Below are positions 1-64,000 of a stretch of DNA of 64,000 bases, piece by piece. The notes beneath the pieces were generated by a model. It worked only from the letters and a program-made list of their open reading frames with translations. It ran no database searches and had not been told where the DNA came from. The DNA is from Bacillales bacterium (GTDB lineage: Bacteria > Bacillota > Bacilli > Bacillales > DASSOY01), in the NCBI GenBank assembly GCA_035776675.1, contig DASTWO010000067.1:207-64206 (forward strand), written 5' to 3'. Positions within the stretch are counted from its first letter, which is position 1. Every line of letters starts with the position of its first letter. Made by a program: the position numbers and the translations under genes.

Positions 1-455
1 TAAGCGTGCCCCTGAGACTTGTGGGAAAGGTGGACCTTGGACTTCAGCTTTCCTCCTTTCGGAGCGGTAAAGACAATCTTGGAAAAGGTGAAGACGGGGA
101 TATCCGATGGTTTCTCATCTGACCTGTGCATGTCGAGATGGTATTGAAGGTATACATTCCCGTTAGCGTAGTTCGGCGTTACCCAGACTCGGTCAATTGT
201 CAGGGTTCGATTAAGGTCTTGCAAAGGATACGTTCGGTCAATGAATGTCGTAAGGCCGTTTTGGTAGGCTAATTTCAATTGAGGGACGTGAAGGGATTCT
301 TCGGCCATTAATGCATCTATGTCCGGAACCTTGTTGAAAGTTTGCGGGTCGACCTCGAAATGGCTGTACCATTTGATCGTTCGGGTCACTCCGATAAACA
401 AGATGAGTGCGGCAGTCACGGCCAGTATTTTTTTAATAGTTGGGTGTATACTCAT
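1..455 (-). CDS. hypothetical membrane-anchored protein, N-terminal part only (gene runs off the window start)
   Basis: Hand translation of the minus strand from ATG (455-453) to nt 1 has no stop codon (MSIHPTIKKILAVTAALILFIGVTRTIKWYSHFEVDPQTF...LSHKSQGHA). GGGAG lies about 10 nt upstream. There is one N-terminal hydrophobic segment. It is absent from the supplied ORF track because it has no stop inside the window. No family recognised. Confidence 0.55.
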   Translation of the reverse strand, partial: MSIHPTIKKILAVTAALILFIGVTRTIKWYSHFEVDPQTFNKVPDIDALMAEESLHVPQLKLAYQNGLTTFIDRTYPLQDLNRTLTIDRVWVTPNYANGNVYLQYHLDMHRSDEKPSDIPVFTFSKIVFTAPKGGKLKSKVHLSHKSQGHA

Positions 456-590
456 TATGAGTGTGTCTCCCTCTAGAGCGTTAAGAGCGTTCAGGCACTA
501 TCTTTCTATTATGCTAACACAGAATGAGGAAGGATTTGTATTTAAGAGTGTCGAATTTCTATATTGAAATGCACATATAGGGGGGGTTCT

Positions 591-3023
591 ATGAGTTCAC
601 CGGTTTCGTTCCCGCAAAAGAGTGGTCCGCGATTATGGCCAGCAAGAAGACGATGGAAAGTGGTGCTGATTGTTTTGATTATCTTTCTGTTGTTGATCGG
701 TGCCGGCTTGGCCTATGGCTATTGGTCTCTGCAGAGAGATCTGCCGACTACGGAAGGAACGTTGACACTGTCTGGTTTGCGTCAGTCAGTGACGATCTAT
801 CGGGACAAGAATGGCGTGCCTCACATTAAGGCGAAAAATATGCATGATTTGTTCATGGCACAGGGTTTCATCACGGCGCAGGCCAGAATGTTTCAAATGG
901 ACTTAAGTCGCCGACAGGCTTCAGGAACGTTAAGTGAGGTTGTGGGCGAAGCCACTGTTGAAAGGGATAAGCTATTTCGGACACTAGGGCTGCGAAGGTG
1001 GGCAAAGAAGTCACTCCCGATTTATTCAGAGCATGCACAGGATGTGCTTCAGTGGTACGCTGATGGTGTAAATGCCTACATAGGTCGTGCTGAAGAAATC
1101 GGAACGCTGCCGGTTGAATTTCGAATTCTCGGTTATGAGCCGGATCCGTGGTCACCTGTTGATTCACTGACAATCGGAAAATACATGGCTTATACGCTTG
1201 GTGGACATTGGGAAGGACAGGCGTTTCGGTATTATTTAGTTGAGCACTTTCCTGAGAAAAAAGCAATGGCACTGTTCCCGTCATATCCAGATGATGCGCC
1301 GACCATTCTTCAGGCGATTCGTGCCAATCCTCTTGATATTGAAAAAAGCTTCGCTTCGGTTGTTACACCAAATCCTTTCAATGGAAGCAATAACTGGGTT
1401 GTTTCAGGCGAGAAAACAGCGTCGGGTAAGCCTTACCTGGCCAATGATCCGCATCTGGGGCTGGCAACGCCGTCAATATGGTATGAAACGAATTTGGTAA
1501 CACCTGATGTTAATGTAAGCGGTGTCATATTTGCCGGTGTGCCGGGAATTATTGTCGGCCACAATCAGTATATCGCATGGGGCGTAACGAATGTTGGGCC
1601 GGACGTACAGGATTTGTACATTGAGAAGCGGAATCCGGACAACCCGCATGAGTTTCTGTACAAAGATGAGTGGTACAATGCAAAGGTTATTTCCGAGAAT
1701 ATCCGTGTAAAAGGTGGAAAGGTGATTCCGTTTGACGTAACGATTACTCGTCACGGGCCGATTGTCTCTGAATTTGCACATGATGATCATCCTGACACGG
1801 CACTGGCAATGAAATGGACGGCCTTACAGCCGACTACGGAACTTCAAGCTGTTTTGAAGTTCATGAAAGCGAAGAACTGGGACGAGTTCAAAGAAGCACT
1901 TACTTATTTTCAGGTTCCCGCACAAAATTTCGTGTTTGCTTCAAAAAACGGGACTATTGCTTATCGCGCCAACGGGTTAATTCCGATTCGGAAAAATGGA
2001 GATAGCTTGTTGCCCGTCCCAGGGTGGACGGATAAATATGAATGGACAGGTTTTATCCCATGGAATGAACTGCCGACCGTAGTCAACCCTGATGAAGGCT
2101 TTATCGCGACGGCCAATAATAAAGTAACACCGGATGATTATCCTTATCATATATCCAACGTTTGGGCTGAGCCCTATCGAATCGAACGAATCCGCCATGT
2201 GTTGTCGAGCCAGGATACGTTTACCGTTAAAGATATGAAAGACTTGCAATTTGATCATGAAAATTTGCGGGCGAAAGAATTCTTGCCTGTTTTGTTACCG
2301 GAATTAATGAAGGCTGACGGTCATTTACGTGAAATTGATCAAAAGGTGATTGAGCTTCTAAAGAGTTGGATTCATGAAGATGATAAGGATTTGGCGGCTC
2401 CGCTTGTCTTTAATCTTTGGATGCGAAATTTCGATGATGTGTTGTTTGAAGAACAAATGGATAAAGAAATGATGGAATTATTTACGAACAAGACGCAGGC
2501 AGTCGATCATATGATTCGCGAGGCGGCCAAAGGCGCAGCCGGCCCCTGGATGGAAGAAAACGGAGGGTTTTCTAAGGTGGCTTATGCGGCATTCAAACTG
2601 GCTGTAGACCGTGCGGTGAAGTTACAGGGTGATAATCCGGAAACGTGGCAATGGGGCGAATTTCATGAGGTTCCGTTTCACCATCCATTGTCAGCTGTCA
2701 AACCTTTAAATCTATTGTTTGACCCTGATTCGAACCCTGTAAGCGGAAGTTGTGTAACCGTCAATGCCACTTGTTGGGACACAAAAACAGGAGAAGTGGA
2801 TCATGGTCCTGCCTGGCGTACGGTGATTGACATGGCAAGTCCGCAGGAAAGCTGGAATGTGGTGACACCAGGGCAATCCGGGCATGTTCTCAGCAAATGG
2901 TACGATGATCAGGTCAATGAATGGGTAAACGGACGCTATCATCTTACTTCAACAGTGGAGTCCGATTTCAGCAGAAATTCGGAACACCTTCTATTAAAGC
3001 CCGGAAAAACGGCCGGGAATTGA
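591..3023 (+). CDS. penicillin amidase / acylase family (Ntn-hydrolase S45) protein, membrane-anchored or secreted
   Basis: 811 aa counted from the ATG at 591, which follows AGGGGGGG; the ORF track starts at 564. N-terminal TM/signal segment (VVLIVLIIFLLLIGAGLAYGYW). Candidate Ntn nucleophile region PFNGSNNWVVSGEKTASGKPYLANDPHL, typical of this family. Confidence 0.85.
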   Translation: MSSPVSFPQKSGPRLWPARRRWKVVLIVLIIFLLLIGAGLAYGYWSLQRDLPTTEGTLTLSGLRQSVTIYRDKNGVPHIKAKNMHDLFMAQGFITAQARMFQMDLSRRQASGTLSEVVGEATVERDKLFRTLGLRRWAKKSLPIYSEHAQDVLQWYADGVNAYIGRAEEIGTLPVEFRILGYEPDPWSPVDSLTIGKYMAYTLGGHWEGQAFRYYLVEHFPEKKAMALFPSYPDDAPTILQAIRANPLDIEKSFASVVTPNPFNGSNNWVVSGEKTASGKPYLANDPHLGLATPSIWYETNLVTPDVNVSGVIFAGVPGIIVGHNQYIAWGVTNVGPDVQDLYIEKRNPDNPHEFLYKDEWYNAKVISENIRVKGGKVIPFDVTITRHGPIVSEFAHDDHPDTALAMKWTALQPTTELQAVLKFMKAKNWDEFKEALTYFQVPAQNFVFASKNGTIAYRANGLIPIRKNGDSLLPVPGWTDKYEWTGFIPWNELPTVVNPDEGFIATANNKVTPDDYPYHISNVWAEPYRIERIRHVLSSQDTFTVKDMKDLQFDHENLRAKEFLPVLLPELMKADGHLREIDQKVIELLKSWIHEDDKDLAAPLVFNLWMRNFDDVLFEEQMDKEMMELFTNKTQAVDHMIREAAKGAAGPWMEENGGFSKVAYAAFKLAVDRAVKLQGDNPETWQWGEFHEVPFHHPLSAVKPLNLLFDPDSNPVSGSCVTVNATCWDTKTGEVDHGPAWRTVIDMASPQESWNVVTPGQSGHVLSKWYDDQVNEWVNGRYHLTSTVESDFSRNSEHLLLKPGKTAGN

Positions 3024-3077
3024 AAAGTGCATTAAAAAAAACGAGGCATCGGTCCGACAGACCGTTCCTCGTTTGCT

Positions 3078-4028
3078 TTATATCAAATGATCTACGATCA
3101 GTCCCAATGTTAGCAACGCTCCAAAGAGCGTTTGCATTTGGGCAGTAGCCTTCATAGCGGGCATCATTTGGATCGAAATGGTTTTCCCTCTGAATAGCCG
3201 CGTAGCCTGTATCGCTTTCGGGATGCTTGCCAACACAAAAAGCAGCCACGGCGAAGCGATTCCAAGAAGAATAAGAGCCGAAATCCATAAATAGGAGAAA
3301 ATAAACATGGCACTGAGTAGAGTGATAGCTTTGGGCCGGCCAAGCAAAATCGCCAACGTTTGCCGCCCTTTATCTTTGTCTCCATCCAAGTCACGAATGT
3401 TATTGGCAAGCAAGATTCCGCCGATCAACACAGCTATTGGAATAGAGATGAGAATGCTTTCCGGTGTGACCTTACCTGTTTGAATGAAAAAGGAAATGAG
3501 AACAATAATAAGTCCCATGAATAAACCGGATGTGAATTCGCCGAATGGCGTATAGGCGATTGGGTACGGGCCGCCTGTGTAGAAATAACCCGCCGCCATA
3601 CAGATAAGTCCAATTGCCGCCAACCACCAACTGCTTTGGATGCAAATATAAATGCCGAGTAGTATGGCTGTGGCAAGGAACCCGAAAGCCAGCTTTAGAA
3701 CGGTTTCAGCCCTGACTCCATCCCGTACAATGGTTCCGCCAATTCCCACAGAAGCTTCGGTATCAAGCCCGCGCTTGAAATCATAATACTCATTGAACAT
3801 GTTGGTCGCCGCTTGTATGAGAAGTGATGCAACTAACATGGCCAAAAAAACGGGGAAGTCAACTGTACCGAAAGAGAGGGCAAGAGACGTACCGACCAAT
3901 ACCGGGATAAAAGCGGCCGTTAAGGTATGAGGACGAAGTAACTTCCACCATATCCGCCAACCTTTATTCTTTTTCAGTTGATGATTCGTTGGATCATAGT
4001 CAAGGCTTTGTGGGTCCGCCATTGTCAT
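3078..4028 (-). CDS. menA: 1,4-dihydroxy-2-naphthoate polyprenyltransferase
   Basis: 316-aa polytopic membrane protein with UbiA-type Asp-rich motifs (NMFNEYYDFKRGLD; NNIRDLDGDKDKG). Divergent from the men operon. Confidence 0.9.
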   Translation of the reverse strand: MTMADPQSLDYDPTNHQLKKNKGWRIWWKLLRPHTLTAAFIPVLVGTSLALSFGTVDFPVFLAMLVASLLIQAATNMFNEYYDFKRGLDTEASVGIGGTIVRDGVRAETVLKLAFGFLATAILLGIYICIQSSWWLAAIGLICMAAGYFYTGGPYPIAYTPFGEFTSGLFMGLIIVLISFFIQTGKVTPESILISIPIAVLIGGILLANNIRDLDGDKDKGRQTLAILLGRPKAITLLSAMFIFSYLWISALILLGIASPWLLFVLASIPKAIQATRLFRGKTISIQMMPAMKATAQMQTLFGALLTLGLIVDHLI

Positions 4029-4183
4029 TTCTCCCCTCTGTATTCTTAAGACACAATTATAACATGATATCTGATCTAAGTTTATGGAATTGCTTCCGGG
4101 GTGTCAAATCCATTGTTTGTCATATTTATTCGGAATTGAGGGAGAATGAAAATTCAGCTTTCCTGTAGATTAGAAGGGTTTCG

Positions 4184-4213
4184 TTGACAGTCTAAAGCGC
4201 TGGGGTGTATATT
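4184..4213 (+). promoter_or_regulatory. putative sigmaA promoter of the men operon
   Basis: TTGACA (4184-4189), 18-nt spacer, TATATT (4208-4213), about 60 nt upstream of the menF GTG. Confidence 0.4.
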
Positions 4214-4272
4214 TTTATTGGACATGGGACCGGATATTTTCGGTCTTTTTTACGGACGAGGAGGGGAATTCG

Positions 4273-5670
4273 GTGACGGTCGTTAAGCAGCAGGAATTTC
4301 AACAGTTATTGGCAAGGGGTTTGGAACAGGCGCGCCAGGCTTCAGCCAATGTCCTAATAAGTCAATCGACACGTTGGCCATCCGTTGACCCTCTTTCATT
4401 TTTCGCTTGTGAAGGAAAGGATCGGTTTTTCTGGATGGATCCGGATGGAAAGACCGTTGTAGTCGGCCTGGGAGCTGCCTGGTATTTGCGTGCCCAAGGC
4501 GAAAAGCGATTTGAAAAAATAGAGAAGCAACGTAAAGATTTGTTAAACGACTGTATTATTGAAGCCGATTCGTCGATTCAGGCGGCGGGACCGTTATTCT
4601 TCGGTGGATTCTCATTTGATCCGGAAAAGAATAAAACGAATGTTTGGCATTCTTTCTCAGACGCAGAAATGATTCTGCCGACCTTTATGTTGACGGTAAA
4701 CGAAAGAGGCACCTGGTTAACAATCAATAAAGTAGTGGATCCCCATGAAGATCCGGAACAAGAAGGAAGAGATTTAATGGAAGAACGGGACCGGCTGTTG
4801 TTAGAATGCCAGAATCCCGTTCCGAATGATAAGAGAATGGCGTCACCATTTACAGTGACTGAGGTTTTGCCTGATCAGTGGAAGAATGCCGTTCGTGATG
4901 CGGCTTGGGAAATTCGTGAAGATTTGATTGAGAAGGTTGTGTTAAGCCGAGAATTACGGCTTACTGCCGAGCAACCTTTTTCTGCAGTACAGGTGTTGGA
5001 ACGATTGCGCGAGGAACAGCCAAACAGTTTCCTGTTCGCGATTGAGCGAGAAGGCAGTTGTTTTCTCGGGGCTTCTCCTGAACGATTGGTGAAGCGGGAT
5101 GGCAATGAATTGTTATCCTCATGTATTGCCGGTACGACCTCACGGGGCACAACTTTACCGGAAGATCGAGGATTAGGAGAACAGTTGTTGCATGATAGGA
5201 AGAACCTTCATGAACATGAGGTTGTTGTCGATATGATCCGTGATGCCATGGAGAAGGTTTGTTCTTATGTTGATCTTCCAGACGGACCTTCCTTATATAA
5301 AACGAAAAATGTTCAACATTTATATACGCCAGTTGTCGGAACGGCAACACAGAACACATCGATTTTGTCATTAGCGGGGCAGTTGCATCCGACTCCGGCT
5401 CTTGGCGGTTTTCCTCAGCAACAAGCTCTTGAGAAAATACGTGAAATCGAGCCTCATAATCGCGGGTGGTACGGGGCGCCAGTTGGTTGGGTTGATTACA
5501 AAGGCGATGGTGATTTGGCCGTTGCCATTCGTTCGGGCGTTTTACAAGGGAAACAAGCTTCTTTGTTTGCGGGAAACGGGATCGTCGGAGATTCCGAACC
5601 TGAAAGTGAATACTTGGAAACCCAAATGAAATTTCGACCAATGTTGTCTGCGTTGGGAGGCAATTGCTGA
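4273..5670 (+). CDS. menF: isochorismate synthase
   Basis: Chorismate-binding enzyme motifs (GASPERLV, HPTPALGG, NRGWYGAPVGW, AVAIRSG). GTG start after GGAGGGG. First gene of the menFDHBE order. Confidence 0.9.
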   Translation: MTVVKQQEFQQLLARGLEQARQASANVLISQSTRWPSVDPLSFFACEGKDRFFWMDPDGKTVVVGLGAAWYLRAQGEKRFEKIEKQRKDLLNDCIIEADSSIQAAGPLFFGGFSFDPEKNKTNVWHSFSDAEMILPTFMLTVNERGTWLTINKVVDPHEDPEQEGRDLMEERDRLLLECQNPVPNDKRMASPFTVTEVLPDQWKNAVRDAAWEIREDLIEKVVLSRELRLTAEQPFSAVQVLERLREEQPNSFLFAIEREGSCFLGASPERLVKRDGNELLSSCIAGTTSRGTTLPEDRGLGEQLLHDRKNLHEHEVVVDMIRDAMEKVCSYVDLPDGPSLYKTKNVQHLYTPVVGTATQNTSILSLAGQLHPTPALGGFPQQQALEKIREIEPHNRGWYGAPVGWVDYKGDGDLAVAIRSGVLQGKQASLFAGNGIVGDSEPESEYLETQMKFRPMLSALGGNC

Positions 5671-7406
5671 TGGCGGACGGAGAAGTACTCGGCGCGTACG
5701 TGGGCGCGTTCGTGGATGAGTTATCGAGAAGTGATGTCCATCATACTGTCATCTGCCCGGGGTCCCGTTCTACTCCCCTTGCGATGCTGATGGCGGAACA
5801 TCCTGAACTGAAAGTGTGGATGCATGTGGACGAACGTTCGGCCGCATACTTTGCGTTGGGAATGGCGAAATCTCGAAGAGAACCTGTGGCTATTCTTTGT
5901 TCATCAGGCACAGCGGCGGCGAATTTCTTCCCGGCAATAGTTGAAGCTTATGAGTCACATGTCCCATTAATTGTGTTGACGGCTGATCGCCCTCATGAAT
6001 TGCGTGATGTAGGAGCCCCGCAGGCAATAGATCAACTGAAAATATACGGAAACTATGTGAAATGGTTCACGGAAATGGCTTTGCCTGAGTCCTCGGAAGA
6101 AATGCTTCGTTACGTGCGAACCGTTGCGGGGCGAGCTGCTGCAACAGCTCTGACCGTCCCCGGTGGCCCCGTTCATTTGAACTTTCCCTTTCGGGAGCCG
6201 CTTGTGCCGAATCTTTCTTCAGATTTGTGGGCTTCTGGTAGAGAACGTCACCGATATGTATCGGTTTCGGAAGGCAGAAGAAAGCCAGATCATGACCTGA
6301 TCAGAAAGTTTGCCGATGAGTTGAAAGGGATTGAGCAAGGGCTGATTGTTTGCGGACCACAGGATGATTCGGCTTTGCCGGAAGTCATTACTCGCTTAGC
6401 GGAAAAGTTACAATACCCGGTATTGGCCGATCCGTTGTCGCAATTGCGAAGCGGAACCTGTGATAAAAAATGGATTATTGATGGTTATGACGCCTTCTTG
6501 CGGGATGAGTCGGTAACAGAACGGTACGTGCCGAAGGTCATCCTTCGCTTTGGTGCTATGCCAGTGTCTAAGTCCTTTATGAAGTATGTCCGAAAACATC
6601 CGCAAAGCCGATTGATTGTGGTTGATGACAAGCGGTGGCGGGAGCCAACGCAGCTTGCTTCGGATAGGGTTGAAGCTGATCCGGTCTCTTTTTGTGAGGC
6701 CCTTATATGTGAAGTCAATCACAAACCTAATGATTGGGGAAAAGCCTGGTTTCGTTTGAATGAGGTTACAAAAGAGCAAGTTTTGACGCATGGAGTTGAA
6801 GATTCATTATCGGAAGGACAGGTCTTTGCTGAACTTCCTGAGTTAATGCCGCGACAATCCATTCTATTTGTCGGAAACAGCATGCCGGTGCGCGATTTTG
6901 ACACCTTTTTCATGAAAAATGATTTAGACATTTGTACAATGGCAAACCGTGGGGCGAATGGAATTGACGGCGTGGTCTCCAGTGCAATTGGAGCGAGCTC
7001 CCTGGGGGTTCCGCTTGTCCTTGTGATTGGTGATCTGTCGTTTTATCATGATTTGAACGGCCTTCTGGCGGCCAAACTTTATCGTTTGAATGTAACGATT
7101 GTGGTTATTAATAATAATGGTGGCGGGATTTTCTCATTTTTGCCGCAAGCAAGGGAAACTGATCACTTTGAGGATCTTTTCGGGACGCCGACAGATCTTG
7201 AATTTGGAAATGCAGTGGAGATGTACGGCGGTTCTTTCTGCTCGGTGGAAACCTGGCCGCAGTTTCGCGACGAGGTGAAACGCGGCGTCTCGTCTCAGGG
7301 ATTGAACGTTGTTGAAGTTAGAACGAAACGCGATGAAAATACAAGATTGCACCATTCTATCTGGGAGCACGTATCGCGTGCTGTTGGTAAGGGATTGATG
7401 GATTGA
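5670..7406 (+). CDS. menD: SEPHCHC synthase (2-succinyl-5-enolpyruvyl-6-hydroxy-3-cyclohexene-1-carboxylate synthase)
   Basis: ThDP-enzyme motif GDLSFYHDLNGL...NNNGGGIFSFLP. The ATG at 5670 follows GGGAGG and overlaps the menF stop (TGATG). The ORF track start at 5664 is a TTG two codons upstream. Confidence 0.9.
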   Translation: MADGEVLGAYVGAFVDELSRSDVHHTVICPGSRSTPLAMLMAEHPELKVWMHVDERSAAYFALGMAKSRREPVAILCSSGTAAANFFPAIVEAYESHVPLIVLTADRPHELRDVGAPQAIDQLKIYGNYVKWFTEMALPESSEEMLRYVRTVAGRAAATALTVPGGPVHLNFPFREPLVPNLSSDLWASGRERHRYVSVSEGRRKPDHDLIRKFADELKGIEQGLIVCGPQDDSALPEVITRLAEKLQYPVLADPLSQLRSGTCDKKWIIDGYDAFLRDESVTERYVPKVILRFGAMPVSKSFMKYVRKHPQSRLIVVDDKRWREPTQLASDRVEADPVSFCEALICEVNHKPNDWGKAWFRLNEVTKEQVLTHGVEDSLSEGQVFAELPELMPRQSILFVGNSMPVRDFDTFFMKNDLDICTMANRGANGIDGVVSSAIGASSLGVPLVLVIGDLSFYHDLNGLLAAKLYRLNVTIVVINNNGGGIFSFLPQARETDHFEDLFGTPTDLEFGNAVEMYGGSFCSVETWPQFRDEVKRGVSSQGLNVVEVRTKRDENTRLHHSIWEHVSRAVGKGLMD

Positions 7407-8218
7407 TGGACGTCTCGGTCAATGATATCCATATGCATATTGAAATGGCGGGAATCGGGCAGTCTATGGTTGTCCTGCACGGGTTTACCGGGTCCTCGTC
7501 AAATTGGCAGTCTTTTTTCCCGTCATGGAGCCGTGATTTGCAGGTTATTGCGCCAGATCTAATTGGCCACGGAAGATCTTCTGCACCAGAAGATGCAGGA
7601 CGCTATACTATGGACAAGGCGGCGGATGACCTCGCGGCACTCCTAGATCAATTGGAAGTTCAGAAGGCATATGTGTTGGGTTATTCAATGGGCGGACGCC
7701 TCGCGCTGACGTTTGCGATTCGTCATCCTGATCGTGTTTTGAGCTTATTGTTGGAGAGCAGCTCACCGGGATTAGAATCGGAACAGAAACGGAAGGAACG
7801 AATGGAGCGTGATGAGGCTTTGGCTGACCGGATTGAACAAATCGGGGTCGAGGCTTTTGTGAATGAGTGGGAGAAAGTACCACTCTTTGCGACACAAAGC
7901 GCGGAAATTCGGAAACAGTTAAGGATCCAAAGATTGCAAAATCGGGAACGAGGGCTTGCAGGCAGTCTACGCGGCATGGGTACAGGGGCGCAGAGACCGC
8001 TTTGGCAGAAATTGAGCTCATTGGAAATGCCTGTGAAACTGGTTGTCGGTGAATGGGATCATAAGTTTTGCAGGATTGCGGAAGAGATGAATGAAAGGTT
8101 GCCAGACGGCGATATCGTAACCGTTCCGAATGCAGGACATACGATTCATGTGGAACAATCGCGATTTTTTGATAAAATAGTAGATGAATGGATCATCAAA
8201 AATGAAAGGACTGAGTAA
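7403..8218 (+). CDS. menH: SHCHC synthase (alpha/beta hydrolase)
   Basis: Alpha/beta-hydrolase fold with HGFTGS and the nucleophile elbow GYSMGG. ATGA overlap with menD. Position between menD and menB. Confidence 0.85.
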
Positions 8219-9041
8219 CTTGCCAGTCGAATGGAAAAAAGCTCATACATACGACGAAATTGTATACGAAAAATGTGAAGAGGGCATTGCCAAAATCACG
8301 ATCAATCGTCCGGAAAAGCACAATGCGTTTACCCCGAGAACGATCGATGAAATGCTTGATGCATTTAGTGATGCCCGGAATGACGGCCGTGTCGGGGCGA
8401 TTATTTTGACCGGTATGGGGGACAAGGCGTTTTGTTCCGGTGGAGATCAGATGGTCAGAGGTGACGGAGGTTATGTTGGTGATGATCAAATTCCTCGACT
8501 GAATTTGCTTGATCTTCAGCGTCTGATGCGTATTATACCCAAACCGATCATCGCGTCGGTTGCAGGTTACGCTATTGGTGGCGGTCACGGACTTCATGTT
8601 ATTTCGGATTTAACGATAGCCGCGGACAATGCGATTTTCGGGCAAACCGAAAGCCGTGTAGGTAGTGTTGATGCCGGATATGGGCAGGGTTACCTTGCCG
8701 AAATCGTTGGCCAGAAAAAGGCTCGTGAAATCTATTACTTAAGCCGCCAATATAATGCGGAAGAGGCCGATAAGATGGGTCTTGTCAATAAGGTTGTACC
8801 GTTGAAGCAGTTAGAAGAGGAAACGATTCAATGGGCCCTTGACCTTGTGGCGAAAAGCCCGACGGCTCTGCGTCTGATGAAAGCGTCGTTTAACGCTGAT
8901 ACGGATGGACTTGCCGGCCTGCAACAACTAGGTGGCGACTCCACGCTGCTTTACTATAGAACGGATGAGTCAAAAGAAGGGCGAGATGCTTTCAAGGAGA
9001 AACGCGAACCCGACTTTTCGAAATTCCCGCGATTCCCTTAA
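8202..9041 (+). CDS. menB: 1,4-dihydroxy-2-naphthoyl-CoA synthase
   Basis: Crotonase-fold protein ([27 protein letters not shown]). The start is ambiguous: ATG 8184, ATG 8202 or TTG 8220. All overlap or abut the menH stop at 8218. Confidence 0.88.
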
Positions 9042-9056
9042 GAATAGAATGGTTGC

Positions 9057-9087
9057 ACGGCTTGATGAGATTTCATCATCAAGCCGT
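9057..9087 (+). terminator. strong hairpin between menB and menE (possible internal terminator or attenuator)
   Basis: ACGGCTTGATGA (9057-9068) pairs with TCATCAAGCCGT (9076-9087): a 12-bp perfect stem with a 7-nt loop. The following T-tract is weak (TTCGTATG). Confidence 0.4.
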
Positions 9088-9248
9088 TTCGTATGTTGAT
9101 TTTCAATTTGGCTGATTGAGGGGTTTCGTGCAATTAGGTATCATTTTCGTGCATTTATTTTATTTATCGTTCATTTATTTTCGAGTTTCGCGCAAATCAA
9201 CTTTTGGACCGTTGTGCTGAAGGATTAGATCTAAGAAGGAGTTTGGAT

Positions 9249-10733
9249 ATGGCAACTGAAAAAATGCCGAATTGGTTGGCAAAAAGAGCGGCACTGACAC
9301 CTGATCGAATCGCTGTGATTTCGAAGGCGGAACAATGGACCTTTGCCGGGTTGAATGAACGAGCTGAGGCAAGTGCACGGCGTTTCAGAGGACTTGGTGT
9401 GAATAAAAGGGAATATGTGGCTTTTTTGATGCAAAATGGACTTCAAGTGGTTGAGGTCATTCATGCAATGCATTACGTTGGGACGGTAATGGTTCCGTTG
9501 AACATTCGTTTAACGGTGCGTGAGTTGGTGTGGCAATTGAAAGATTCAGAAGCGGTGATGCTTGTTTATGATGAGGCTAACGTCGGCAAGGCTGCGGAAA
9601 TTACGGATCTTTTGCCGCATCTGCAAACTGTTTCTTATGAGGATCTTCAGCAAAGCCCGCAGGTGGAAACCGTTTTGGAAACATATGTTGACCTTGAAGA
9701 CTTGCATACAATTGTCTATACCTCGGGGACAACAGGTAATCCGAAAGGCGTGATGTTAACTTACGGCAACCATTGGTGGAGCGCGATTGGTTCTTCGCTT
9801 AATTTAGGATTGCACGAAGACGACCGCTGGCTGGCTTGCGTGCCGCTTTTTCATGTGAGCGGCCTCTCCATCTTAATGCGGAGTGTGATTTATGGAATGA
9901 CCGCTGTTATTCATGAATCATTCGATCCTGAGGAGGCAAATCGTTCAATTGCTGAAGAGGGTGTAACCATTATGTCTGTCGTCAGCGCAATGTTGTCGCG
10001 GATGTTGGAAAGCCTCGGTCCAGATCGTTATCCCAGCCATTTCCGATGTATGTTGCTCGGCGGCGGGCCAGCCCCGCAGGTATTATTGGAAAAGTGTAAA
10101 GAACGGGAGATTCCTGTATTTCAAACATACGGAATGTCGGAAACAGCTTCACAGATTGTTACGCTGGCGCCGGAAAATATGTTGGACAAGCTTGGATCGG
10201 CAGGAAAAGCCCTGTTTCCAGCCGAGTTGAAGATTGAACAAAATGGCGAGCCAGCCGCGGTGGGAGAGGTTGGCGAAATCATTGTACGAGGTCCGAACGT
10301 GACTAAAGGGTATTTGAAGAGGGATGACGAGACGGAGAAAGCGATTCGCGGAGATTGGCTTTATTCTGGTGACCTTGGTTACGTAGATGATGAGGGATTT
10401 CTGTTTGTGCTTGATCGACGCAAAGATCTAATCATTTCGGGCGGAGAAAATGTTTATCCGGCTGAGGTTGAGGCGGTGTTGTTGGCACATCCTGATGTCG
10501 AGGATGCCGGTGTAACGGGCATCTCAGATGAACGATGGGGAGAGATGCCGATAGCTTTTGTAAAGGTGAAAAACGGCTGCGGATTTGATGAAGGCGCCTT
10601 AATCAGCTTCTGCGGCGATCATCTGGCACGCTATAAGGTGCCAAGCCGGGTGTACCAAGCGGATGAACTTCCGCGAAATGCATCGAAGAAACTGTTAAGG
10701 CGCAAACTGGCGGGGCTTATTCGGAAACAGTAG
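9249..10733 (+). CDS. menE: o-succinylbenzoate-CoA ligase
   Basis: AMP-binding motifs YTSGTTGNPKGV and QTYGMSE. ATG at 9249 follows AAGGAG; the ORF track start at 9204 lacks an RBS. Follows menB. Confidence 0.88.
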   Translation: MATEKMPNWLAKRAALTPDRIAVISKAEQWTFAGLNERAEASARRFRGLGVNKREYVAFLMQNGLQVVEVIHAMHYVGTVMVPLNIRLTVRELVWQLKDSEAVMLVYDEANVGKAAEITDLLPHLQTVSYEDLQQSPQVETVLETYVDLEDLHTIVYTSGTTGNPKGVMLTYGNHWWSAIGSSLNLGLHEDDRWLACVPLFHVSGLSILMRSVIYGMTAVIHESFDPEEANRSIAEEGVTIMSVVSAMLSRMLESLGPDRYPSHFRCMLLGGGPAPQVLLEKCKEREIPVFQTYGMSETASQIVTLAPENMLDKLGSAGKALFPAELKIEQNGEPAAVGEVGEIIVRGPNVTKGYLKRDDETEKAIRGDWLYSGDLGYVDDEGFLFVLDRRKDLIISGGENVYPAEVEAVLLAHPDVEDAGVTGISDERWGEMPIAFVKVKNGCGFDEGALISFCGDHLARYKVPSRVYQADELPRNASKKLLRRKLAGLIRKQ

Positions 10734-11640
10734 ATTTTGATCGTCTAAAGCGGCCAAAGACTTTCCCGGGAAGCTCAGCCAAAAGCATCCCGATGAAAAT
10801 CATAAAGCAGCCGAGCAAGGCAAGTCTGCCGAGACGATCCCCTGCCCAAAGGTAGCCGGTTACGGCCGCGAATACCGGTTCCATTGTCAAAATTAAAGCT
10901 ACATGGGTCGGCGGTGAATATTTCTGGAGCGCAGTTTGCGCCAGATAGGCAATCACTGTCGCCAGCAATGCTGTAAATAGAATCGCGAACCAAACTCCAG
11001 TACCGCCTACGATGGCAGGTGAGAAAGCTTCAGACCAGTTTTCAAACAAGAACGCGGCTCCTAGGTTCAACAAAGCTACCGTGCTGATCTGAATCAAAGT
11101 CAGAACAAGAGCAGGATAATGGGAAGCATATTTGGCGGTGAAAACAATATGCATGCCGAAAGCGATGGCGCAAAGAAATTCAAGCAAATCGCCGATATTA
11201 AACGCCGAGTGCCCGCCTGCTGTTAATAAATACAACCCGAGCACGGCAATTCCGACACCGATGACGGATGGAAGTTTCGGTTTCTGTTTCAATATAAAAT
11301 AGGCAAATAAAGGAACGAGGACCACATTGAGTCCGGTCAGAAATCCGGCTTTTGAAGAGGTTGTATATAGCAGTCCGAATGTCTGGAGAGCGTATCCCGA
11401 AAACAGCCACAGCCCAAGCACAATACCGCTTCCAAGCAGGGAGCGGGTGATTCTTAACAGCCGGTCACGGTAAAAAAAGATGATCCAAACGAACAAAAAC
11501 AATGCCGCGCATAAAAAGCGCAAGCCGTTGAAAGTAAACGGCTCGAGCACTGCTACGGCATTCTGAATGATGACAAAGGTTGCCCCCCAAATAAATGCGA
11601 CAAATAAAAGCAGGATATCCGCGGCGTACAATCTTTTCAT
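10717..11640 (-). CDS. EamA/DMT-family transporter
   Basis: 307 aa with about 10 hydrophobic helices in a two-EamA-repeat pattern. Its 3' end overlaps the menE 3' end by 17 nt (convergent). Confidence 0.8.
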   Translation of the reverse strand: MKRLYAADILLLFVAFIWGATFVIIQNAVAVLEPFTFNGLRFLCAALFLFVWIIFFYRDRLLRITRSLLGSGIVLGLWLFSGYALQTFGLLYTTSSKAGFLTGLNVVLVPLFAYFILKQKPKLPSVIGVGIAVLGLYLLTAGGHSAFNIGDLLEFLCAIAFGMHIVFTAKYASHYPALVLTLIQISTVALLNLGAAFLFENWSEAFSPAIVGGTGVWFAILFTALLATVIAYLAQTALQKYSPPTHVALILTMEPVFAAVTGYLWAGDRLGRLALLGCFMIFIGMLLAELPGKVFGRFRRSKSTVSE

Positions 11641-11744
11641 TCAGTCCACACCTCAAGTCGATTTCAATCGTACAGCAAGATATCCCATATCGTAACATAA
11701 TTATCATTGCGCTTTACAGGAGGAAATCCTGGGTTCACCTTCTT

Positions 11745-13022
11745 TTATTTCACTTTGAAAAACTTCACAGATTGATTCAATTCGCCCGCGAATTGTTTCA
11801 ACGACTCAGCAAATTCGTTTACCCTTTCCATGGCGCTGCGTTGGCTTTCCGAGGTTGCCGCGACATTTTGGGTCTTACCGGCGGACTCTCTTGCAATGCC
11901 GGCTGACTGTTCAGCAGATGTGACAATCTGTTCTGAACTTGCTGAAATTTCCTCAACTGCGGCGGACACATCTTGGGTTTTGTCAGCCACCTTTTGGATC
12001 ATCCCGACAATTTCTTCGAAGGTTTGATCGGTTTGCTCCGTGGTTATTGCGCCTTTCTTGACCTCATCTGATCCTTTGTTCATGACCTTCACGGAACGTG
12101 TTGTATGATCTTGTATTCCTTTAATCAACTGTACAATCTGGTCAGCTGATTGTTCCGACTGCTCAGCCAGTTTGCGGACCTCATTTGCGACAACTGCGAA
12201 ACCTCTTCCGTGTTCCCCGGCTCGGGCCGCTTCAATTTCCGCGTTTAAGGATAACAGGTGCGTCTGGTTGGCAATATCCGTTATGACTTCGATGATTTGG
12301 CCAATTTCCGCGGAACTTTTGTGTAATGAGTTGATTTCCTCCACAGCTTGCTCCGTGACGTTACTGATTGTATCCATTTGTTTTTTACTGGAGCGAATAT
12401 GCTCTCTTCCTTGAACAGCCTGGTCTTTTGCCTGGATAGACATATCTGAAACAGAGGAAGCGGATTCGGCAATGTTTTGAATCCCGTGAGTCATTTCTTC
12501 CAGTACTTTTGTACTTTCTTCCGACCCTTTCAGTTGAGTATCTGTTCCACTTGCAATTTCTTTCATCATTTCACTGATTTCATTGGCCCCGACAGTGGTT
12601 TCCCTGACATCATGTGAAAACTGGTTTGCCACAGTCTCAATCTTTTCTCCTGTGGTGCTGACTTTTCCGATAAGTACCTCCAATTGATCGGTCATTTTAT
12701 TGAAGGATTCGGACAGTTGCCCGATTTCATCACCTGAATTGTTGGATACCTTTGCTGTTAGATCCCCCTTCGCCACCTTTTGGGTTACTTCCAAAAGCAG
12801 GTTAAGCGGTCGAATAAGAATGAAGCGAATGCAAATTGTAATAATCCCTGTCGTGACAATCAGGCTGATAAGCGTATTGATGTAAACTCCCAATTCTCCA
12901 TTGTAGTACTCCGAAATTAAACTGTTGATATAGGCCGCTATAGGAGAGCTAATCAACAAGCTTAAGACGATGACCCCGATGATCTTCGTTTGAATCCGTA
13001 AGTTTATTAATCTTTTTCCCAT
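11745..13022 (-). CDS. methyl-accepting chemotaxis protein
   Basis: Two N-terminal TM segments and a HAMP region (GDLTAKV...[14 protein letters not shown]). Conserved MCP signalling hairpin [34 protein letters not shown]. Confidence 0.9.
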
Positions 13023-13113
13023 TATGAATTCTCCCTTCCCCTTATATTCTCGACATAATTCGCCAGGTTCTTTAGTCCTATGTTTAAACTTTTTTCAAAA
13101 AAGGGGTTCACTT

Positions 13114-13305
13114 CATAGCGGAGTGCGCGTAGAAGGGAGAAAAGATGAACGGTTTGGCGATATTTTGACGTCTGAAGCTCTTGATTTTGTAGCAAGACTT
13201 TCCCGCCATTTTGATGGGAGGAGGGTTGAGCTGTTGCAGCATCGCAAACGACGGCAGGAGGAAATCGACAAGGGAAAGTTGCCCGATTTTCAACTACTGC
13301 GCTGA
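13114..13305 (+). pseudogene. relic of the 5' end of a malate synthase A gene (first ~60 codons only)
   Basis: The translation GVRVEGRKDERFGDILTSEALDFVARLSRHFDGRRVELLQHRKRRQEEIDKGKLPDFQLLR* matches the N-terminus of AceB-type malate synthase as I remember it (E. coli ...ILTAEAVEFLTELVTHFTPQRNKLLAARIQQQQDIDNGTLPDF...). The frame stops at 13305 and nothing downstream continues the protein. Confidence 0.6.
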
Positions 13306-13461
13306 AAGGTTTCAACGGAAAAGTCCCAATTCGAGCATTAACAACAGACAAGAACAGATTGACAAGACGATTTTACTAATTTTCTATTGTTTTATAACAG
13401 AATGTTGTTATTCAGCATATGTTATAGTACAATAGGAAAAACGAAACGGAGGGGAGTTTTC

Positions 13462-13596
13462 ATGATCCAGAAGAGTACGGAATTCTTCAAGAACTTGCCG
13501 CCGAAAGTTTGCGTTGAGTGCGGCCATCGTATGGAGGAACAGCATGAATCGTATATGAACGTTTGTGAACATTGCCTGAGAAATGTAAAGGAATAA
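13462..13596 (+). CDS. small YhfH-like zinc-ribbon protein
   Basis: 44 aa, MIQKSTEFFKNLPPKVCVECGHRMEEQHESYMNVCEHCLRNVKE, with two CxxC pairs. ATG follows GGAGGGG. Terminator follows at 13607-13637. Confidence 0.65.
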   Translation: MIQKSTEFFKNLPPKVCVECGHRMEEQHESYMNVCEHCLRNVKE

Positions 13597-13606
13597 GGAG
13601 ATAAGG

Positions 13607-13637
13607 CCCGATCCGATAAGGGGATCGGGATTTTTTT
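13607..13637 (+). terminator. rho-independent terminator
   Basis: CCCGATCC (13607-13614) pairs with GGATCGGG (13622-13629), followed by ATTTTTTT. Confidence 0.8.
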
Positions 13638-13721
13638 GCGCTCACTGTTGGACAATTCCGAATGAATGTGCATAATATTTGGTATAATAAGTGACATTCT
13701 GATTGGGAAGGAGTCCTGGTT

Positions 13722-14204
13722 GTGGATTTCAGAAGCCCTACTTACGGAAAAGTGTCTGCTAAAGTGTTGACGGAACATATTCGAGCGTACTTGAATGAGG
13801 ACCCAAAAGCGACCTATCGGATTGTGATCGGGACGGATTCGCAAACGAGCCGAAAGACCACTATGTTTGTGACCGCTTTCATCATCCATCGGGTGGGCAA
13901 AGGGGCGAGATTTTTCTTCCAAAAAACGAAACACCGCCCGATGAGCAGTCTCCACCAACGTATTTACAAGGAAACGGAATTAAGCTTGCAGGTGATGGAA
14001 GAACTTAAAGCTTCCGGCATTACAGAGCTGCTTTCGAAATGGCCGATTGAGATTCATCTTGATATTGGAAAACACGGAGAAACCCGCAAATTAATTCAGG
14101 AAGTTGTGGGTTGGATTACGGCCGTCGGCTATGTGGCTCGAATTAAACCTGATGCGTATGGCGCCAGTGCGGTGGCTGATAAATATACAAAATCCCTTGG
14201 ATGA
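13722..14204 (+). CDS. YkuK-like (DUF458, RNase H-fold) protein
   Basis: 160 aa. YRIVIGTDSQ and the overall pattern resemble B. subtilis YkuK as I remember it. GTG start. Confidence 0.6.
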   Translation: MDFRSPTYGKVSAKVLTEHIRAYLNEDPKATYRIVIGTDSQTSRKTTMFVTAFIIHRVGKGARFFFQKTKHRPMSSLHQRIYKETELSLQVMEELKASGITELLSKWPIEIHLDIGKHGETRKLIQEVVGWITAVGYVARIKPDAYGASAVADKYTKSLG

Positions 14205-14286
14205 ACAATGTTGCTCTCGGCGAGAAAGCATTCCTTTTTCAAGGTTGTTCATGGTATAATCTTGAAAAAATGTCGGGAGGGATATT

Positions 14287-14835
14287 GTGAACATCAGGAA
14301 AGCGAAGGATGCTGATGCCCAAGGGATCGCAAAGGTTCAAGTTGACAGTTGGAAGACGACTTATAAAGGGATTGTCTCCGATTCTTTTTTACAAAAGATG
14401 TCCTATAAAAACCTTGAAAACAAATGGAAGCAAATCATCGATCTTTCGGGGAACCGCAATTGTACCTTAGTCGCTGAAAATCAGGACGGTGTTATTGTCG
14501 GGTTTGTTTCCGGGGGTCGTGAGCGAAGTGGCGATTATCCTGATTTTCAGGCTGAATTGTACGCGATTTACCTATTCGAGAAGGCTCAGGGTCAAGGTCT
14601 TGGGAGACGGCTTTTCGTCCGTCTTGCTGAGGAACTTTCAGCAAGTGGTTTAGCCTCCATAATGGTATGGGTTCTTGCGGAGAACCATCCAGCGAAAGCT
14701 TTTTATGAGTCTTTGAACCCCGAATGGGTCGATTCTCAACCAATTGAAATTGGTGGAGGAAATCATGAGGAAGTTGCATATGGTTGGCGAGATATTCATG
14801 GCGTTATCGGGTGGTCATTAAAGTCAATGGGATAA
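14287..14835 (+). CDS. GNAT-family N-acetyltransferase
   Basis: 182 aa with acetyl-CoA-binding motif A (AQGQGLGRRLF). GTG start after GGGAGGG. Confidence 0.8.
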   Translation: MNIRKAKDADAQGIAKVQVDSWKTTYKGIVSDSFLQKMSYKNLENKWKQIIDLSGNRNCTLVAENQDGVIVGFVSGGRERSGDYPDFQAELYAIYLFEKAQGQGLGRRLFVRLAEELSASGLASIMVWVLAENHPAKAFYESLNPEWVDSQPIEIGGGNHEEVAYGWRDIHGVIGWSLKSMG

Positions 14836-14850
14836 TGCGTTGATTCTTGG

Positions 14851-14877
14851 AAGTTCGGGTATACCGAACTTTTTTTA
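14851..14877 (+). terminator. rho-independent terminator
   Basis: AAGTTCGG (14851-14858) pairs with CCGAACTT (14864-14871), followed by a T-run. Confidence 0.8.
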
Positions 14878-14922
14878 TTTGAAAGGAACAGATCAGGTGA
14901 ATTTATTATTTTCATTGGGTTA

Positions 14923-15057
14923 TGACCCAATGGTCACAGTTATGAAAGACTTTTCCTAAGGCGCATATGCCAAATTAACATGTTGACATAGAACCCACTG
15001 GTCAGTTATAATATTTTTCGTGTTGAACTTAATGGTTCTTATTTGACCGAATGGTCA
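14923..15057 (+). promoter_or_regulatory. sigmaA promoter with three TGACC-N4-GGTCA palindromic operators (presumed TetR sites)
   Basis: Site 1 is TGACCCAATGGTCA (14923-14936). Site 2 is GAACCCACTGGTCA (14991-15004) and lies between TTGACA (14983-14988) and TATAAT (15007-15012). Site 3 is TGACCGAATGGTCA (15044-15057). Confidence 0.65.
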
Positions 15058-15091
15058 TAGATGGGGAACGACTGAATAAGGAGGGAGCGGA

Positions 15092-16018
15092 GTGACAGAT
15101 AAAAAAGAGGAAATCATGCAGTCGGCAATTCGTCTTATCTCGGAGAAAGGCTACTTTTCAACTTCAGTACAGGAAATTGCCAATGACTGCGGGATCTCCA
15201 AAGGCTCTTTGTATAAATACTTTGACTCCAAAGAAAATTTATTGATTGAAGTGATCGAGCATAATCATCGCAAGATGTTTCAAAGGGCAATGAATGTTGA
15301 TCTCGATCCATCTTTGACCGCCAAGGAAAAGTTGATCAAGAAAATTGTTGTTCAGTTGGAAGATTCCCGTGAGAATAAAGACTTTATGATGATGCTGTTT
15401 CAAGCAATGCCTAACCGTAATAATGAAAATATCTCATCGATGATGAAACGGATCAAGGTCACCATGATGACCTGGCATAAAGAATGTTTGATGAAGGCCT
15501 TTGGCAGCGAGGTGGAATCCTACATTTGGGATCTTGTTCTCATTTTTCAAGGTACCTTGAAAGAATATCTTTCCTTGACGGTTTTCAAGGGTAAAACCTT
15601 TGACATGGAGCGGGCCGCACGATTTATTGTGGAACGTTTAGACGCGATGATCCAAAATACAGCTTATACGGAACCTGCTTTAGGAACACAAATCATGAAG
15701 GAATTTGAAAAGTATGATACGCAATTCAGGCCGAAATCCGGTAAAGAACAGTTGAAAGATCATTTAAATGAAATGGTCATGGAAATTGAAAGGTTCCCGA
15801 TTCAAAAGCAGGAGCAGGAAGAGTTGCTTTCGGCTGTTCATTTGTTGGAATACGAAGTATTTCAAAGTGAACCTCGTGACTTTCAAATCAAGGCTTTGTT
15901 GTTGTACTTGGCTGAGAGTGAAGAGTTAGGAGTCTTTGTCCGCCGGATTGAAAAGCTTCTTGAGGAAAATGTGATGGAGAAGGAGATAGAAGGAGTGAGG
16001 GAAAGATATGGAAAATAA
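15092..16018 (+). CDS. TetR/AcrR-family transcriptional regulator with a long C-terminal extension
   Basis: N-terminal TetR HTH (AIRLISEKGYFSTSVQEIANDCGISKGSLYKYFDSKE). At 308 aa it is about 100 aa longer than a typical TetR. Overlaps the downstream MFS gene by 11 nt. Confidence 0.85.
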   Translation: MTDKKEEIMQSAIRLISEKGYFSTSVQEIANDCGISKGSLYKYFDSKENLLIEVIEHNHRKMFQRAMNVDLDPSLTAKEKLIKKIVVQLEDSRENKDFMMMLFQAMPNRNNENISSMMKRIKVTMMTWHKECLMKAFGSEVESYIWDLVLIFQGTLKEYLSLTVFKGKTFDMERAARFIVERLDAMIQNTAYTEPALGTQIMKEFEKYDTQFRPKSGKEQLKDHLNEMVMEIERFPIQKQEQEELLSAVHLLEYEVFQSEPRDFQIKALLLYLAESEELGVFVRRIEKLLEENVMEKEIEGVRERYGK

Positions 16019-17471
16019 ACAACAACCTGAACAGGAATATAATAGAGTTTTACTGGTTGCGTCTATCATCGCCGGCGCATTTGTTGTGATTTTGAATCAG
16101 ACACTTTTGAATACCGCTATACCGAAAATTATGGACGATTTGTCTATATCAGCAAGCACGGCCCAGTGGTTGACGACTGGTTTCATGCTTACGATGGGTA
16201 CGATGATTCCAATTTCAGCCTTCTTGATCGAGAAGTTCTCGACAAGGAAGTTGTTTCTAACAGCCATGAGCCTTTTTGGTGTGGGTACCTTGATTGCCGC
16301 TGTCGCACCAAGCTTTCCGTTTTTGCTGGCAGCCAGAATCGTTCAGGCATCCGGTGCGGGCATCATGATACCGCTAATGCAGACTGTTTTTTTGTTAATT
16401 TTCCCTGTTGAGAAGCGTGGAGCCGCCATGGGTATGGTGGGATTGGTGATTGCCTTTGCGCCAGCAATTGGACCGACGCTTTCCGGTTGGATTGTTGAAA
16501 GCTATTCGTGGCGTGTCTTGTTCTATATGATTTTGCCAATCGTCGTGCTTGATATTATTTTTGCGACATTCGCGCTGAAAAATGTCACCAGGTTGACCTA
16601 TCCGAAGATTGATATTGTCTCTATCATTTTATCGTCCATCGGTTTTGGCGGATTGTTATATGGCTTTAGCAGTGCGGGGAACAACAGCTGGACCAGCGCG
16701 GAAGTGGTTATCTCTTTGGTTGCCGGGGCCATTTCACTTTGCCTTTTCATTTGGAGGCAATTGTCAATCAAGAAGCCGATATTGGAATTCAGGGTATTTA
16801 AGAACTGGATTTTTGCGCTTACAACGTTAATCGGCGCGATTATCATGATTTCAATGCTTGGCGTAGAACTTCTACTGCCGCTTTATATGCAGAACGCACA
16901 GGGCTACACAGCTCTTGAGTCCGGGTTGTTGCTACTGCCGGGCGCCATTGTAATGGGGGTTATGTCCCCGATTGTCGGCAAGGTATTTGATAAAATTGGT
17001 GCTCGTCCGCTTGCGATCGTTGGATTGTCAATTGTAACTGTAATGACATTTCTATTCAGCAATATGACCGCCTCGACATCATACGGATATATGATGGTGT
17101 TATACGCCATTCGGATGTTTGGAATCTCGTTGGTCATGATGCCGGTAATGACGGCTGGATTGAATCAGCTGCCGAATCACCTGATTCCACACGGAACAGC
17201 GATGAACAACACGATGCGGCAAGTTGCGGCTTCGATTGGAACAGCCATGTTGATTACGGTTATGACAAATAATACGGAAGATGCAGTGAAACAACAGGTT
17301 TCGCATCCTATGATTCAAGGGATGTCGGCTTCCTTTATGGTTGCAGCTGCTTTAGCCTTAGTTGCGTTACTGCTGTCGTTCTTTATTAAACCGAAACGTC
17401 CTGCCGAAGAAGATGGAGAGAAGAGTGGGAAAGCTGTGAAAGCGAAGAAGGAAGCTATTGGTGAAAGCTGA
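16008..17471 (+). CDS. MFS drug:H+ antiporter, DHA2 (EmrB/QacA-like, 14-TMS type)
   Basis: 487 aa with about 14 hydrophobic helices. Translationally coupled to the TetR gene. Confidence 0.85.
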   Translation: MENKQQPEQEYNRVLLVASIIAGAFVVILNQTLLNTAIPKIMDDLSISASTAQWLTTGFMLTMGTMIPISAFLIEKFSTRKLFLTAMSLFGVGTLIAAVAPSFPFLLAARIVQASGAGIMIPLMQTVFLLIFPVEKRGAAMGMVGLVIAFAPAIGPTLSGWIVESYSWRVLFYMILPIVVLDIIFATFALKNVTRLTYPKIDIVSIILSSIGFGGLLYGFSSAGNNSWTSAEVVISLVAGAISLCLFIWRQLSIKKPILEFRVFKNWIFALTTLIGAIIMISMLGVELLLPLYMQNAQGYTALESGLLLLPGAIVMGVMSPIVGKVFDKIGARPLAIVGLSIVTVMTFLFSNMTASTSYGYMMVLYAIRMFGISLVMMPVMTAGLNQLPNHLIPHGTAMNNTMRQVAASIGTAMLITVMTNNTEDAVKQQVSHPMIQGMSASFMVAAALALVALLLSFFIKPKRPAEEDGEKSGKAVKAKKEAIGES

Positions 17472-17490
17472 AAAGATGAGTAAGTTAAGG

Positions 17491-17518
17491 CCGTCGGATG
17501 TTGTCCGGCGGTTTTTTT
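17491..17518. terminator. terminator hairpin between convergent genes
   Basis: CCGTCGGA (17491-17498) pairs with TCCGGCGG (17504-17511) with one G-U pair, followed by TTTTTTT. Confidence 0.7.
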
Positions 17519-17575
17519 GTTAGGAGAAATATGGTGGCATGAGCAAAAGCCTGGTTGATTCCAGGCTTGTTTAAG

Positions 17576-18283
17576 TTATTGAAGATACTTTTGAATGCTG
17601 TCCGGTAAAACGACCGTACTCCATGGAGACCAATAGTAATGCTTGTCGTCATAACGCAAATAATATTGATAGGCAATGGCTTCATCTGTATAAAATACCA
17701 TGGCATAGCGTTGCGGTTGCCCGCTTGACTGGTTGGGTTGATAGTCTCCTTTGGCGTCACCACCGTTCAGAATTTCAAGGAAAGCTTTCACACCATTGTT
17801 TTTAATTTTGTTTATTTGTTTTGGTGATTTAAGGTTTTCTACTTTATAGATTTCAATTTTCTCAACCGCCTTCTTGGGCATATCTTTGAAATGCCAGAGA
17901 TAGTCCTCGAAATCCGCTCTCGCATAATACAGTTTGTAGCCGTTTATGAAATCAGCGTCTTTGACCGCTACGACGGAGTGATTTGGATAACCTTCCACTT
18001 CATATATTCTTGTTCCCGGATCAAGGAAGGCGGCATCGCCGTTTTGGGATTGATAGTGGCCATCGTGAATATTACCGGATACCTTGAATTTCACAGAACC
18101 GATTTTGGGTCCTGCTTTTTTCGGATTGGCTATCACCCCGGTGTGGATGGAGGTGTACTCTTTCCCGTTCAGTTTTATGAAATCCACCCAGTCGATGACG
18201 GTATGGCTTTGGCCGTTCGGCATGAAATCATTGCATCCGCCCAGTAGAAAGAAACATGAGAACATGATCAGGAAAATCCGCAT
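17576..18283 (-). CDS. lipoprotein of unknown function
   Basis: Lipobox signal MRIFLIMFSCFFLLGGC. 235 aa. No family recognised. Confidence 0.75.
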   Translation of the reverse strand: MRIFLIMFSCFFLLGGCNDFMPNGQSHTVIDWVDFIKLNGKEYTSIHTGVIANPKKAGPKIGSVKFKVSGNIHDGHYQSQNGDAAFLDPGTRIYEVEGYPNHSVVAVKDADFINGYKLYYARADFEDYLWHFKDMPKKAVEKIEIYKVENLKSPKQINKIKNNGVKAFLEILNGGDAKGDYQPNQSSGQPQRYAMVFYTDEAIAYQYYLRYDDKHYYWSPWSTVVLPDSIQKYLQ

Positions 18284-18444
18284 GGCAATCCCCCCTTTAT
18301 TTACTTAGACGGATTGTTGAAGTATTGGGTTTCAGGATTTTTGAAGGTTTGTTATATTCCGTCTGTTACCTAGGTCCTTTGGTGTAGGGTACGCATTCAC
18401 CAGCGATTGAATCAAGTCATTTCCAATCAAAATTTGCCGAAATA

Positions 18445-18642
18445 GTTCTATAAAAAGAACATAAATCATCCTAATTCATTATAAATTTAAGAAAATGGAA
18501 GTAAAAAGCAGTAAAATGGTCCTATTGTTCTTTAAATAGAACAAAATCGTCTTAAATCAGGGTTTGCATTTTTGTGGGGGTCGGGAATATAATCAACTTG
18601 TGATGTTCTTTAAAAAGAACAATAATGGACTAAAAAAAGAAC
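18445..18642 (+). promoter_or_regulatory. tapA-operon control region: sigmaA promoter plus three GTTCT-N6-AGAAC inverted repeats (SinR-type operators)
   Basis: Inverted repeats at 18445-18460 (GTTCTataaaaAGAAC), 18527-18542 (GTTCTttaaatAGAAC) and 18605-18620 (GTTCTttaaaaAGAAC). Extra half-site AGAAC at 18638-18642. Promoter is TTGCAT (18564-18569), 18 nt, TATAAT (18588-18593). The B. subtilis SinR consensus is GTTCTYT. Confidence 0.65.
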
Positions 18643-18681
18643 AGCCGATACATAAACCCGGGGGTGAAAGGGGTGAAGATC

Positions 18682-19731
18682 ATGAGAAGTCGGCGATTAA
18701 CCAAAAAGGGACGAAGCGTGAAAAGCAGATCAATTTCCCTCGCCGTAAAAGGTTTCGCCATTTTTTATTTGTTGTTTTACACAGCCAGCCAGTTTACTTC
18801 ACCGACCACAGCCTATTTCAACGATATTGAACGAATTCATGGGAGCCTCTCAGCTGCTGGTGATTTTGGAGGGAATCAACCACCTCTGGAGTTATGGGAT
18901 AAGAGCTCGTTAACATTTGAAGGGATGACAACCGGCGGCTCTTGTAAAACCATTTTCGCTTACATTAAGAATAGTGGAGATGGTGACATGGATGGGCCAT
19001 CGGAGTTTGAAGTTTGGTGGATCACGAAAGGGAATCCGAAAAAAGGTCAAAAAATATACGATTCCGGGAAGGTTCCTCCACTTGCTCACGGCGAAAAGGT
19101 GAAACTCACCTATGATCCTGGTACCAACCCGAATGGGCAAGAGGGTGTTTATAAATTCCGGGCTTTCCAACGACCTGGGCACGGCAATAAATATGATGAG
19201 CGCAAAGACCTATGGAGTGATTCTATAACAATAGCGGAAGGTATGTGCATGGCTCAAGGAGTTCAAGGATTAAGTTCCGACCTTTCTGAGAAACAGGATT
19301 CGTTAGAAAACGAAAAAGCTGATGCACTAAAGAAAGATGAGAAAAATATTGGGACAAAGAAAGACAGGAAGAATAGCGGCAAAGGTGCTTCGAAGTCGAA
19401 AGAAGACCAGGTGAAAAATGAAGGATCCGAGCAAGATGAAAACCAATCAAAAGATTCTTCTAATAGCGAGAAGCGTGATTCGAATGATGGAAACAATCCG
19501 GATGGCAAGTCTGAGCAAACGGAAACGAATGATCAGTCTACCGGATCGAAGGATGAAGGGAGCACAACAAATAAGAAGCCTTCTACAACAAAAACGGAAT
19601 CAAATTCTGAAGAAGCAAAGGCTGTGACATCAGAAACAGAAGAAAAAAGTGTAAACAAAAGCAAAACCAACGAAAAATCTTCCGCTGATAAGGAAACTGA
19701 AGAAACTGAGGAAAAGGGAACCAAGAAATAG
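18682..19731 (+). CDS. tapA: TapA-like TasA-fibre accessory/anchoring protein with a long charged low-complexity tail
   Basis: SipW-type signal followed by TAYFNDIE (B. subtilis TapA has SAAFHDIE). Parallel blocks to TapA as I remember it: WDKSSL, GGSCKTIFAYIKNSGDG, GVYKFRAFQRPG, LWSDSITIAEGMC. The last ~155 aa are K/E/S/D/N/T-rich. Sits immediately upstream of sipW-tasA. Confidence 0.75.
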   Translation: MRSRRLTKKGRSVKSRSISLAVKGFAIFYLLFYTASQFTSPTTAYFNDIERIHGSLSAAGDFGGNQPPLELWDKSSLTFEGMTTGGSCKTIFAYIKNSGDGDMDGPSEFEVWWITKGNPKKGQKIYDSGKVPPLAHGEKVKLTYDPGTNPNGQEGVYKFRAFQRPGHGNKYDERKDLWSDSITIAEGMCMAQGVQGLSSDLSEKQDSLENEKADALKKDEKNIGTKKDRKNSGKGASKSKEDQVKNEGSEQDENQSKDSSNSEKRDSNDGNNPDGKSEQTETNDQSTGSKDEGSTTNKKPSTTKTESNSEEAKAVTSETEEKSVNKSKTNEKSSADKETEETEEKGTKK

Positions 19732-19757
19732 CTTCTAAAGATTGAGAGGGGATTCAC

Positions 19758-20321
19758 ATGAAATTAAGGAAAACCATGAAATGGGTCAGCCGAGTCACAT
19801 CAACCGTATTGTTCGTCTTGTTGCTCTTGATGATTTTTATGGTGATTTCCTCCAGAGCTGCGGGCGGCAATCCAAGCCTTTTCGGCTATCAATTGAAGAC
19901 GGTACTGTCCGGTTCAATGGAACCTGGCATCCAGACAGGATCCATCATTGCCGTGAAACCAGTCAAGGAAACAAAGCAGTTTGAAAAAGGCGATGTGATC
20001 ACATTTAAGACTAGGGATGAAAAGCTGGTGACTCACCGAGTCTATAAGGTACTCGGAAGCGGGACCCAATATGTAACAAAAGGAGACAACAACGAAGATC
20101 CCGATCCCAATCCAGTACTTTCCCAAAATATTGTGGCTAAATATACCGGTTTTACCATTCCTTACGTTGGATACCTTGTTCACTACGCCAACACACAGGG
20201 TGGAACGGCCGTAATGTTGATTTTACCAGGAGTGATCCTTCTGCTTTATTCCGGAATCAGCATTTGGAAGGCCGTCCGAGAAATTGAAGGAAAAACGGAA
20301 AAAAAAACCCCAGCAGGTTAA
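19758..20321 (+). CDS. sipW: signal peptidase I, SipW type
   Basis: LSGSMEP, GDVITF, LVTHRV and TKGDNN motifs. C-terminal TM segment. Position between tapA and tasA. Confidence 0.9.
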   Translation: MKLRKTMKWVSRVTSTVLFVLLLLMIFMVISSRAAGGNPSLFGYQLKTVLSGSMEPGIQTGSIIAVKPVKETKQFEKGDVITFKTRDEKLVTHRVYKVLGSGTQYVTKGDNNEDPDPNPVLSQNIVAKYTGFTIPYVGYLVHYANTQGGTAVMLILPGVILLLYSGISIWKAVREIEGKTEKKTPAG

Positions 20322-20424
20322 CCAGGGTTGTATCTGTTTAGGAGAGCGTCCCGGCCCTCGTAAACAGTTCAATATAAATCACACCTCTACATAGAGGTAA
20401 AACAATTTGAGGAGGAGTTCAATA

Positions 20425-21243
20425 ATGGGGATTAAGAAACAGTTGGGTATGGGTGTTGCTACTGCAGCACTAGGTTTGACTTTGGTTGGTGGAGGTACCT
20501 ATGCGGCATTTAATGACGTCGCAACCGTTAACAACCATTTTGCGGCCGGTGAGTTGAATTTAGATGTCGGTGCCAAAGGTACTAAGCCAATTAGTTTTGA
20601 TCTTAGTAACATGAAACCAGGAGACAATGTACAAAGAATTTTTGAGTTAAACAATGTAGGTTCACTAGCAATTAAGGAGGTACTACTAAATGTTACTGCA
20701 AAAAATTTCAATGATGGTACCGAAAATTCAACCAGGTATCAGTTCCTAAATCAATTCGTGATTGACTTTATGGCAGTTGATTCGGAATCTGATAATTGGG
20801 AGCCAAGAGCTAATGTTGTGAAAACAGATGAGACGTTAACATTAGCAGATTTGGTTTATGATAATTATTCAACGAAAATTAAGTCAGATTATCTATCTAA
20901 AGATGGACGGATTAATCTTGCTCCACTGACAGTTGCTTCCGGATCGGAAGAATCTATGGGTATTCCTGTAAATCCAGTTGACAGTGACGATGTGTTTATC
21001 CAGATCACATTCAAAAATAATCCTGATAAAAAGGCAAATGGTGAGTACGTCCAAAACAAATTTATGAAAGATTCAATTGACTTCTTCTTTAACCTTGAAG
21101 CTACTCAGTGGGAAGGAATAGATGTAGACACCAGCAATGGTAATGGTGAGGTTAATAACGGCATTGTGGGAACAGATATTACAAAATCGAATAAAACTGT
21201 AAATCCGGATAAGAAAAAGTTCAACAACGAGGTAACTGATTAA
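20425..21243 (+). CDS. tasA: TasA / camelysin-family biofilm matrix fibre protein
   Basis: MGIKKQLGMGVATAALGLTLVGGGTYAAFND, LSNMKPGD, NNVGSLAIKEVLL and FNLEATQWEG closely parallel B. subtilis TasA. ATG follows GAGGAGG. Confidence 0.9.
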   Translation: MGIKKQLGMGVATAALGLTLVGGGTYAAFNDVATVNNHFAAGELNLDVGAKGTKPISFDLSNMKPGDNVQRIFELNNVGSLAIKEVLLNVTAKNFNDGTENSTRYQFLNQFVIDFMAVDSESDNWEPRANVVKTDETLTLADLVYDNYSTKIKSDYLSKDGRINLAPLTVASGSEESMGIPVNPVDSDDVFIQITFKNNPDKKANGEYVQNKFMKDSIDFFFNLEATQWEGIDVDTSNGNGEVNNGIVGTDITKSNKTVNPDKKKFNNEVTD

Positions 21244-21265
21244 TGAATTAGTTTCCTAAGTTATA

Positions 21266-21305
21266 CAGAAAAGGTGGGATTGGGATTCCTACCTTTTCTG
21301 TATAT
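21266..21305 (+). terminator. terminator hairpin after tasA
   Basis: CAGAAAAGGT (21266-21275) pairs with ACCTTTTCTG (21291-21300): a 10-bp perfect stem. The downstream tract is T-poor. Confidence 0.6.
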
Positions 21306-21419
21306 AATATCTGGGATGATAAAACGGTAGGTTCAGTTTTTTTCAAATGTAAACAAAAGAGCGTCCTCAAACCTGTGTCCATTATTTTTGAAGCCATCTC
21401 TTAAGTGAGGTCATGGAAA

Positions 21420-22109
21420 ATGAAACCACAATTATTTAAATGGGTTTTATTATACAGCTTAATAACTCTTACGTTCGTAGTGTTCATGCCAATTGGCAAT
21501 ACTGGAGCCAGTGGAGCCCCGAAAGAGATTGATCTAGCGACAGATCCGGGCGAATACCTGTTCAAGATCGCCAATATGAAGCCTGGAGACTGGGCAGACC
21601 GGACGTTGACGATTCAAAACAAAGGAAATCAGAATTTCGCATATACGGTCGAGACTCAGCGGAAGTCTGGGTCGGAAATGTTTTATAACCAGCTGATGCT
21701 TAAGGTTTCTGATTCTAAAGGTGTTTTGTATGAAGGGAAGTTGGGTGGATTCAGTGGTTTTGAAAATGCGAGGCCCCTTGCCAGTTTCAGTGAGGAAGAT
21801 CTTCAGTTCAAAATTACTTTTCCCTGGGAATCCGGTAATGAGTTTCAGGGGTTGGCCACGGAGGTGGCTCTGAAATTTTACGTTGAAGGTGACATGCCTC
21901 CTGCAGGAAATGATCCGTCAGGCGAACCAAACGACCCAACCAACGAAGGATCTCAGCCGACAACGGGTGGGGATGATTCATCGGTGTTGGATTCCATCTT
22001 GCCACAAACGGGTGAAACGAATCCGATGTACTATTACATGGCCGGCTTTGTGCTTGTTATGGCCGGGGGAGCATTATTTGCTGTTAAAAGGCGGCCGGAC
22101 CGCAAATGA
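21420..22109 (+). CDS. LPXTG cell-wall-anchored protein with a TasA/camelysin-like domain
   Basis: Sec signal peptide. ANMKPGDWADRTLTIQNKGNQNF parallels LSNMKPGDNVQRIFELNNVGSL in TasA. C-terminal block QFKITF...GNEFQGLATEVALKFYVE parallels the TasA C-terminus. Sorting signal LPQTGE plus hydrophobic helix plus KRRPDRK. Confidence 0.8.
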   Translation: MKPQLFKWVLLYSLITLTFVVFMPIGNTGASGAPKEIDLATDPGEYLFKIANMKPGDWADRTLTIQNKGNQNFAYTVETQRKSGSEMFYNQLMLKVSDSKGVLYEGKLGGFSGFENARPLASFSEEDLQFKITFPWESGNEFQGLATEVALKFYVEGDMPPAGNDPSGEPNDPTNEGSQPTTGGDDSSVLDSILPQTGETNPMYYYMAGFVLVMAGGALFAVKRRPDRK

Positions 22110-22816
22110 TAAAGTGGGCCGCCTTTCTTATGATTTTCGCTGGAATCGGGACCCTGTTGTATCCGTTTATTCATCGTGAAGTGAGTTCGTATCAGGAAAA
22201 TCAACTGCTGCAAAGATGGGAAAGGCTTCAGGATGAAGAAACGGAAACGTCCAAGGTGCAGGAGGTTCCGGATTGGCAATCCGCTCAAGAAAATTATGCT
22301 CGCCTGACAGGTATTTTTGAATCAGGACAGACCTCTGATAGCAATAAGCATAAAAAGACCTCCAAATCCGTTCAGCCAGGTGATTTACTAGGTGTGATTG
22401 AGATCGATAAAATTGATTGTCGACTTCCTATTCTGGAAGGCGCTACACTTGATCACATGAGAATTGCAGCCGGGCATATTACGGGAACTGCTCTTCCCGG
22501 GGCTATCGGCAACAGCGCGATTGCGGCGCACCGAAGTTATACATACGGAAGAATGTTCAATCGCCTGAATGAAGTAGAGGTTGGTGACAAAGTGGTGATT
22601 GAAACAAGAAGGAAAAGCTATGTTTATACCGTTTACAAAAAGTTGTTTGTAGAACCGGACGATGTCTCGGTGCTAAAAGGAAATCGAAACGAAAGAATTC
22701 TGACGCTTATTACGTGTCATCCAATGAGAAATCCCACGGGGCGCCTCATCATTAAAGCAACGGTCACTTCGGGGAAAGAAGGAACAGTGAACATTGGACA
22801 CAACAAAAAAGGGTGA
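22106..22816 (+). CDS. sortase (transpeptidase)
   Basis: N-terminal TM anchor. Catalytic-site signatures AAHRS and LTLITCHP. ATGA overlap with the LPXTG gene. Confidence 0.85.
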   Translation: MIKWAAFLMIFAGIGTLLYPFIHREVSSYQENQLLQRWERLQDEETETSKVQEVPDWQSAQENYARLTGIFESGQTSDSNKHKKTSKSVQPGDLLGVIEIDKIDCRLPILEGATLDHMRIAAGHITGTALPGAIGNSAIAAHRSYTYGRMFNRLNEVEVGDKVVIETRRKSYVYTVYKKLFVEPDDVSVLKGNRNERILTLITCHPMRNPTGRLIIKATVTSGKEGTVNIGHNKKG

Positions 22817-22823
22817 AAATCAT

Positions 22824-22985
22824 TTACGGGTTGCGTTCATGTTTTGACTCTAATAATTTCCTTTTAAACCTTAATATGATGCCCAAGAAATCCAGACGTG
22901 AACTTAGAATTCTCAATAACTGAAAAAGGATTATACCGTAGACGATATACATGAAAATAACCAAAACATAATTCATTACACTCAT
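22824..22985 (-). CDS. possible 53-aa hydrophobic small protein
   Basis: Hand-translated: MSVMNYVLVIFMYIVYGIILFQLLRILSSRLDFLGIILRFKRKLLESKHERNP. ATG (22985-22983) follows AGGGGTG at about 5 nt. Too short for the supplied ORF track. No homology evidence. Confidence 0.35.
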   Translation of the reverse strand: MSVMNYVLVIFMYIVYGIILFQLLRILSSRLDFLGIILRFKRKLLESKHERNP

Positions 22986-23080
22986 GAAAACACCCCTATC
23001 AAGGAGAATAACTTCTACTTTATCATACCATAAGTTTCCTTTTTCTTGAACTTTCCTTGGTTATATCCACATATCTACTG

Positions 23081-23116
23081 TCAAAACAAAAACCCGACCA
23101 TCAAATCAGATGGTCG
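23081..23116 (-). terminator. rho-independent terminator of the ABC-F gene
   Basis: CGACCATC (23095-23102) pairs with GATGGTCG (23109-23116). On the minus strand it is followed by GGTTTTTGTTTTG. Confidence 0.75.
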
Positions 23117-23143
23117 AGTTGCTTTAGAAAATCATTATCTTTT

Positions 23144-24763
23144 TCATGTCGTGGCATACATAGCTTCAAGCCTTTGGGCAATTTGATCGTCTTCCAGGTA
23201 TTCGTCATAGGTCGTCTGTTTGTCGACAAGGCCATTTGGTGTGATCTCGATAATTCGGTTGGCGATCGTCTGGACGAATTCGTGGTCATGAGACGCGAAC
23301 AGCATCGACCCGTTAAATTTGATCAACCCTTTGTTCAAGGCTGTAATGGATTCAAGATCCAAATGGTTCGTTGGTTCGTCCAAAATTAGCACATTTGCGC
23401 CGCTCAACATCATTTTTGATAGCATGCAACGCACTTTCTCCCCACCTGAGAGGACGTTGGCTTTTTTCAACGATTCTTCCCCTGAGAATAGCATTCTACC
23501 CAAAAATCCACGGATAAACGTTTCATCATCATCATGGGAATATTGGCGAAGCCAATCCACTAAATTTAGATTAACATCGAAATAGGAGTCATTTTCCTTC
23601 GGGAAATAGGACTGTGAGGTGGTAATGCCCCAACTGTATTGCCCCTCGTCTGGTTCCAGTTCTCCCATGAGAATTTGAAACAACGCCGTTTTCGCCTGCT
23701 CGTTCGGACCGACGAAAGCAATCTTATCTCCTCTGTTGACGGTGAAGTTGATGTTGTTCAGGAGCGTTTCGCCATCAATTGTTTTGCTCAAATCTTTCAC
23801 CGACAATATGTCTTTTCCCGCTTCCCGTTCCGGCTGAAAATTGACATACGGCGATTTGCGCGAGGAAGGTTTAATATCATCAATGGTCAGTTTCTCGAGT
23901 TCTTTCTTTCTCGAGGTAGCCTGTTTGGCTTTCGAAGCGTTTGAGCTGAATCTCCGTATGAACTCTTCAAGTTGATTGCGCTTTTCCTCTGTTTTCTTCT
24001 TCTGGTTCTTCGCGAGTTCCATAGCCAGTTGGCTGGATTCGTACCAAAAGTCGTAGTTTCCGACGAACAGTTGGATTTTACCAAAGTCAATGTCGGCGAT
24101 GTGAGTGCAGACCTTGTTCAGGAAATGGCGGTCGTGAGACACGACAATGACGGTATTCTCGTAATCATAGAGGAAGTTCTCCAGCCATTTGATCGATTGA
24201 ATATCGAGATGGTTTGTGGGTTCGTCCAATAATAAAATATCCGGGTTTCCGAAAAGCGCTTGTGCTAATAAAACCCGCACCTTCTCATTACCGGTCAGAT
24301 CCTTCATGTCTTTCGCCTGCAAATCTTCGTGAATGCCAAGATCATTCAATAATTCAGCCGCGTCCGCTTCTGCCGACCAGCCGTCCATCTCGGCAAACTC
24401 CCCTTCCAGTTCGGCGGTCCTGATTCCGTCTTCTTCGGAAAAGTCCGGTTTGGCATAAAGAGCGTTCTTCTCTTCCATGATGTCATAGAGCTTCCGGTGT
24501 CCCATGATCACCGTGTTGAGCACATTATATTCATCATAGGCAAAGTGATCCTGTTCCAAAACAGCCAGACGTTCGCCTGGTGTAATGGCTACTTCACCGT
24601 GGGTCGGTTCGATTTCTCCTGAAAGGATTTTCAGAAAGGTTGACTTTCCCGCGCCGTTCGCTCCGATTAGTCCGTAACAATTTCCTGGCGTGAATTTGAT
24701 TGAAACGTCCTCAAATAATGGACGCTTTCCATATCTCAGTGTAACGTTTTGTGTGCTTATCAT
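23144..24763 (-). CDS. ABC-F family ATPase (YbiT/YkpA type; no membrane domain)
   Basis: 539 aa with two ABC cassettes (GANGAGKST / LSGGEKVR and a second set) joined by a charged linker. N-terminus MISTQNVTLRYGKRPLFEDVSIKF parallels E. coli YbiT as I remember it. Confidence 0.85.
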   Translation of the reverse strand: MISTQNVTLRYGKRPLFEDVSIKFTPGNCYGLIGANGAGKSTFLKILSGEIEPTHGEVAITPGERLAVLEQDHFAYDEYNVLNTVIMGHRKLYDIMEEKNALYAKPDFSEEDGIRTAELEGEFAEMDGWSAEADAAELLNDLGIHEDLQAKDMKDLTGNEKVRVLLAQALFGNPDILLLDEPTNHLDIQSIKWLENFLYDYENTVIVVSHDRHFLNKVCTHIADIDFGKIQLFVGNYDFWYESSQLAMELAKNQKKKTEEKRNQLEEFIRRFSSNASKAKQATSRKKELEKLTIDDIKPSSRKSPYVNFQPEREAGKDILSVKDLSKTIDGETLLNNINFTVNRGDKIAFVGPNEQAKTALFQILMGELEPDEGQYSWGITTSQSYFPKENDSYFDVNLNLVDWLRQYSHDDDETFIRGFLGRMLFSGEESLKKANVLSGGEKVRCMLSKMMLSGANVLILDEPTNHLDLESITALNKGLIKFNGSMLFASHDHEFVQTIANRIIEITPNGLVDKQTTYDEYLEDDQIAQRLEAMYATT

Positions 24764-24849
24764 GTATTATCCATCCTTCTTATTTCGCAGAATCACGGCT
24801 ATTGTAACATGTTTGCGGATGAATAACGACAGTGGGCTGTTTTTCTTGC

Positions 24850-24939
24850 CAACTTTGGCCAGTTTATTTTCAACTTTTGAATTTTATCATCGACTTTTAC
24901 GGAGTTGCTTTCAACTTTCTAGCATTTATTTTCAACTTT
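24850..24939. repeat. four phased CAACTTT repeats, including a perfect 15-nt direct repeat
   Basis: CAACTTT at 24850, 24871, 24912 and 24933, giving spacings of 21, 41 and 21 nt. TTTATTTTCAACTTT is identical at 24863-24877 and 24925-24939. The array lies 45-135 nt upstream of a putative minus-strand extended -10 (TGTTACAAT; plus-strand ATTGTA at 24801-24806) for the ABC-F gene. Confidence 0.7.
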
Positions 24940-25014
24940 GTGGAGATATCGATTTATCGAGTCAGTTCGACATAATTCGAGCATGGCCGACGAGGGCGAT
25001 GAAGAAAAAAATGA

Positions 25015-25052
25015 GATCAAAGAAAAGAAACACTCAGGTGGGATGAGTGTTT
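25015..25052 (-). terminator. rho-independent terminator of the glycosylase/methyltransferase genes
   Basis: AAACACTCA (25028-25036) pairs with TGAGTGTTT (25044-25052). A U-rich tract follows on the minus strand. Confidence 0.7.
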
Positions 25053-25065
25053 CGGCTCGTTATTT

Positions 25066-25665
25066 TTACACATATGGATTTCCGTGAATCCAGAAACGAT
25101 ACGGATATTCACGGGCTTCTCCGGTATTTTCAATCCCGATCCGAGGTCCTTCAGCGATTTCTTCAGCCGGAATAGGGGTGCCCGCCGGACGAATGTACAA
25201 AGGGGGCTCGGTCATATCATGGCCGTACAGGTCCATGGGAATGTCTAGTGCCTTCACAAGTTTTCCCGGTCCGCTTGTCAGTTGTTTTCTTTTCCGATAT
25301 GATAATTTCTCAAGATGGCCGAACCCTCGGTTCCCACTCATTCTTTCCATTCCGCGAATGGGTTCGACCGCGCGAAGGAGAATGGCTTCGGGTTTGCCAA
25401 CCGGACCACTGACGATATTCAAGCAAATATGAATGCCGTAGATCATGTACAAGTAGGCGTGCCCGGGATTGCCGAACATGACTTCTGTTCGTTTCGTCCG
25501 ACGGCCGCCAAAGGAGTGCGCGGCACGATCTTCCGGTCCAAGATAAGCTTCTACCTCAACAATTTTACCGGACAATACTCCTTCTTTCGTTTCATGGACA
25601 AGCTCAGCTCCCAGTAATTGTTTGGATAACTCAAGTGTTGGTTTCCTATAGAAATCAGGATTCAT
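25066..25665 (-). CDS. 3-methyladenine DNA glycosylase (AAG/Mpg family)
   Basis: 199 aa. LLGAELVH, IVEVEAYLGPEDRAAHSFGGRRT and GHAYLYMIYGIH are typical of the Mpg family. Confidence 0.88.
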   Translation of the reverse strand: MNPDFYRKPTLELSKQLLGAELVHETKEGVLSGKIVEVEAYLGPEDRAAHSFGGRRTKRTEVMFGNPGHAYLYMIYGIHICLNIVSGPVGKPEAILLRAVEPIRGMERMSGNRGFGHLEKLSYRKRKQLTSGPGKLVKALDIPMDLYGHDMTEPPLYIRPAGTPIPAEEIAEGPRIGIENTGEAREYPYRFWIHGNPYV

Positions 25666-25675
25666 CGCGATCAGA

Positions 25676-26320
25676 TCATTCCTTTACTCGAGCGAGCAGC
25701 AGTCCATCGCCTATAGGCAATAACAGAGATTCCAGGTTTGGGTGGCGGGCTACTTTTTCATTAAATTCCCGTATGGTAACGGTCAATTTATCGTGATCTT
25801 CAAAGTCATAAACCCTTCCGCGCCACAAGGTATTGTCTGCGAGGATGATAGCGCCGGGGTTTGCTAACTCGATTGCCCGATCCAAATAATTTTCATAATT
25901 CCTTTTGTCGGCGTCAATCAGGAAAAGATCGAATTTCTTTCCTTCAGTCGTCAGTTTTTCAAAACTGTCCAAAGCCTCGCCGGTATAGTAGGTTACACGT
26001 CCTTCGAATCCTGCCTTTACGAGGTTATTGCCGGCAAGCTGGGCATATTCAGGGTTCAATTCAAGTGATGTCAGGTGTCCGTTATCGGGGAGGCCGCGCA
26101 TAATATGGATCCCGCTGTATCCGCCAAGCGCGCCAACTTCCAACGCTTCCTTTGCCCTGGAGATTTTGGTGAGCAAGGTGATCATCTTGCCGTTTTCCGG
26201 TGGCACCGAAATGGCGGGCATGCCTTTTTCCTCGATGCTTTTCAGGACACTTTGCAAGAATTCATCCTCTTCATTTGTAAATCGGGAACGAATATATTCT
26301 TCCTGGTTCATTGGCTTCAC
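25676..26320 (-). CDS. class I SAM-dependent O-methyltransferase (caffeoyl-CoA OMT-like)
   Basis: 214 aa with the SAM-binding glycine motif EVGALGGYSG and FDLFLIDADK. Confidence 0.8.
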   Translation of the reverse strand: MKPMNQEEYIRSRFTNEEDEFLQSVLKSIEEKGMPAISVPPENGKMITLLTKISRAKEALEVGALGGYSGIHIMRGLPDNGHLTSLELNPEYAQLAGNNLVKAGFEGRVTYYTGEALDSFEKLTTEGKKFDLFLIDADKRNYENYLDRAIELANPGAIILADNTLWRGRVYDFEDHDKLTVTIREFNEKVARHPNLESLLLPIGDGLLLARVKE

Positions 26321-26415
26321 CTTCCATTTCTTTTATTGCTGATTATACCTGAACAGGCAGGACAATGCACCCTGTCGCGTGTTGGTTTTCATGGTAGGTG
26401 AAACGCCAGGCAGGA

Positions 26416-27939
26416 TTATATGATACCACTCCGAATGGCTCTTGCAGCTGCTTCTGTACGATTTCTCGCATTCATTTTGTGCATCACTGTCGAAACGTAG
26501 TCTCTTACAGTGTACTCGCTTAGTTGCAATTCCCCGGCAGCTTCCATTGTAGAGGCGCCATCAGCCATTAATTTCAGCACTTCCACTTCTCGAGGGGATA
26601 GATGGAACGGGCTTTCTCTCTTTTCTGGTTGCCCACCACCGAATTTAGCAAGAATTTCGCCGGCGCTTTGCCCGAATTTCATTAAGGCAGTAAATGTTTC
26701 CCTTGAAAGTTTAAATTTCTTCCCCGGGCCCTGGTCCAGAATGGCAGCACCGATCAATCGGCCTTCTGAAGGCACGTAAATGGGAGCGACAACAACAGTT
26801 TCCAGTTGGAATTCACGGACGTACCGGGTCGGGAATCCTTCTGTTGCCTCAGAAATGTATATAGGTTGTAAATTCTTCAGGTTTTCCCGGATCGGTTGTA
26901 AATTTCTCAAGTTTTTCTTAATGAGCGGGATATTGTCAATCGGCTCTTTAATGCTTCGAATCGCCTCGTTGTTGAAATGGTAACCAGAGAGCCCGAAACC
27001 TCTGCCCTCATCCGTCGAGTAAGAGAACAATGCACAGCGTTCAAACGGTAAATAGTTAACGAAACCGAACGTGATGTTTTGGATCACTTCGTTCAGATTT
27101 TGTGATCGCATGATCCATTCATTGAACAGAATGACCGCGTCTTTCCATTGCTGTTTCTGTTTGGAGTACCGTAAGGTACTTTCTCCGGCGGACAAGATTT
27201 GCAATGTGAAGGCTATGAATGACAACGTATGTGCCGATTCGCCTTCATTTGTACAGATAAGTAACGTTTCATTCTTCCAGGGAAGGGTAGAAACTTTTCG
27301 TTCGGTATCCGATTGGGCCGGTAGGTAATTGAGCAATGTTTCGGATAGAAGAAACATAGATTCAGCATGGAGGACACCGTCATGAAAAGAAGGTCGGCGC
27401 CTGGATCCATCTGCAATCTCATTGATTTCGTACCCGTTTTTCGTTCGTTTTGCCTTTGCAATCCATTCAATCGGCAATTGTTGTGAAGAGGCAAGCTGGT
27501 CGAGAAATAAATCTAGATCCAGGTGGTCATGGAACGGATAAGTGAGAATTTGTTCACTGATTTGCGAAAAGAGGAATTGAACGGCTTGGTGATTGGAATA
27601 GTTGTCATCGGCATCGGATTTAATGGCTTTATGGACGGCGTTTTCTAATAAAGTAATGGTGAAAATGACATGATTTGGATGGAAGGGTTTCTCGAACCTT
27701 TGAATCCCCGCCTGGATCTCGTTGAGAAAGGTCTGTGAATCCTTGCTGCTTTCAGAAAACAGATATTCAGAGAAAAAATCGATCGCTATATCCAGTTCAG
27801 CTGCTGTCTTTTCTTTATGTTCACGAAGATGAGCCGCTATTAAACGCCACTCTGCATGAACGGCTTCCCGGTGACGGAAAACAATATTGAGTCCGTTTTG
27901 CAAAATCACCTTCATATGCTGATCCAACGTTAAAACCAT
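26416..27939 (-). CDS. LuxR/GerE-family transcriptional regulator with a large N-terminal sensor region (paralog 1)
   Basis: C-terminal HTH LSPREVEVLKLMADGASTMEAAGELQLSEYTVRDYVSTVMHKMNARNRTEAAARAI. The preceding ~180 aa look GAF-like and the first ~250 aa are unassigned. Full-length paralog of 31466..32995. Confidence 0.85.
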   Translation of the reverse strand: MVLTLDQHMKVILQNGLNIVFRHREAVHAEWRLIAAHLREHKEKTAAELDIAIDFFSEYLFSESSKDSQTFLNEIQAGIQRFEKPFHPNHVIFTITLLENAVHKAIKSDADDNYSNHQAVQFLFSQISEQILTYPFHDHLDLDLFLDQLASSQQLPIEWIAKAKRTKNGYEINEIADGSRRRPSFHDGVLHAESMFLLSETLLNYLPAQSDTERKVSTLPWKNETLLICTNEGESAHTLSFIAFTLQILSAGESTLRYSKQKQQWKDAVILFNEWIMRSQNLNEVIQNITFGFVNYLPFERCALFSYSTDEGRGFGLSGYHFNNEAIRSIKEPIDNIPLIKKNLRNLQPIRENLKNLQPIYISEATEGFPTRYVREFQLETVVVAPIYVPSEGRLIGAAILDQGPGKKFKLSRETFTALMKFGQSAGEILAKFGGGQPEKRESPFHLSPREVEVLKLMADGASTMEAAGELQLSEYTVRDYVSTVMHKMNARNRTEAAARAIRSGII

Positions 27940-28085
27940 TCTTCCCCTCCTTTCGTATCCTTGTTCATAGAATTATGCAAAGAGAGTTTTATGTAAAAAC
28001 GCGGTGTTTGGGCTATCCGTACATTTGCAATTATCAAAGGCTTCGGAGCAGCATGCGACTTTTATAGGGGTTCGGTCTGAATTTT

Positions 28086-28128
28086 CCTACACCTATCGGG
28101 ATTGAATCAGTTGCTTTTTCCTTATAAT
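28086..28128 (+). promoter_or_regulatory. candidate LuxR-paralog operator plus activator-dependent promoter of the MBL/SCP2/ligase operon
   Basis: CCTACACCTATCGG (28086-28099), then G, then ATTG, then TATAAT at 28123-28128: 23 nt from motif end to the -10. The geometry and motif are the same as at 33457-33500. Confidence 0.5.
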
Positions 28129-28173
28129 GTTTTATAGTATGTGGATGATCTGACTTCAGGAGTGGAATTTTTT

Positions 28174-28965
28174 ATGGAGATAACCCGTAAAGGGAAGATA
28201 GAAATCGTCAAGATCCCGGTCAATCCTTTCTTTCGTTTAATGTCTGTTTATTTGTATTTTATCGATGGGCTTCTGGTCGACACAGGTCCAAGTGCCCGCC
28301 GGGGAACTTTAATTCCGGTCTTCAAGTCTTGGGACATCCGGCAAGTCGCCGTTACACACTATCACGAGGATCACTCAGGCATGGCCTCATGGCTTAATCG
28401 ACATTACACGGCGGATATTTTTGTTCATGAAGAAAGTCTTGGCATCGCGGATCGAACAGCTCGCATTCCGTGGTACCGTGAGTTTTTCTCAGGGAGAAGG
28501 TTGCCATTTCAGGCTAAGCCTTATCCGAGCGTCATCAAGACACCGCAATTTCGGTTCTATCCGATTGAGACACCCGGCCACACCTCTGACCATATTGGTT
28601 TGTATGAACCGGACCAAGGTTGGCTCTTCTCAGGAGATTTGTATATCACTCCTTATCCGAAGGTGTTTATGAAAGAGGAGTCGATTTCCGATTACATTGA
28701 GACGCTTAGGAAATTGCAACGTCTGGATTATCGTACGGTTTTCTGTGGGCATGAAGGTGTTGTTTCCAACGGCAAAGAGAAGATGAAGAAAAAGCTCGAC
28801 TACCTTGTGAAGGTTCGGGATGAAGTCTTTCATATGCACCGGGCGGGTTTTGACGACCGCACAATCATGAATAAGTTATTTCCCGAGAAGGTGAAACTGG
28901 AGTATCTGTCATTCGGGAGCTTCTCACGGCTCAATTTGGTACGTTCCTGCTACAGAAGTGAATGA
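28174..28965 (+). CDS. metallo-beta-lactamase-fold hydrolase
   Basis: HxHxDH motif (THYHEDHSG), downstream TPGHTSDH and CGHEG. ATG at 28174 follows AGGAGTGG; the ORF track start at 28141 lacks an RBS. Confidence 0.8.
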   Translation: MEITRKGKIEIVKIPVNPFFRLMSVYLYFIDGLLVDTGPSARRGTLIPVFKSWDIRQVAVTHYHEDHSGMASWLNRHYTADIFVHEESLGIADRTARIPWYREFFSGRRLPFQAKPYPSVIKTPQFRFYPIETPGHTSDHIGLYEPDQGWLFSGDLYITPYPKVFMKEESISDYIETLRKLQRLDYRTVFCGHEGVVSNGKEKMKKKLDYLVKVRDEVFHMHRAGFDDRTIMNKLFPEKVKLEYLSFGSFSRLNLVRSCYRSE

Positions 28966-29132
28966 AATAGAGGTTGGGCCGGTGGCGGCACGACTTTTTT
29001 CGGGATGGATTTATAAGTTGTGAGGTTTTATAATAGTAATAATGGAACCGTTTTCAAGGGATTTGTTGGTGAAGTGAATGAATTATAGCTTCTTTTATCT
29101 AAAAAAAGAAAACATTCGGGGGATTTGCTGTT

Positions 29133-29477
29133 ATGAATAAGACTTACAACATGGATGAAGTATTCGCGAATATTGAAAAGCGGCTGCAGGCCAATCCTGA
29201 TCCAATTGAGGGAATGGAGGCGGTTTATCAATTCGATTTGTCCGGGGATGAAATCGAGACTTATCAGTTGCATCTTTCCAATGGAAAGGCATGGGTCGGG
29301 CAAGAGGAATCTTCTTCCGCGGATTGTCTCATTAAGATGAAGCAGAAGGATTTCATGGAGATGTTATTAGGTCGATTGAATGGTACCACAGCTTTCATGA
29401 CAGGGAAGTTAAAGGTGAAGGGCAGCATGGGGCTGGCGATGAAATTGCAAAATGTTCTTGGGCATTATGAGGCATAG
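29133..29477 (+). CDS. SCP2 (sterol/lipid carrier)-domain protein
   Basis: 114 aa. VYQFDLSGDE...DCLIKMKQKDFMEMLLGRLNGTTAFMTGKLKVKGSMGLAMKLQNV is the classic SCP2 C-terminal pattern. Confidence 0.8.
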   Translation: MNKTYNMDEVFANIEKRLQANPDPIEGMEAVYQFDLSGDEIETYQLHLSNGKAWVGQEESSSADCLIKMKQKDFMEMLLGRLNGTTAFMTGKLKVKGSMGLAMKLQNVLGHYEA

Positions 29478-29573
29478 ATGACTGTTGATCGGGTCAGAGA
29501 ATGGAGAGGTTTCATCATGAATTCGGCATAGAATGGTATAAAAAAACCACATGTTTCTGGGGGAGGATCTTTC

Positions 29574-31421
29574 ATGAAGCCGAAAAATTTGATTGAAATG
29601 CTGAGCAGAACGGTGCACCGTTATCCGGACAAAGCGGCGTTGATGTGGAAAAGCGGGGGAAGCTACCAGAGTCTGTCCTATCGGGATCTTTGGAGAAAGA
29701 TTCATAATACCGCATCGGGCTTGGCCAGACTGGGAGTCAAACACGGCGATAAAGTAGCGATTTTATCGGAAAATAACCCGATGTGGGCGATTTCGGATTT
29801 TGCTATTGGAAGCTTAGGAGCGGTAAGTGCGCCAATCTATCCGACTCTGCCTTCTGATCAGGTCACCTATATTCTCAAAAATGCGGACGTCCAGATAGCG
29901 ATCGTTGAGAATGAAGAACAGCTTGAGAAAATTAAGCAAGGAGACTCTGATGTCCAACATGTTGTCGTCATGCATCCAGGAACCGGATTCTCATCCTCTG
30001 AAGGAATATTGTCCTTCCTCGATTTGGATCAAGATGGAGAGCAACATCCTTTTGAAGGATGGGAGCACGAATGGAACAAGATCGACAAGGATCAGCTGGC
30101 GACAATTATTCATACCTCCGGGACAACCGGACCTCCAAAAGGTGTAATGCTCAGCCATGAAAATTTCCTTGTGAATATGGAAGCGGTTCAATTCTGGATT
30201 ATTGAATTGCTTCCTGAAGATGTATCTCTTTCTTATTTGCCATTGTCCCATGTATTCGAACGGATGGCAGGGCATTTCATGCCGTTGTCAGTAGGAGCCA
30301 CAATTGCTTATGCTGAAAGTATCGACAAAATTCAGGACAATGTGAAGGAAGTCAAACCGACCATTATGACGAGTGTCCCCCGCTTGTTTGAGAAGGTGTA
30401 CGCCAAGGTCATTGAACAAATCGAGAACGGCTCGCCGATTAAAAGGAAAATATTCAATTGGGCGCTTGAAGTAGGCAAACAGCGCTATGACTATTATCTG
30501 AACAGTAAGGTGAACGACTTGCTGCTTCATGAACCAATACCGGCGAAATTACGACGCCAATGGGCACGGGCTGATCGGATGGTTTACCGGAAGATTAAGG
30601 AGCAGCTTGGAGGTCGAATGAGAGGGATGGTGTCCGGCGGAGGAGCCTTGAACCCAGAGATCGCACGATTTTTCTGGGCGTTGGATTTGCCGATATTGGA
30701 AGGATATGGGCTGACGGAAACCTCCCCTGTGATTTCGACTAATCCTATGATCAGGGCCAAGGCCGGAACGGTCGGGAAACCATTGCCGAATTTGGAAGTG
30801 AGAATTGCGCCAGACGGTGAAGTTCTTGTCAAAGGGCCGAGTGTAATGAAAGGCTATTACAAGAATAAAGAAGCCACGGAAAAGGATATTGTCGATGGCT
30901 GGTTCTATACGGGTGACATCGGAGAGATTGATCAGGAAGGGTATTTGAAAATTATTGACCGAAAAAAGCGCCTCCTGATTCTGTCTACCGGGAAAAATGT
31001 TGCGCCTCAACCAATCGAAAATGCTATGAATGAAAGTCGGTTTATCGATCAATCCGCCATTATCGGGGATAAAAGGAAGTATGTGATTGCTTTCGTGTCC
31101 CCGGATTTTGAGAATCTACTTCCCTGGGCAAGCAAACAAGGCATTACCTCTGAATCAAGAGAAGGGGTTTGCCGCCATCCGGATGTGTTGAACCTTTTTC
31201 AAGAAGAAGTTGAACGGCTGACTCGGACTTTCGCCGGTTATGAACAACCGAAGAAGGTCATTGTTGTCGGGGAAGAATGGACGGTTGAAGGCGGAGAGCT
31301 AACGCCAACGTTAAAGGTGAAAATGAAGAAAATTCAAGAGAAATACAGTCGGGTGATCAATGAAGTGTATGCGCAAGCCGAAACGGCAGCCGGACTGGAT
31401 CATGCTGAAAGAAAAGCGTGA
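29574..31421 (+). CDS. long-chain acyl-CoA synthetase (AMP-forming, FAA1/FadD-like, 615 aa)
   Basis: AMP-binding motifs HTSGTTGPPKGV, EGYGLTETSP, YTGDIGEIDQEGYLKIIDRKK and GELTPTLKVKMKKI. Confidence 0.88.
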   Translation: MKPKNLIEMLSRTVHRYPDKAALMWKSGGSYQSLSYRDLWRKIHNTASGLARLGVKHGDKVAILSENNPMWAISDFAIGSLGAVSAPIYPTLPSDQVTYILKNADVQIAIVENEEQLEKIKQGDSDVQHVVVMHPGTGFSSSEGILSFLDLDQDGEQHPFEGWEHEWNKIDKDQLATIIHTSGTTGPPKGVMLSHENFLVNMEAVQFWIIELLPEDVSLSYLPLSHVFERMAGHFMPLSVGATIAYAESIDKIQDNVKEVKPTIMTSVPRLFEKVYAKVIEQIENGSPIKRKIFNWALEVGKQRYDYYLNSKVNDLLLHEPIPAKLRRQWARADRMVYRKIKEQLGGRMRGMVSGGGALNPEIARFFWALDLPILEGYGLTETSPVISTNPMIRAKAGTVGKPLPNLEVRIAPDGEVLVKGPSVMKGYYKNKEATEKDIVDGWFYTGDIGEIDQEGYLKIIDRKKRLLILSTGKNVAPQPIENAMNESRFIDQSAIIGDKRKYVIAFVSPDFENLLPWASKQGITSESREGVCRHPDVLNLFQEEVERLTRTFAGYEQPKKVIVVGEEWTVEGGELTPTLKVKMKKIQEKYSRVINEVYAQAETAAGLDHAERKA

Positions 31422-31456
31422 AAAACCCATCAGCCCCTATTAAGCTGATGGGTGAA
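31421..31456. terminator. bidirectional terminator between the ligase gene and luxR paralog 2
   Basis: CCCATCAGC (31426-31434) pairs with GCTGATGGG (31444-31452). An A-run lies 5' on the plus strand, which is a U-run for the minus-strand transcript. Confidence 0.7.
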
Positions 31457-31465
31457 ATGCTTTTA

Positions 31466-32995
31466 TTAAATCATGCCGTTTCGAATCGCCTTAACTACGG
31501 CTTCCGTCCGGTTTCTCGCTTTCATTTTCTGCATGATGGCTGAGATGTAGTCGCGAACGGTGTACTCACTTAAGTTCAGGGAATCGGCAGCTTCACTTGT
31601 TGAGGCTCCATCCGCCATTAACTTCAATACATCAATCTCACGTGGAGACAGGTGAGGTGGCGTGGCAACATTTGAAGATGCAGGGCGGTCTCCGCCGTAT
31701 TTCGCAAGAATCTCTCCGGCGCTTTGTCCGAATTTCATTAAGGCAGTAAAAGTGGCACGTGAAATTTCGAACCGTTTTCCGGGTCCCTGGTCCAAAATGG
31801 CGGCTCCGATCAACTTGCTGCCCGAAGGGACGAATATGGGCGCTATGACGACAGACTCGAGCTGAAATTGGCGAACATATTGATCAGGTAATCCCTGTGC
31901 AGCTTCAGAGATGTAGATGGGTTGAAGGTTTTTCAAGTTCTCCCCAAGGGGTTGCAACCTTTGTAAGTTCTTCTGGATAAGCGGAACATTTCGAATGTCT
32001 TCTTTAATACTTTGAATCGCATCATTGTTGAGTTGATGGCCGAATAATCCAAAACCCCTTTGGTCGACAGTGGAGTAGGCAAACAATGCACAACGTTCAA
32101 AAGGCAAATAGTTAACAAATCCGGACGTTACGTTTTCAATGGCTTCATTCAATGATTGGGACCGCATAATCCATTCATTGAACAAGATAACCGCATCTTT
32201 CCACTGTTGCTCCTGTCTGGTGTAGGCAAGGGCATTTTCACTGTTCCGGAAAATCTGCAAGGCAAAGGTGACAAACGGGAGAATATGGGAGGTACCCGCC
32301 TGATTTGTGCATAACAATAACGTGCCGTCATCAGATGGGACAGGATAAATCTTACGCTCTCGTCCCGGTTCCACAGGCATTTTGTTGAGCAAAGATTCAG
32401 ACAGTGCGAACAATGAATCTGCCTGCAGTTCCTTCTTCTCGGGAAACCAATTACGTTTCGTCTTACTGAAAATTTTCTTTGCCTGAACACCGTGTCCATA
32501 ATCTTCTAATTTTGCGATCCATTCGACAGGCAGTTGCTGTGAGGAAACGAGTTGATCTAGAAAGGTGTCCATGTTAAGTTGCTCTTTATAAGGATGGGCA
32601 AGCAAATGCTCGCTCATTTGAGAAAACAAGTATTGAACAGCTTGATGCTGTTGATATTCATCGCCGATCCCAGATTGAATGGCCTCATGGGCTGCGTTTT
32701 CCAGCAACGTAATAATGAAAATAAGGTGATTTGGCCGAAGGGGACTAGAAAACTGCTGCCAATGATCATCCATGTTCCTGAACAAGTCTGCCGTATCCTT
32801 CCGATTCTCTGAAAACAGGCATTCGGAGAAGAAGCTGATTGTTGCTTCCAACTCATCTACTGAACTATTCTCTGCTTTGTTAAGGTGAACAGATATCTTT
32901 TCCCATTCTGACACTATAAGTTGTTGATGTTCTTGAACAACATTCAGGCCATCCCGCAAAACAACCTGCATCTGTCGGCTTAACGTAAGGGACAT
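31466..32995 (-). CDS. LuxR/GerE-family transcriptional regulator with a large N-terminal sensor region (paralog 2)
   Basis: 509 aa, collinear with 26416..27939. Long identical blocks: QQWKDAVILFNEWIMRSQ, GFVNYLPFERCALF, LIGAAILDQGPGK, TFTALMKFGQSAGEILAK, VLKLMADGAST. C-terminal GerE HTH. Confidence 0.85.
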   Translation of the reverse strand: MSLTLSRQMQVVLRDGLNVVQEHQQLIVSEWEKISVHLNKAENSSVDELEATISFFSECLFSENRKDTADLFRNMDDHWQQFSSPLRPNHLIFIITLLENAAHEAIQSGIGDEYQQHQAVQYLFSQMSEHLLAHPYKEQLNMDTFLDQLVSSQQLPVEWIAKLEDYGHGVQAKKIFSKTKRNWFPEKKELQADSLFALSESLLNKMPVEPGRERKIYPVPSDDGTLLLCTNQAGTSHILPFVTFALQIFRNSENALAYTRQEQQWKDAVILFNEWIMRSQSLNEAIENVTSGFVNYLPFERCALFAYSTVDQRGFGLFGHQLNNDAIQSIKEDIRNVPLIQKNLQRLQPLGENLKNLQPIYISEAAQGLPDQYVRQFQLESVVIAPIFVPSGSKLIGAAILDQGPGKRFEISRATFTALMKFGQSAGEILAKYGGDRPASSNVATPPHLSPREIDVLKLMADGASTSEAADSLNLSEYTVRDYISAIMQKMKARNRTEAVVKAIRNGMI

Positions 32996-33131
32996 CAGAT
33001 TCCCTCCTTTCTACATCATTATTTAGCCTGGAACAGGCTTATTCCAAATTCGTTTCTCTCCGAGTCCTTATCTATTGTCGATTATATCATTTCCTTCTGT
33101 TATATGACAGATATGGAATGGGAAATCCTTA

Positions 33132-33146
33132 CCCTACACTTTTCGG
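33132..33146 (+). promoter_or_regulatory. upstream copy of the CCCTACACTTTTCGG motif (no plus-strand -10 behind it)
   Basis: Perfect 15-nt match to 33457-33471. Lies about 25-40 nt upstream of a possible minus-strand luxR2 promoter (CTGTCA-18-TATAAT, read on the minus strand at about 33075-33110). Confidence 0.4.
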
Positions 33147-33155
33147 AAGTGGAAA

Positions 33156-33425
33156 CTCGCTCCGGCAATGGCGGCAGGATGTCTTACGATCCTGAAGCTA
33201 GCACCTGATCGCATTGAATCAAAGGTTGGCCCCGGAACAGACCCGCAAAATGACCTTAGACCTGTTATCAGCAAAGCTCAACTTTAAAAGATTCAAACGG
33301 GTTGGGATGAGAGGGCATCGGTTTTGACAGGAGGTCAAATTCCAGAAGATCTCAACGAAGGCTATTATATGGAATCGAAATCGGTGATTTGCGATTTGAA
33401 TGGCCGGCCAGTGACTCTTTTTTAG
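33156..33425 (+). pseudogene. collapsed relic of an aldehyde dehydrogenase gene
   Basis: One frame reads LAPAMAAGCLTILKLAPD...ESKVGPGTDPQNDLRPVISKAQL*KIQTGWDERASVLTGGQIPEDLNEGYYMESKSVICDLNGRPVTLF*. These segments match, in order, ALDH signature regions as I remember them: xAPALAAGNxxxxKP; kvGdPxdxxtxxGPlisxxq; eGAxxxxGG; and the C-terminal EYxExKxV. Only about 90 codons remain of an expected ~490, with an internal stop at 33285. Confidence 0.5.
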
Positions 33426-33456
33426 CCCCTTATTTTGTAGGGAGAACCTGGGGCGG

Positions 33457-33500
33457 CCCTACACTTTTCGGTATTGTGGAGAAAGGGTTATTTTTATAAA
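33457..33500 (+). promoter_or_regulatory. candidate LuxR-paralog operator plus activator-dependent promoter of the three-gene envelope operon
   Basis: CCCTACACTTTTCGG (33457-33471), then T, then ATTG, then TATAAA at 33495-33500: 23 nt from motif end to the -10, identical geometry to 28086-28128. Confidence 0.5.
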
Positions 33501-33600
33501 ATTTTTGATGTAAGCGATTTCCCGTTTAGTGATGATGCATGAAAGGGTATTACTTTAACAGGAGATTTTCGAAAATTCAAATCATGGAGAGGTGAAGTTT

Positions 33601-34197
33601 GTGGATCCTTTGTATATGGAAGAAGCGGTGGAAGAAGAATCCGAATTCGTCACGGGTCATACAGTGAAGAAGAAGCTTATCGCGGCATTGTTGTCCGGGT
33701 TCCTATTGCTCGGTGGTTTGGCGGCCGTTTTCGGGATTTCCGGTGTAGCCTATGCTATGCCAATCGCCGGAATCGGGAATTTTCACGTTGAATTTGATAA
33801 GTTGACGGGGCAAGGATTTAAACTCTTTACGAAAATTGGAGATACAGGTAAGTCGGAGCAAGTTCCTATGTTTCGCGTTAAGATCGACGAAGCGACTATC
33901 CATAATTTGCACATTTATAAGGATATAGAAGTCCCGGGTATGGGCAAAGTCAGATTTAATATCACGGCATCAAAACCGGTTCAAGTGAAAGGCTTAATTC
34001 AGGATGCCCAGAAACAGATTGGAAATGCCACTTTCACGAACCAGGCTATTGATGAGAACTTCGGTGCCGATCATCCTTTTTCGCAGACAGCGGATACGAT
34101 TACTTTAACGGATGCTTCACTTGTTACTGATTACCTGTTTCAAAGTGTAGTCACTTTGAATGGCCTGAAACTCAGTTTTGAAAATATTGAAGGATAA
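33601..34197 (+). CDS. membrane-anchored or secreted beta-rich protein, DUF6230-like
   Basis: GTG at 33601 lies 8 nt after GGAGAGG; alternatives are 33592 and ATG 33616. Acidic N-terminus, a hydrophobic segment ending VAYA, then GNFHVEFDKLTGQGF...ATIHNLHI...NITASKPVQVKGL...NATFTNQAID. This matches my recollection of actinobacterial DUF6230 proteins. Confidence 0.7.
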   Translation: MDPLYMEEAVEEESEFVTGHTVKKKLIAALLSGFLLLGGLAAVFGISGVAYAMPIAGIGNFHVEFDKLTGQGFKLFTKIGDTGKSEQVPMFRVKIDEATIHNLHIYKDIEVPGMGKVRFNITASKPVQVKGLIQDAQKQIGNATFTNQAIDENFGADHPFSQTADTITLTDASLVTDYLFQSVVTLNGLKLSFENIEG

Positions 34198-34231
34198 TGT
34201 ATAAGGTGACCTGAGAAAGAGGGGTGAAAGA

Positions 34232-34978
34232 ATGAACACGGAGAAAAAGGCGTTGAAAGCCGAAAAGAGGCAGGAAAAGGTCAGGCGGAAGCAAGATAAG
34301 CTTAGAAAAGCGAGTCGGTTTAAACAATGGAGAAAAAGACGGCCATTTTGGGGAGCGAGCCTGACCTTGTTGGCGGGCTTGCTGATTTTGTGGATCCCTC
34401 TGAATTTGTATATGCTCGCATTCGCTCCAGGGAATTTTGCCATTGTCGGTCTTTTATTCGGCGGATTAATAACGATAATCGGCGTGATGGCCTATATCTA
34501 TCCACAATTTTCAACAGTGCTCGGTGTAATGACCATATTTTTGTCAGTAATTTCGATTATGGGAGCTTTGGGCGGATTTGTGGTCGGAACGATCCTTGGT
34601 ATTGTCGGTGGTTCTCTTTGTATTGCCTGGCGTCGTGAAGTAATTCCGGCCCGAGAAAAGGCGGATGGGCGCAGAAACGTGAAAGAGTTCCGCAAACCGA
34701 AAACGAAAAAGTCTGGGAAACCCGGTGAGGAAGATGCATTATCTCCAACAGCTTCTTCCCGTGTAATGTTTGTGAATGAGAATAATGAGATCGCTTCTAC
34801 TCTGGAATCTGACAAACCGAAAATAAAGGATGGAAAGCCAACTGTTGATAAGACTGGCAGCCCGCAAAAGGTTCAAACACAGAAAGCGGTAAGTCCGGCG
34901 GATGTGCTGGAGGCTGCAGGCTCCACCCGTATTCATCACAACGAAAAAAAAGATGTCAATGAAAAACGGAATGCTTAG
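34232..34978 (+). CDS. polytopic membrane protein, DUF6114-like, with charged N- and C-terminal tails
   Basis: ATG follows AGGGGTG. Basic N-terminus ending RFKQWRKRRPFWG, four hydrophobic helices, then GGFVVGTILGIVGGSLCIAW. This pattern is how I remember DUF6114, the usual neighbour of DUF6230. The C-terminal tail of about 110 aa is K/E/P-rich. Confidence 0.7.
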   Translation: MNTEKKALKAEKRQEKVRRKQDKLRKASRFKQWRKRRPFWGASLTLLAGLLILWIPLNLYMLAFAPGNFAIVGLLFGGLITIIGVMAYIYPQFSTVLGVMTIFLSVISIMGALGGFVVGTILGIVGGSLCIAWRREVIPAREKADGRRNVKEFRKPKTKKSGKPGEEDALSPTASSRVMFVNENNEIASTLESDKPKIKDGKPTVDKTGSPQKVQTQKAVSPADVLEAAGSTRIHHNEKKDVNEKRNA

Positions 34979-34988
34979 GGGAATGTCT

Positions 34989-36638
34989 ATGAGACGAATC
35001 ATTCGGACCATCGGCCAACCAAAGATCTATTTAGCCGTTATCCTGTTGATCGCTTTTTCTCTTCCTCTTGGAGGAAGAGCCGCCTCCGCGGCGGGGGCAT
35101 CCCCGGGTTTTGTCATTCATTCGGATCGCATTGAAGGGGAAATGATGGTACCCGGTGTGACCATTGGCCCAAATGGCCAACCGACGCTGGTTTTTAAATA
35201 TGCTTCTGCCACCATTCACGGCCTTAGGTTAACAAATGTGGTGGAATCCCCGGATGGCCCAATAACGATCATCATTACTGCCTCATTGGTTAAAGCGAAG
35301 AACATGACTGTAAGAGCCACGGGTTTTTCAGCTGGAGGCGCCTGTCTTAAGCTTGGCAAGACTTATCCGCAGGTCGCTTTGAAAAATGTGACTCTTCTTG
35401 CTCATCATATGGAGGCTAGCCAAATTGACCTTCAAGGTTTACATGTTTCTGTTGTGGAAGGCGCACACGGACAACAACGTCCGGCAACCAGCAGAGTGAT
35501 TCAAGATTTACTTGGCCTCCCGGCAAACGCTTTGGAGGGTGCAATCGATGACTTGCTGAGTGGGCATATTCCGTTAAGTTGCAGTGCTTCTGAGAGCGAT
35601 GATGAAAATCACGGTGGTGGAACCGATGTCTCCAAGAAGGTAGAAGACGTAACTGATGAAGTTGAAAAGATTATTGGGGGCAATGGAAAGCCAGTAGAGG
35701 AAATGACCGAAGGCGCACAAGGTATAGTAGACAAGACGACAGACGATCTTGGCAATGCTGTAAATAATACAACGGATGATTTAGGGAATACGATCGGCGG
35801 AATAGGGGATCAATTAGGCAATACCATAGGCGGTCCCGTTGGTGAGGCAGTCGAAAACACTGGAAATGCCGTAGGTGACATTGTTGGCGGCACAGGGGAT
35901 ACGGTAAACAATGTGGTCGATGAAGGGAAAAAGACTGTTGACGATGTGGTTAACGATGTTCAAAATACGGTGAATGATGTGGTTTCCGGGAATATTGATG
36001 ATATACCTGAAGATGTTGGAAATACGGCTGATCATGCTACAGAACATACGATGCAGGTATCTCAAGAGCTGTTAGACGGTGTTGAAAAAATCGGTAATCA
36101 AGCGACGGATTTGTTGTCCGACACTAATAACACGCTTGACCAGCTCACTTTAAGTGAGTTAGATGGAATCCATCAGGATATACAACATGCTGTTCAGGAA
36201 TTGGGAGATTTACAAACCGGGCTGTTTGGACTTTTAAATCCTCGACAGGCCGAGGAACCGTTAAATACCTTGAAGAACCGATTAGGAGATTTGGAGAAGA
36301 AGCAAGGCCGGTTAAGTGATCTGCAGGAGAAAGTCCGTGAAAATCAGAAACAGTTACAGCAATACGAGAATCGACTAGGGGATTTAAAGGATAAAGTGAA
36401 CTCTACATTTGATCAGTTGCAGAACCGAATTCGAAAGACACGGGACGATATTGATGCGGCTTCGGAACAATTGGCTTTATTAAGCGAGGAACTCTCGAAC
36501 GGTCAAAAGGAAATTCGAACTATCGCCTCAACCGCAAAGGAGGAAATGCAACAAAACGAAGGATTGCTTAGTCATTTAACAGGCTCGTTAAATGATTTGT
36601 TAAATGGTGTGAACGGATTGTTTGATGATTTGCTCTAG
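34989..36638 (+). CDS. secreted multidomain protein: DUF6230-like domain + 11-residue repeat array + C-terminal coiled coil
   Basis: ATG at 34989 (or 34983) lies just after the upstream stop and AGGGG; the ORF track start at 34902 overlaps the previous gene. Signal peptide MSMRRIIRTIGQPKIYLAVILLIAFSLPLGGRAASAAGA. The domain with ATIHGLRL / IIITASLVKAKNM is paralogous to the protein at 33601. Repeats lie at 35640-36002. The last ~200 aa are heptad-rich (LGDLEKKQGRLSDLQEKVRENQKQLQQYENRLGDLKDKV). Confidence 0.8.
   Translation: MRRIIRTIGQPKIYLAVILLIAFSLPLGGRAASAAGASPGFVIHSDRIEGEMMVPGVTIGPNGQPTLVFKYASATIHGLRLTNVVESPDGPITIIITASLVKAKNMTVRATGFSAGGACLKLGKTYPQVALKNVTLLAHHMEASQIDLQGLHVSVVEGAHGQQRPATSRVIQDLLGLPANALEGAIDDLLSGHIPLSCSASESDDENHGGGTDVSKKVEDVTDEVEKIIGGNGKPVEEMTEGAQGIVDKTTDDLGNAVNNTTDDLGNTIGGIGDQLGNTIGGPVGEAVENTGNAVGDIVGGTGDTVNNVVDEGKKTVDDVVNDVQNTVNDVVSGNIDDIPEDVGNTADHATEHTMQVSQELLDGVEKIGNQATDLLSDTNNTLDQLTLSELDGIHQDIQHAVQELGDLQTGLFGLLNPRQAEEPLNTLKNRLGDLEKKQGRLSDLQEKVRENQKQLQQYENRLGDLKDKVNSTFDQLQNRIRKTRDDIDAASEQLALLSEELSNGQKEIRTIASTAKEEMQQNEGLLSHLTGSLNDLLNGVNGLFDDLL
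35640..36002 (+). repeat. array of 11 tandem 11-codon (33-nt) repeats inside the 34989..36638 CDS
   Basis: Eight clear units from 35739: TDDLGNAVNNT / TDDLGNTIGGI / GDQLGNTIGGP / VGEAVENTGNA / VGDIVGGTGDT / VNNVVDEGKKT / VDDVVNDVQNT / VNDVVSGNIDD. Three weaker units precede them from 35640: VEDVTDEVEKI / IGGNGKPVEEM / TEGAQGIVDKT. Confidence 0.75.
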
Positions 36639-36642
36639 CAGC

Positions 36643-36680
36643 AAACCGGCCCTGATCAATTGATCAGGGCCGGTTTTTGA
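36643..36680. terminator. strong bidirectional rho-independent terminator
   Basis: AAACCGGCCCTGATCA (36643-36658) pairs with TGATCAGGGCCGGTTT (36661-36676), followed by TTGA. Lies between convergent genes. Confidence 0.9.
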
Positions 36681-36688
36681 GCTTTCGG

Positions 36689-37174
36689 TTAATTTTTCAA
36701 TAAATGTTTCTTGATGTGATCCAGGCTTTTCACGAGCACATCGTCTTTCATCATAAAGCTGTACTTGTTCCTCCCGTTGATTTCTCTGGGGACGTATTGC
36801 AGAAATATCGGCCCATTGGTTTCATGATAATGAGCCTGTGTTTGGATTTGATCGATCTTGGCAAAATAGACATTTTTCACGATCGTGCCGCTCCGGCCTT
36901 CTACCTTGTATTGGCCCACATAATAAAGATTGGATACGGTAGCACCGGTCTCTTCCATTACCTCTCGCTTTGCTGCAGTCTCCGCGCTTTCCCCTTCCTC
37001 GACCTTGCCTCCGGGAAATTCCCATCCACGGCGAGGGTGTTCAGTTAATAGCCAGTGATTGCAAAACCGGCAAATCACCCAAACATGCTTTGGAGACTTT
37101 GAAAAGGGCTGGTGGGCGAACGAAAATTGTACGGTATTGTGATAGAAGTCTTCAAATCTAATGACATTTTCCAT
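36689..37174 (-). CDS. ytkD: NUDIX hydrolase YtkD (nucleoside triphosphatase)
   Basis: FSKSPKHVWVICRF..WLLTEHPRRGWEFPGGKVEEGES...REVMEETGA...YVGQYKV closely parallels B. subtilis YtkD as I remember it. Nudix box present. Confidence 0.85.
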   Translation of the reverse strand: MENVIRFEDFYHNTVQFSFAHQPFSKSPKHVWVICRFCNHWLLTEHPRRGWEFPGGKVEEGESAETAAKREVMEETGATVSNLYYVGQYKVEGRSGTIVKNVYFAKIDQIQTQAHYHETNGPIFLQYVPREINGRNKYSFMMKDDVLVKSLDHIKKHLLKN

Positions 37175-37277
37175 AAAAGAAACTCCAGTGTTTTTGTATT
37201 GCTCTCATTGTATGAAAAGAATGCCTCAATGTCCAATCTTTCCATGAAAAAAAGGCTCCCTTTTTCGGGAGCTCGAA

Positions 37278-38852
37278 TTATCTTGGCCCGCCTTTTTTGA
37301 TATCGGGGGAAATGTTGGTGAACTGAGTGAAGTTTTCCTTGAACTTTTCGGCCAATTCTTCCGCTTTATGGTCATAGGCTTCCGAGTCTTGCCATGTTTT
37401 CTTCGGTTGCAGGACATGATCCGGCACCCCGGGACACTCGATGGGGATATGCAGCCCGAATACCGGGTCTGTTACCGTTTCGACGTTTGTTAGTTCTTCC
37501 TGCAAAGCCGCATGAACCATGGCTCTTGTATAGGAGAGTTCCATTCGATTGCCGACGCCATATTCCCCGCCGGTCCAGCCGGTGTTGACCAGAAACACTT
37601 GAGCGTTATGTTCATCGATTTTCTCCCCGAGCATCCTTGCATAACGTTGCGCCGGAAGCGGCAGGAATGGTTCCGCGAAACAGGTTGAGAACGTTGCCTG
37701 CGGGGAAGAAACACCGCGCTCCGTCCCGGCTAGTTTGCTTGTATAACCGGAAATAAAATGGTACATGGCCTGTTCCTTCGTTAATTTACTGATCGGCGGT
37801 AATACACCGAAAGCGTCCGCGGTCAGAAAGATAATCGTATTCGGATGGCCTGCGAGGCTGGGCTGAACAATGTTATCAATGGATTCGATCGGATAAGCTG
37901 CTCTGGTGTTCTGGGTCAGGCTTACGTCGTCGTAATCCACAACACGATTTTCGTCGGTCATAACATTCTCGACCACCGTCCCGAAGCGAATCGCATTCCA
38001 AATCTGCGGCTCTTTGTCCTCGGACAAGTTAATGCATTTGGCGTAACAACCGCCTTCAATATTAAACACTCCATTATTTGACCAGCCATGTTCGTCGTCG
38101 CCAATCAGCTTGCGGTGAGGATCCGCCGAAAGGGTTGTTTTCCCTGTACCTGACAGGCCAAAGAACAATGCGACGTCACCTTCCACCCCGACATTAGATG
38201 AACAATGCATCGACAGTACCTCATTCTCTGGAAGCAGGTAGTTCATAACGGAGAAAATCGATTTCTTGATTTCTCCGGCATATTCCGTTCCGCCAATCAG
38301 GACGATTCGATGCTCAAAGGAGATGATGATGAATGTCTCCGAGTTTGTTCCATCCGTTTCCGGATCCGCATGAAAGCCCGGGGCGGAAACGACGGTGAAT
38401 TCAGAATGATGATCTGCCAACTCCTCTTCTGAAGCTCGAATAAATAATTGGCGCGTGAATAAATTATGCCAAGCATATTCGGTTACTACTTCAACAGGAA
38501 GGCGGTAAGAGGGGTCAGCCCCGGCAAAGCCTCGGAAGCGGAAGGATTCCCTCTTTCCGAGATAATTCAGGACTTTGTCATAAAGCCGCCTGAAGGTTTC
38601 TTCATCAATGGGTTGGTTGACCTTTCCCCAATTTACGGTGTTTTTTGTTAGATTCTCTTTCACAATAAATTTATCTTTCGGTGAACGCCCCGTATATTTT
38701 CCGGTTTCCACTCGCAGGGCACCGGTCGACGTCAAAAACCCTTCGCCGCGTTCAAGAGCTTTCTCCGTAAGTTCTGCAGTGGAAAGATTCTCATATGTTT
38801 TGGCTTTCTTCAATGTTTCTTCAAGGTTGGAGACGAAGGATACTGTGCTCAT
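37278..38852 (-). CDS. pckA: phosphoenolpyruvate carboxykinase (ATP)
   Basis: 524 aa. [13 protein letters not shown] kinase-1a motif, GDDEHGW and NIEGGCYAK. Confidence 0.95.
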
Positions 38853-39013
38853 TTCGCAAAACCATCCCTTTCATGATTCATCAGTTTTGATTAGTATAAC
38901 ACATTTATTTATATAGTCTATACTATTTAAAGATTTTTGTTATCAAAAATCGGGTGTCAACTCGCTGATTTTAAACACATAGTAAACCGATATGTTTTAT
39001 CAGATCCCATGGT

Positions 39014-39042
39014 TTGACAGCGATTATCTACTACGGTATGAT
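39014..39042 (+). promoter_or_regulatory. sigmaA promoter of metK
   Basis: TTGACA (39014-39019), 17 nt, TATGAT (39037-39042), leaving a leader of about 150 nt. Confidence 0.55.
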
Positions 39043-39191
39043 TTTTCTAGAAATGTGGCCAATTCTGGGACAGGCTACGTGCAAGGATCTTGTTGGCATT
39101 TTTCTTCAATTCAGTAACCAAATTTAACAAATAAGCGTACCGTTTATTATAAAATATTTGTCAAGAAAGTATACGGTGCTGGAGGGGTTTT

Positions 39192-40397
39192 ATGGCGAAT
39201 CACGTTAGTCGGCGGTTGTTCACATCGGAATCGGTCACTGAAGGCCATCCGGACAAAATATGTGATCAAATCTCCGATGCGATACTCGATGAGATATTGA
39301 AAGATGATCCGAATGCCCGTGTTGCCTGTGAAACGACGGTTAATACCGGGCTTGCGCTTGTAACAGGGGAAATCACGACAACCACGTATGTTGATATTCC
39401 TAAGGTCGTTCGTGATACGGTTAAGGATATTGGTTATACCAGGGCGAAATATGGATTTGATTATGAGACATGTGCGATTCTCACCTCAATAGACGAGCAG
39501 TCCTCAGATATTGCGGCAGGTGTCGATGAGGCGCTTGAAAAGCGGGAAGGCCGTATGACGGATGATGAAATTGAAGCAATCGGCGCCGGTGATCAGGGAT
39601 TGATGTTCGGTTTTGCGGTTAATGAGACGCCGGAGTTGATGCCGTTGCCGATTTCATTGGCCCACCGTTTATCCCACCGATTGACGGAAGCGCGTAAAGA
39701 GGAAATCATTGATTATCTCAGGCCAGACGGAAAGACGCAAGTAACAGTGGAATACAATGAGAAAGGCGAACCGGAACGAGTCGATACAATAGTGATATCG
39801 GCGCAGCACCATCCGGAAATTACACTTGATCAAATCAAAAAAGATCTGAAAAAGCATGTAATCGAACCTGTTGTGCCTGCCTCATTTCTTGACGAGAATA
39901 CAAAATATATCATTAATCCGACGGGCAGGTTTGTGACCGGCGGCCCACAGGGAGATGCCGGTTTAACGGGACGGAAACTGATGGTTGACACATACGGCGG
40001 GTATGCCCGGCACGGAGGCGGTGCATTTTCCGGAAAGGATCCGACCAAGGTGGATCGTTCCGCCTCTTATGCAGCCAGATATGTAGCGAAGAATATTGTC
40101 GCATCCGGGCTGGCGGAAAAATGCGAAGTCCAAATAGCTTACGCGATCGGCGTTTCCCAACCTGTGTCGATTTCAATTGATACATTCGGAACAGGCATGG
40201 TTTCTGAGCAAACTCTTGTCGAACTTGTGGAAGCGAATTTTGATCTTCGTCCGGCCGGGATCATTAAGATGCTTGATCTGCGCAGGCCGATTTATAAGCA
40301 GACGGCGGCTTACGGCCATTTTGGGAGAACGGACGCGGAATTCCCATGGGAACGCACGGATAAAGCGGATATTTTGCGAGAGCAAGCGGGACAATAA
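39192..40397 (+). CDS. metK: S-adenosylmethionine synthetase
   Basis: 401 aa. [32 protein letters not shown] and [16 protein letters not shown]. Confidence 0.97.
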
Positions 40398-40430
40398 GCG
40401 GAGAATCATCTCCGCTTTTTTTCTTTTTTT
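40397..40430 (+). terminator. rho-independent terminator of metK
   Basis: AGCGGAGA (40397-40404) pairs with TCTCCGCT (40409-40416), followed by a long T-run. Confidence 0.85.
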
Positions 40431-40547
40431 AAGGATTTTCATCGGATTGTCGATATCATTTTCTCGAAGATGGTTCACCTGAATGATAAAATAATAAGTA
40501 GACGATGATCTACAGTACGTCTTTGATGCACCAAGGAGCGGTTTTTG

Positions 40548-41348
40548 ATGTGGAAATGGGAAGCTGACAAGGCACGGGGTGTGATTGTTCTAGTCCATGG
40601 ATCGGGAGAACACCACGGCCGTTATGAATGGTTGATTAACGAATGGCTGACAAACGGTTTTCATGTGATAATGGGTGATTTGCCCGGGCATGGAGAAGCC
40701 GCCGACAGGCGGGGACATATTGATTCTTTTGACGAATACATAGATTCCATAACCGTTTGGGTCAGAAAGGCGGAGAGCTGTGGATTGCCTGTTTTCCTAT
40801 TCGGTCATAGTTTAGGAGGACTGGCGGTCATTCGAACACTGACTGAGAAAAAACTGCCTGTCAGCGCGGTAATTCTATCTTCCCCGTGCGTCGGCTTGAA
40901 AAATCCACCTCCGAAATCTTTGCAACTATTCGCCAAGGCGGTGAAATCGTTTGCTTCGAAATGGCGGGTTCGCATTAAAAGTTCCGGAGCAAACCCGTCG
41001 GCCACCCGGAGTGAGGAAAGGCTTATGAAGGATGAACTTGATCCTTTAATTCTAAGAAAGGTTTCGATTGGTTGGTATACTCAATTGGAACAAGCTTTGA
41101 ACCTCGCTTTTGAAAAGATAGATGACTTTCCTGATGTTCCCTTGCTCGTTATGCAAGCGGGAGAGGATAAAATTGTTGATAAACATAAGGTGAACCGTTG
41201 GTTTAATCAAATCCCCGTCGAGGATAAAACGTATAAAGAATGGGACGGGTTATTCCATGAAATCCTCAATGAACCTGAACGAAAAGAAGTATTTGACTGT
41301 GCTCTCGGTTTTGTTGAACCTCATTTGAACACACATCAAGAATGTTAG
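40548..41348 (+). CDS. ytpA: alpha/beta hydrolase, lysophospholipase/monoacylglycerol-lipase type (YtpA-like)
   Basis: VHGSGEHHGRY and GHSLGG nucleophile elbow, about 266 aa. Immediately upstream of ytpB, as in B. subtilis. Confidence 0.75.
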   Translation: MWKWEADKARGVIVLVHGSGEHHGRYEWLINEWLTNGFHVIMGDLPGHGEAADRRGHIDSFDEYIDSITVWVRKAESCGLPVFLFGHSLGGLAVIRTLTEKKLPVSAVILSSPCVGLKNPPPKSLQLFAKAVKSFASKWRVRIKSSGANPSATRSEERLMKDELDPLILRKVSIGWYTQLEQALNLAFEKIDDFPDVPLLVMQAGEDKIVDKHKVNRWFNQIPVEDKTYKEWDGLFHEILNEPERKEVFDCALGFVEPHLNTHQEC

Positions 41349-41359
41349 GAGTGTAAGGC

Positions 41360-42424
41360 TTGAAAATTCCCACTCAGCCCTGGACGATGATGCTTCATAT
41401 ATACCGACGCGTTTTGCCTCGTGTCAATGCCTGTTTAAATGAATGGAAGAAACGGGCGAAACAGATTCCTGACCCGGAGCTTCGCAAACAGGCGTTAATG
41501 AGTATTGAGACAAAAACCTTTCATTGTGAAGGCGGTTCGATTCTGGCATTGTTGGGCAAAGACAGGATTGATGAGGTGGTCGATTTTATCGTAGCCTATC
41601 AAACCATCAGCGATTATCTGGACAATCTTTGCGACCGCAGCACCTCTCTTGATCCTGATGATTTCCGCGCTCTCCATGAATCGATGTTCCATGCTTTAAC
41701 GCCTGGCAGTGGTCATACCGATTATTACCGGTTTCATCCCGAATCGGACGACGGTGGTTATTTACGTTCCCTCGTTGAAACATGTCAGGACATGCTCGGA
41801 ACTCTTCCAACCTATGATGTGATTGCTCCTACCTTGCATGAACTTGCAGGATACTATTGCGATTTACAGGTACATAAGCATGTGAAACATGAGGAACGTG
41901 TGCCGCGGCTGCAATCATGGTTTGCCGGATATGAAGCGGAGCTCCCGCCGATGAGTTGGTATGAATTTTCCGCATGTGCCGGTTCGACTTTGGGGATCTT
42001 CTGTCTTGTTTCATATGCAAGCACCGGAAACTTCTCTGATGAAAAGACGCAGGAAATCAAGGCGGGTTATTTCCCGTGGGTACAAGGACTTCATATTTTG
42101 CTGGATTATTTCATTGATCAGGAAGAAGACAGAGCCGGAGGAGATCTGAATTTCTGTTTCTACTACGACAGCCGTGAGAAGATGATGACCAGGCTTGCCC
42201 ACTTTATGGAACAGGCCGACGAAAGTATTGCGCGCCTGCCGGATTCGAAATTCCATCGTATGATCAATCGAGGATTGCTTGGCATTTATTTGGCTGACGA
42301 AAAGGTTCGGAGCCAGAAGCACGTTCGGAAATTGGCAGGCAAAATCATTCGTCGCGGCGGAGGATCAAGTGTGTTTTTCTTTGTGAATGGCTGGATTTAC
42401 CGGCGGATGAAGCCGAGTTTGTAG
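41360..42424 (+). CDS. ytpB: tetraprenyl-beta-curcumene synthase (YtpB/DUF2600 family)
   Basis: 354 aa. The pattern YRRVLPRVNACLNEWKKRA...TFHCEGGS...ISDYLDNLCDR and synteny with ytpA. Assignment is from memory of the family. Confidence 0.7.
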   Translation: MKIPTQPWTMMLHIYRRVLPRVNACLNEWKKRAKQIPDPELRKQALMSIETKTFHCEGGSILALLGKDRIDEVVDFIVAYQTISDYLDNLCDRSTSLDPDDFRALHESMFHALTPGSGHTDYYRFHPESDDGGYLRSLVETCQDMLGTLPTYDVIAPTLHELAGYYCDLQVHKHVKHEERVPRLQSWFAGYEAELPPMSWYEFSACAGSTLGIFCLVSYASTGNFSDEKTQEIKAGYFPWVQGLHILLDYFIDQEEDRAGGDLNFCFYYDSREKMMTRLAHFMEQADESIARLPDSKFHRMINRGLLGIYLADEKVRSQKHVRKLAGKIIRRGGGSSVFFFVNGWIYRRMKPSL

Positions 42425-42446
42425 AAAACGACGGGAGGAGAACTTG

Positions 42447-43313
42447 ATGAAGATTCTTGTGCTTGGGGGAACCCGGTTTTTCGGGAAACGTTTGGTGGAG
42501 AACCTGATTAATCATGGAGATCAAGTGACGATAGGGACGAGAGGTCAGACAAAGGATCCATTTGGTAACAAGGTAAATCGTGTTCAACTGGACCGGTTTG
42601 ATCAGGACTCTTTGAAAGCCGCTGTCGGTTCGGAATCGTGGGATGTTGTGTATGATCAAATTTGTTATTCCCCGAATGACGCTTTGAACGCCTGTGAGGT
42701 ATTTGGGGGCAAGGTAGATCGATACATTTTCACCTCTTCTATGTCGGTGTATGATCTTTCCGAAGTGCCTATTAAAGAGGAGGCTTACGATCCTTATACC
42801 TATCCAGTCGAAAAGGGAGATAGGGATCAATTTTCTTACAGCGAAGGGAAACGGCTGGCCGAGGCCGTATTCTTCCAACATGCCGATTTTCCTGTAACGG
42901 CGGTGCGCATTCCTATTGTAATGGGGACGGACGATTACACGGAACGATTGCTTTTTCATATTGAGAGAGTGAAGGACGGGCGCTCGTTGGGAATGCCGAA
43001 CAAAGAGGCGAAGCTGTCATTCATTTCTTCAGAAGAAGCCGCCGATTTTCTTGAATGGGCGGGCAAAAGTGAGTTGAATAGACCGGTAAACGCGTGTGCC
43101 GATGGAGACATCTCATTGGACGAATTACTTGGTTTGATTGAAGAAGCTGTTGGCCGCAAGGCAATTGTGAAGGAAGAAGCAGTAGAGGAAGATCGTTCTC
43201 CCTATGGAATTCCATCATCATGGATTATGAATAATACTAAGGCGAAAGAGGCGGGATATGTTTTCACATCTTTGCGTGACTGGCTGCCGGGCTTAATCCG
43301 GGAATTGGCTTAA
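42447..43313 (+). CDS. NAD(P)-dependent epimerase/dehydratase-family (SDR) protein
   Basis: Rossmann motif MKILVLGGTRFFG. 288 aa. Confidence 0.8.
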   Translation: MKILVLGGTRFFGKRLVENLINHGDQVTIGTRGQTKDPFGNKVNRVQLDRFDQDSLKAAVGSESWDVVYDQICYSPNDALNACEVFGGKVDRYIFTSSMSVYDLSEVPIKEEAYDPYTYPVEKGDRDQFSYSEGKRLAEAVFFQHADFPVTAVRIPIVMGTDDYTERLLFHIERVKDGRSLGMPNKEAKLSFISSEEAADFLEWAGKSELNRPVNACADGDISLDELLGLIEEAVGRKAIVKEEAVEEDRSPYGIPSSWIMNNTKAKEAGYVFTSLRDWLPGLIRELA

Positions 43314-43490
43314 GAAAGCCGCTACAGCTGATTGAATAACCTCAATATCCGAAACGGCTATTTTATTGTGTGAAACCCTTAATATCAGTGAATGGCTCTG
43401 CTTGATAGCAAAAGTATTTTGGGTTGCGAAATAAATTGAAAAGGCATAGAATTGCCATTGGAAATGAGGAAACAGGGGAGGTGGCCGTCT

Positions 43491-44690
43491 ATGCCCAAGT
43501 CGTTTTGGTTATTGATTGTCGGAATGACTGTCAATGTTGCCGGTGCATCGTTGTTGTGGCCGTTAAACACCATTTACATTCATGGAGAATTGGGGAAATC
43601 GCTTGCGCTTGCCGGAGTGGCTCTTATGTTTAACGCCGGTGCGGCGATTGTCGGTAATCTCATCGGCGGGAGTTTGTTCGACAGCATTGGCGGCTATAAG
43701 GCTATCCTCGCCGGGATTTTTTTGTGTACGTTTGCGGCCGGAATGTTGATTTTCTTCCACAGTTGGTGGTTTTATATTATTTTTCTGGTGGTTCTTGGCT
43801 TTGGTTCGGGGATGGTCCGTCCCTCAATGTTTGCATTGGCCGGGTCGGTTTGGCCGGAAGGCGGACGCAAAGCGTTTAACGCGATTTATGTGGCGCAGAA
43901 TCTTGGTGTGGCGGTCGGTGCCGCTGCCGGCGGATGGATCGCTTCCTTTTCTTTTCAAAGTGTATTTACAGTGAATATGGCTATGTATGCGATTTTTCTC
44001 TTGATTGCGTACTTCGGTTTTCGTCGTTTTGACGGTGAAGGTGAATCAGCTATTGCGGTCGGAAGGCCGCAATCGAAATCAGCTGGTATTCGTGATCGCA
44101 CCCGATTTACGGCGTTGATGATACTGAGTGCCGTCTTCTTTCTTTGCTGGATGGCATATGTCCAATGGCAGTCAACGATTGCGGCTTATACTCAGGAAAT
44201 CGGTATTAGTCTGAATCAATATAGCTTGCTCTGGTCAGTGAACGGGGCGTTGATCGTTCTTGGCCAGCCATTGATTGCCATTGTCGTGAAGAAAGTCCGT
44301 TCTCCGAAGTCACAAATGACCGTTGGGATTTGCATTTTCATTGCAGCGATGGCTGTTGCTGCCGGGGCTGAGGGGTTCGTCGGATTCCTTACTGCAATGA
44401 TCATCCTCACTTTTGGCGAAATGCTAGTATGGCCGGCGGTTCCAACCGTCGCTCACGAAATGGCGCCAACCGGCAGGGCAGGTTTCTATCAAGGATTCGT
44501 GAACAGTATGAAAACGGCTGGGAAAATGGCAGGACCGCCGCTCGGCGGCATTATTGCAGATCTGTATGGGATGCCAACGTTGTTTTCATTGTTCATGGTC
44601 GTTTTTGGTTTCGCGATCGTGGCCGCGTTGTTCTATGATCGTCCGTTGAAAAGAAGTCATACCACATCGGAAGCTGCCCGATCATGGTAA
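43491..44690 (+). CDS. MFS transporter
   Basis: ATG at 43491 follows GGGGAGGTGG. About 12 hydrophobic helices. Confidence 0.8.
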   Translation: MPKSFWLLIVGMTVNVAGASLLWPLNTIYIHGELGKSLALAGVALMFNAGAAIVGNLIGGSLFDSIGGYKAILAGIFLCTFAAGMLIFFHSWWFYIIFLVVLGFGSGMVRPSMFALAGSVWPEGGRKAFNAIYVAQNLGVAVGAAAGGWIASFSFQSVFTVNMAMYAIFLLIAYFGFRRFDGEGESAIAVGRPQSKSAGIRDRTRFTALMILSAVFFLCWMAYVQWQSTIAAYTQEIGISLNQYSLLWSVNGALIVLGQPLIAIVVKKVRSPKSQMTVGICIFIAAMAVAAGAEGFVGFLTAMIILTFGEMLVWPAVPTVAHEMAPTGRAGFYQGFVNSMKTAGKMAGPPLGGIIADLYGMPTLFSLFMVVFGFAIVAALFYDRPLKRSHTTSEAARSW

Positions 44691-44703
44691 TTTTCTTACG
44701 TGC

Positions 44704-45010
44704 TTGACAAATTATACATGAATGCATACAATACAATTCATATAGTAAATTCGACAAGAACCGTGAAGAGGATCAGTAATGAAAGAAGAAAGTCCAGAGA
44801 GTTGGCGGCCGGTGCAAGCCATCCTTTATTCTTCATGAACTCGCCTCGGAGTTGCGGATGTGAACTGAAGCAGTATAGCATCCGACGTCTTTCCGCGTTA
44901 AGGAATTCTGAGTGAGCGCTCATGCGCTAATTTGGGTGGTACCGCGGAAGGCCCGATCATGTGATCAACCTCTCGTCCCTGATGTCAACATTGGGGATGG
45001 GAGGTTTTTT
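44704..45010 (+). promoter_or_regulatory. sigmaA promoter plus Leu-specific T-box leader of leuS
   Basis: TTGACA (44704-44709), 17 nt, TACAAT (44727-44732). AGAGA element at about 44797. Probable specifier CTC (Leu) at 44840-44842 in the context GAACTCG. Conserved T-box TGGGTGGTACCGCG at 44933-44946. Terminator CCTCTCGTCCC...GGGATGGGAGG followed by TTTTTT at about 44969-45010. Confidence 0.85.
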
Positions 45011-45161
45011 AACTATAAAAGAGGTTACCTAAGATCGTGGCATCCGTGTCACAACGGCGAATGACCCACAGTGGGCACCGCAAAAAACACTTTTCGTGAA
45101 CCCCAACGAGTGGGGCGCCATACCGATCAACCATCGTTTTGAAAAAGGAGGTCATTTTATC

Positions 45162-47582
45162 ATGGCATATGATCATCGTGCAATTGAAAGAAAGTGGCAA
45201 AGACACTGGGAAGAAAACAAAACATACCGTACACCGGATGAGAGTGAGAAACCGAAATTTTACGCGTTGGATATGTATCCGTATCCGTCAGGTGCGGGAC
45301 TTCATGTCGGCCATCCGGAAGGATATACCGCGACAGATATTCTATCCAGAATGAAACGCATGCAAGGATACAACGTTCTTCATCCGATTGGATGGGATGC
45401 CTTCGGGCTTCCCGCCGAACAATACGCGGTCAAAACAGGGAATGATCCGCGTGATTTCACAAAACACAATATCAATACTTTTCGGGATCAGATCAAATCA
45501 CTTGGGTTTTCCTATGATTGGGACCGTGAAATCAGCACCACTCACCCGGAATATTATAAATGGACGCAATGGATTTTTCTGAAGCTCTATGAAAAAGGGC
45601 TTGCGTATATGACCGAAGCACCGGTGAATTGGTGCCCGGAGCTCGGAACCGTGTTGGCCAACGAGGAGGTCATTGACGGAAAAAGTGAAGTTGGCGGCTT
45701 CCCTGTGATTCGAAAGCCGATGAAACAATGGATGCTGAAGATCACCGCTTACGCCGACCGTTTATTGGATGACCTTGAGGAAGTGGATTGGCCTGAAGGA
45801 ATCAAAGACATGCAGCGTAACTGGATTGGCCGGTCGGAAGGCGCTGAAATTACTTTTGCCATCGACGATCATGAAGATGTACTGGAAGTGTTCTCGACTC
45901 GTCCAGACACTTTGTTTGGCGCTACTTACATGGTGTTGTCGCCGGAGCATCCACTGGTAGACAAAATTACAACAGGAGAACACAAAGACGCGGTAGCGAA
46001 GTATCAGGAAGATGTCGCCAAGAAAAGTGAGCTTGAACGTACTGATCTGGCAAAGGAGAAGACGGGGGCGTTCACCGGCGCCTTCGCCATAAATCCGGCA
46101 AATAATGAGAAACTGCCGATTTGGATCGCGGATTACGTGCTGATGTCATACGGAACCGGTGCTATCATGGCTGTTCCGGCCCATGACGATCGTGATTGGG
46201 AGTTTGCGAAGGAGTTCAAGTTGTCGATCCGTGAAGTGGTTTCCGGCGGCGGAAACGTTGATGAGGAACCTTACGCAGGGGATGGAACGCTAGTCAACTC
46301 GGAATTCCTGAACGGGATGAACAAACAGGAAGCAATCGATAAAATGATCGCTTGGCTTGTAGAAAACGGCAAAGGTGAGCGGAAAGTGACGTACCGGCTG
46401 CGTGACTGGTTGTTCAGCCGCCAGCGTTACTGGGGCGAACCGATTCCGATCCTTCACCTTGAAGACGGGACAATGAAGCCGGTGCCGGAGAACCAGCTTC
46501 CGCTGGAGCTGCCGAAGGCTAAAGAGGTGAAACCTTCTGGCACAGGTGAGTCACCACTGGCTAACATCGAGGATTGGGTCAATACGTTTGATCCGGAAAC
46601 CGGACAGAAAGCTCGCAGGGAAACGAACACAATGCCGCAGTGGGCAGGCAGCTGTTGGTACTACTTGCGCTATATCGATCCTCGAAATGAGGAAAGGCTT
46701 GCCGATCCGGAAAAGTTAAAACATTGGCTGCCAGTCGACGTTTATATCGGCGGTGCGGAACACGCCGTATTGCATTTGCTGTACGCGCGTTTCTGGCATA
46801 AATTTCTGTATGATCTCGGAATTGTCCCGACAAAAGAACCGTTCCAGCGCCTGTATAACCAGGGCATGATCCTTGGCGAAGGCAATGAAAAAATGAGTAA
46901 GTCCAAGGGCAATGTTGTCAACCCTGATGAGATTATTGAGTCCCACGGTGCCGATACGCTTCGTCTTTATGAGATGTTCATGGGGCCGCTTGATGCGTCA
47001 ATCGCATGGTCGGAAACAGGGTTAGACGGTTCTCGACGCTTCCTGGATCGCATTTGGCGCCTGTTTGTTTCGGACAACGGTGAACTGAATTCCCGGATCA
47101 CCGATTCGAAAACGGAAGAAACCTTTGAACGAGTTTACCACCAAACGGTGAAAAAGGTAACAGAAGATGTTGAAGGCCTTCGCTTTAATACGGCCATTTC
47201 ACAAATGATGGTATTTGTGAATGAGGCTTATAAGCAAGAGACGCTTCCGAAAGAAATGATGGAAGGTTTCGTTCAGTTGTTGTCGCCGGTCGCCCCGCAT
47301 ATCAGCGAAGAATTGTGGCATAAGCTTGGCCATACGGAAACGATTACTTATGAAGCCTGGCCGGAGTATGACGAAGGGAAATTGACGGAACAAGAAGTCG
47401 AGGTCGTCGTCCAGATCAACGGTAAGGTCCGCACGAAGTTGACGGTACCTAAAGATATGACGAAGGATGAAATGGAATCCACTGCACTGGAAGATGAGAA
47501 AATCAAGGATAACATCGCGGGAAAGACTGTACGTAAGGTAATTGTCGTACCAGGCAAACTAGTTAATATTGTGGCAAGTTAA
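45162..47582 (+). CDS. leuS: leucyl-tRNA synthetase
   Basis: ATG at 45162 follows AAGGAGG. HVGH (HIGH motif) and KMSKS both present. 806 aa. Confidence 0.97.
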
Positions 47583-47588
47583 GGAGAA

Positions 47589-47629
47589 AAGGCATCGGCT
47601 GACAGAGTCAGGTCGATGCCTTCTTTTCG
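47589..47629. terminator. bidirectional terminator after leuS
   Basis: AAGGCATCG (47589-47597) pairs with CGATGCCTT (47614-47622), followed by CTTTTC. Confidence 0.75.
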
Positions 47630-47630
47630 T

Positions 47631-48851
47631 CTATGAAGTTTGCCATTTCTCCAATTGTTCATCGCTCGGCAACAGCAGTGCCAATAGGCCGAGCAGCGGC
47701 AAGAATGAAACAGCTGTCATGGTTGAGGCGATTCCGAACAAGTCGGCAAAACGTCCGATCACGATTGACCCGATGGCGCCGAGGCCAAAACCGAGGCCGA
47801 CAATCAGTCCGGAGGCGGTCCCAATATTGCCGGGTAACAATTCCTGTGCGTAGACGACGGAAACCGAGACATTGGCAAGCAAGATCACACCGGTCAATAC
47901 CAAAAGAGGCAAGGCCAGAACCGGGCCAACGTGCGGCAAAAGGATACTGATTGGCGCGGAGCCTGCTATTGAAAGGAGAATGACGTTTCGTTTCCCGATC
48001 TTATCCGCAATAGGACCCCCAATGAAAGTTCCTAACGCGGCCGCCGCCATAAAAACAAAGATGTATAACTCCGCGTGTTGAATAGTGAAATGGTACTCTT
48101 CGATTGTGAAGAAGGTATAGAAGTTCAGCATGGCGGTCCGATACCATGATCGTGCAAATACGAGAAAAACCAAGAGCCCCATAACATAAATCAACCGGTA
48201 ATTAAGGGAGAACCTGTTGTTGCCCGCATGTTGTTTGTTCGGACGCTTTCTAGATTGGAAAGGCAGTTGTTCAGCGTACCATTTGGCAATATAAAATAAT
48301 AAAATAACGGCCATAGCTGCAACAATCGTGAACCAGAGGGCGCCGTCCTGGCCAAGCGGGACTAATATGAGCGCGGTGATAATCGGGCCAAGAGCCTGTC
48401 CTGTGTTTCCGCCGACCTGGTAGATCGATTGCGCAAAACCGCGGCGGCCGCCTGAGGCCATATAGGCGACACGTGAGCCTTCAGGATGAAAGATGGCGCC
48501 TCCAATTCCGATGAAGGCGACGGAAAGCACAACTAACCAAAATGACGGGGCCAATGCCAAACCGACAATGCCAAATAGTGTGAAACATAGGCCGATAGGC
48601 AATGCAAAAGGCGAAGGCTTGCGATCTGTGAACCAGCCGACGAGAGGTTGAATGACCGAAGAGGTCATGTTCGCCGCAAAGGCGATGAGTCCGAGTTGGG
48701 TGAAAGTGAGCCCGAGTGATTGTTCGAGAATCGGAAACATAGCCGGAATCAGTGCGGAAATTGAATCGTTCAACAGGTGAACGGTGGCGATGATCAACAG
48801 GATCGGATAGATGGTCTTCGATTTGTTGAGTGTCAGAGCTTGTCCTTGCAT
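47631..48851 (-). CDS. MFS transporter
   Basis: 406 aa with 12 hydrophobic helices. Confidence 0.8.
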   Translation of the reverse strand: MQGQALTLNKSKTIYPILLIIATVHLLNDSISALIPAMFPILEQSLGLTFTQLGLIAFAANMTSSVIQPLVGWFTDRKPSPFALPIGLCFTLFGIVGLALAPSFWLVVLSVAFIGIGGAIFHPEGSRVAYMASGGRRGFAQSIYQVGGNTGQALGPIITALILVPLGQDGALWFTIVAAMAVILLFYIAKWYAEQLPFQSRKRPNKQHAGNNRFSLNYRLIYVMGLLVFLVFARSWYRTAMLNFYTFFTIEEYHFTIQHAELYIFVFMAAAALGTFIGGPIADKIGKRNVILLSIAGSAPISILLPHVGPVLALPLLVLTGVILLANVSVSVVYAQELLPGNIGTASGLIVGLGFGLGAIGSIVIGRFADLFGIASTMTAVSFLPLLGLLALLLPSDEQLEKWQTS

Positions 48852-48965
48852 AAGATCTTCCCTTTTTTCTACTTATTATATCAAGAAGGCGCCAAAACTA
48901 AATCCACTTTGCTTGACTTTTTCGTCTGAAACGGTAGAATGGCGTGACAGAGGAGGGGACTTCTA

Positions 48966-49277
48966 ATGAATGAAAATGAAATCACAACCGACGAATTAAA
49001 GAAATGGCTTGAGTCAGGGGAACCTGTTTCCATTATAGATGTTCGTGAACAAGAAGAGGTAGATGCTGGAAAGATCCCAGGGGCAAGACACATTCGCATG
49101 AGTGAAATTCCGGAGCGGCTGGATGAATTGGAAGAGAACAAGGAACATATTCTTGTTTGTCGATCTGGCCGGCGAAGTGGCTACGTGACGGAATTTCTGC
49201 GTGAACAAGGTTATCAGGCAAGGAATATGGCCGGCGGCATGCTGGAATGGGAAGGCGAAGTTTCAAGCAAAGAATAA
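48966..49277 (+). CDS. rhodanese-domain sulfurtransferase
   Basis: 103 aa with active-site loop VCRSGRRS. Confidence 0.85.
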   Translation: MNENEITTDELKKWLESGEPVSIIDVREQEEVDAGKIPGARHIRMSEIPERLDELEENKEHILVCRSGRRSGYVTEFLREQGYQARNMAGGMLEWEGEVSSKE

Positions 49278-49339
49278 TGAGGATGTAAGCAGGAATTGAT
49301 GCATCTCCGGACGAAATAAGACGCTGGAGGTGTTTTTTC

Positions 49340-49525
49340 GTGCTTAAGGTAAAGATATTCGATGCCGAACATGAGGCGGATCTTGAAGAAGAAGTCAACC
49401 GTTTCCTGGAAACGATCTCGGAATCGCAATTTAATGATGTGAAATTCCAGGTTGCGGCGGCGGAAGACACGGAAAGCGGAGAGATGGTGTGCAGTTATTC
49501 GGCAATGGTTCTCTATAGAGGATGA
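49340..49525 (+). CDS. cse60: sporulation protein Cse60
   Basis: 61 aa. LKVKIFDAEHEADLEEEVNRFL...SYSAMVLYR parallels B. subtilis Cse60 as I remember it. GTG start. Confidence 0.65.
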   Translation: MLKVKIFDAEHEADLEEEVNRFLETISESQFNDVKFQVAAAEDTESGEMVCSYSAMVLYRG

Positions 49526-49710
49526 GCTATAAAATTTTTTTAATCCATTGAGAGAAAACGAGCCCAAACCATACAATGTTGTCTGGAAGAAAGCATTTTT
49601 CCTTGATGAAAATGGCCGTACGTTGTCCTCAAGGGCAAAATTCTCTACAATAGGAGGAGATGAAGTTCGGTCATTGTCGGATTGGCGACAATGATGTAGG
49701 AGAGAGTTAT

Positions 49711-51360
49711 ATGTCGGAATCACGGTTACTTCGCGGCACGGTTATTTTATCAGCGGCCGTTTTTTTCTCGAAATTTCTCGGTTTAATTTTTGTTATTCCT
49801 TTTGAAGCGCTTGTCGGGCCGACGGGTTTGGCCCTGTACGGGTATGCCTATACGCCTTATACGATCATTTTAAGCATAGCGACAATGGGGGTCCCGATGG
49901 CGATCTCCAAATTTGTTTCCAAATATAATGCATTGGGAGATTATCGGACGGGAAGAAGATTATTCAAGTCGGGGTTGCTTCTCATGAGCCTTACCGGCTT
50001 CATTGCTTTTCTTCTCTTATTCTTTCTGGCTCCGGCCATAGCCCCTTATGTGGTTCATGACGCTGCTAAAGGCAATGATCCTGAAGATGTTGTTCTGGTG
50101 ATTCGACTGGTCAGTACCGCTTTAATCGTGGTCCCTGTTATGAGTGTGATCCGAGGGTATTTTCAAGGGTTTCAATCCATGGGCCCGACCGCGGCTTCGC
50201 AAGTTGTCGAACAGATCGTTAGAATCGGATTTATTCTTGTTGGTGCTTCTTTGGTCATTTATGCGTTTAACGGCAGTGTAACCACAGCGGTAGGGTTTGC
50301 GACTTTTGCGGCTTTTGTTGGCGCGCTTGGCGGACTGGCTGTCTTATTACGTTATTGGAAAAAAAGAAAACCGGGACTCGACCGGCAGCTGGCGCAAAGT
50401 CGACAGGACTCGAATATCCCATATGCGAATATGTATCGAGAGTTGATCACTTATGCCGTTCCGTTTGTAGTGGTCGGATTGGCAATTCCATTGTATTTAT
50501 TGGTGGACGAGTTCACTGTGAACCGCACTATAACGTCCATTTCCGGATTCACTTTAAAGGAAGCGGAGCGGATATTCGCCAACATCAATCAGGCCGTGCA
50601 AAAGCTGATCATGATTCCCGTGTCCTTATCAACCGCCCTTGCGGTCACTCTTGTTCCGGCTATCACCAATTCCTTTACTTCAGGGAATTATCGCCGGTTG
50701 CATAATCAGATGACACAAGCCTTTCAGATTGTGTTGTTCTTAACGATTCCGGCAGCTGTCGGTTTATCCGTCTTGGCTTATGCCATTTATGGAACCTTGT
50801 ACGGGATAGGGGAGTACAACATCGCGGACGTGGCTTTAGGAGGCAAAATTCTGCGGTGGTATGCGCCGACGGCTTTGTTGTTCGCGTTATTCTCGATCAC
50901 GGCGTCGATTCTGCAAGGGATCAACCAGCAGAAATTCACGATCTTCAGTCTATTGGTCGGTTTGCTAATGAAACTGTTGCTCAACCAGTGGCTGTTGAGA
51001 GCATCCCCTGAACTTGGCGCTGTTTTTGCGACGGATATCGGTTTCATCTGTTCAGTTACATTGAACCTCATTGTCATTCGAACGTATGTATCTTACCGGC
51101 TCGGTTTTGTGTTTAAACGTGGCCTGTTGATATTGATTTTCTCCGCTCTAATGGCGATCGTTGTATGGTTAGCCACCATGCCTATTCGGGGAGGCGGAAC
51201 AGTGCCGGACAGCTATGCTGAAGCGATTTTCATTATGATTCCCGGAGTGCTGGTCGGCGGTGCCTTCTATTTCTTGTTAGTCTACCGATCCAATCTCGCA
51301 GGTCAAATATTAGGTGATCGGTTTTCCGTATTGAAACGGAAAAAGGGAGAATCCAAATAG
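49711..51360 (+). CDS. ytgP: MOP-superfamily flippase (YtgP/SpoVB/MurJ-like)
   Basis: ATG at 49711 follows AGGAGAG. MSESRLLRGTVILSAAVFFSKFLGLIFVIPF resembles the YtgP N-terminus. About 14 hydrophobic helices. Confidence 0.75.
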   Translation: MSESRLLRGTVILSAAVFFSKFLGLIFVIPFEALVGPTGLALYGYAYTPYTIILSIATMGVPMAISKFVSKYNALGDYRTGRRLFKSGLLLMSLTGFIAFLLLFFLAPAIAPYVVHDAAKGNDPEDVVLVIRLVSTALIVVPVMSVIRGYFQGFQSMGPTAASQVVEQIVRIGFILVGASLVIYAFNGSVTTAVGFATFAAFVGALGGLAVLLRYWKKRKPGLDRQLAQSRQDSNIPYANMYRELITYAVPFVVVGLAIPLYLLVDEFTVNRTITSISGFTLKEAERIFANINQAVQKLIMIPVSLSTALAVTLVPAITNSFTSGNYRRLHNQMTQAFQIVLFLTIPAAVGLSVLAYAIYGTLYGIGEYNIADVALGGKILRWYAPTALLFALFSITASILQGINQQKFTIFSLLVGLLMKLLLNQWLLRASPELGAVFATDIGFICSVTLNLIVIRTYVSYRLGFVFKRGLLILIFSALMAIVVWLATMPIRGGGTVPDSYAEAIFIMIPGVLVGGAFYFLLVYRSNLAGQILGDRFSVLKRKKGESK

Positions 51361-51378
51361 GGTTCTCTTTTTTTTTTG
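51340..51378 (+). terminator. rho-independent terminator of ytgP
   Basis: GAGAATCC pairs with GGTTCTC, followed by a T10 run (51369-51378). Confidence 0.7.
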
Positions 51379-51407
51379 GCCGCCAAAACCGTTTAGGTTC
51401 AGCTTTC

Positions 51408-51839
51408 TTATTCAGAAGGGAGATTTCTGTCGTACCAGGCAAGTTGCTTTCCGATTCCCATTCCTTTAAGCGGCACTTCATAGTGAAAGCCGTAGCGCTT
51501 CAATTCCGGCTGCAAGAATTTTCGATAGACGAATCCCCCGTGCAAATAGACAGTCACATTATCAGGGGCTTCATAGCTTTTCAGGTCATCCACTACAGAC
51601 TCCGCCCATCGCTTCTTTTCTTCCAGACTGAATGTTTTGATTGACACATTGTAAGGTTCCATGATTTGTTCCGGCAACAAAAGCCCGTCTTTGGCATTAT
51701 AGAAATAGAATCGCTTATAAGATTGCAGAGCGTATTTGACTGATTTCCGAAAAAGTGGACTTGTGTAGAATTCAATTACTGGCGCTGGGTGAGACTGTTT
51801 CTTACGGGCGGTGGCCAACAGGCCGACAGCTGTTTGCAT
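51408..51839 (-). CDS. DUF6884-like protein
   Basis: ATG at 51839 follows AAAGGAGGG. The pattern ...EFYTSPLFRKS...NAKDGLLLPEQIMEPYN...KKRWAE matches my recollection of DUF6884. Confidence 0.6.
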   Translation of the reverse strand: MQTAVGLLATARKKQSHPAPVIEFYTSPLFRKSVKYALQSYKRFYFYNAKDGLLLPEQIMEPYNVSIKTFSLEEKKRWAESVVDDLKSYEAPDNVTVYLHGGFVYRKFLQPELKRYGFHYEVPLKGMGIGKQLAWYDRNLPSE

Positions 51840-52024
51840 AAGAAATCCCTCCTTTCGCTTATTATAGCTCATTTTGATTCGAAAGACTCATAAAGACATC
51901 AAAATTTTTGGTGAAATGTCGGCAAGATGTTTCTTCACTTTTCATTTCGGGTAAATCTAAAGTAAGAAAGACGCTAATCAATCAGCAAAAACATACTGAT
52001 CGAAGGAGAGGGATTGGCTTGATT

Positions 52025-52663
52025 ATGTTAGGAAAAGATGTCATTGATAAAACGATTGTTCATGTTGAAGATGATCAAGAGAAAGCTAAGGTAAAGGATC
52101 TTTTGATCAGGAAGGATCGCCCGGAAATGGCTTATCTGACTTTCGATTTGAAAATCCCATCCGGAGAAATCGGTGAAAATGAAGATGGAAGAGGAGCCTT
52201 GGATACCGTTAGGGCTGGGGGAGGGGTGAAACCCGCTACATGGAATATTAATCAAGGGACAGCTCCACCAGAGGTTACCCCGAGCGCAGGTGGCGAAAAA
52301 AGATTCTTTCTCATTCCAAAGGAACAAATTGAGCGTATCTCCTCCAACGCAGTTGTGATGAGTGGAACGGAAGTTCAGGAAGAATCGCGGGAAATTGATT
52401 GTTATTCCTATTCCCTTCTGAAAGATCGGGAAATTGAGACGGAAGACGGCGAAACATTGGGTAAGATAAAGGACATCGTGATTGAGGAAAGAGAGAAGAA
52501 AATAATCGGCTTTAAGCTTTCCGAAGGATTCTGGGAGAAATTGATAGGAGATGGAACGAAATATATGTCTTATGACGGCATTATTGAATGGAAAGATGAT
52601 AAAATTATCGTGAAAGCATCTGTGAAAGATCAACTTGTCGACGAATACGAACAACTGGTTTAA
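52025..52663 (+). CDS. PRC-barrel-domain protein
   Basis: LGKDVIDKTIVHVEDD and LKDREIETEDGETLGKIKDIVIEE are PRC-barrel-like halves. The start is ATG 52025 or TTG 52019, after AAGGAGAG. Confidence 0.65.
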   Translation: MLGKDVIDKTIVHVEDDQEKAKVKDLLIRKDRPEMAYLTFDLKIPSGEIGENEDGRGALDTVRAGGGVKPATWNINQGTAPPEVTPSAGGEKRFFLIPKEQIERISSNAVVMSGTEVQEESREIDCYSYSLLKDREIETEDGETLGKIKDIVIEEREKKIIGFKLSEGFWEKLIGDGTKYMSYDGIIEWKDDKIIVKASVKDQLVDEYEQLV

Positions 52664-52664
52664 G

Positions 52665-52695
52665 AAACCACGGAAAGCCGTCCGTGGTTTTTTTC
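52665..52695. terminator. bidirectional terminator
   Basis: AAACCACGGA (52665-52674) pairs with TCCGTGGTTT (52681-52690), followed by a T-run. Confidence 0.8.
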
Positions 52696-52928
52696 TATGT
52701 TACTTTCACTTTTTTTTCAGTTGTTGTCCATGTTCCCCGTCTTGGACTTTGCACAAGCTCGTTATACACAAGGATGTTCAGATCTCTTTGAATGGTTCTC
52801 TGGGTGATTCCAAACTCTTCAACAAGTTCCATTGTCGTGACCGTTTCTTTTTCACGGATGAACAGATACATGGATTTAATCCTTGTCATCATCCGGTCTG
52901 TTGAAGCTTTCAAAAAATCACTCCTCAA
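52695..52928 (-). CDS. small DeoR-type HTH protein
   Basis: MYLFIREKETVTTMELVEEFGITQRTIQRDLNIL is a DeoR-type N-terminal HTH. The start is uncertain: TTG 52928, TTG 52913 after GAGGAG, or a downstream ATG. Confidence 0.6.
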   Translation of the reverse strand: MRSDFLKASTDRMMTRIKSMYLFIREKETVTTMELVEEFGITQRTIQRDLNILVYNELVQSPRRGTWTTTEKKVKVT

Positions 52929-53123
52929 TGGTGGTTGAAAGATTCCGAAAAGTTTAAACAGGGCTGATTTGTTTTTAACTATACTAAACTTTCACCCATC
53001 TTTCAATTTGCAGAAGCCTCCCTTGAAACAACCGATCCAACCTTCCGTTAATAATCACCTTCACTTATATCTATCGGTAAAGATCAGAAATTATTCAATT
53101 TAGTGAAAAAACATTTGTCTCCT

Positions 53124-54698
53124 TCACGAAAAATCATGTGACATCCCGACTTCCCAAAGTTTGATACATAAATCGAACAGAAAGAAATCGTCAGGGTTGC
53201 CGAAGGAACGTTTCGTCAGGGTTTCAATTTTGTGGATCCGATAAACAAGAGATTGCCGGTGCAAGTGAAGCGCCCGAGATGTTTTGCTAATATTGCCCTT
53301 ATGTCTTATATATTCTTGCGCGGTTCCCAAGAGGTCAATTCCTTTCTCCCTGTGATAACGATCAAGTTCACCTATCACTTCATGAGTGATTTCCTGAATC
53401 TCCTCATTGGTTGCAAGAATCGAGAGCGCCCGGTACATCGGGATGTCTCCGTAGGCGGTTCTATGACCTGGCCCCTTCTGTTTGGACCCCATTGTCAGAG
53501 CGGTTTGTGCAGATTTATAGCCTTCATGAAAAGTTCCGATGCCGGCCTGATTTTCCCCGATTCCCCAAGAAAGAGAGAAATCTCCGCCATCACCGGTAAA
53601 CCCTTTATCAAGAAAATAAAAAAACGTATGGACCGTGTCCATAATCGCTTCGTCGTTGACCTCGAGAAATACAATAATTTCGTCGTTTCCGTATGTAACC
53701 ATCATTCTTCGGTCCAATGATTGTCCTAAATGAAGAATGCGTTTGGCGGTATTGCGGATTTGCAGTTCCAGCGAAGCTCGGGGCTCCACGGTTTCTGCTC
53801 TTGCAAAGAGACATACATAGGGCACATCAATGTTGAATTGAAGAGATTTTGCCCGCAATCGTGCGCTCTCCCAGGATTGGAATTCTCCACGAGCCAAATT
53901 CCAAACGAAGTCTCCTCGCAACCTGAATTCTGTTTCTTTGACGGCATTATCGCGAAGAAACCAGAGAGCTGCGGCGGTTGCCGCGTGTTCAAGCAGAATA
54001 TTTTCCTGTTCGGCTATTTGTAATGCTTCTTGTACTGGGAATAGAATGGTTCCCTGAATATGGCTGGCAGAGCGGATCGGAATTTGTATGAAATCGGCCG
54101 GTTGCTGAAGAGCCGCATAGCTTTCCCAACTCTGAGCAAGGGTGTCTGAACCATGGCTCATGCCCTGGATGGTTTCGTTTTGATCCAGAATAATGACAGG
54201 TTTCTTCGTCTTTTCTTGAATGAAACGGGCAATGCTGGATAAATCGCCGCCGTGAAGGATGAGGTTCAACAGTTGTTGTTGGGTTTTCTCAGATTGACGG
54301 GCTTCTTTCTGCCTGAGTTCGTTCATTCGCTGCAGGATGGTCTGGGTGATGTCGGCAAAGCGCAGTCCCCACGGAACTTCGATAATAGGGAAGTGATGTT
54401 GTTCCGCCAAATTCAGTACGTTTTCGGGAATGGTGGAAATATGCTGCCCTGTTGCCAGCGCCAATGCAGCCGGTTCAGAGGCAAGAATGTCCTTGACAAA
54501 ATCCTCGAAAAGTTCGGGGTCATGCCCGCATCCGATGCCCGTGCTTAAGACAAGCTCATCTTTGCGAACGAAGTCTTCGACCGGAATTTCGATAACGGAC
54601 ACACTTTCCACCTTGCGGTCCTTTAACGTTTGGTTAGCCGTTTTGACTTTCGATTGTTCCATCATGTCTAAATCGACAATATCCTGTACCGTAAGCAT
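53124..54698 (-). CDS. PucR-family transcriptional regulator
   Basis: ATG at 54698 follows GAGGTGG. C-terminal PucR HTH (ISKTSRALHLHRQSLVYRIHKIETL) and an N-terminal PucR-like sensor domain. Confidence 0.85.
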   Translation of the reverse strand: MLTVQDIVDLDMMEQSKVKTANQTLKDRKVESVSVIEIPVEDFVRKDELVLSTGIGCGHDPELFEDFVKDILASEPAALALATGQHISTIPENVLNLAEQHHFPIIEVPWGLRFADITQTILQRMNELRQKEARQSEKTQQQLLNLILHGGDLSSIARFIQEKTKKPVIILDQNETIQGMSHGSDTLAQSWESYAALQQPADFIQIPIRSASHIQGTILFPVQEALQIAEQENILLEHAATAAALWFLRDNAVKETEFRLRGDFVWNLARGEFQSWESARLRAKSLQFNIDVPYVCLFARAETVEPRASLELQIRNTAKRILHLGQSLDRRMMVTYGNDEIIVFLEVNDEAIMDTVHTFFYFLDKGFTGDGGDFSLSWGIGENQAGIGTFHEGYKSAQTALTMGSKQKGPGHRTAYGDIPMYRALSILATNEEIQEITHEVIGELDRYHREKGIDLLGTAQEYIRHKGNISKTSRALHLHRQSLVYRIHKIETLTKRSFGNPDDFFLFDLCIKLWEVGMSHDFS

Positions 54699-54741
54699 GG
54701 GCATCCACCTCAACTATTAAGTGGAACATAAGATTTGTTCT

Positions 54742-55710
54742 TCATGATTTAGAAGCGTTGACGACATTGTAAAATGCGGTAAGATCGATATTCTTCCCGC
54801 TGATGATTATAGCAGTGTTGTGACCGGATACTGGCAAAATGTTATGAAGAAGGGCTCCGACACCTACAGCAGCCGCTCCTTCTGTGACAAGGCGATGTTC
54901 TTCCATCATAAAGGTCATGCCATCGGCAATCATGGTTTCATCCACAAGAATCGTCTCATCAACATACTTCTTCACCATATCAAATGTATGTCGATTCTCG
55001 AGGCCAATCCCGCCGAGCAGACTGTCTGCCAATGTATCGGATTCCTGCATCTCAATCGGCCGTCCGGCTTTCTGGCTTTCGAACATGACAGGGGAATGTT
55101 GCATCGAAACGCCGATCACTTTCATATCAGGTCGATTTGCCTTCAACGACAGCGCGATTCCGCTTATCAATCCACCGCCCGATAAAGGCACAACGGCCGC
55201 GTCGATGGATGGTTGGTCTTCCAGTAATTCGAGCCCGATTGTGCCCTGGCCAGCAATAATTTCAGGGTCGTCAAACGGCTCAATGATCGTCATTCCATGC
55301 TGTTTCCGCAGTTCTAAACATCGCCTACCCGCTTCGTCCTGGCTGTCTCCGTAAATTTCAAGCTTGCCGCCGAATTTACGAATGGCGTCCGCTTTTGCTT
55401 TCGGAACACGGCGGGAAACACAGATGACCGCTTCAATGCCAATTTGTCTTGCGACATAAGCTACGGCAAGTCCGTGGTTTCCAGTGGAATAGGTCGTCAC
55501 ACCGCGCTTTTGTTCATTCTCCGACAGGCTTAAGATCTTGTTAGCCGCTCCCCGTATTTTGAAAGCGCCGATCTCATGCATGCTTTCCAATTTCAAATGA
55601 ATGTTTCCGCCCATTCGATCAGAGAGTGCCGGGCAATGAAGCAATGGTGTTCTTCCGACCAGCGAGGCGATTCTTTTCTTAGCCTTCCATACGTCCTGAA
55701 TGGCAATCAT
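54742..55710 (-). CDS. PLP-dependent threonine/serine dehydratase-family enzyme, EutB-like
   Basis: 322 aa. PLP-lysine motif GAFKIRGA. STGNHG, PLSGGGL and LADSLLGGIGLENRHTF. I associate the last block with the hydroxyectoine-utilisation dehydratase EutB subfamily, from memory. Confidence 0.75.
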   Translation of the reverse strand: MIAIQDVWKAKKRIASLVGRTPLLHCPALSDRMGGNIHLKLESMHEIGAFKIRGAANKILSLSENEQKRGVTTYSTGNHGLAVAYVARQIGIEAVICVSRRVPKAKADAIRKFGGKLEIYGDSQDEAGRRCLELRKQHGMTIIEPFDDPEIIAGQGTIGLELLEDQPSIDAAVVPLSGGGLISGIALSLKANRPDMKVIGVSMQHSPVMFESQKAGRPIEMQESDTLADSLLGGIGLENRHTFDMVKKYVDETILVDETMIADGMTFMMEEHRLVTEGAAAVGVGALLHNILPVSGHNTAIIISGKNIDLTAFYNVVNASKS

Positions 55711-55931
55711 TTCTATCCATTCCTTTCGTTATTATATCACAAACATAGAATAGTTGGGTTATTAGGTCAATTGTGAAAAATGGATAAAGGAGGCTGTTGA
55801 TTTTCATACAATTTTGTCATTGTTCTTAAAGGGGTCACTTGCGTAAGATGAAAGTAATCAGATAAAGAAATGCTGTTTCACCTTTGAATGCCTATCGTGA
55901 TTCGGACAATGAAGACAGGGGAGGTTACAAA

Positions 55932-57137
55932 ATGATGCTGCCGTTCGATATTACCGAATATACGGAACGACTGGAGAAGGTCAAGAAATCGATGGAAAAG
56001 GAAGGCGTTGATGTGTTGTGTATCACCAACCCTTCGAACATGAACTATTTATCAGGTTACGATGCATGGTCTTTTTATGTTCATCAAATGGTAGTTGTGA
56101 TCGCCGAGGAAAATCAACCTTACTGGATCGGCAGGTTACAGGATGCCAACGGTGCCAAGCTTTCGACGTGGTTGGATGATCATCATATCATTTATTACCC
56201 GGATGATTATGTTCAATCCAAGACGAAGCATCCGATGGATTTCATTTCCGCGATCCTAAGGAGCTGGGGCTATCATTCCCGCCATATCGGCGTTGACATG
56301 GATAATTATTATTTTACAGCGCTTTGCTATGAGAAGTTGAAAGCCGGTCTTCCTGATTCTATGCTTAAGAACACCACGTCATTGGTAAGCGAAGTCCGTA
56401 TGATCAAATCAGCGAAAGAAATCTTTTATATGAAAAACGCTGCCAGAATTGTGGAACACGCCATGAAAGTGGGCATTGAGGCCGTAAAGCCCGGTGTCCG
56501 TGAGAATGATGCCGTTGCTGAAATCTATCATGCGCAGTTAACCGGGACAAATGATTTCGGCGGGGACTATCCGTCGATCGTGCCTCTAATGCCCTCGGGA
56601 ATCAAAACGGCGGCTCCCCATTTGACCTGGACCGATGGGCGCTATCAGAATGATGATCTCGTTATCATGGAACTGGCTGGATGTTATCGGCGGTATCATT
56701 CTCCCCTCGCAAGAACCATAAAGCTGGGGACGCCGAATCAGAGGGAACGACAAATAACGGATGCGGTCCTTGAAGGGATCGACGCTGTTTTAAATACGAT
56801 TAAACCGGGAGTGACATGTGAAGAAGCGGAGGCGGTCTGGCGGAAGACAATCGCCAAACACGGTTTTGCCAAGCATGATCGTCTTGGCTATTCAGTTGGT
56901 TTGAGTTATCCGCCGGATTGGGGTGAGCATACAGCGAGTATTCGTGAAGGAGACAGGACAGTCTTCCAACCGAATATGACTTTCCACTTCATTCCGGGCA
57001 TCTGGCAAGATGATTGCGGAATTGAAATCAGTGAATCACTGGTTATTACAGAGAACGGTTGCGAAACATTGGCTAAATTTCCAAGGGACTTACTATCTGT
57101 GTATACGGGAGGCGGTGATGCTCATGAAAGTCTATAA
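55932..57137 (+). CDS. M24 (creatinase / Xaa-Pro peptidase fold) hydrolase, ectoine hydrolase DoeA/EutD-like
   Basis: ATG at 55932 follows AGGGGAGG. NMNYLSGYDAWSFYVHQ, PHLTW, YHSPLARTI and YPPDWGEHTASIREGD resemble DoeA/EutD as I remember it. Confidence 0.7.
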   Translation: MMLPFDITEYTERLEKVKKSMEKEGVDVLCITNPSNMNYLSGYDAWSFYVHQMVVVIAEENQPYWIGRLQDANGAKLSTWLDDHHIIYYPDDYVQSKTKHPMDFISAILRSWGYHSRHIGVDMDNYYFTALCYEKLKAGLPDSMLKNTTSLVSEVRMIKSAKEIFYMKNAARIVEHAMKVGIEAVKPGVRENDAVAEIYHAQLTGTNDFGGDYPSIVPLMPSGIKTAAPHLTWTDGRYQNDDLVIMELAGCYRRYHSPLARTIKLGTPNQRERQITDAVLEGIDAVLNTIKPGVTCEEAEAVWRKTIAKHGFAKHDRLGYSVGLSYPPDWGEHTASIREGDRTVFQPNMTFHFIPGIWQDDCGIEISESLVITENGCETLAKFPRDLLSVYTGGGDAHESL

Positions 57138-58089
57138 CGAAGAGGAAATTCGTAATCACATCGATTTGACGCAAGAAGCGATAGCGGAAGTAGAAAACGG
57201 GTTCAATCGGCTCCAGGCCGGGGATACAGAAATGCCTCCGATTATGAGGATCGATGTCAGCGATTATAACGGCGAAGTGGATGTGAAATCTGCTTATGTA
57301 CGCGGTGAGGAGATCTTTGCCGTCAAGCTTTCTTCCGGTTTCTTCGATAATTATAAGCTCGGATTGCCGAGTGGAAACGGGCTTATGGTGTTGATAAATT
57401 CGCGGACGGGAGTTCCGGAGGCAGTGCTATTGGATAATGGCTATTTGACGGATGTGAGGACCGCGGCAGCCGGAGCGATTACAGCGAAGTATTTGGCGCC
57501 GGAAAGGGTTCGGACCGCAGGCGTGATCGGAGCCGGGACACAGGCTCGCTTTCAGATGAAGGCATTGAAGCAGTTTCGGGATTTCGAAAGAATTCTCGTT
57601 TACGCCTCTTCGAATCGTAGGATCGACGAATTCGCGGAGGAAATGAAAGAGGCGCTGAAAGTTGAAGTGGAGGCTGTTGACAGCGCCGAAAAGGTTGTCA
57701 GAGAAAGTGATGCCGTCGTTACGACGACACCGGCGAAAGAGCCGGTATTGCGGGCCGAATGGCTGCATCCGGGACTCCACATTACAGCGATGGGGTCGGA
57801 TGCAGAGGAGAAGAATGAGTTGGATCCGCAAGTGTTGGCGAAAGCCGACAGGCTTGTGTGTGATGTGAAATCGCAATGTTTCCGGTTAGGGGAACTCCAC
57901 CATGGGTTAGAACAAGGTGTGATAACCCGTGATAGTGAAATAACCGAGCTTGGCGAGATCACATCCGGCAACGCCAAAGGGCGCGCGGACCCGGAGCAAA
58001 TTACGGTTTGCGACCTAACGGGGACCGGTGTCCAGGATACCGCGATAGCGGGGTATACGCTTCGAAAACTGACAAACGGGGAAGGGTGA
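57118..58089 (+). CDS. ornithine cyclodeaminase / mu-crystallin-family enzyme, EutC-like
   Basis: ATG at 57118 follows GGAGG and overlaps the upstream stop by 20 nt. Rossmann motif GVIGAGTQARFQ. Confidence 0.8.
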   Translation: MLMKVYNEEEIRNHIDLTQEAIAEVENGFNRLQAGDTEMPPIMRIDVSDYNGEVDVKSAYVRGEEIFAVKLSSGFFDNYKLGLPSGNGLMVLINSRTGVPEAVLLDNGYLTDVRTAAAGAITAKYLAPERVRTAGVIGAGTQARFQMKALKQFRDFERILVYASSNRRIDEFAEEMKEALKVEVEAVDSAEKVVRESDAVVTTTPAKEPVLRAEWLHPGLHITAMGSDAEEKNELDPQVLAKADRLVCDVKSQCFRLGELHHGLEQGVITRDSEITELGEITSGNAKGRADPEQITVCDLTGTGVQDTAIAGYTLRKLTNGEG

Positions 58090-58094
58090 TTGAA

Positions 58095-59291
58095 ATGAGT
58101 GAGGCAAGACGTGGAACGCAATCGGTATGGGCCGGAGAAGATGAGTATCTTCTTCAGGGAGCGACACAGGTGCCGGTTGTTCACAGTGTTTCTTTCGGAT
58201 ATAAAGATATTGACGAATGGCATGATGTTGCCTTAGGGAAAAGAGAAGGCCATATTTATGGCCGCAATACGAACCCGACGGTTCAAGTATTCGAGGAGAA
58301 AGTAAGATTGATGGAAGGCGCTGAAGCCGCTACCAGCTTCTCCACCGGAATGGCGGCGATCAGTAATACACTGTTCACGCTTCTTAAGCCCGGTGACAGG
58401 GTTGTTTCCATCCGTGATACGTACGGTGGAACCAACAAGATATTCATTGAGAATCTGCCGAATTTTCAAGTGGATGTTGAATTATGTGTAACGACAAATC
58501 ATGAAGCCATCGAAGAAGAAATTGAAAAAGGCTGCAAAGTCTTATACCTGGAGACGCCGACGAATCCAACGATGAAAATAATGGATCTGGAGCGCTTGAT
58601 TCGAAAAGCGCGTGAAGTTGGCGCTATCACGGTCGTTGATAACACATTTGCGACACCCGTTAATCAAAATCCTCTGGAACTCGGAGCCGATCTGGTTGTA
58701 CACAGTGCGACGAAGTTCCTGGGAGGCCATGCGGATGCGCTTGGCGGGATTGTTTGCGGTTCGAAGGATTTGGTGGAACAAATCTATCATTTCAGGGAAA
58801 TTAATGGTGCCACACTCGATCCAATGTCCGCCTATCTCTTGCTACGGGGCATGAAGACACTTGAGTTAAGAGTGAATCAACAACAGAAAAGTGCGATGGA
58901 AATTGCCCGCTACCTTGAGAAAAATCCGTTGGTAGATGAAGTTTTCTACCCGGGGCTTGAATCACACGTTGGTCATGAAATCGCCAGGAAACAGATGAAA
59001 GGGTTTGGCGGTATGCTGAGCTTCTCATTAAACGACGGCATTGAGGGTGTTCGTAAATTCTTGCCTAGTTTACGATATGCCCATTTGGCGGCTAATCTGG
59101 GAGCGGTGGAAACCATAGCCGCGATTCCGAGAACTGCGAGCCACGTTGAATGTACGGCTGAGGAGCGAAAAGCAATGGGCATTCCGGAAGGATTGATTCG
59201 GTATTCGGTGGGAATTGAGAATACTGAGGACTTGATTGCCGATTTAGAGCAAGCCTTTAAGGTTCTGGAGAAATCTTCTGTAGGTGAGTGA
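58095..59291 (+). CDS. Cys/Met-metabolism PLP-dependent enzyme (cystathionine gamma-synthase / gamma-lyase family)
   Basis: ATG at 58095. ETPTNP, VVDNTFATP and the PLP-lysine motif HSATKFLGGH. Confidence 0.85.
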   Translation: MSEARRGTQSVWAGEDEYLLQGATQVPVVHSVSFGYKDIDEWHDVALGKREGHIYGRNTNPTVQVFEEKVRLMEGAEAATSFSTGMAAISNTLFTLLKPGDRVVSIRDTYGGTNKIFIENLPNFQVDVELCVTTNHEAIEEEIEKGCKVLYLETPTNPTMKIMDLERLIRKAREVGAITVVDNTFATPVNQNPLELGADLVVHSATKFLGGHADALGGIVCGSKDLVEQIYHFREINGATLDPMSAYLLLRGMKTLELRVNQQQKSAMEIARYLEKNPLVDEVFYPGLESHVGHEIARKQMKGFGGMLSFSLNDGIEGVRKFLPSLRYAHLAANLGAVETIAAIPRTASHVECTAEERKAMGIPEGLIRYSVGIENTEDLIADLEQAFKVLEKSSVGE

Positions 59292-59296
59292 TCCGA

Positions 59297-60487
59297 ATGG
59301 ATGATCAACAATTCAAGGTGAAATTAACCGAGTGGCGGCGTCATTTGCACGCCCATCCAGAACGGAGTTTCGAAGAATATGAGACTTCGAAATTCGTAGG
59401 AGAGGTCCTTCGATCCCTTGAGGGAATCAAGGTGGATACAGGAATAGCGGGAACCACCGGAGTGATGGGAACCTTTTCTTCGGGAGAAGGGCCGACTGTC
59501 CTTCTCCGGGCTGATATGGACGCGTTGCCGATCACTGAAGAAGCGGATCACGATTATTGTTCGCAAAATAAAGGTGTAATGCATGCCTGCGGGCACGATG
59601 CCCATACGGCGATTCTCCTTGGTGTCGCGCACTTATTGGAAGAAAGGTTTAAAAACGGAAATCTGCAAGGTACGGTGAAATTATTGTTTCAGCCGGCTGA
59701 AGAGACTCCCGATTCGGAAGGGGTGACCGGTGCGCCGAGAATGATAGACGCAGGCGTTCTGGAAGATGTCGATACCGCTGTAGCCTTGCATATGTGCCCA
59801 TGGAAGCAAGTTGGTGAGGTTCAGGTTAATGACGGATACAGCATGGCCAATGTGGATGTTTTTCATGCGACGCTTTACGGAACTGGAGGTCACGGGGCAT
59901 ACCCGCATCTAGGGACGGATCCCATTTGGATGCTGGGGCCGGTGTTGCAGGCGTTTCATGGCATTGTGCCACGAAGAGTATCTCCGCTTGAACCGGCTGT
60001 TATCAGTGTCGGACGTCTCGAGGCAGGCTCGACATCGAACGTTATTCCCGGTGAAGTCAATCTTGAAGGGACGATGAGAAGTTACAGTCCCGAAACCCGG
60101 GAATTGTTGTCGGATGAGTTGGAAAGTGCTATCGCAGTTGTCAGGCAACTTGGAGGGGAATATAAGCTGGCTATTACACATGGTGAGCCGGCGCTGGACA
60201 ATGATTCACAAGTAAACAGGCGAATTATTGAATCCATTAACGACATTTACCCCGATTTTCAAATTGATCGGGCGCCGTTCGGACTCGGCGGGGAAGATTT
60301 TGCTCATATATCAAAGGTTGTGCCCGCATCAATGTTTTTTCTCGGTTGCGCGTTACCAGACGGGAAACAACGTGACTTGCACACGTCGGAGTTTGACATC
60401 GATGAAAGATGCCTGCCGATTGGGGCTCATATTTTATTGGAAACAGCTATTCGGTGTTTAAGCAATCTTGGAGGTGAACGCCCATGA
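59297..60487 (+). CDS. M20D amidohydrolase (N-acyl-amino-acid deacylase / hippurate-hydrolase type)
   Basis: ATG at 59297 follows AGGTGAG. HAHPE, RADMDALP, HACGHDAH and FQPAEE motifs. Confidence 0.85.
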   Translation: MDDQQFKVKLTEWRRHLHAHPERSFEEYETSKFVGEVLRSLEGIKVDTGIAGTTGVMGTFSSGEGPTVLLRADMDALPITEEADHDYCSQNKGVMHACGHDAHTAILLGVAHLLEERFKNGNLQGTVKLLFQPAEETPDSEGVTGAPRMIDAGVLEDVDTAVALHMCPWKQVGEVQVNDGYSMANVDVFHATLYGTGGHGAYPHLGTDPIWMLGPVLQAFHGIVPRRVSPLEPAVISVGRLEAGSTSNVIPGEVNLEGTMRSYSPETRELLSDELESAIAVVRQLGGEYKLAITHGEPALDNDSQVNRRIIESINDIYPDFQIDRAPFGLGGEDFAHISKVVPASMFFLGCALPDGKQRDLHTSEFDIDERCLPIGAHILLETAIRCLSNLGGERP

Positions 60488-61560
60488 CTCATAAATTGGC
60501 GATGGTCGGTTTTGGAGGAGTCGGACAAGGTTTGGCCGAAATTCTCCTTGAAAAGAAACATTTTTTAAAAGAAAACTTCGATTTTGAGGCGAAGATTGTA
60601 GCAGTTTCGGATGTATTGAAGGGTGCGATTTATCATCCGGAGGGACTTGACATTGAAAAGGTTCTTGAGACGGTCAGGGATACCGGGAAGCTGGACGATT
60701 ACCCTGAAACTTCAGGGTTGATTCGCGGCTGGGACAGCATTCGAACGATTAGGAAGACCAATGCCGACACTGTTGTGGAGGTCACTTATACCGATGTTCA
60801 AACGGGCCAACCGGCAATCGACCATTGTCAAACCGCTTTTGAAAACGGCAAGAATGTTGTGATGACCAACAAAGGTCCCGTCGCTCTAAAATATAAGGAA
60901 CTGTCCGAACTGGCTGAGAAGAACAACGTACAGTGGGGATTTGAAGGAACTGTGATGAGCGGGACTCCAACTTTGCGGATGCCATCGGTTTCTCTCGCTG
61001 GAAATAAAATCAACGAAATACGCGGTATTTTCAATGGAACAACCAATTATATTCTTACGAAAATGGAAGAAGGGCTTGGTTACGATGAAGCCTTAAAGCA
61101 AGCCCAGGAATTCGGTTACGCCGAAGCTGATCCCACAAGTGATGTTGAAGGTTACGATGCCTTATACAAGGTGGTAATTTTGGCGAATGTCGTCATGGGG
61201 AATCCGTTGAGAAAAGAAGAAGTCTCCTGTCAGGGAATCACGCAACTGACGGATGATGACATCAACGAAGCGAAGTCGGAAGGAAAACGGTGGAAACTGA
61301 TCGGGAAAGTTCAACAAGATTCAGATGGGAATGTAACTGGTGCCGTTCGCCCTGAGAAAGTCCCGTTAAGTGATCCGCTTGCGAGTGTAACGGGTGCCTT
61401 GAATGCCATCACGTATGAATGTGATTTGTCAGGTCCTGTGACTGTGGTTGGAGCCGGAGCTGGCATTGCGGAGACCGGTTTTGCGCTATTAATAGATTTA
61501 ATTCATTTCGATAGAAAGTCAGTCGAGCATTCAGCCACAAAGATGGCAAGTCACCGATAA
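60484..61560 (+). CDS. homoserine dehydrogenase-family oxidoreductase (no ACT domain)
   Basis: ATGA overlap with the upstream gene. MVGFGGVGQG Rossmann motif. GYAEADPTSDVEGYDA is the homoserine dehydrogenase signature. Confidence 0.8.
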   Translation: MTHKLAMVGFGGVGQGLAEILLEKKHFLKENFDFEAKIVAVSDVLKGAIYHPEGLDIEKVLETVRDTGKLDDYPETSGLIRGWDSIRTIRKTNADTVVEVTYTDVQTGQPAIDHCQTAFENGKNVVMTNKGPVALKYKELSELAEKNNVQWGFEGTVMSGTPTLRMPSVSLAGNKINEIRGIFNGTTNYILTKMEEGLGYDEALKQAQEFGYAEADPTSDVEGYDALYKVVILANVVMGNPLRKEEVSCQGITQLTDDDINEAKSEGKRWKLIGKVQQDSDGNVTGAVRPEKVPLSDPLASVTGALNAITYECDLSGPVTVVGAGAGIAETGFALLIDLIHFDRKSVEHSATKMASHR

Positions 61561-61654
61561 AAGTTTTACGATTCCGACCGGTATTGAATTTAACCTCTGT
61601 CATTCAATCTGAACAACCCCTGCGGGTTTGTTCCAGGAAAGGTGGTCTAATCAA

Positions 61655-63097
61655 ATGGTGAAAGTCAGTACAACCGGCCAGAAAATGTTTATCGGAGGAA
61701 ATTGGGAGGACCGGGAACAGACAATAGATGTAGTGGATCCCCAAGACAACAGTTTGATTAATACAGTCCCTTCAGCGAGTGCTGACGATATGTATCGGGC
61801 AATCGAAGGAGGAAAAGAAGGCGTTAAACAGGCTGCGAGAATGCCTGTTCATGAAAGGGCCGCTGTTCTGAAAAGGACGGCTGAAATTGTTGAAGAACGA
61901 AAAGAGATTTTCGCGACGATCATCGCAAGGGAAGGCAGTAAGACAATAAATGAAGCTCGCGGGGAGGTGTCCCGTTCCATTCAAACTTTGCGGCTTAGTG
62001 GGGAAGAGGCTTCACGCATTAACGGAGAGACTGTGGCTTTCGATCAAGTGCCGGGTAGTGAGAATCGTGTGGGTTACTTTTATCATTTTCCAGTAGGCCT
62101 GGTCGGCGCTATCACACCGTTTAATGATCCTTTGAACCTCGTTGCCCATAAGGTCGGTCCCGCAATTGCCGGCGGAAATGCCGTTATTCTTAAACCGGCA
62201 ACGGCTACTCCTCTAAGCGCTCTTTACCTTGCAGAAGCTTTCATGGATGCGGGATTGCCTTCCAAAGTATTGTCTGTCATAACCGGGAAAGGAAGCGAAA
62301 TTGGTGATCCGCTTGTTACGCATCCGGATGTCAACATGCTTTCATTCACTGGCGGGCTGGAAACCGGAGAAGCGATTACGAGGAAGGCGGGATTAAAGAG
62401 AATCGGCATGGAGCTCGGTTCCAATTCACCGGTTATAGTCCTTAAGGACGCTGATCTTGAACAGGCGGTTGAGGCAACAGTCAGCGGTGCCTTCTCGGCT
62501 GCCGGGCAAAATTGCCTCGGCGTGCAAAGAGTGTTCATTCAAGAAGACGTATTTGATTACTTTGCCAGGGGCTTTGTTAAACGCGCAAGCGAGTACAAAA
62601 CTGGCAATAAATTGTCTGAAATGACGGATATGGGGCCAATGATTGACGAAAGGGAAGCAAGACGTATGGAAGCCTGGGTAGAGGAGGCTGTTGACGAAGG
62701 AGCTAATGTACTGTGCGGAGGTGTCAGGGACGGAGCCTTCTATACGCCGACAGTGTTAACGAATGTTCCTTACTCATGCAAAGTAGCGCAGGAAGAGGCT
62801 TTCGGTCCAGTTGTTTCGTTATTTCCTTGTAAAGATCTGGAGTCGGCCATTGTTGGCGCCAATCGCGTCGATTACGGTTTGCAAGCAGGAATATTCACAC
62901 GTGACATCGATAAAGTGTTTCAAGCTATCGAAAAGTTGGAGGTCGGTGGAGTCATTATCAATGATAGCAGTGATTATCGAATTGATGCCATGCCTTTCGG
63001 TGGCGTTAAAGGATCCGGAATCGGCAGAGAAGGCGTGAAATTTGCCATCCGGGAAATGACGGAAAAGAAAGTGGTCAGTTTCAAACTGGCAAGATAG
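61655..63097 (+). CDS. NAD(P)-dependent aldehyde dehydrogenase
   Basis: ATG at 61655. VGPAIAGGNAVILKP, ELGSNSP, GQNCLGVQR (catalytic Cys) and EEAFGPV. Confidence 0.9.
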   Translation: MVKVSTTGQKMFIGGNWEDREQTIDVVDPQDNSLINTVPSASADDMYRAIEGGKEGVKQAARMPVHERAAVLKRTAEIVEERKEIFATIIAREGSKTINEARGEVSRSIQTLRLSGEEASRINGETVAFDQVPGSENRVGYFYHFPVGLVGAITPFNDPLNLVAHKVGPAIAGGNAVILKPATATPLSALYLAEAFMDAGLPSKVLSVITGKGSEIGDPLVTHPDVNMLSFTGGLETGEAITRKAGLKRIGMELGSNSPVIVLKDADLEQAVEATVSGAFSAAGQNCLGVQRVFIQEDVFDYFARGFVKRASEYKTGNKLSEMTDMGPMIDEREARRMEAWVEEAVDEGANVLCGGVRDGAFYTPTVLTNVPYSCKVAQEEAFGPVVSLFPCKDLESAIVGANRVDYGLQAGIFTRDIDKVFQAIEKLEVGGVIINDSSDYRIDAMPFGGVKGSGIGREGVKFAIREMTEKKVVSFKLAR

Positions 63098-63120
63098 GGA
63101 AAGGAAATATGACGATAGAA

Positions 63121-63150
63121 GGAGCACCTTTATAGGAGGTGCTCGTTTTC
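63121..63150 (+). terminator. rho-independent terminator of the catabolic operon
   Basis: GAGCACC (63122-63128) pairs with GGTGCTC (63138-63144), followed by GTTTT. Confidence 0.8.
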
Positions 63151-63325
63151 ATATAATGGCTGCCGATTAGTAGGTCTATATACCCATTTTATAAAACGGG
63201 ACTTATTATTCATTTCACACTTTTTTTGCAAATCATGCAGGAAAACTGAGAATTTCCTCGAAAGTTAATTTATTCAAACTGTTGCCTATTTGGTAACCTT
63301 GGAAATTTCTTTTTGAGGTGAAAGG

Positions 63326-64000
63326 ATGGAAGTTCAGGAGCAGAAGGAACGGCTGGATCGCTGGTATTGGGCAATGAAATACGAAGACAAGGAAGATGCC
63401 GATCTTCAGAAGCAAAATATTGATGCCAAAATCGAAGAATTTAGAGATCCTGAAATGAAAAAACTTTACGAATTGCTCGTAATCAGGTATCATCTAATGT
63501 ACAAAGATTTTGAAAAGTCGGTATCAGCTTTTGCGGAAACCGGACCGGTTGAAGATGAAGGCCACTGGTTGAATTACTTCTACTATTTCTTCAGGGGCAT
63601 TTATCATTATGATAGGAAGGAATACCGGGCCGCCATTGACAACTACATGAGAGCGAAACCACTTGCGCTTGAAACCACCATGATTGAACTCGCCGAACTT
63701 TATTATAAACTCGCTTCAGCCCATCAACGCACATATGAAACGGCCCTCTCTATTGAATACACCAAGAAGGCACTGAAAATTTTCAAGGAAAGATCGCATT
63801 ATAGAAGAGTGGCCAGTTGCCAATCTTTATTAGGCATTAACTTTAAAGACATTGATCAGTATAATGAAGCAGAACGATCCTATCATGACGCTTTGATATA
63901 TGCTGCCAAAGCGGACAATGACCTTTTGAAGATGCGAATCCTTCATAATTTCGGTGTTTTATATACGGACCAGAATGACCCTAAGACTGCCATTAGTTAT
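63326..64000 (+). CDS. Rap-family response-regulator aspartate phosphatase (TPR protein), 5' part only
   Basis: Hand-translated from the ATG at 63326 (after GAGGTGAAAGG): MEVQEQKERLDRWYWAMKYED...NYFYYFFRGIYHYDRKEYRAAIDNYMRA...AELYYKLASAH...ALKIFKE.., a Rap-like TPR pattern. Open to the window end. Confidence 0.7.
   Translation, partial: MEVQEQKERLDRWYWAMKYEDKEDADLQKQNIDAKIEEFRDPEMKKLYELLVIRYHLMYKDFEKSVSAFAETGPVEDEGHWLNYFYYFFRGIYHYDRKEYRAAIDNYMRAKPLALETTMIELAELYYKLASAHQRTYETALSIEYTKKALKIFKERSHYRRVASCQSLLGINFKDIDQYNEAERSYHDALIYAAKADNDLLKMRILHNFGVLYTDQNDPKTAISY

What the first reader, a model, noticed from the sequence alone, without database searches (positions are those of the whole stretch)
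33457..36680. Orphan three-gene envelope operon (DUF6230-like, DUF6114-like, secreted repeat/coiled-coil protein) facing a dedicated LuxR-type regulator
Three co-directional genes (33601-34197, 34232-34978, 34989-36638) are separated by gaps of only 34 and 10 nt. Each has its own RBS. They end in a strong bidirectional terminator (36643-36680) and are divergent from luxR paralog 2.

Gene 1 has an acidic N-terminus, one hydrophobic segment ending VAYA, and a beta-rich ectodomain of about 145 aa (GNFHVEFDKLTGQGF...NATFTNQAID). Gene 2 has a very basic N-terminus (RFKQWRKRRPFWG), four hydrophobic helices ending GGFVVGTILGIVGGSLCIAW, and a charged tail of about 110 aa. From memory these two match the actinobacterial DUF6230 / DUF6114 gene pair. 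That pair has no known function, and I would not expect it in a Bacillus-like genome.

Gene 3 has no counterpart I recognise. It combines a signal peptide with a twin-arginine (MSMRRIIR), a second copy of the gene-1 ectodomain, an 11-residue repeat array and a helical/coiled-coil C-terminus of about 200 aa.

I can see no catalytic, ATPase or transporter motif in any of the three. The architecture points to a membrane-anchored extracytoplasmic assembly, such as a surface or fibre structure, an envelope-stress device or a lipid-interacting device. The functional reading is inference only.
Basis: partly seen in the sequence, partly recalled or inferred. Interest (0 to 1): 0.85.

Follow-up and report, generated by a model that had tools for sequence, protein, structure and literature searches.

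The report
Alkane-linked envelope operon (P16/DUF6230–DUF6114)
This three-gene operon and its LuxR-type regulator are real and form a widespread but almost unstudied Bacillales envelope module, whose first protein matches an alkane-induced membrane-fraction protein of Geobacillus, so it probably helps Gram-positive cells handle very hydrophobic substrates.

Summary
Three co-directional genes (33601-34197, 34232-34978, 34989-36638) with 34- and 10-nt gaps end in a strong hairpin and face a LuxR/GAF regulator. Gene 1 is DUF6230, gene 2 is DUF6114, and gene 3 starts with a second, divergent DUF6230 domain, then an acidic 11-residue repeat and a coiled coil.

It is not an orphan. The same module occurs in at least 78 Bacillales species-level genomes, and the DUF6230→DUF6114 pair also occurs in Actinobacteria.

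Gene 1 is the orthologue of P16, a protein of Geobacillus thermoleovorans induced by long-chain alkanes. P16's sequenced mature N-terminus shows the signal peptide is cut at AYA|xP, so gene 1 is secreted rather than N-terminally anchored. The twin arginine in gene 3 is not conserved.

A palindrome, TGTAGGG-N14-CCCTACA, unique in the window, marks the promoter region and recurs across genera.

In relatives the module sits beside, or inside, alkane and lipid oxidation genes (R2lox, ADH, ALDH, SCP2, FadD, thiolase). In Thermaerobacter, DUF6114 is fused to an acyl-CoA synthetase.

Best reading, by inference: an extracytoplasmic device for capturing or transferring long-chain hydrophobic substrates. 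The mechanism is untested.

The parts
31466..32995 (-). luxR paralogue 2. A 509-aa regulator with an unassigned N-terminal region of about 280 aa, a GAF domain (residues 282-425) and a GerE/LuxR HTH (residues 449-503).
   Evidence: Pfam GerE 64 bits and GAF 24.2 bits. It is 52 % identical over its full length to the module-linked regulator of Tuberibacillus. A homologous regulator is divergently adjacent in 55 of 78 loci.
33436..33463 (.). Palindromic operator-like element TGTAGGG-N14-CCCTACA. It lies about 140-165 nt upstream of gene 1.
   Evidence: It occurs once in the 64-kb window, with 0.03 expected. The half-site 7-mer is found in 34-37 of 56 luxR-DUF6230 intergenic regions, with 1-2 expected. 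Of 27 palindromes in 1.17 Mb of fetched loci, 26 lie within 700 nt upstream of the first DUF6230 gene. That the LuxR protein binds here is inferred.
33132..33138 (-). An extra TGTAGGG half-site near the luxR-2 end of the intergenic region.
   Evidence: Three of the window's four TGTAGGG copies lie in this one intergenic region.
33509..33516 (+). Conserved TGTAAGCG box, about 92 nt upstream of the gene 1 start. It may be a promoter-proximal degenerate half-site.
   Evidence: TGTAAGC(G) is present in 25-29 of 56 intergenic regions, with about 1 expected. It sits 16-100 nt upstream of the called (longest-ORF) start of the first DUF6230 gene.
33601..34197 (+). Gene 1, a DUF6230 protein of 198 aa and the orthologue of Geobacillus P16. 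Residues 1-52 (33601-33756) are a conserved signal peptide ending AYA. The mature protein starts MPIAGIGNFHVEFDKL and folds as an all-beta domain with long strands.
   Evidence: Pfam 61.3 bits. 45 % identity, E 6e-43, to the Geobacillus orthologue. The mature N-terminus of P16 is VPISGVGEFXVTFDKL, which maps to residue 46 of the L065 ORF. In the AF2 model the ectodomain has pLDDT 81-96 except for one block at 75.
34232..34978 (+). Gene 2, a DUF6114 membrane protein of 248 aa. It has a basic cytoplasmic N-terminus with W-x3-RPFWG. Four closely packed TM helices span residues 39-133, and the last has an invariant glycine zipper (G115/G119/G123/G127). The charged tail of about 115 aa is specific to this clade.
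   Evidence: Pfam 103.6 bits. Invariant columns are listed. Charge distribution (18 K/R in the first 38 residues) is. The tail is found only in the closest relatives.
34989..36638 (+). Gene 3, a secreted protein of 549 aa. It has four parts:
- a signal peptide, residues 1 to about 36;
- a divergent DUF6230 domain, residues about 38-160, with invariant C119 and C198;
- an acidic hendecad repeat, residues 206-345 (nt 35604-36023), net charge -26;
- a heptad coiled coil, residues 346-549.
   Evidence: Domain homology. Periodicities. In the AF2 model the N-domain has pLDDT 72-84, and the rest is long helices of low confidence. Homologous third genes occur in 67 of 78 loci, with tails of variable length.
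36643..36680 (+). Intrinsic terminator hairpin that closes the operon.
   Evidence: -31.1 kcal/mol, z = -6.3, none of 200 shuffles as stable. It is followed by UUUUU on the + strand.
29133..31421 (+). An SCP2 sterol-carrier-like gene (29133-29477) and a long-chain acyl-CoA synthetase gene (29574-31421), convergent with luxR-2. They may be functionally associated with the module.
   Evidence: Pfam SCP2 83 bits and AMP-binding 290 bits. Orthologues lie next to the module in 18 and 22 of 78 loci. In Camelliibacillus and Pullulanibacillus they are on the opposite side of the module.

Best explanation
What it is. The locus is an ordinary member of a conserved Bacillales module with four parts. The first is a LuxR/GAF regulator. 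The second is one or two secreted DUF6230 beta-domain proteins of the P16 type, with a cleaved signal peptide. The third is a small four-helix DUF6114 membrane protein with a glycine zipper. The fourth is a second secreted DUF6230-domain protein, which here carries an acidic amphipathic 11-residue repeat and a coiled coil.

Proposed working, all inferred. The regulator binds the TGTAGGG-N14-CCCTACA palindrome and switches the operon on when long-chain hydrophobic compounds, or a product of them, are present. Genes 1 and 3 are exported by Sec and cut at an AxA site. Their beta domains stay at the outer face of the membrane through DUF6114, and there they bind very hydrophobic molecules such as long-chain alkanes, lipids or esters. 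The apolipoprotein-like helical tail of gene 3 reaches through the wall to contact the hydrophobic phase. DUF6114 passes the substrate into or across the membrane. On the cytoplasmic side the substrate meets oxidising and activating enzymes: R2lox, alcohol and aldehyde dehydrogenases, acyl-CoA synthetase and SCP2.

This would be a single-membrane counterpart of FadL/AlkL plus FadD. The anatomy, family membership, conservation, operator motif and gene neighbourhood are shown here. Alkane induction and signal-peptide cleavage are shown only for the Geobacillus orthologue. Binding and transport are not shown anywhere.
For: Family and orthology:
- DUF6230 and DUF6114 score above the Pfam cutoffs.
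- Gene 1 is 45 % identical to the Geobacillus module protein. That protein matches the P16 N-terminal peptide, and the L065 copy also matches its 196-aa length and 45-residue leader.

Experimental data on P16 and P21 (PMC2676291):
- They are induced at protein and mRNA level by long-chain alkanes, more strongly with longer chains.
- They are not induced by palmitate, tributyrin, trimyristin or DCPK.
- They are found in the insoluble fraction.

Gene neighbourhood:
- P21 (GK2770) lies beside the R2lox alkane monooxygenase GK2771, within an alkane and beta-oxidation cluster (PMC10867098).
- In the closest relative, L003, one strand carries thiolase, R2lox, ABC1-like kinase, Zn-ADH, ALDH, then genes 1, 2 and 3. 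The R2lox matches PDB 4HR0 at E 8e-143.
- Salinibacillus and Salirhabdus have thiolase-SCP2-R2lox-FadD-<luxR|module.
- 34 of 78 loci have at least one such gene within 8 kb.
- The window itself has SCP2 and FadD next to luxR-2.

Fusions:
- DUF6114 is fused to an acyl-CoA synthetase in two Thermaerobacter assemblies, each preceded by the ABC1-like kinase, and one also has R2lox nearby.
- DUF6114 is fused to DUF6230 in P0309, which keeps the signal-peptide-like helix and an AMA|LP site between the two domains.

Other support:
- A Streptomyces DUF6230 protein is named 'cholesterol esterase' in UniRef.
- The gene 3 repeat has a sharp 3.67-residue amphipathic period. The actinobacterial third genes have the same kind of repeat.
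- The conserved operator is documented.
Against: - There is no direct evidence of ligand binding or transport for any family member. 'Transporter' in the 2024 paper is an assertion.
- The window has no R2lox, ADH or ABC1-like kinase within its 64 kb.
- Adjacency of FadD and SCP2 could partly be inherited gene order within one clade.
- The DUF6230 model has no significant structural neighbour (best Foldseek E 0.06, TM 0.14 or less), so a lipid-binding cavity is not shown.
- A DUF6230-like domain also heads large PKD/CARDB surface proteins. Some modules add sortase and Ig-like surface proteins. Both fit an anchoring or assembly role as well as they fit a carrier role.
- Kato et al. could not make gene disruptions.
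Confidence: 0.5

Rival explanations
1. Envelope protection rather than uptake. The module would be a stress or tolerance device that shields or repairs the membrane and wall when hydrophobic compounds accumulate. The beta-domain proteins and the acidic helical protein would coat the outer membrane face.
For: P16 and P21 appear late, after about 10 days, when cells on alkanes have become longer and thicker. Kato et al. themselves list 'uptake, tolerance, or degradation'. No transporter-type energising component is encoded. The regulator belongs to the LuxR/GerE class, which also includes envelope-stress regulators such as LiaR and VraR; only the HTH matches these.
Against: Induction rises with chain length from C10 to C34, whereas solvent toxicity falls with chain length (established knowledge). 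The module is embedded co-directionally in catabolic clusters (R2lox-ADH-ALDH). DUF6114 is fused to an acyl-CoA synthetase. Both point to substrate flow rather than shielding.
Confidence: 0.2
2. Surface display, adhesion or a surface structure. The DUF6230 domain would be an N-terminal module that docks secreted proteins onto DUF6114, or assembles with its paralogues. Gene 3 would then be a surface stalk, for example for attaching to hydrophobic surfaces or oil droplets, and gene 1 a minimal subunit or cap.
For: A DUF6230-like domain sits at the N-terminus of large surface proteins: a 3341-aa protein with GEVED and CARDB, a 750-aa protein with six PKD repeats, and a Halorientalis PKD protein. 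Gene 3 tails vary from 0 to about 620 aa while the N-domain is kept. 'Type II' modules add DUF6801/Ig-like surface proteins and a sortase. One gene 1 homologue carries an LPTTA sorting signal. The most conserved stretch of genes 1 and 3 is the first strand just after the cleavage site. The signal-peptide core is unusually conserved.
Against: The AF2 monomer model is a complete, confident domain, with no sign of a missing strand. There is no similarity to TasA/camelysin or to pilins. Geobacillus modules lack the third gene altogether. This reading does not by itself explain the link to catabolic genes, although adhesion to oil would be compatible with it.
Confidence: 0.2
3. Secreted lipolytic enzyme. 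The DUF6230 proteins would be small cholesterol or wax esterases, as the Streptomyces annotation suggests.
For: A Streptomyces DUF6230 protein is named 'cholesterol esterase' in UniRef. The N-termini of P16 and P21 resemble the S. lavendulae enzyme.
Against: The 53-sequence gene 1 family has no invariant Ser or His and no GxSxG motif. No hydrolase domain is found. Kato et al. found full-length similarity to the esterase negligible. Tributyrin and trimyristin do not induce P16 or P21.
Confidence: 0.05

Closest known systems
P16 and P21, alkane-inducible membrane-fraction proteins of Geobacillus thermoleovorans B23 / G. kaustophilus GK3040 and GK2770 (Kato et al. 2009, PMC2676291; Nithimethachoke et al. 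2024, PMC10867098)
   Same: Gene 1 is 45 % identical to the Geobacillus P16 orthologue. Both have the same AYA|xP-x2-G-x-G-x-F-x-V-x-F-D-K-L junction. Both lie in the same luxR|DUF6230|DUF6114 module. The models are beta-rich with an N-terminal helix.
   Different: Geobacillus modules have no third gene, and P21 is encoded elsewhere, beside R2lox. The window adds gene 3, with its hendecad and coiled-coil tail, and a 115-aa tail on DUF6114. Alkane induction has not been tested for this organism, and no R2lox lies within the window.
Actinobacterial DUF6230-DUF6114 gene pair, including Streptomyces proteins annotated 'cholesterol esterase' after the S. lavendulae gene (Nishimura and Sugiyama 1994)
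   Same: The same two Pfam families occur in the same order on the same strand. They are followed by a secreted protein with a repeat of 3.65-3.67-residue periodicity.
   Different: No LuxR/GAF or FadD homologue was detected next to the actinobacterial pairs. In the third gene the repeat comes before the beta domain, and homology of that domain to DUF6230 is not significant. The actinobacterial DUF6230 has a conserved cysteine pair. Esterase activity is not supported for the Bacillales clade.
FadL / AlkL / OmpW outer-membrane channels working with FadD (vectorial uptake of hydrophobic substrates in Gram-negative bacteria)
   Same: The proposed logic is the same: a beta-rich extracytoplasmic protein passes a long-chain hydrophobic substrate towards an acyl-CoA synthetase. 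OmpW, FadL and PagP appear among the weak Foldseek hits.
   Different: No homology is shown (E 0.08 or worse, TM about 0.13). There is no outer membrane here. The proteins are secreted and cleaved, not integral barrels. This is an analogy only.
Mce / MlaD lipid transport systems
   Same: The outline of N-terminal hydrophobic segment, beta domain and long helical region resembles Mce proteins. There is a weak coiled-coil hit to the Mce family model (TIGR00996, 24.6 bits against a cutoff of 140.5).
   Different: There is no MlaD/MCE domain, permease or ATPase. The signal peptide is cleaved. It is not a member.
TasA/TapA/SipW biofilm fibre system
   Same: Both involve secreted beta-rich proteins of about 200 aa with a conserved N-terminal strand after cleavage, with paralogous major and accessory proteins encoded in one operon.
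   Different: There is no Peptidase_M73/camelysin match and no structural match. No dedicated signal peptidase lies in the module. The window's own sipW-tasA-like cluster is separate, at 19.7-22.8 kb.

Membership tests
Pfam DUF6230 (PF19741) | Score above the gathering cutoff (27.5 bits) over most of the 145-position model | tested here: met
   Gene 1 scores 61.3 bits over model positions 4-139. Gene 3 scores 26.8 bits as the full-length protein but 32.7 bits when the domain is scanned alone. hhalign gives 98.5 %, E 2.7e-15, over 126 columns.
Pfam DUF6114 (PF19609) | Score above the gathering cutoff (27.9 bits) over the full 106-position model | tested here: met
   Gene 2 scores 103.6 bits over model positions 1-106. 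The invariant RPFWG and GALGG...G-x3-G-x3-G motifs are present.
P16-type alkane-inducible protein (Geobacillus) | Sequence orthology and the same genomic module | tested here: met
   45 % identity, E 6e-43. The luxR|DUF6230|DUF6114 arrangement is seen in Geobacillus loci L062-L066.
P16-type alkane-inducible protein (Geobacillus) | Signal peptide cleaved at AYA|xP, giving a mature N-terminus xPxxGxGxFxVxFDKL | tested here: inconclusive
   The motif ...GVAYA|MPIAGIGNFHVEFDKL is present and invariant across the family. Cleavage was shown by N-terminal sequencing only for Geobacillus P16.
P16-type alkane-inducible protein (Geobacillus) | Induction by long-chain alkanes; recovery in the insoluble (membrane) fraction | not testable with these tools
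   This needs expression and fractionation experiments in this organism.
Cholesterol esterase (S. lavendulae type) | Conserved catalytic residues or an esterase motif | tested here: not met
   Among 53 gene 1 homologues there is no invariant Ser or His and no GxSxG. No hydrolase family hit was found.
Tat (twin-arginine) substrates | A conserved S/T-R-R-x-F-L-K motif directly before the hydrophobic core | tested here: not met
   RR lies at residues 2-3, nine residues before the core. The closest homologues replace it with RP or RH.
Mce/MlaD lipid transporters | MlaD/MCE domain together with a permease and an ATPase | tested here: not met
   No MlaD domain was found at E of 1 or better. The only hit is a coiled-coil match to TIGR00996, at 24.6 bits against a cutoff of 140.5.
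TasA/camelysin (Peptidase_M73) | Peptidase_M73 domain; a SipW-type peptidase in the operon | tested here: not met
   There is no Pfam hit and no Foldseek hit. The window's sipW lies 13 kb away with its own TasA-like gene.
LuxR/GerE-family regulator with GAF sensor | C-terminal GerE HTH and a GAF domain | tested here: met
   GerE scores 64 bits and GAF 24.2 bits (cutoff 22.4). PDB matches cover only the HTH. The N-terminal 280 aa are unassigned.
Anti-phage defence systems (Zorya ZorA and others) | Match to the membrane (MotA-like) part of ZorA, plus partner genes | tested here: not met
   Only the coiled-coil tail matches, at 20-30 bits (NCBIfam cutoff 190). Genes 1 and 2 have no PADLOC hit.

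The most novel reading that the evidence does not exclude
The module is the core of a previously unrecognised envelope pathway by which single-membrane bacteria, and perhaps haloarchaea, acquire long-chain alkanes and other very hydrophobic lipids. Secreted DUF6230 beta-domain carriers, one with an apolipoprotein-like hendecad arm, would hand substrate to an oligomeric glycine-zipper DUF6114 conduit. That conduit would be coupled on the inside to an acyl-CoA synthetase or to R2lox. It would be a functional counterpart of FadL/AlkL-FadD with an unrelated, new fold and no ATPase.
Probability: 0.3. Interest if true: 0.8.

Novelty: new member of a known kind. Interest (0 to 1): 0.55.

Why it matters
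How Gram-positive bacteria bring long-chain alkanes and similar water-insoluble substrates across the wall and membrane is largely unknown. The only leads in Geobacillus are P16 and P21, which have never been placed in a system.

This analysis shows that P16 belongs to a conserved, regulated module comprising a LuxR/GAF regulator, DUF6230, DUF6114 and a second DUF6230 protein with a helical arm. The module has a recognisable operator, recurrent linkage to R2lox, ADH, ALDH, SCP2 and FadD genes, and informative gene fusions.

That turns two Pfam families of unknown function into a testable hypothesis. It also supplies candidate genes for hydrocarbon bioremediation and for engineering uptake of hydrophobic feedstocks. 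The locus in this window is itself an ordinary member of the module.

Tried and rejected
- Foldseek of the gene 1 model against the PDB gave no hit below E 0.06, and TM was 0.14 or less. The gene 3 model (pLDDT 51.6) returned only coiled-coil noise, such as Rad50 and AhlC.
- Profile searches of DUF6230 and DUF6114 against PDB sequences found nothing meaningful.
- An Rfam scan of 32900-36800 found no match.
- The sigma-70 scan found no convincing + strand promoter upstream of gene 1, and the counts equal chance. This fits an activator-dependent promoter but proves nothing. The same scan missed the terminator, which I folded directly.
- Tandem Repeats Finder sees only a 12-nt, 1.9-copy repeat. 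The 11-residue repeat is visible only at protein level.
- Tat export is rejected.
- Membership of the Mce, TasA, esterase and anti-phage (ZorA) families is rejected.
- Recent horizontal transfer: GC is even at 0.43-0.49 across 26-40 kb, so composition gives no sign of it.
A 5-sequence alignment worked.
- DUF6230 homology of the C-terminal beta domain of the actinobacterial third gene is not significant, E 0.03-1.
- P21 itself could not be retrieved. A P21-like N-terminus was found in P0231, which the Pfam model does not recognise.
- Literature searches for DUF6230, DUF6114 and the GK locus tags returned only a promoter list and the two Geobacillus papers.

Full report
1. OBSERVATION

The three co-directional ORFs exist as described: 33601-34197 (GTG start; the longest ORF begins at 33592), 34232-34978 and 34989-36638. 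The gaps are 34 and 10 nt. Shine-Dalgarno-like sequences precede each start (GGAGAGGTG, AGAGGGGTG, AGGGG).

The start of gene 3 at 34989 is supported by three homologues that begin MRR/MRP/MRH and by a 549-aa database entry.

The operon ends in a perfect hairpin at 36643-36680, with -31.1 kcal/mol, z = -6.3, and none of 200 shuffles as stable. Five U follow it on the + strand but only three on the - strand, so 'bidirectional' is only partly right. The pattern scan found no internal terminator above the chance rate. No Rfam family matches the region.

Upstream, and divergent, lies a 509-aa regulator at 31466-32995 with a GerE/LuxR HTH (64 bits) and a GAF domain (24.2 bits against a cutoff of 22.4). 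A paralogue that is 58.5 % identical lies at 26416-27939.

2. FAMILY ASSIGNMENTS

Gene 1 is DUF6230 (61.3 bits, cutoff 27.5) and gene 2 is DUF6114 (103.6 bits, cutoff 27.9).

The N-terminal domain of gene 3 scores 26.8 bits in the full-length protein. Scanned alone it scores 32.7 bits. An alignment of 30 third-gene N-domains matches the gene 1 family profile with 98.5 % probability, E 2.7e-15, over 126 columns. Gene 3 therefore does carry a second, divergent DUF6230 domain.

The 11-residue repeat is real. Residues 206-345 show an identity autocorrelation of 0.32 at lag 11 and a very sharp hydrophobic period of 3.67 residues, with net charge -26. Residues 346-549 switch to a period of about 3.5, a heptad coiled coil.

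All other Pfam, NCBIfam and PADLOC hits to gene 3 are low-scoring coiled-coil matches far below their cutoffs. No catalytic, ATPase or transporter domain is present.

(a) It is not an orphan.
- Gene 1 has 53 homologues, and every one that carries an organism name is from Bacillales.
- Gene 2 has 146 homologues across Bacillaceae.
- A scan of species-representative genomes found 162 relatives. The best 80 are almost all Bacillales, including Virgibacillus, Lentibacillus, Ornithinibacillus, Neobacillus, Heyndrickxia coagulans, Anoxybacillus and Geobacillus. The rest are two Thermaerobacter and one Chloroflexia.

(b) The twin arginine is not a Tat signal. It lies nine residues before the hydrophobic core, and the nearest homologues replace it with RP or RH.

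(c) Gene 1 is probably not membrane-anchored by its N-terminus (see section 5).

(d) Base composition is even at 0.43-0.49, so it gives no sign of recent acquisition.

4. THE MODULE

I called ORFs in 78 Bacillales-type loci and searched them with the window's proteins and iterated profiles.
- 55 loci have a homologous LuxR/GAF regulator divergently adjacent.
- 17 loci have two DUF6230 genes.
- All the loci were recovered through their DUF6114 gene.
- 67 loci have a third gene with a signal peptide and a DUF6230-like domain.

The tail of the third gene ranges from none (Neobacillus, about 190 aa in total) to about 620 residues. The tails are helical (dominant period 3.4-4.0) and acidic, with net charge down to -196.

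The regulator is the best-conserved protein of the module, at 52 % identity to Tuberibacillus over its full length. The flanking genes differ between Tuberibacillus and Peribacillus.

DUF6114 has the following features.
- The N-terminus is basic, with 18 K/R in the first 38 residues.
- A W-x3-RPFWG motif is invariant.
- The loops between its four helices are very short.
- The last helix has an invariant G-x3-G-x3-G-x3-G zipper.
- The 115-residue tail of the window's protein occurs only in its closest relatives.

In the gene 1 family the signal-peptide core is unusually conserved (K23, K24, G33, L37, G45, G48, A50, A52). The most conserved stretch is the junction GxSGVAYA|xPxxGxGxFxVxFxKLxG. 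The third-gene family begins its mature domain with the parallel motif GGF[IV]IExxK[VL][ED]G.

5. LINK TO EXPERIMENTAL LITERATURE

Searching for my unverified recollection that Streptomyces DUF6230 proteins are called 'cholesterol esterase' led to Kato et al. 2009 (PMC2676291).

In Geobacillus thermoleovorans B23, two proteins from the insoluble fraction, P16 and P21, are induced by long-chain alkanes at protein and mRNA level. Induction is stronger with longer chains (C10 to C34). Palmitate, tributyrin, trimyristin and DCPK do not induce them.

The sequenced mature N-terminus of P16 is VPISGVGEFXVTFDKL. P16 is 196 aa with a 45-residue leader. The DUF6230 genes of the Geobacillus luxR|DUF6230|DUF6114 modules that I fetched carry ...AYA|VPISGVGEFTVQFDKL. 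In L065 the ORF is 196 aa and the peptide starts at residue 46.

Gene 1 is 45 % identical to that protein, E 6e-43. Gene 1 is therefore the P16 orthologue. By homology it is cleaved after A52, giving MPIAGIGNFHVEFDKL....

A 2024 paper (PMC10867098) makes three relevant points.
- It places the P21 orthologue GK2770 next to GK2771, an R2lox protein reported to be an alkane monooxygenase.
- That pair sits inside a cluster with alcohol and aldehyde dehydrogenases, an acyl-CoA ligase and beta-oxidation genes.
- It describes the AlphaFold models of P16 and P21 as large beta-barrels with an N-terminal helix.

The 'cholesterol esterase' name was confirmed for a Streptomyces DUF6230 protein, P0314, in UniRef. 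No other paper mentions these families, apart from a promoter list.

6. STRUCTURE

With 53 sequences, AlphaFold2 gives gene 1 a mean pLDDT of 75.6. Block means across the beta domain are 81-96, apart from one at 75. The model has a helix at 23-43, which is the signal peptide, followed by an all-beta domain with strands up to about 20 residues long.

Foldseek against the PDB finds nothing significant. The best hit is E 0.06 with TM 0.14 or less, and the weak list is dominated by long-stranded barrels and sandwiches such as OmpW, PagP, FadL, PsbO and galectins. Sequence profiles find no solved relative either.

The gene 3 model is poor overall (pLDDT 51.6). Its N-domain, residues 41-157, is again all-beta with pLDDT 72-84, followed by long helices. 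Its PDB matches are coiled-coil noise.

7. GENE NEIGHBOURHOOD

I clustered 772 neighbouring proteins from the 78 loci and annotated the recurrent clusters.

(i) In nine genera a block of enoyl-CoA hydratase, SDR, thiolase, SCP2 and long-chain acyl-CoA synthetase lies directly upstream of luxR. The genera are Virgibacillus, Ornithinibacillus, Paucisalibacillus, Salinibacillus, Salirhabdus, Terrihalobacillus, Robertmurraya, Bacillus yapensis and Piscibacillus.
- In Camelliibacillus (enoyl-CoA hydratase and SCP2) and Pullulanibacillus (FadD and SCP2) genes of this block lie on the other side of the module. That argues against purely inherited gene order.
- The window keeps SCP2 (29133-29477) and the synthetase (29574-31421) next to luxR-2.

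(ii) In the closest relative, L003, whose genes 1 and 2 are 80 % and 78 % identical to the window's, one strand carries nine genes in a row.
- The order is thiolase, R2lox, an ABC1-like kinase, a Zn alcohol dehydrogenase, a 142-aa unknown, an aldehyde dehydrogenase, then genes 1, 2 and 3.
- The R2lox matches G. kaustophilus GkR2loxI (PDB 4HR0) at E 8e-143.
- No luxR is nearby.

(iii) Salinibacillus and Salirhabdus have thiolase-SCP2-R2lox-FadD-<luxR|module. Pueribacillus and relatives have ABC1k-ADH-ALDH-2xDUF6230-DUF6114-gene 3.

(iv) In two Thermaerobacter assemblies DUF6114 is fused in frame to an acyl-CoA synthetase.
- The ABC1-like kinase gene lies immediately upstream of the fusion in both.
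- One of the two also has R2lox and an ADH nearby.

(v) In total, 34 of 78 loci carry at least one of these genes within 8 kb.

(vi) Other contexts also occur.
- A 'type II' variant adds DUF6801/Ig-like surface proteins and a sortase.
- The Neobacillus group sits beside pha genes.

The window itself has no R2lox, ADH or ABC1-like kinase within its 64 kb.

8. FAMILY BREADTH AND FUSIONS

An exhaustive profile search of 1.84 billion representative proteins found only 191 DUF6230 clusters at E of 1e-3 or better. Named members come from Bacillota, Actinomycetota and a haloarchaeon (Halorientalis), and a Chloroflexia genome also carries the pair.

P0309 is a DUF6114-DUF6230 fusion. Between the two domains it keeps a basic loop, the signal-peptide-like helix and an AMA|LP site. 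That fixes the topology as DUF6114 N-in and C-in with DUF6230 outside, and it suggests the two proteins work together physically.

DUF6230-like domains also head large surface proteins: a 3341-aa protein with GEVED and CARDB, a 750-aa protein with six PKD repeats, and a haloarchaeal PKD protein.

In 80 actinobacterial-type metagenome loci, DUF6114 follows DUF6230 on the same strand in 57 of the 62 contigs with room for it. A conserved third gene there encodes a secreted Ser/Thr/Asp-rich protein with TVKDT-type repeats of period 3.65-3.67, then a beta domain. Homology of that domain to DUF6230 is not significant.

9. REGULATION

The luxR-2/gene 1 intergenic region is 605 nt long. It contains TGTAGGG-N14-CCCTACA at 33436-33463. 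This is the only such palindrome in the window, with 0.03 expected. Three of the window's four TGTAGGG copies lie in this region.

Across 56 luxR-DUF6230 intergenic regions the 7-mers TTGTAGG and TGTAGGG occur in 37 and 34, with 1-2 expected. TGTAAGC(G) occurs in 25-29, with about 1 expected.

The palindrome takes two forms: TGTAGG-N16-18-CCTACA, or the tight CCTACA-NN-TGTAGG. Of 27 palindromes in 1.17 Mb of fetched loci, 26 lie within 700 nt upstream of the first DUF6230 gene. The element is retained in L003, where no luxR is adjacent.

This supports a conserved, dedicated cis-element. That the LuxR protein binds it is inferred. Module-linked regulators in other genomes are about equally close to luxR-1 and luxR-2 (31 against 28). 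The two are therefore a lineage-specific duplication, and cross-regulation is possible.

10. INTERPRETATION

Shown here:
- the anatomy, family membership and orthology to P16;
- conservation of the four-gene module;
- the operator motif;
- linkage to R2lox, ADH, ALDH, SCP2, FadD and beta-oxidation genes;
- the two fusions.

Shown elsewhere, for the orthologue only: alkane induction, signal-peptide cleavage and recovery in the insoluble fraction.

Inferred: the DUF6230 domains bind long-chain hydrophobic substrates at the outer face of the membrane. The hendecad arm of gene 3 contacts the hydrophobic phase. DUF6114 relays the substrate to cytoplasmic enzymes.

I give this reading about 0.5. The rivals are envelope protection (0.2), a surface-display or adhesion structure (0.2) and an esterase (0.05). 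The rise of induction with chain length argues against a simple solvent-stress response, because toxicity falls with chain length. The absence of any invariant Ser or His argues against an esterase. The PKD/CARDB fusions and the sortase-linked variants keep the anchoring or adhesion reading alive.

11. NOVELTY AND INTEREST

The locus is a typical new member of a module whose components are already catalogued, as two Pfam DUFs and as P16/P21. I could find no paper that describes the module as a system.

Interest is moderate (0.55). The finding itself is ordinary within its family. The family, however, bears on an open question: how Gram-positive bacteria take up long-chain alkanes and lipids. 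The evidence gathered here makes that question directly testable.

Noticed in passing
window 19758-22816 (+): A separate surface-protein cluster. It has a sipW-like signal peptidase (19758-20321), a TasA/camelysin-like protein (20407-21243), a second secreted protein with an LPQTG sorting signal (21405-22109) and a sortase (22106-22816).
   Followed up: partly
window 26416-27939 (-): luxR paralogue 1 is 58.5 % identical to luxR-2 over its full length. Unrelated genes flank it: an O-methyltransferase-like gene, a 3-methyladenine glycosylase-like gene and a divergent metallo-beta-lactamase-fold gene. No TGTAGGG palindrome lies nearby. Module-linked regulators in other genomes are equally close to both paralogues.
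   Followed up: partly
L069 3563-6301; L082 7791-10064: In two Thermaerobacter assemblies DUF6114 is fused in frame to a long-chain acyl-CoA synthetase. In each, an ABC1-like kinase gene lies directly upstream. L082 also has an R2lox (923-1963, - strand).
   Followed up: yes
L004, L005, L008, L009, L010, L013, L014, L020, L024, L031, L039, L043: A 'type II' module variant. It has two tandem DUF6230 genes, DUF6114 and a long third gene. Large DUF6801 + Bact_surface_Ig-like surface proteins accompany it, and in 8 of the 12 loci a sortase was also detected. Often no luxR is adjacent.
   Followed up: partly
L088, L103, L112 and other actinobacterial metagenome loci (e.g. L103 5094-6617): A conserved third gene follows the actinobacterial DUF6230-DUF6114 pair. 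It encodes a secreted Ser/Thr/Asp-rich protein with TVKDT-type repeats of 3.65-3.67-residue periodicity, then a C-terminal beta domain. A fourth gene is also conserved. Neither has a Pfam match.
   Followed up: partly
P0238 (Halorientalis salina), P0269, P0294: A DUF6230-like domain, not recognised by the Pfam model in these three proteins, sits at the N-terminus of large surface proteins with PKD, CARDB or GEVED repeats. One of them is from a haloarchaeon.
   Followed up: partly
L038, L042, L047, L057, L068, L072, L073, L076, L078, L080 (Neobacillus group): The module lies next to polyhydroxyalkanoate genes (a PhaP_Bmeg phasin and a PhaC-like hydrolase), an FtsH-like protease, a PadR regulator and an NlpC/P60-PcsB hydrolase. 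This may simply be gene order specific to that lineage.
   Followed up: no
L064 8484-8972 and the equivalent genes in L062, L063, L066: In four of the five Geobacillus loci (L062-L064, L066) the gene directly downstream of DUF6114 encodes a Staygreen-family protein (PF12638, 158 bits for L064) instead of a gene 3-type protein; L065 lacks it.
   Followed up: no
window 1514, 2738, 16816, 18957, 33509: The octamer TGTAAGCG occurs 5 times in the window, with 1.16 expected (2 of 100 shuffles reach 5). Only the copy at 33509 is in the module's promoter region. The others are unexplained.
   Followed up: no

Follow-up and report, generated by a model that had tools for sequence, protein, structure and literature searches.

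A soil Bacillales copy of a putative ectoine and hydroxyectoine degradation cluster with a proposed homoserine route to aspartate

Which compound is broken down, and to what product, by a gene cluster that joins ectoine-type entry enzymes to a gamma-family PLP enzyme and a homoserine dehydrogenase? The question is raised by a stretch of 64,000 nucleotides from a Bacillales bacterium, referred to here as the window, in which eight genes had been placed by an earlier note, together with their tight junctions and a terminator. All eight open reading frames are present, two on the minus strand and six forming an operon on the plus strand; the ORFs and the family searches agree with that layout, and independent gene calls on a public contig give the same operon junctions. 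Families were assigned by Pfam and NCBIfam profile searches of all eight proteins, with E-values from 1e-28 to 1e-214. The cluster type is already in print as putative (AEM 2026) and is therefore not new; the present locus is a soil Bacillales copy of it, with the following features.

53124..54698 (ORF 53124-54713), minus strand: PucR-family regulator, with PucR N-domain, GGDEF_2-like domain and HTH_30
54742..55710, minus strand: EutB-like fold-type II PLP dehydratase (NCBIfam)
55711..55931: intergenic control region from which eutB-pucR and the six-gene operon diverge
55780..55819, plus strand: candidate operator, core TTTCATACAATTTT with upstream box ATGGATAAA
55932..57137, plus strand: M24 hydrolase of creatinase/prolidase fold, DoeA/EutD-like (NCBIfam, PDB match)
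57118..58089, plus strand: OCD/mu-crystallin family enzyme, EutC-like (NCBIfam)
58095..59291, plus strand: Cys/Met-metabolism gamma-family fold type I PLP enzyme, PRK08249 subfamily (NF006097)
59297..60487, plus strand: M20D amidohydrolase, AbgB/hippuricase type (TIGR01891)
60484..61560, plus strand: monofunctional homoserine dehydrogenase (HSDH), no C-terminal ACT domain (NF004912)
61655..63097, plus strand: NAD(P)-dependent aldehyde dehydrogenase (ALDH; Pfam Aldedh)
63122..63150, plus strand: intrinsic terminator closing the operon, stem-loop followed by GTTTTCAT

The M24 gene is preceded by a GGAGG ribosome-binding site, and its end is overlapped by 20 nt by the start of the OCD gene. Gaps of 5 nt precede both the PLP and the M20D genes, and the M20D/HSDH junction is an ATGA overlap. 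The ALDH gene has AAAGGTGG as its ribosome-binding site, the TTG at 61628 being only a mechanical ORF start. The terminator consists of a 10-bp stem (5 GC pairs) at 63122-63144 with a 3-nt loop and the tail GTTTTCAT, and is followed by a Rap-like TPR ORF that starts at 63326.

On balance, we favor the view that the cluster degrades ectoine and hydroxyectoine to aspartate, with the last steps running through homoserine and not through the usual transaminase. The M24 DoeA-like hydrolase would open the tetrahydropyrimidine ring to give N-alpha-acetyl-L-2,4-diaminobutyrate (N-alpha-acetyl-DABA) or its 3-hydroxy form, from which the M20D amidohydrolase would take off the acetyl group in the stead of DoeB/EutE. 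If the hydroxy form is the substrate, the beta-hydroxyl would next be eliminated by the EutB-like dehydratase, and the EutC-like OCD enzyme would reduce the 2-imine so formed to DABA, in the manner of the BhcB/BhcD pair. The gamma-family PLP enzyme would remove the gamma-amino group of DABA and bring in water, yielding L-homoserine and ammonium with no transaminase, after which the ACT-less homoserine dehydrogenase would form aspartate semialdehyde and the aldehyde dehydrogenase would oxidize this to aspartate. This lower route, from DABA via homoserine and aspartate semialdehyde to aspartate, is put forward only tentatively. The comparison set comprised 78 related genome loci, in 50 of which the M24 gene has an orthologous PLP gene as its neighbor.

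The M24 protein scores best on the DoeA family (TIGR02993), at 486 bits against a cut-off of 613, and it matches DoeA of Halomonas elongata (PDB 6TWK; E = 1.5e-117) with 47% identity across 385 residues. The proposed role is that of an ectoine/hydroxyectoine ring hydrolase. The M20D protein, which contains an HACGHD motif, passes TIGR01891 (376; cut-off 153.75) and scores 227.5 on the DoeB2 model for M20-family acetyl-DABA deacetylases (NF038260; cut-off 550). Its gene is retained in 4 of the 5 class III aminotransferase loci described below as type II, which are otherwise canonical-looking, and the protein is probably the N-alpha-acetyl-DABA deacetylase that replaces DoeB/EutE. Four loci (L018, L019, L057 and L076) consist of the M24 and PLP genes only, with a deacetylase absent nearby; they hint at N-gamma-acetyl-DABA as a possible alternative substrate of the PLP enzyme.

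The EutB-like protein passes one EutB model by 3 bits (NF005680, 416.2; cut-off 413) but falls short of the other (TIGR02991, 369.6; cut-off 413.35), and also matches the BhcB and 3-hydroxyaspartate ammonia-lyase models at 240-250 bits. We propose 3-hydroxy-2,4-diaminobutyrate as its substrate. The OCD protein passes the "cyclodeaminase" model NF006141 (472; cut-off 408), scores 400 on EutC (TIGR02992; cut-off 471.65), and also matches BhcD iminosuccinate reductase (200 bits) and archaeal alanine dehydrogenase (236 bits); it is a candidate NAD(P)H imine reductase that would convert 2-imino-4-aminobutyrate to DABA, completing the loss of the hydroxyl. Among the PucR loci, EutB and OCD genes are both present in 21, both absent from 22 and discordant in one, these being raw counts that ignore phylogeny. 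The cluster is modular, with EutB and EutC gained or lost as a pair. Trusted TIGRFAM cut-offs had been set in advance as a test of subfamily, and with DoeA and EutC below them and EutB below one of its two models, strict membership is therefore not established; the DoeA, EutC and DoeB2 scores, all below curated cut-offs, count against our reading.

The unusual part of the cluster lies further down. The PLP enzyme scores 710.5 on NF006097 (cut-off 600), with methionine gamma-lyase as the second-best model at 390, and its top PDB matches are methionine gamma-lyases at ~331 bits. Its translation contains YGRNTNPT, DTYGGT (without the MGL cysteine), VDNTFATP, HSATKF with the PLP lysine and IRYSVG with the carboxylate arginine, so that every catalytic motif by which the gamma-family handles an alpha-amino acid substrate is retained; the orthologs in the 50 loci share 63-73% identity with it. 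From these features we propose that it is a homoserine-forming L-2,4-diaminobutyrate gamma-lyase. We know of no gamma-family enzyme that uses DABA, and water addition at C-gamma has, to our knowledge, so far been shown for canavanine gamma-lyase only. The HSDH passes NF004912 (466.5; cut-off 373) and aligns with the ACT-containing model NF004976 over positions 63-329 of 430 only. We propose that it works from homoserine toward aspartate semialdehyde, against which counts its GxGxxG motif, as opposed to the GxGxxN of the oxidation-only class. The ALDH (Pfam Aldedh, 1.8e-158) passes none of the NCBIfam equivalogs, the best being lactaldehyde dehydrogenase at 523 (cut-off 650), and its proposed function is that of a non-phosphorylating aspartate-semialdehyde dehydrogenase, as in DoeC/Ssd.

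Comparative counts, given raw with phylogeny ignored, bear on this assignment. The PLP gene and HSDH are both present in 43 loci and both missing from 26 (discordant, 10), and each is anticorrelated with a class III aminotransferase, which accompanies the PLP gene in two loci (L028 and L047) as against 48 with the PLP gene only and 15 with the aminotransferase only. In five type II loci, from five genera, the order is M24-OCD-(M20)-ALDH-aminotransferase or a rearrangement of these genes; the class III aminotransferase stands in place of the PLP enzyme and HSDH, no remnant of either gene was found in these five, and the adjoining orthologous ALDH is kept (65-67% identical to that of the window). 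Genes for aspartate ammonia-lyase adjoin the operon in L004, L032, L038 and L048, and point to aspartate as the end product. Bacillus thermotolerans carries both operon types (L010 and L052), and therefore the two routes may serve different substrates and not be interchangeable. The non-canonical lower pathway of the earlier note, leading through aspartate semialdehyde or homoserine, agrees with these comparative data.

Two other lower routes from ectoines have to be weighed. In one, the gamma-family protein is a DABA transaminase that gives aspartate semialdehyde directly, which the ALDH takes to aspartate while HSDH diverts part to homoserine and threonine. The published label of the PLP gene in the Bacillales cluster is indeed "atf" (PMC13188858), transaminases occur among fold type I PLP enzymes, and the protein has weak Pfam matches to Aminotran_1_2 and Aminotran_5. 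However, it reaches 710 bits on a model of the cystathionine-gamma-synthase family, and its gamma-family motifs are intact; we know of no omega-transaminase in the gamma-family. This route also leaves the joint loss of HSDH and the PLP gene at class III aminotransferase loci unexplained, and gives one intermediate two competing fates inside a single operon, and we consider it unlikely. The other reverses the order: an unlinked transaminase, such as EctB, forms aspartate semialdehyde, HSDH reduces it to homoserine, and the PLP enzyme acts as a homoserine gamma-lyase (deaminase) that releases 2-oxobutyrate and ammonium, with ALDH leading to aspartate in parallel. Lyases of the family most commonly yield 2-oxobutyrate by gamma-elimination, the methionine gamma-lyase matches agree with it, HSDH is reversible and passes a biosynthetic equivalog model, and 2-oxobutyrate was among the end products envisaged earlier. 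Yet the key step would depend on an unlinked enzyme, carbon would be split over two branches, the anticorrelation with class III aminotransferases is given no reason, and the aspartase genes beside some loci argue for aspartate; this order is improbable.

That ectoines are the substrate, whichever lower route is followed, is quite likely. Several Bacillales orthologous operons, from several genera, adjoin EhuABCD genes that score above the ectoine-specific NCBIfam equivalog cut-offs, and in the 81% relative (L082) EhuB, C, D and A, 4 of 4 above these cut-offs, directly follow the ALDH gene. Transporters of the Ehu, BCCT, TRAP or ProP-like kind lie beside 17 of the 50 orthologous loci, and the genomic context supports ectoines; the other 33 loci have no linked transporter, which, as in the window, counts against this reading. 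The search for an adjacent transporter thus succeeded in the relatives but not in the window, where tblastn over the whole 64 kb found no EhuB/C/D, BCCT, TRAP or ProP-like MFS homolog and ORFs of at least 180 aa include only three generic MFS_1 transporters and one EamA; uptake would therefore rely on a transporter encoded elsewhere. The same tblastn search found no class III aminotransferase, and Pfam scans of all window ORFs of at least 180 aa no AstE/AspA-type deacetylase, Asp/Glu-racemase-type EutA, MocR or AsnC regulator, so the canonical parts listed earlier as missing (EutA, the DoeB/EutE deacetylase, the transaminase, EnuR/AsnC and a transporter) are indeed absent. That the true substrate is merely related to ectoine (N-gamma-acetyl-DABA, a homoectoine-like solute or another cyclic amidine or N-acylated amino acid, such as an N-acetylated diamino acid) has in its favor the subthreshold M24, OCD and M20 scores, the lack of a linked transporter in the window and the placing of Firmicutes DoeA homologs (30-45% identity) on a separate branch with a different genetic neighborhood (Schwibbert et al. 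2011; PMC3187862), but is made improbable by the EhuABCD sets and by full-length identity to a DoeA characterized biochemically and structurally.

The regulator likely starts at the ATG at 54698, since GAGGTGG lies ahead of it and the resulting 524 aa match the 95% relative (L080). Matches to PF07905 (6.7e-28), PF17853 and PF13556 bear out the PucR type, and the gene adjoins the operon in 39 of the 50 loci with the PLP gene; the protein is probably a pathway-specific activator. On the minus strand, eutB has a promoter-like site (55770-55742), and aligned upstream regions give the operon a candidate -35 of TTGTTC (55820-55825) and -10 of TAAGAT (55844-55849). The operator core TTTCATACAATTTT (55802-55815) has an upstream box, ATGGATAAA (55780-55788), similar to its reverse complement. 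At up to 3 mismatches, the conserved 14-mer TTTCATACAATTTG is found in 38 of the 44 upstream regions, compared with 13 for the best word after shuffling; 79 sites were found in 1.53 Mb of loci, 25 of them within 400 nt upstream of an M24 gene against ~1 expected, and the single window site with at most 1 mismatch is at the candidate operator. The PucR-type protein would probably activate the operon from this site, which directly precedes a weak -35.

The closest known system is the putative ectoine cluster "pucR-eutBCD-atf / abgB-thrA-adh (/ eutD-mfs)" of Bacillus salipaludis and others (PMC13188858, April 2026), which leaves the restriction almost only to Proteobacteria out of date, although the ectoine type, PucR regulator and non-canonical lower pathway of the earlier interpretation stand. 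Clusters of this type in Gram-positives are putative only (PMC13188858). PucR, EutB, EutD (M24), EutC (OCD), "atf", abgB (M20D), thrA (HSDH) and adh (ALDH) are shared and come in the same order, and EutE and EnuR are absent from both. Transporter type differs from species to species there; the window lacks the second eutD-MFS pair and a linked transporter. The paper colors abgB, thrA and adh "function unknown" and has the PLP gene as a transaminase, where we read a lyase.

The proteobacterial references are eutABCDE-asnC-ssd-atf with enuR and uehABC/ehuABCD (Ruegeria pomeroyi, Sinorhizobium meliloti) and doeABXCD (H. elongata). They share with the window the DoeA/EutD-type M24 entry enzyme, EutB- and EutC-type proteins and, as proposed here, a last step to aspartate by ALDH, and with its related loci Ehu-, TRAP- or BCCT-type uptake. 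In the window, however, the probable deacetylase is M20D and not an AstE/AspA-type EutE, the regulator is PucR-type and not MocR (EnuR) plus AsnC, the class III transaminase (DoeD/Atf) and EutA are missing, and a gamma-family PLP enzyme and homoserine dehydrogenase are added. The compact doeBDAC operon of Methylotuvimicrobium alcaliphilum, whose DoeB is 22% identical to that of Halomonas, turns over the cell's own ectoine (PMC7192451); like the window it has neither a linked transporter nor an EnuR/AsnC regulator, but it keeps the DoeD transaminase and lacks the PLP lyase, HSDH, EutB and EutC. The present cluster may also recycle the cell's own ectoine.

The EutB and EutC reactions are putative even in Proteobacteria (PMC8739950). 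In the beta-hydroxyaspartate cycle, BhcB, a PLP dehydratase of fold-type II, and BhcD, an imine reductase of the OCD family, likewise act as a pair to remove an amino-acid beta-hydroxyl, from 3-hydroxyaspartate as opposed to the proposed 3-hydroxy-DABA; the window proteins' 240 and 200 bits on these models are far below the 550 and 500 set as equivalog cut-offs. The proposed lower route takes as its precedent canavanine degradation in Pseudomonas canavaninivorans and Rhizobiales, reconstituted with purified enzymes, in which a gamma-lyase yields homoserine, and an NAD-dependent homoserine dehydrogenase and an aldehyde dehydrogenase lead to aspartate and then aspartase (PMC9533460). There hydroxyguanidine leaves canavanine, whereas here ammonia would leave DABA, and the likeness is one of logic, the lyases (CangL) being compared by reaction. 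Both systems combine a Cys/Met-family PLP gamma-lyase, as we read it here, with an oxidative homoserine dehydrogenase and an ALDH in the same module, and the aspartase of the canavanine pathway has its gene in some loci related to the window.

The eight open reading frames (ORFs) that the earlier note had read from the sequence as an ectoine-like catabolic cluster are all found in the window at the places given there. They form a minus-strand pair and a divergent plus-strand operon of six genes, laid out as follows.

53124-54698/54713, minus strand: PucR-family regulator, 524-529 aa, start fixed by a ribosome-binding site
54742-55710, minus strand: EutB-like PLP dehydratase, 322 aa
221 bp: divergent region between eutB and the six-gene plus-strand operon
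55932-57137, plus strand: M24 hydrolase (DoeA/EutD-like), operon gene 1, start fixed by a ribosome-binding site
57118-58089, plus strand: OCD-family enzyme (EutC-like), 20-nt overlap with the M24 gene
58095-59291, plus strand: Cys/Met-family PLP enzyme, 5-nt gap after the OCD gene
59297-60487, plus strand: M20D amidohydrolase, 5-nt gap after the PLP gene
60484-61560, plus strand: homoserine dehydrogenase (HSDH), ATGA overlap with the M20D gene
61655-63097, plus strand: aldehyde dehydrogenase (ALDH), 94-nt gap after the HSDH gene, start fixed by a ribosome-binding site
63122-63150, plus strand: terminator at the operon end, 10-bp hairpin with a T-rich tail

The starts of the M24, ALDH and PucR genes are the same in independent gene calls on public contigs. 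Directly past the terminator begins a Rap-like TPR ORF that is unrelated to the operon (63326-64000, continuing beyond the window edge) and looks like an insertion. At 17198-18584 of a 95 % relative (L080) this ORF, there 360 aa long, and a 44-aa ORF behind it look like a Rap/Phr cassette; a 76 % relative (L081) lacks both and has a K+ channel gene directly after the ALDH gene. At the other end, a 77-aa ORF with a DeoR-type HTH (52695-52928, minus strand) lies directly downstream of pucR, in a position kept in both relatives, and adjoins a strong hairpin at 52662-52693.

The closest M24 proteins come from metagenome-assembled genomes (MAGs) named 'Bacillales bacterium', at 95, 81 and 76 % identity. 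A search of sequencing runs found the region in soil and gill metagenomes only and in no RNA sequencing run, and all that is known of the organism comes from soil metagenomes and MAGs; an exact-sequence look-up of the M24 protein returned a sole match, a 6.5 kb Logan contig with no sequence beyond the window. The remainder of the window is ordinary Bacillaceae chromosome (men operon, pckA, metK, leuS). Within it, a penicillin-amidase family gene (564-3023) stands beside a complete menaquinone operon in the region 564-10733, with menA on the minus strand and menF, D, H, B and E on the plus strand, an ordinary housekeeping context. A camelysin (M73) and sortase cluster at 17576-22816 encloses four ORFs without a Pfam match (17576-18283, 18664-19731, 19758-20321 and 21405-22109), which are possible candidates for sortase substrates or fibre proteins of the TasA kind. 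Between 26416 and 32995, two paralogous regulators, both about 508 aa long, on the minus strand and ending in a GerE/LuxR HTH (26416-27939 and 31466-32995), stand on either side of the genes for a 615-aa AMP-binding enzyme and a metallo-beta-lactamase-fold hydrolase. Finally, 33592-36638 encodes DUF6230 and DUF6114 proteins together with a 578-aa protein that has only a weak apolipoprotein-like (coiled-coil) match.

The subfamily assignments of the earlier note fared unevenly against profile models. The M24 protein scores 486 bits with TIGR02993 (DoeA), under the equivalog cut-off of 613, and the OCD protein 400.2 with TIGR02992 (EutC), under 471.65. DoeA is nonetheless the best family for the M24 protein, which is 47 % identical over 385 residues (E = 1.5e-117) to the crystallised DoeA of H. 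elongata (PDB 6TWK), and the OCD protein passes the NF006141 'cyclodeaminase' model (472 against 408). For the dehydratase the assignment holds by 3 bits with NF005680 EutB (416.2 against 413) but not with TIGR02991 (369.6 against 413.35). The EutB-like and OCD proteins also match the BhcB and BhcD models, respectively. The PLP enzyme passes NF006097, an unnamed cystathionine-gamma-synthase-family model, at 710 against 600 bits, the next model reaching only 390; it matches Pfam PF01053 at 1.6e-132, and its nearest solved relatives are methionine gamma-lyases. The M20D protein passes TIGR01891 and matches the M20-type DoeB2 model at 227 against 550 bits; a literature search on 'DoeB2' and 'DoeA2' found nothing. 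The HSDH passes NF004912 (466 against 373) and is without an ACT domain; its cofactor motif is GxGxxG, as opposed to the GxGxxN of the NAD-only, oxidation-only class, and counts neither way. The ALDH is placed by Pfam (1.8e-158) but passes no equivalog, the best being lactaldehyde dehydrogenase (523 against 650), and no DoeC-specific model is among the NCBIfam matches listed.

Several canonical components, namely EutA, an AstE-type EutE, DoeD, EnuR/AsnC and an ectoine-type transporter, are absent from all 64 kb, as the earlier note had said. The window ORFs include no EutE/DoeB deacetylase of the succinylglutamate-desuccinylase/aspartoacylase fold, and the operon has the M20D amidohydrolase in its place. 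Searching the 64 kb by tblastn with queries from related loci gave no match to a DoeD/Atf class III aminotransferase. EutA, EnuR (MocR) and AsnC were not found in the window, where the regulator is of the PucR type, nor was a linked ectoine transporter of the Ehu, Ueh/Tea TRAP or BCCT kind. The cluster holds neither a second eutD nor an MFS or other transporter, and the M24 gene is the only one in the window. Two MFS genes elsewhere (43452-44690 and 47631-48851) do not qualify as the transporter that the cluster lacks: they have no homology to the operon-linked transporters of other genomes, and leuS and unrelated genes lie between them and the operon.

It is the context of the related operons that points to the substrate. 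Full EhuB/C/D/A sets adjoin some orthologous operons and pass ectoine/hydroxyectoine equivalog cut-offs; the representatives tested gave 387 against 345 for EhuA, 295 against 191 for EhuB and 197.2 against 196.95 for EhuC. In the 81 % relative (L082), four Ehu genes, all above the cut-offs, follow directly after the ALDH gene. Ehu genes also stand beside the operon in L002, L007, L025 and L037, BCCT transporters in L005, L010, L034 and L039, and a TRAP transporter in L012, while ProP-like MFS transporters adjoin some further loci; 33 of the 50 loci with the PLP gene resemble the window in having no recognised transporter within 9 kb. An aspartate ammonia-lyase gene adjoins the operon in four loci, which fits aspartate as the end product. 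Because of this transporter and lyase context, and the subfamily cut-offs notwithstanding, we regard ectoines as the substrate with good probability. The Gram-positive Sinobaca is reported, in papers that cite the work, to consume ectoine. Besides scavenging, the operon may in equal measure recycle ectoine that the cell itself has made, by analogy with Methylotuvimicrobium (PMC7192451).

The related loci were compared by taking one genome per species, calling ORFs in the resulting 78 loci, matching these to the eight window proteins and clustering the rest. Across the loci, mostly from Bacillaceae and related families with a few Clostridia, the M24 family is 54-63 % identical; an orthologous PLP gene occurs in 50 (63-73 % identity), and the M20D, HSDH and ALDH proteins, whose genes come after the first three operon genes in the window, have orthologues at 46-71 %. 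PucR beside eutB and an eutD-eutC-'atf' operon is found in the window and in at least 20 loci of other genera. The loci show the following four recurrent architectures, type I in two forms.

Architectures of the related loci
Type I (as in the window): PucR, EutB, M24-OCD-PLP-M20-HSDH-ALDH; Neobacillus, Ureibacillus, Thalassobacillus, Planococcus, Halobacillus, Scopulibacillus, Ammoniphilus and others
Type Ib: type I without EutB and OCD; several genera
Type II: M24-OCD-(M20)-ALDH, then a class III aminotransferase, without the PLP gene and HSDH; five genera (L032, L048, L052, L058 and L066, the last with the same genes in a different order)
Type III: GntR-regulated, with D-amino-acid transaminase, racemase and RidA; Lentibacillus, Virgibacillus, Oceanobacillus
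Type IV: GntR-regulated, with TRAP, aldehyde:ferredoxin oxidoreductase and an SHMT-like protein; Clostridia

The third architecture (L006, L017, L022, L026, L027, L035, L044, L055 and L063) combines M24 with a GhrB-like 2-hydroxyacid dehydrogenase, GntR, class III aminotransferase, ALDH, RidA, M20 and EutB, with a D-amino-acid transaminase in most of the nine loci and an alanine-racemase-like protein in five. This gene set has no OCD gene, which suggests that after EutB the pathway proceeds by hydrolysis and transamination of the product instead of its reduction. In the anaerobes (L040, L060, L068, L073 and L077, from Clostridia, Tissierellia and Syntrophomonadaceae), GntR, M24, TRAP and M20 are followed by the aldehyde:ferredoxin oxidoreductase and SHMT-like PLP protein, which replace ALDH, PLP lyase and HSDH; this version may be an oxygen-independent lower pathway.

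EutB and OCD come and go together. In the PucR-type loci both are present in 21 and neither in 22, with one discordant (raw counts, kinship ignored), which we take to mean that the two make up an optional module. In the diaminobutyrate (DABA) skeleton, the beta-carbon is the one that bears the hydroxyl of 5-hydroxyectoine, and 3-hydroxy-DABA would be turned into DABA by the threonine-dehydratase-type EutB together with an OCD-family imine reductase. In Ruegeria, hydroxy-DABA quickly becomes DABA, and EutABC is needed for hydroxyectoine use only (PMC8739950). That the OCD protein might instead be a DABA cyclodeaminase is unlikely, since the presence of its gene follows that of EutB and not that of the core genes.

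The core genes show a different pattern, one of replacement. The PLP gene and HSDH are both present in 43 loci and both absent from 26, with 10 discordant, so that HSDH accompanies 43 of the 50 PLP genes; in the window, the lyase, HSDH and ALDH genes all lie in one operon. The class III aminotransferase is anticorrelated with the PLP gene and HSDH, two loci having both the aminotransferase and the PLP gene, 48 the PLP gene only and 15 the aminotransferase only (all raw counts that ignore kinship). The five type II loci contain no remnant of a PLP gene or HSDH, and their ALDH is 65-67 % identical to that of the window. Exceptions are L028 and L047, with both routes, L054, with HSDH but without the PLP gene, and four loci that hold only M24 and the PLP gene. 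Bacillus thermotolerans SGZ-8 carries two versions, one of type I with PLP lyase, HSDH and BCCT (L010) and one of type II with the class III aminotransferase (L052); where a genome has two, they may be specialised for different substrates and not interchangeable. Siminovitchia fordii likewise has two cluster versions in one genome (L031 and L058).

Judged by its gene content, type II would in effect be the canonical pathway of hydrolase, deacetylase, transaminase and semialdehyde dehydrogenase, in which the part of the deacetylase would fall to M20D. This likeness supports both that M20D substitutes for EutE/DoeB and that the PLP enzyme and HSDH jointly do the job of the transaminase, which would be the conversion of DABA to aspartate semialdehyde. 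The replacement pattern with respect to the class III aminotransferase is also the one line of support, an indirect one, for homoserine as the proposed lyase product, which would form by adding water to the vinylglycine ketimine. We infer all mechanistic steps of this scheme.

In translation, the PLP enzyme has SATK, which we take to hold the PLP lysine, the presumed DNTF aspartate and C-terminal arginine, and what appears to be an intact Tyr-x-Arg phosphate/carboxylate clamp; the YGGT tyrosine also seems to be kept, without the cysteine specific to methionine gamma-lyases. With its catalytic motifs all kept, the protein is, as far as sequence can tell, fit to act on an alpha-amino acid as a gamma-family enzyme, and is no class III transaminase.

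Regulation was approached through the upstream regions. Scanned by itself for repeats and inverted repeats, the intergenic region of the window gave no clear site, and the motif came only from cross-genome comparison, in which the word TTTCATACAATTTG, with up to three mismatches, occurs in 38 of 44 upstream regions, against 13 for the best word in shuffled sequences. The aligned sites share an upstream box, TGTATAAA or TTGACTA, which is a partial mirror of the core; the candidate operator core itself, TTCATACA; and a TATAAT-like -10 about 33 nt downstream. This architecture puts the site immediately before a weak -35, the position expected of an activator site. The 1.53 Mb of locus sequence contains 79 sites, of which 25 fall in the 400 nt upstream of M24 genes, against an expected count of about one; others lie before the PLP gene where that gene opens the operon, or between pucR and eutB. 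The site at 55802-55815 is the only good match in the window, a window-wide search for a second, for example before the MFS genes, giving chance-level matches only. From co-occurrence, we infer that the candidate operator belongs to the PucR-type protein.

Taken together, our tentative proposal, which we hold to be somewhat short of an even chance, is that the PRK08249-type PLP protein is a new, homoserine-forming L-2,4-diaminobutyrate gamma-lyase, and that with a dedicated catabolic HSDH it provides Bacillota with a transaminase-independent route from ectoine-derived DABA to aspartate, under a PucR-type activator acting at the TTTCATACAATTTG operator. N-gamma-acetyl-DABA might be an alternative substrate of this protein.

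Soils and brines contain plenty of ectoines, which are osmolytes and also nutrients rich in nitrogen; to our knowledge, Proteobacteria and methanotrophs are the only groups in which ectoine breakdown has been proven. The present cluster type was listed in April 2026 as a putative Gram-positive ectoine cluster, with the PLP gene labelled 'atf' and abgB, thrA and adh (the M20D, HSDH and ALDH genes) left unexplained (PMC13188858); the window is thus a further member of a known, unvalidated kind. What is added here is the module structure, the argument for an M20D deacetylase, the hypothesis, with precedent, of a gamma-lyase and HSDH in place of the transaminase, and the candidate operator. The window shows the full Gram-positive version in a soil lineage of Bacillales, and the published gene list becomes an assayable scheme, in which M20D would act as deacetylase, EutB/EutC would provide an optional de-hydroxylation and gamma-lyase, HSDH and ALDH would replace the transaminase. 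If the lyase step is true, it represents a new PLP reaction, corrects an 'atf' annotation that is now spreading, and is relevant to the engineering of Bacillaceae ectoine producers, whose yield drops through breakdown. The candidate operator offers a handle for locating the unlinked transporter and further regulon members.

A literature search returned no paper in which a gamma-family enzyme is linked with DABA and homoserine in the breakdown of ectoine, and the precedent comes from canavanine. In that pathway, which was rebuilt from its purified enzymes, the gamma-lyase is a PLP protein of the Cys/Met family that removes the gamma substituent and hydrates the vinylglycine ketimine to homoserine; an NAD-dependent homoserine dehydrogenase, an aldehyde dehydrogenase and aspartase then carry homoserine to fumarate (PMC9533460). 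In gene content, the PLP-HSDH-ALDH trio of the window is the same module. By analogy with the canavanine pathway, the PLP enzyme of the window would convert DABA and water to homoserine and NH4+.
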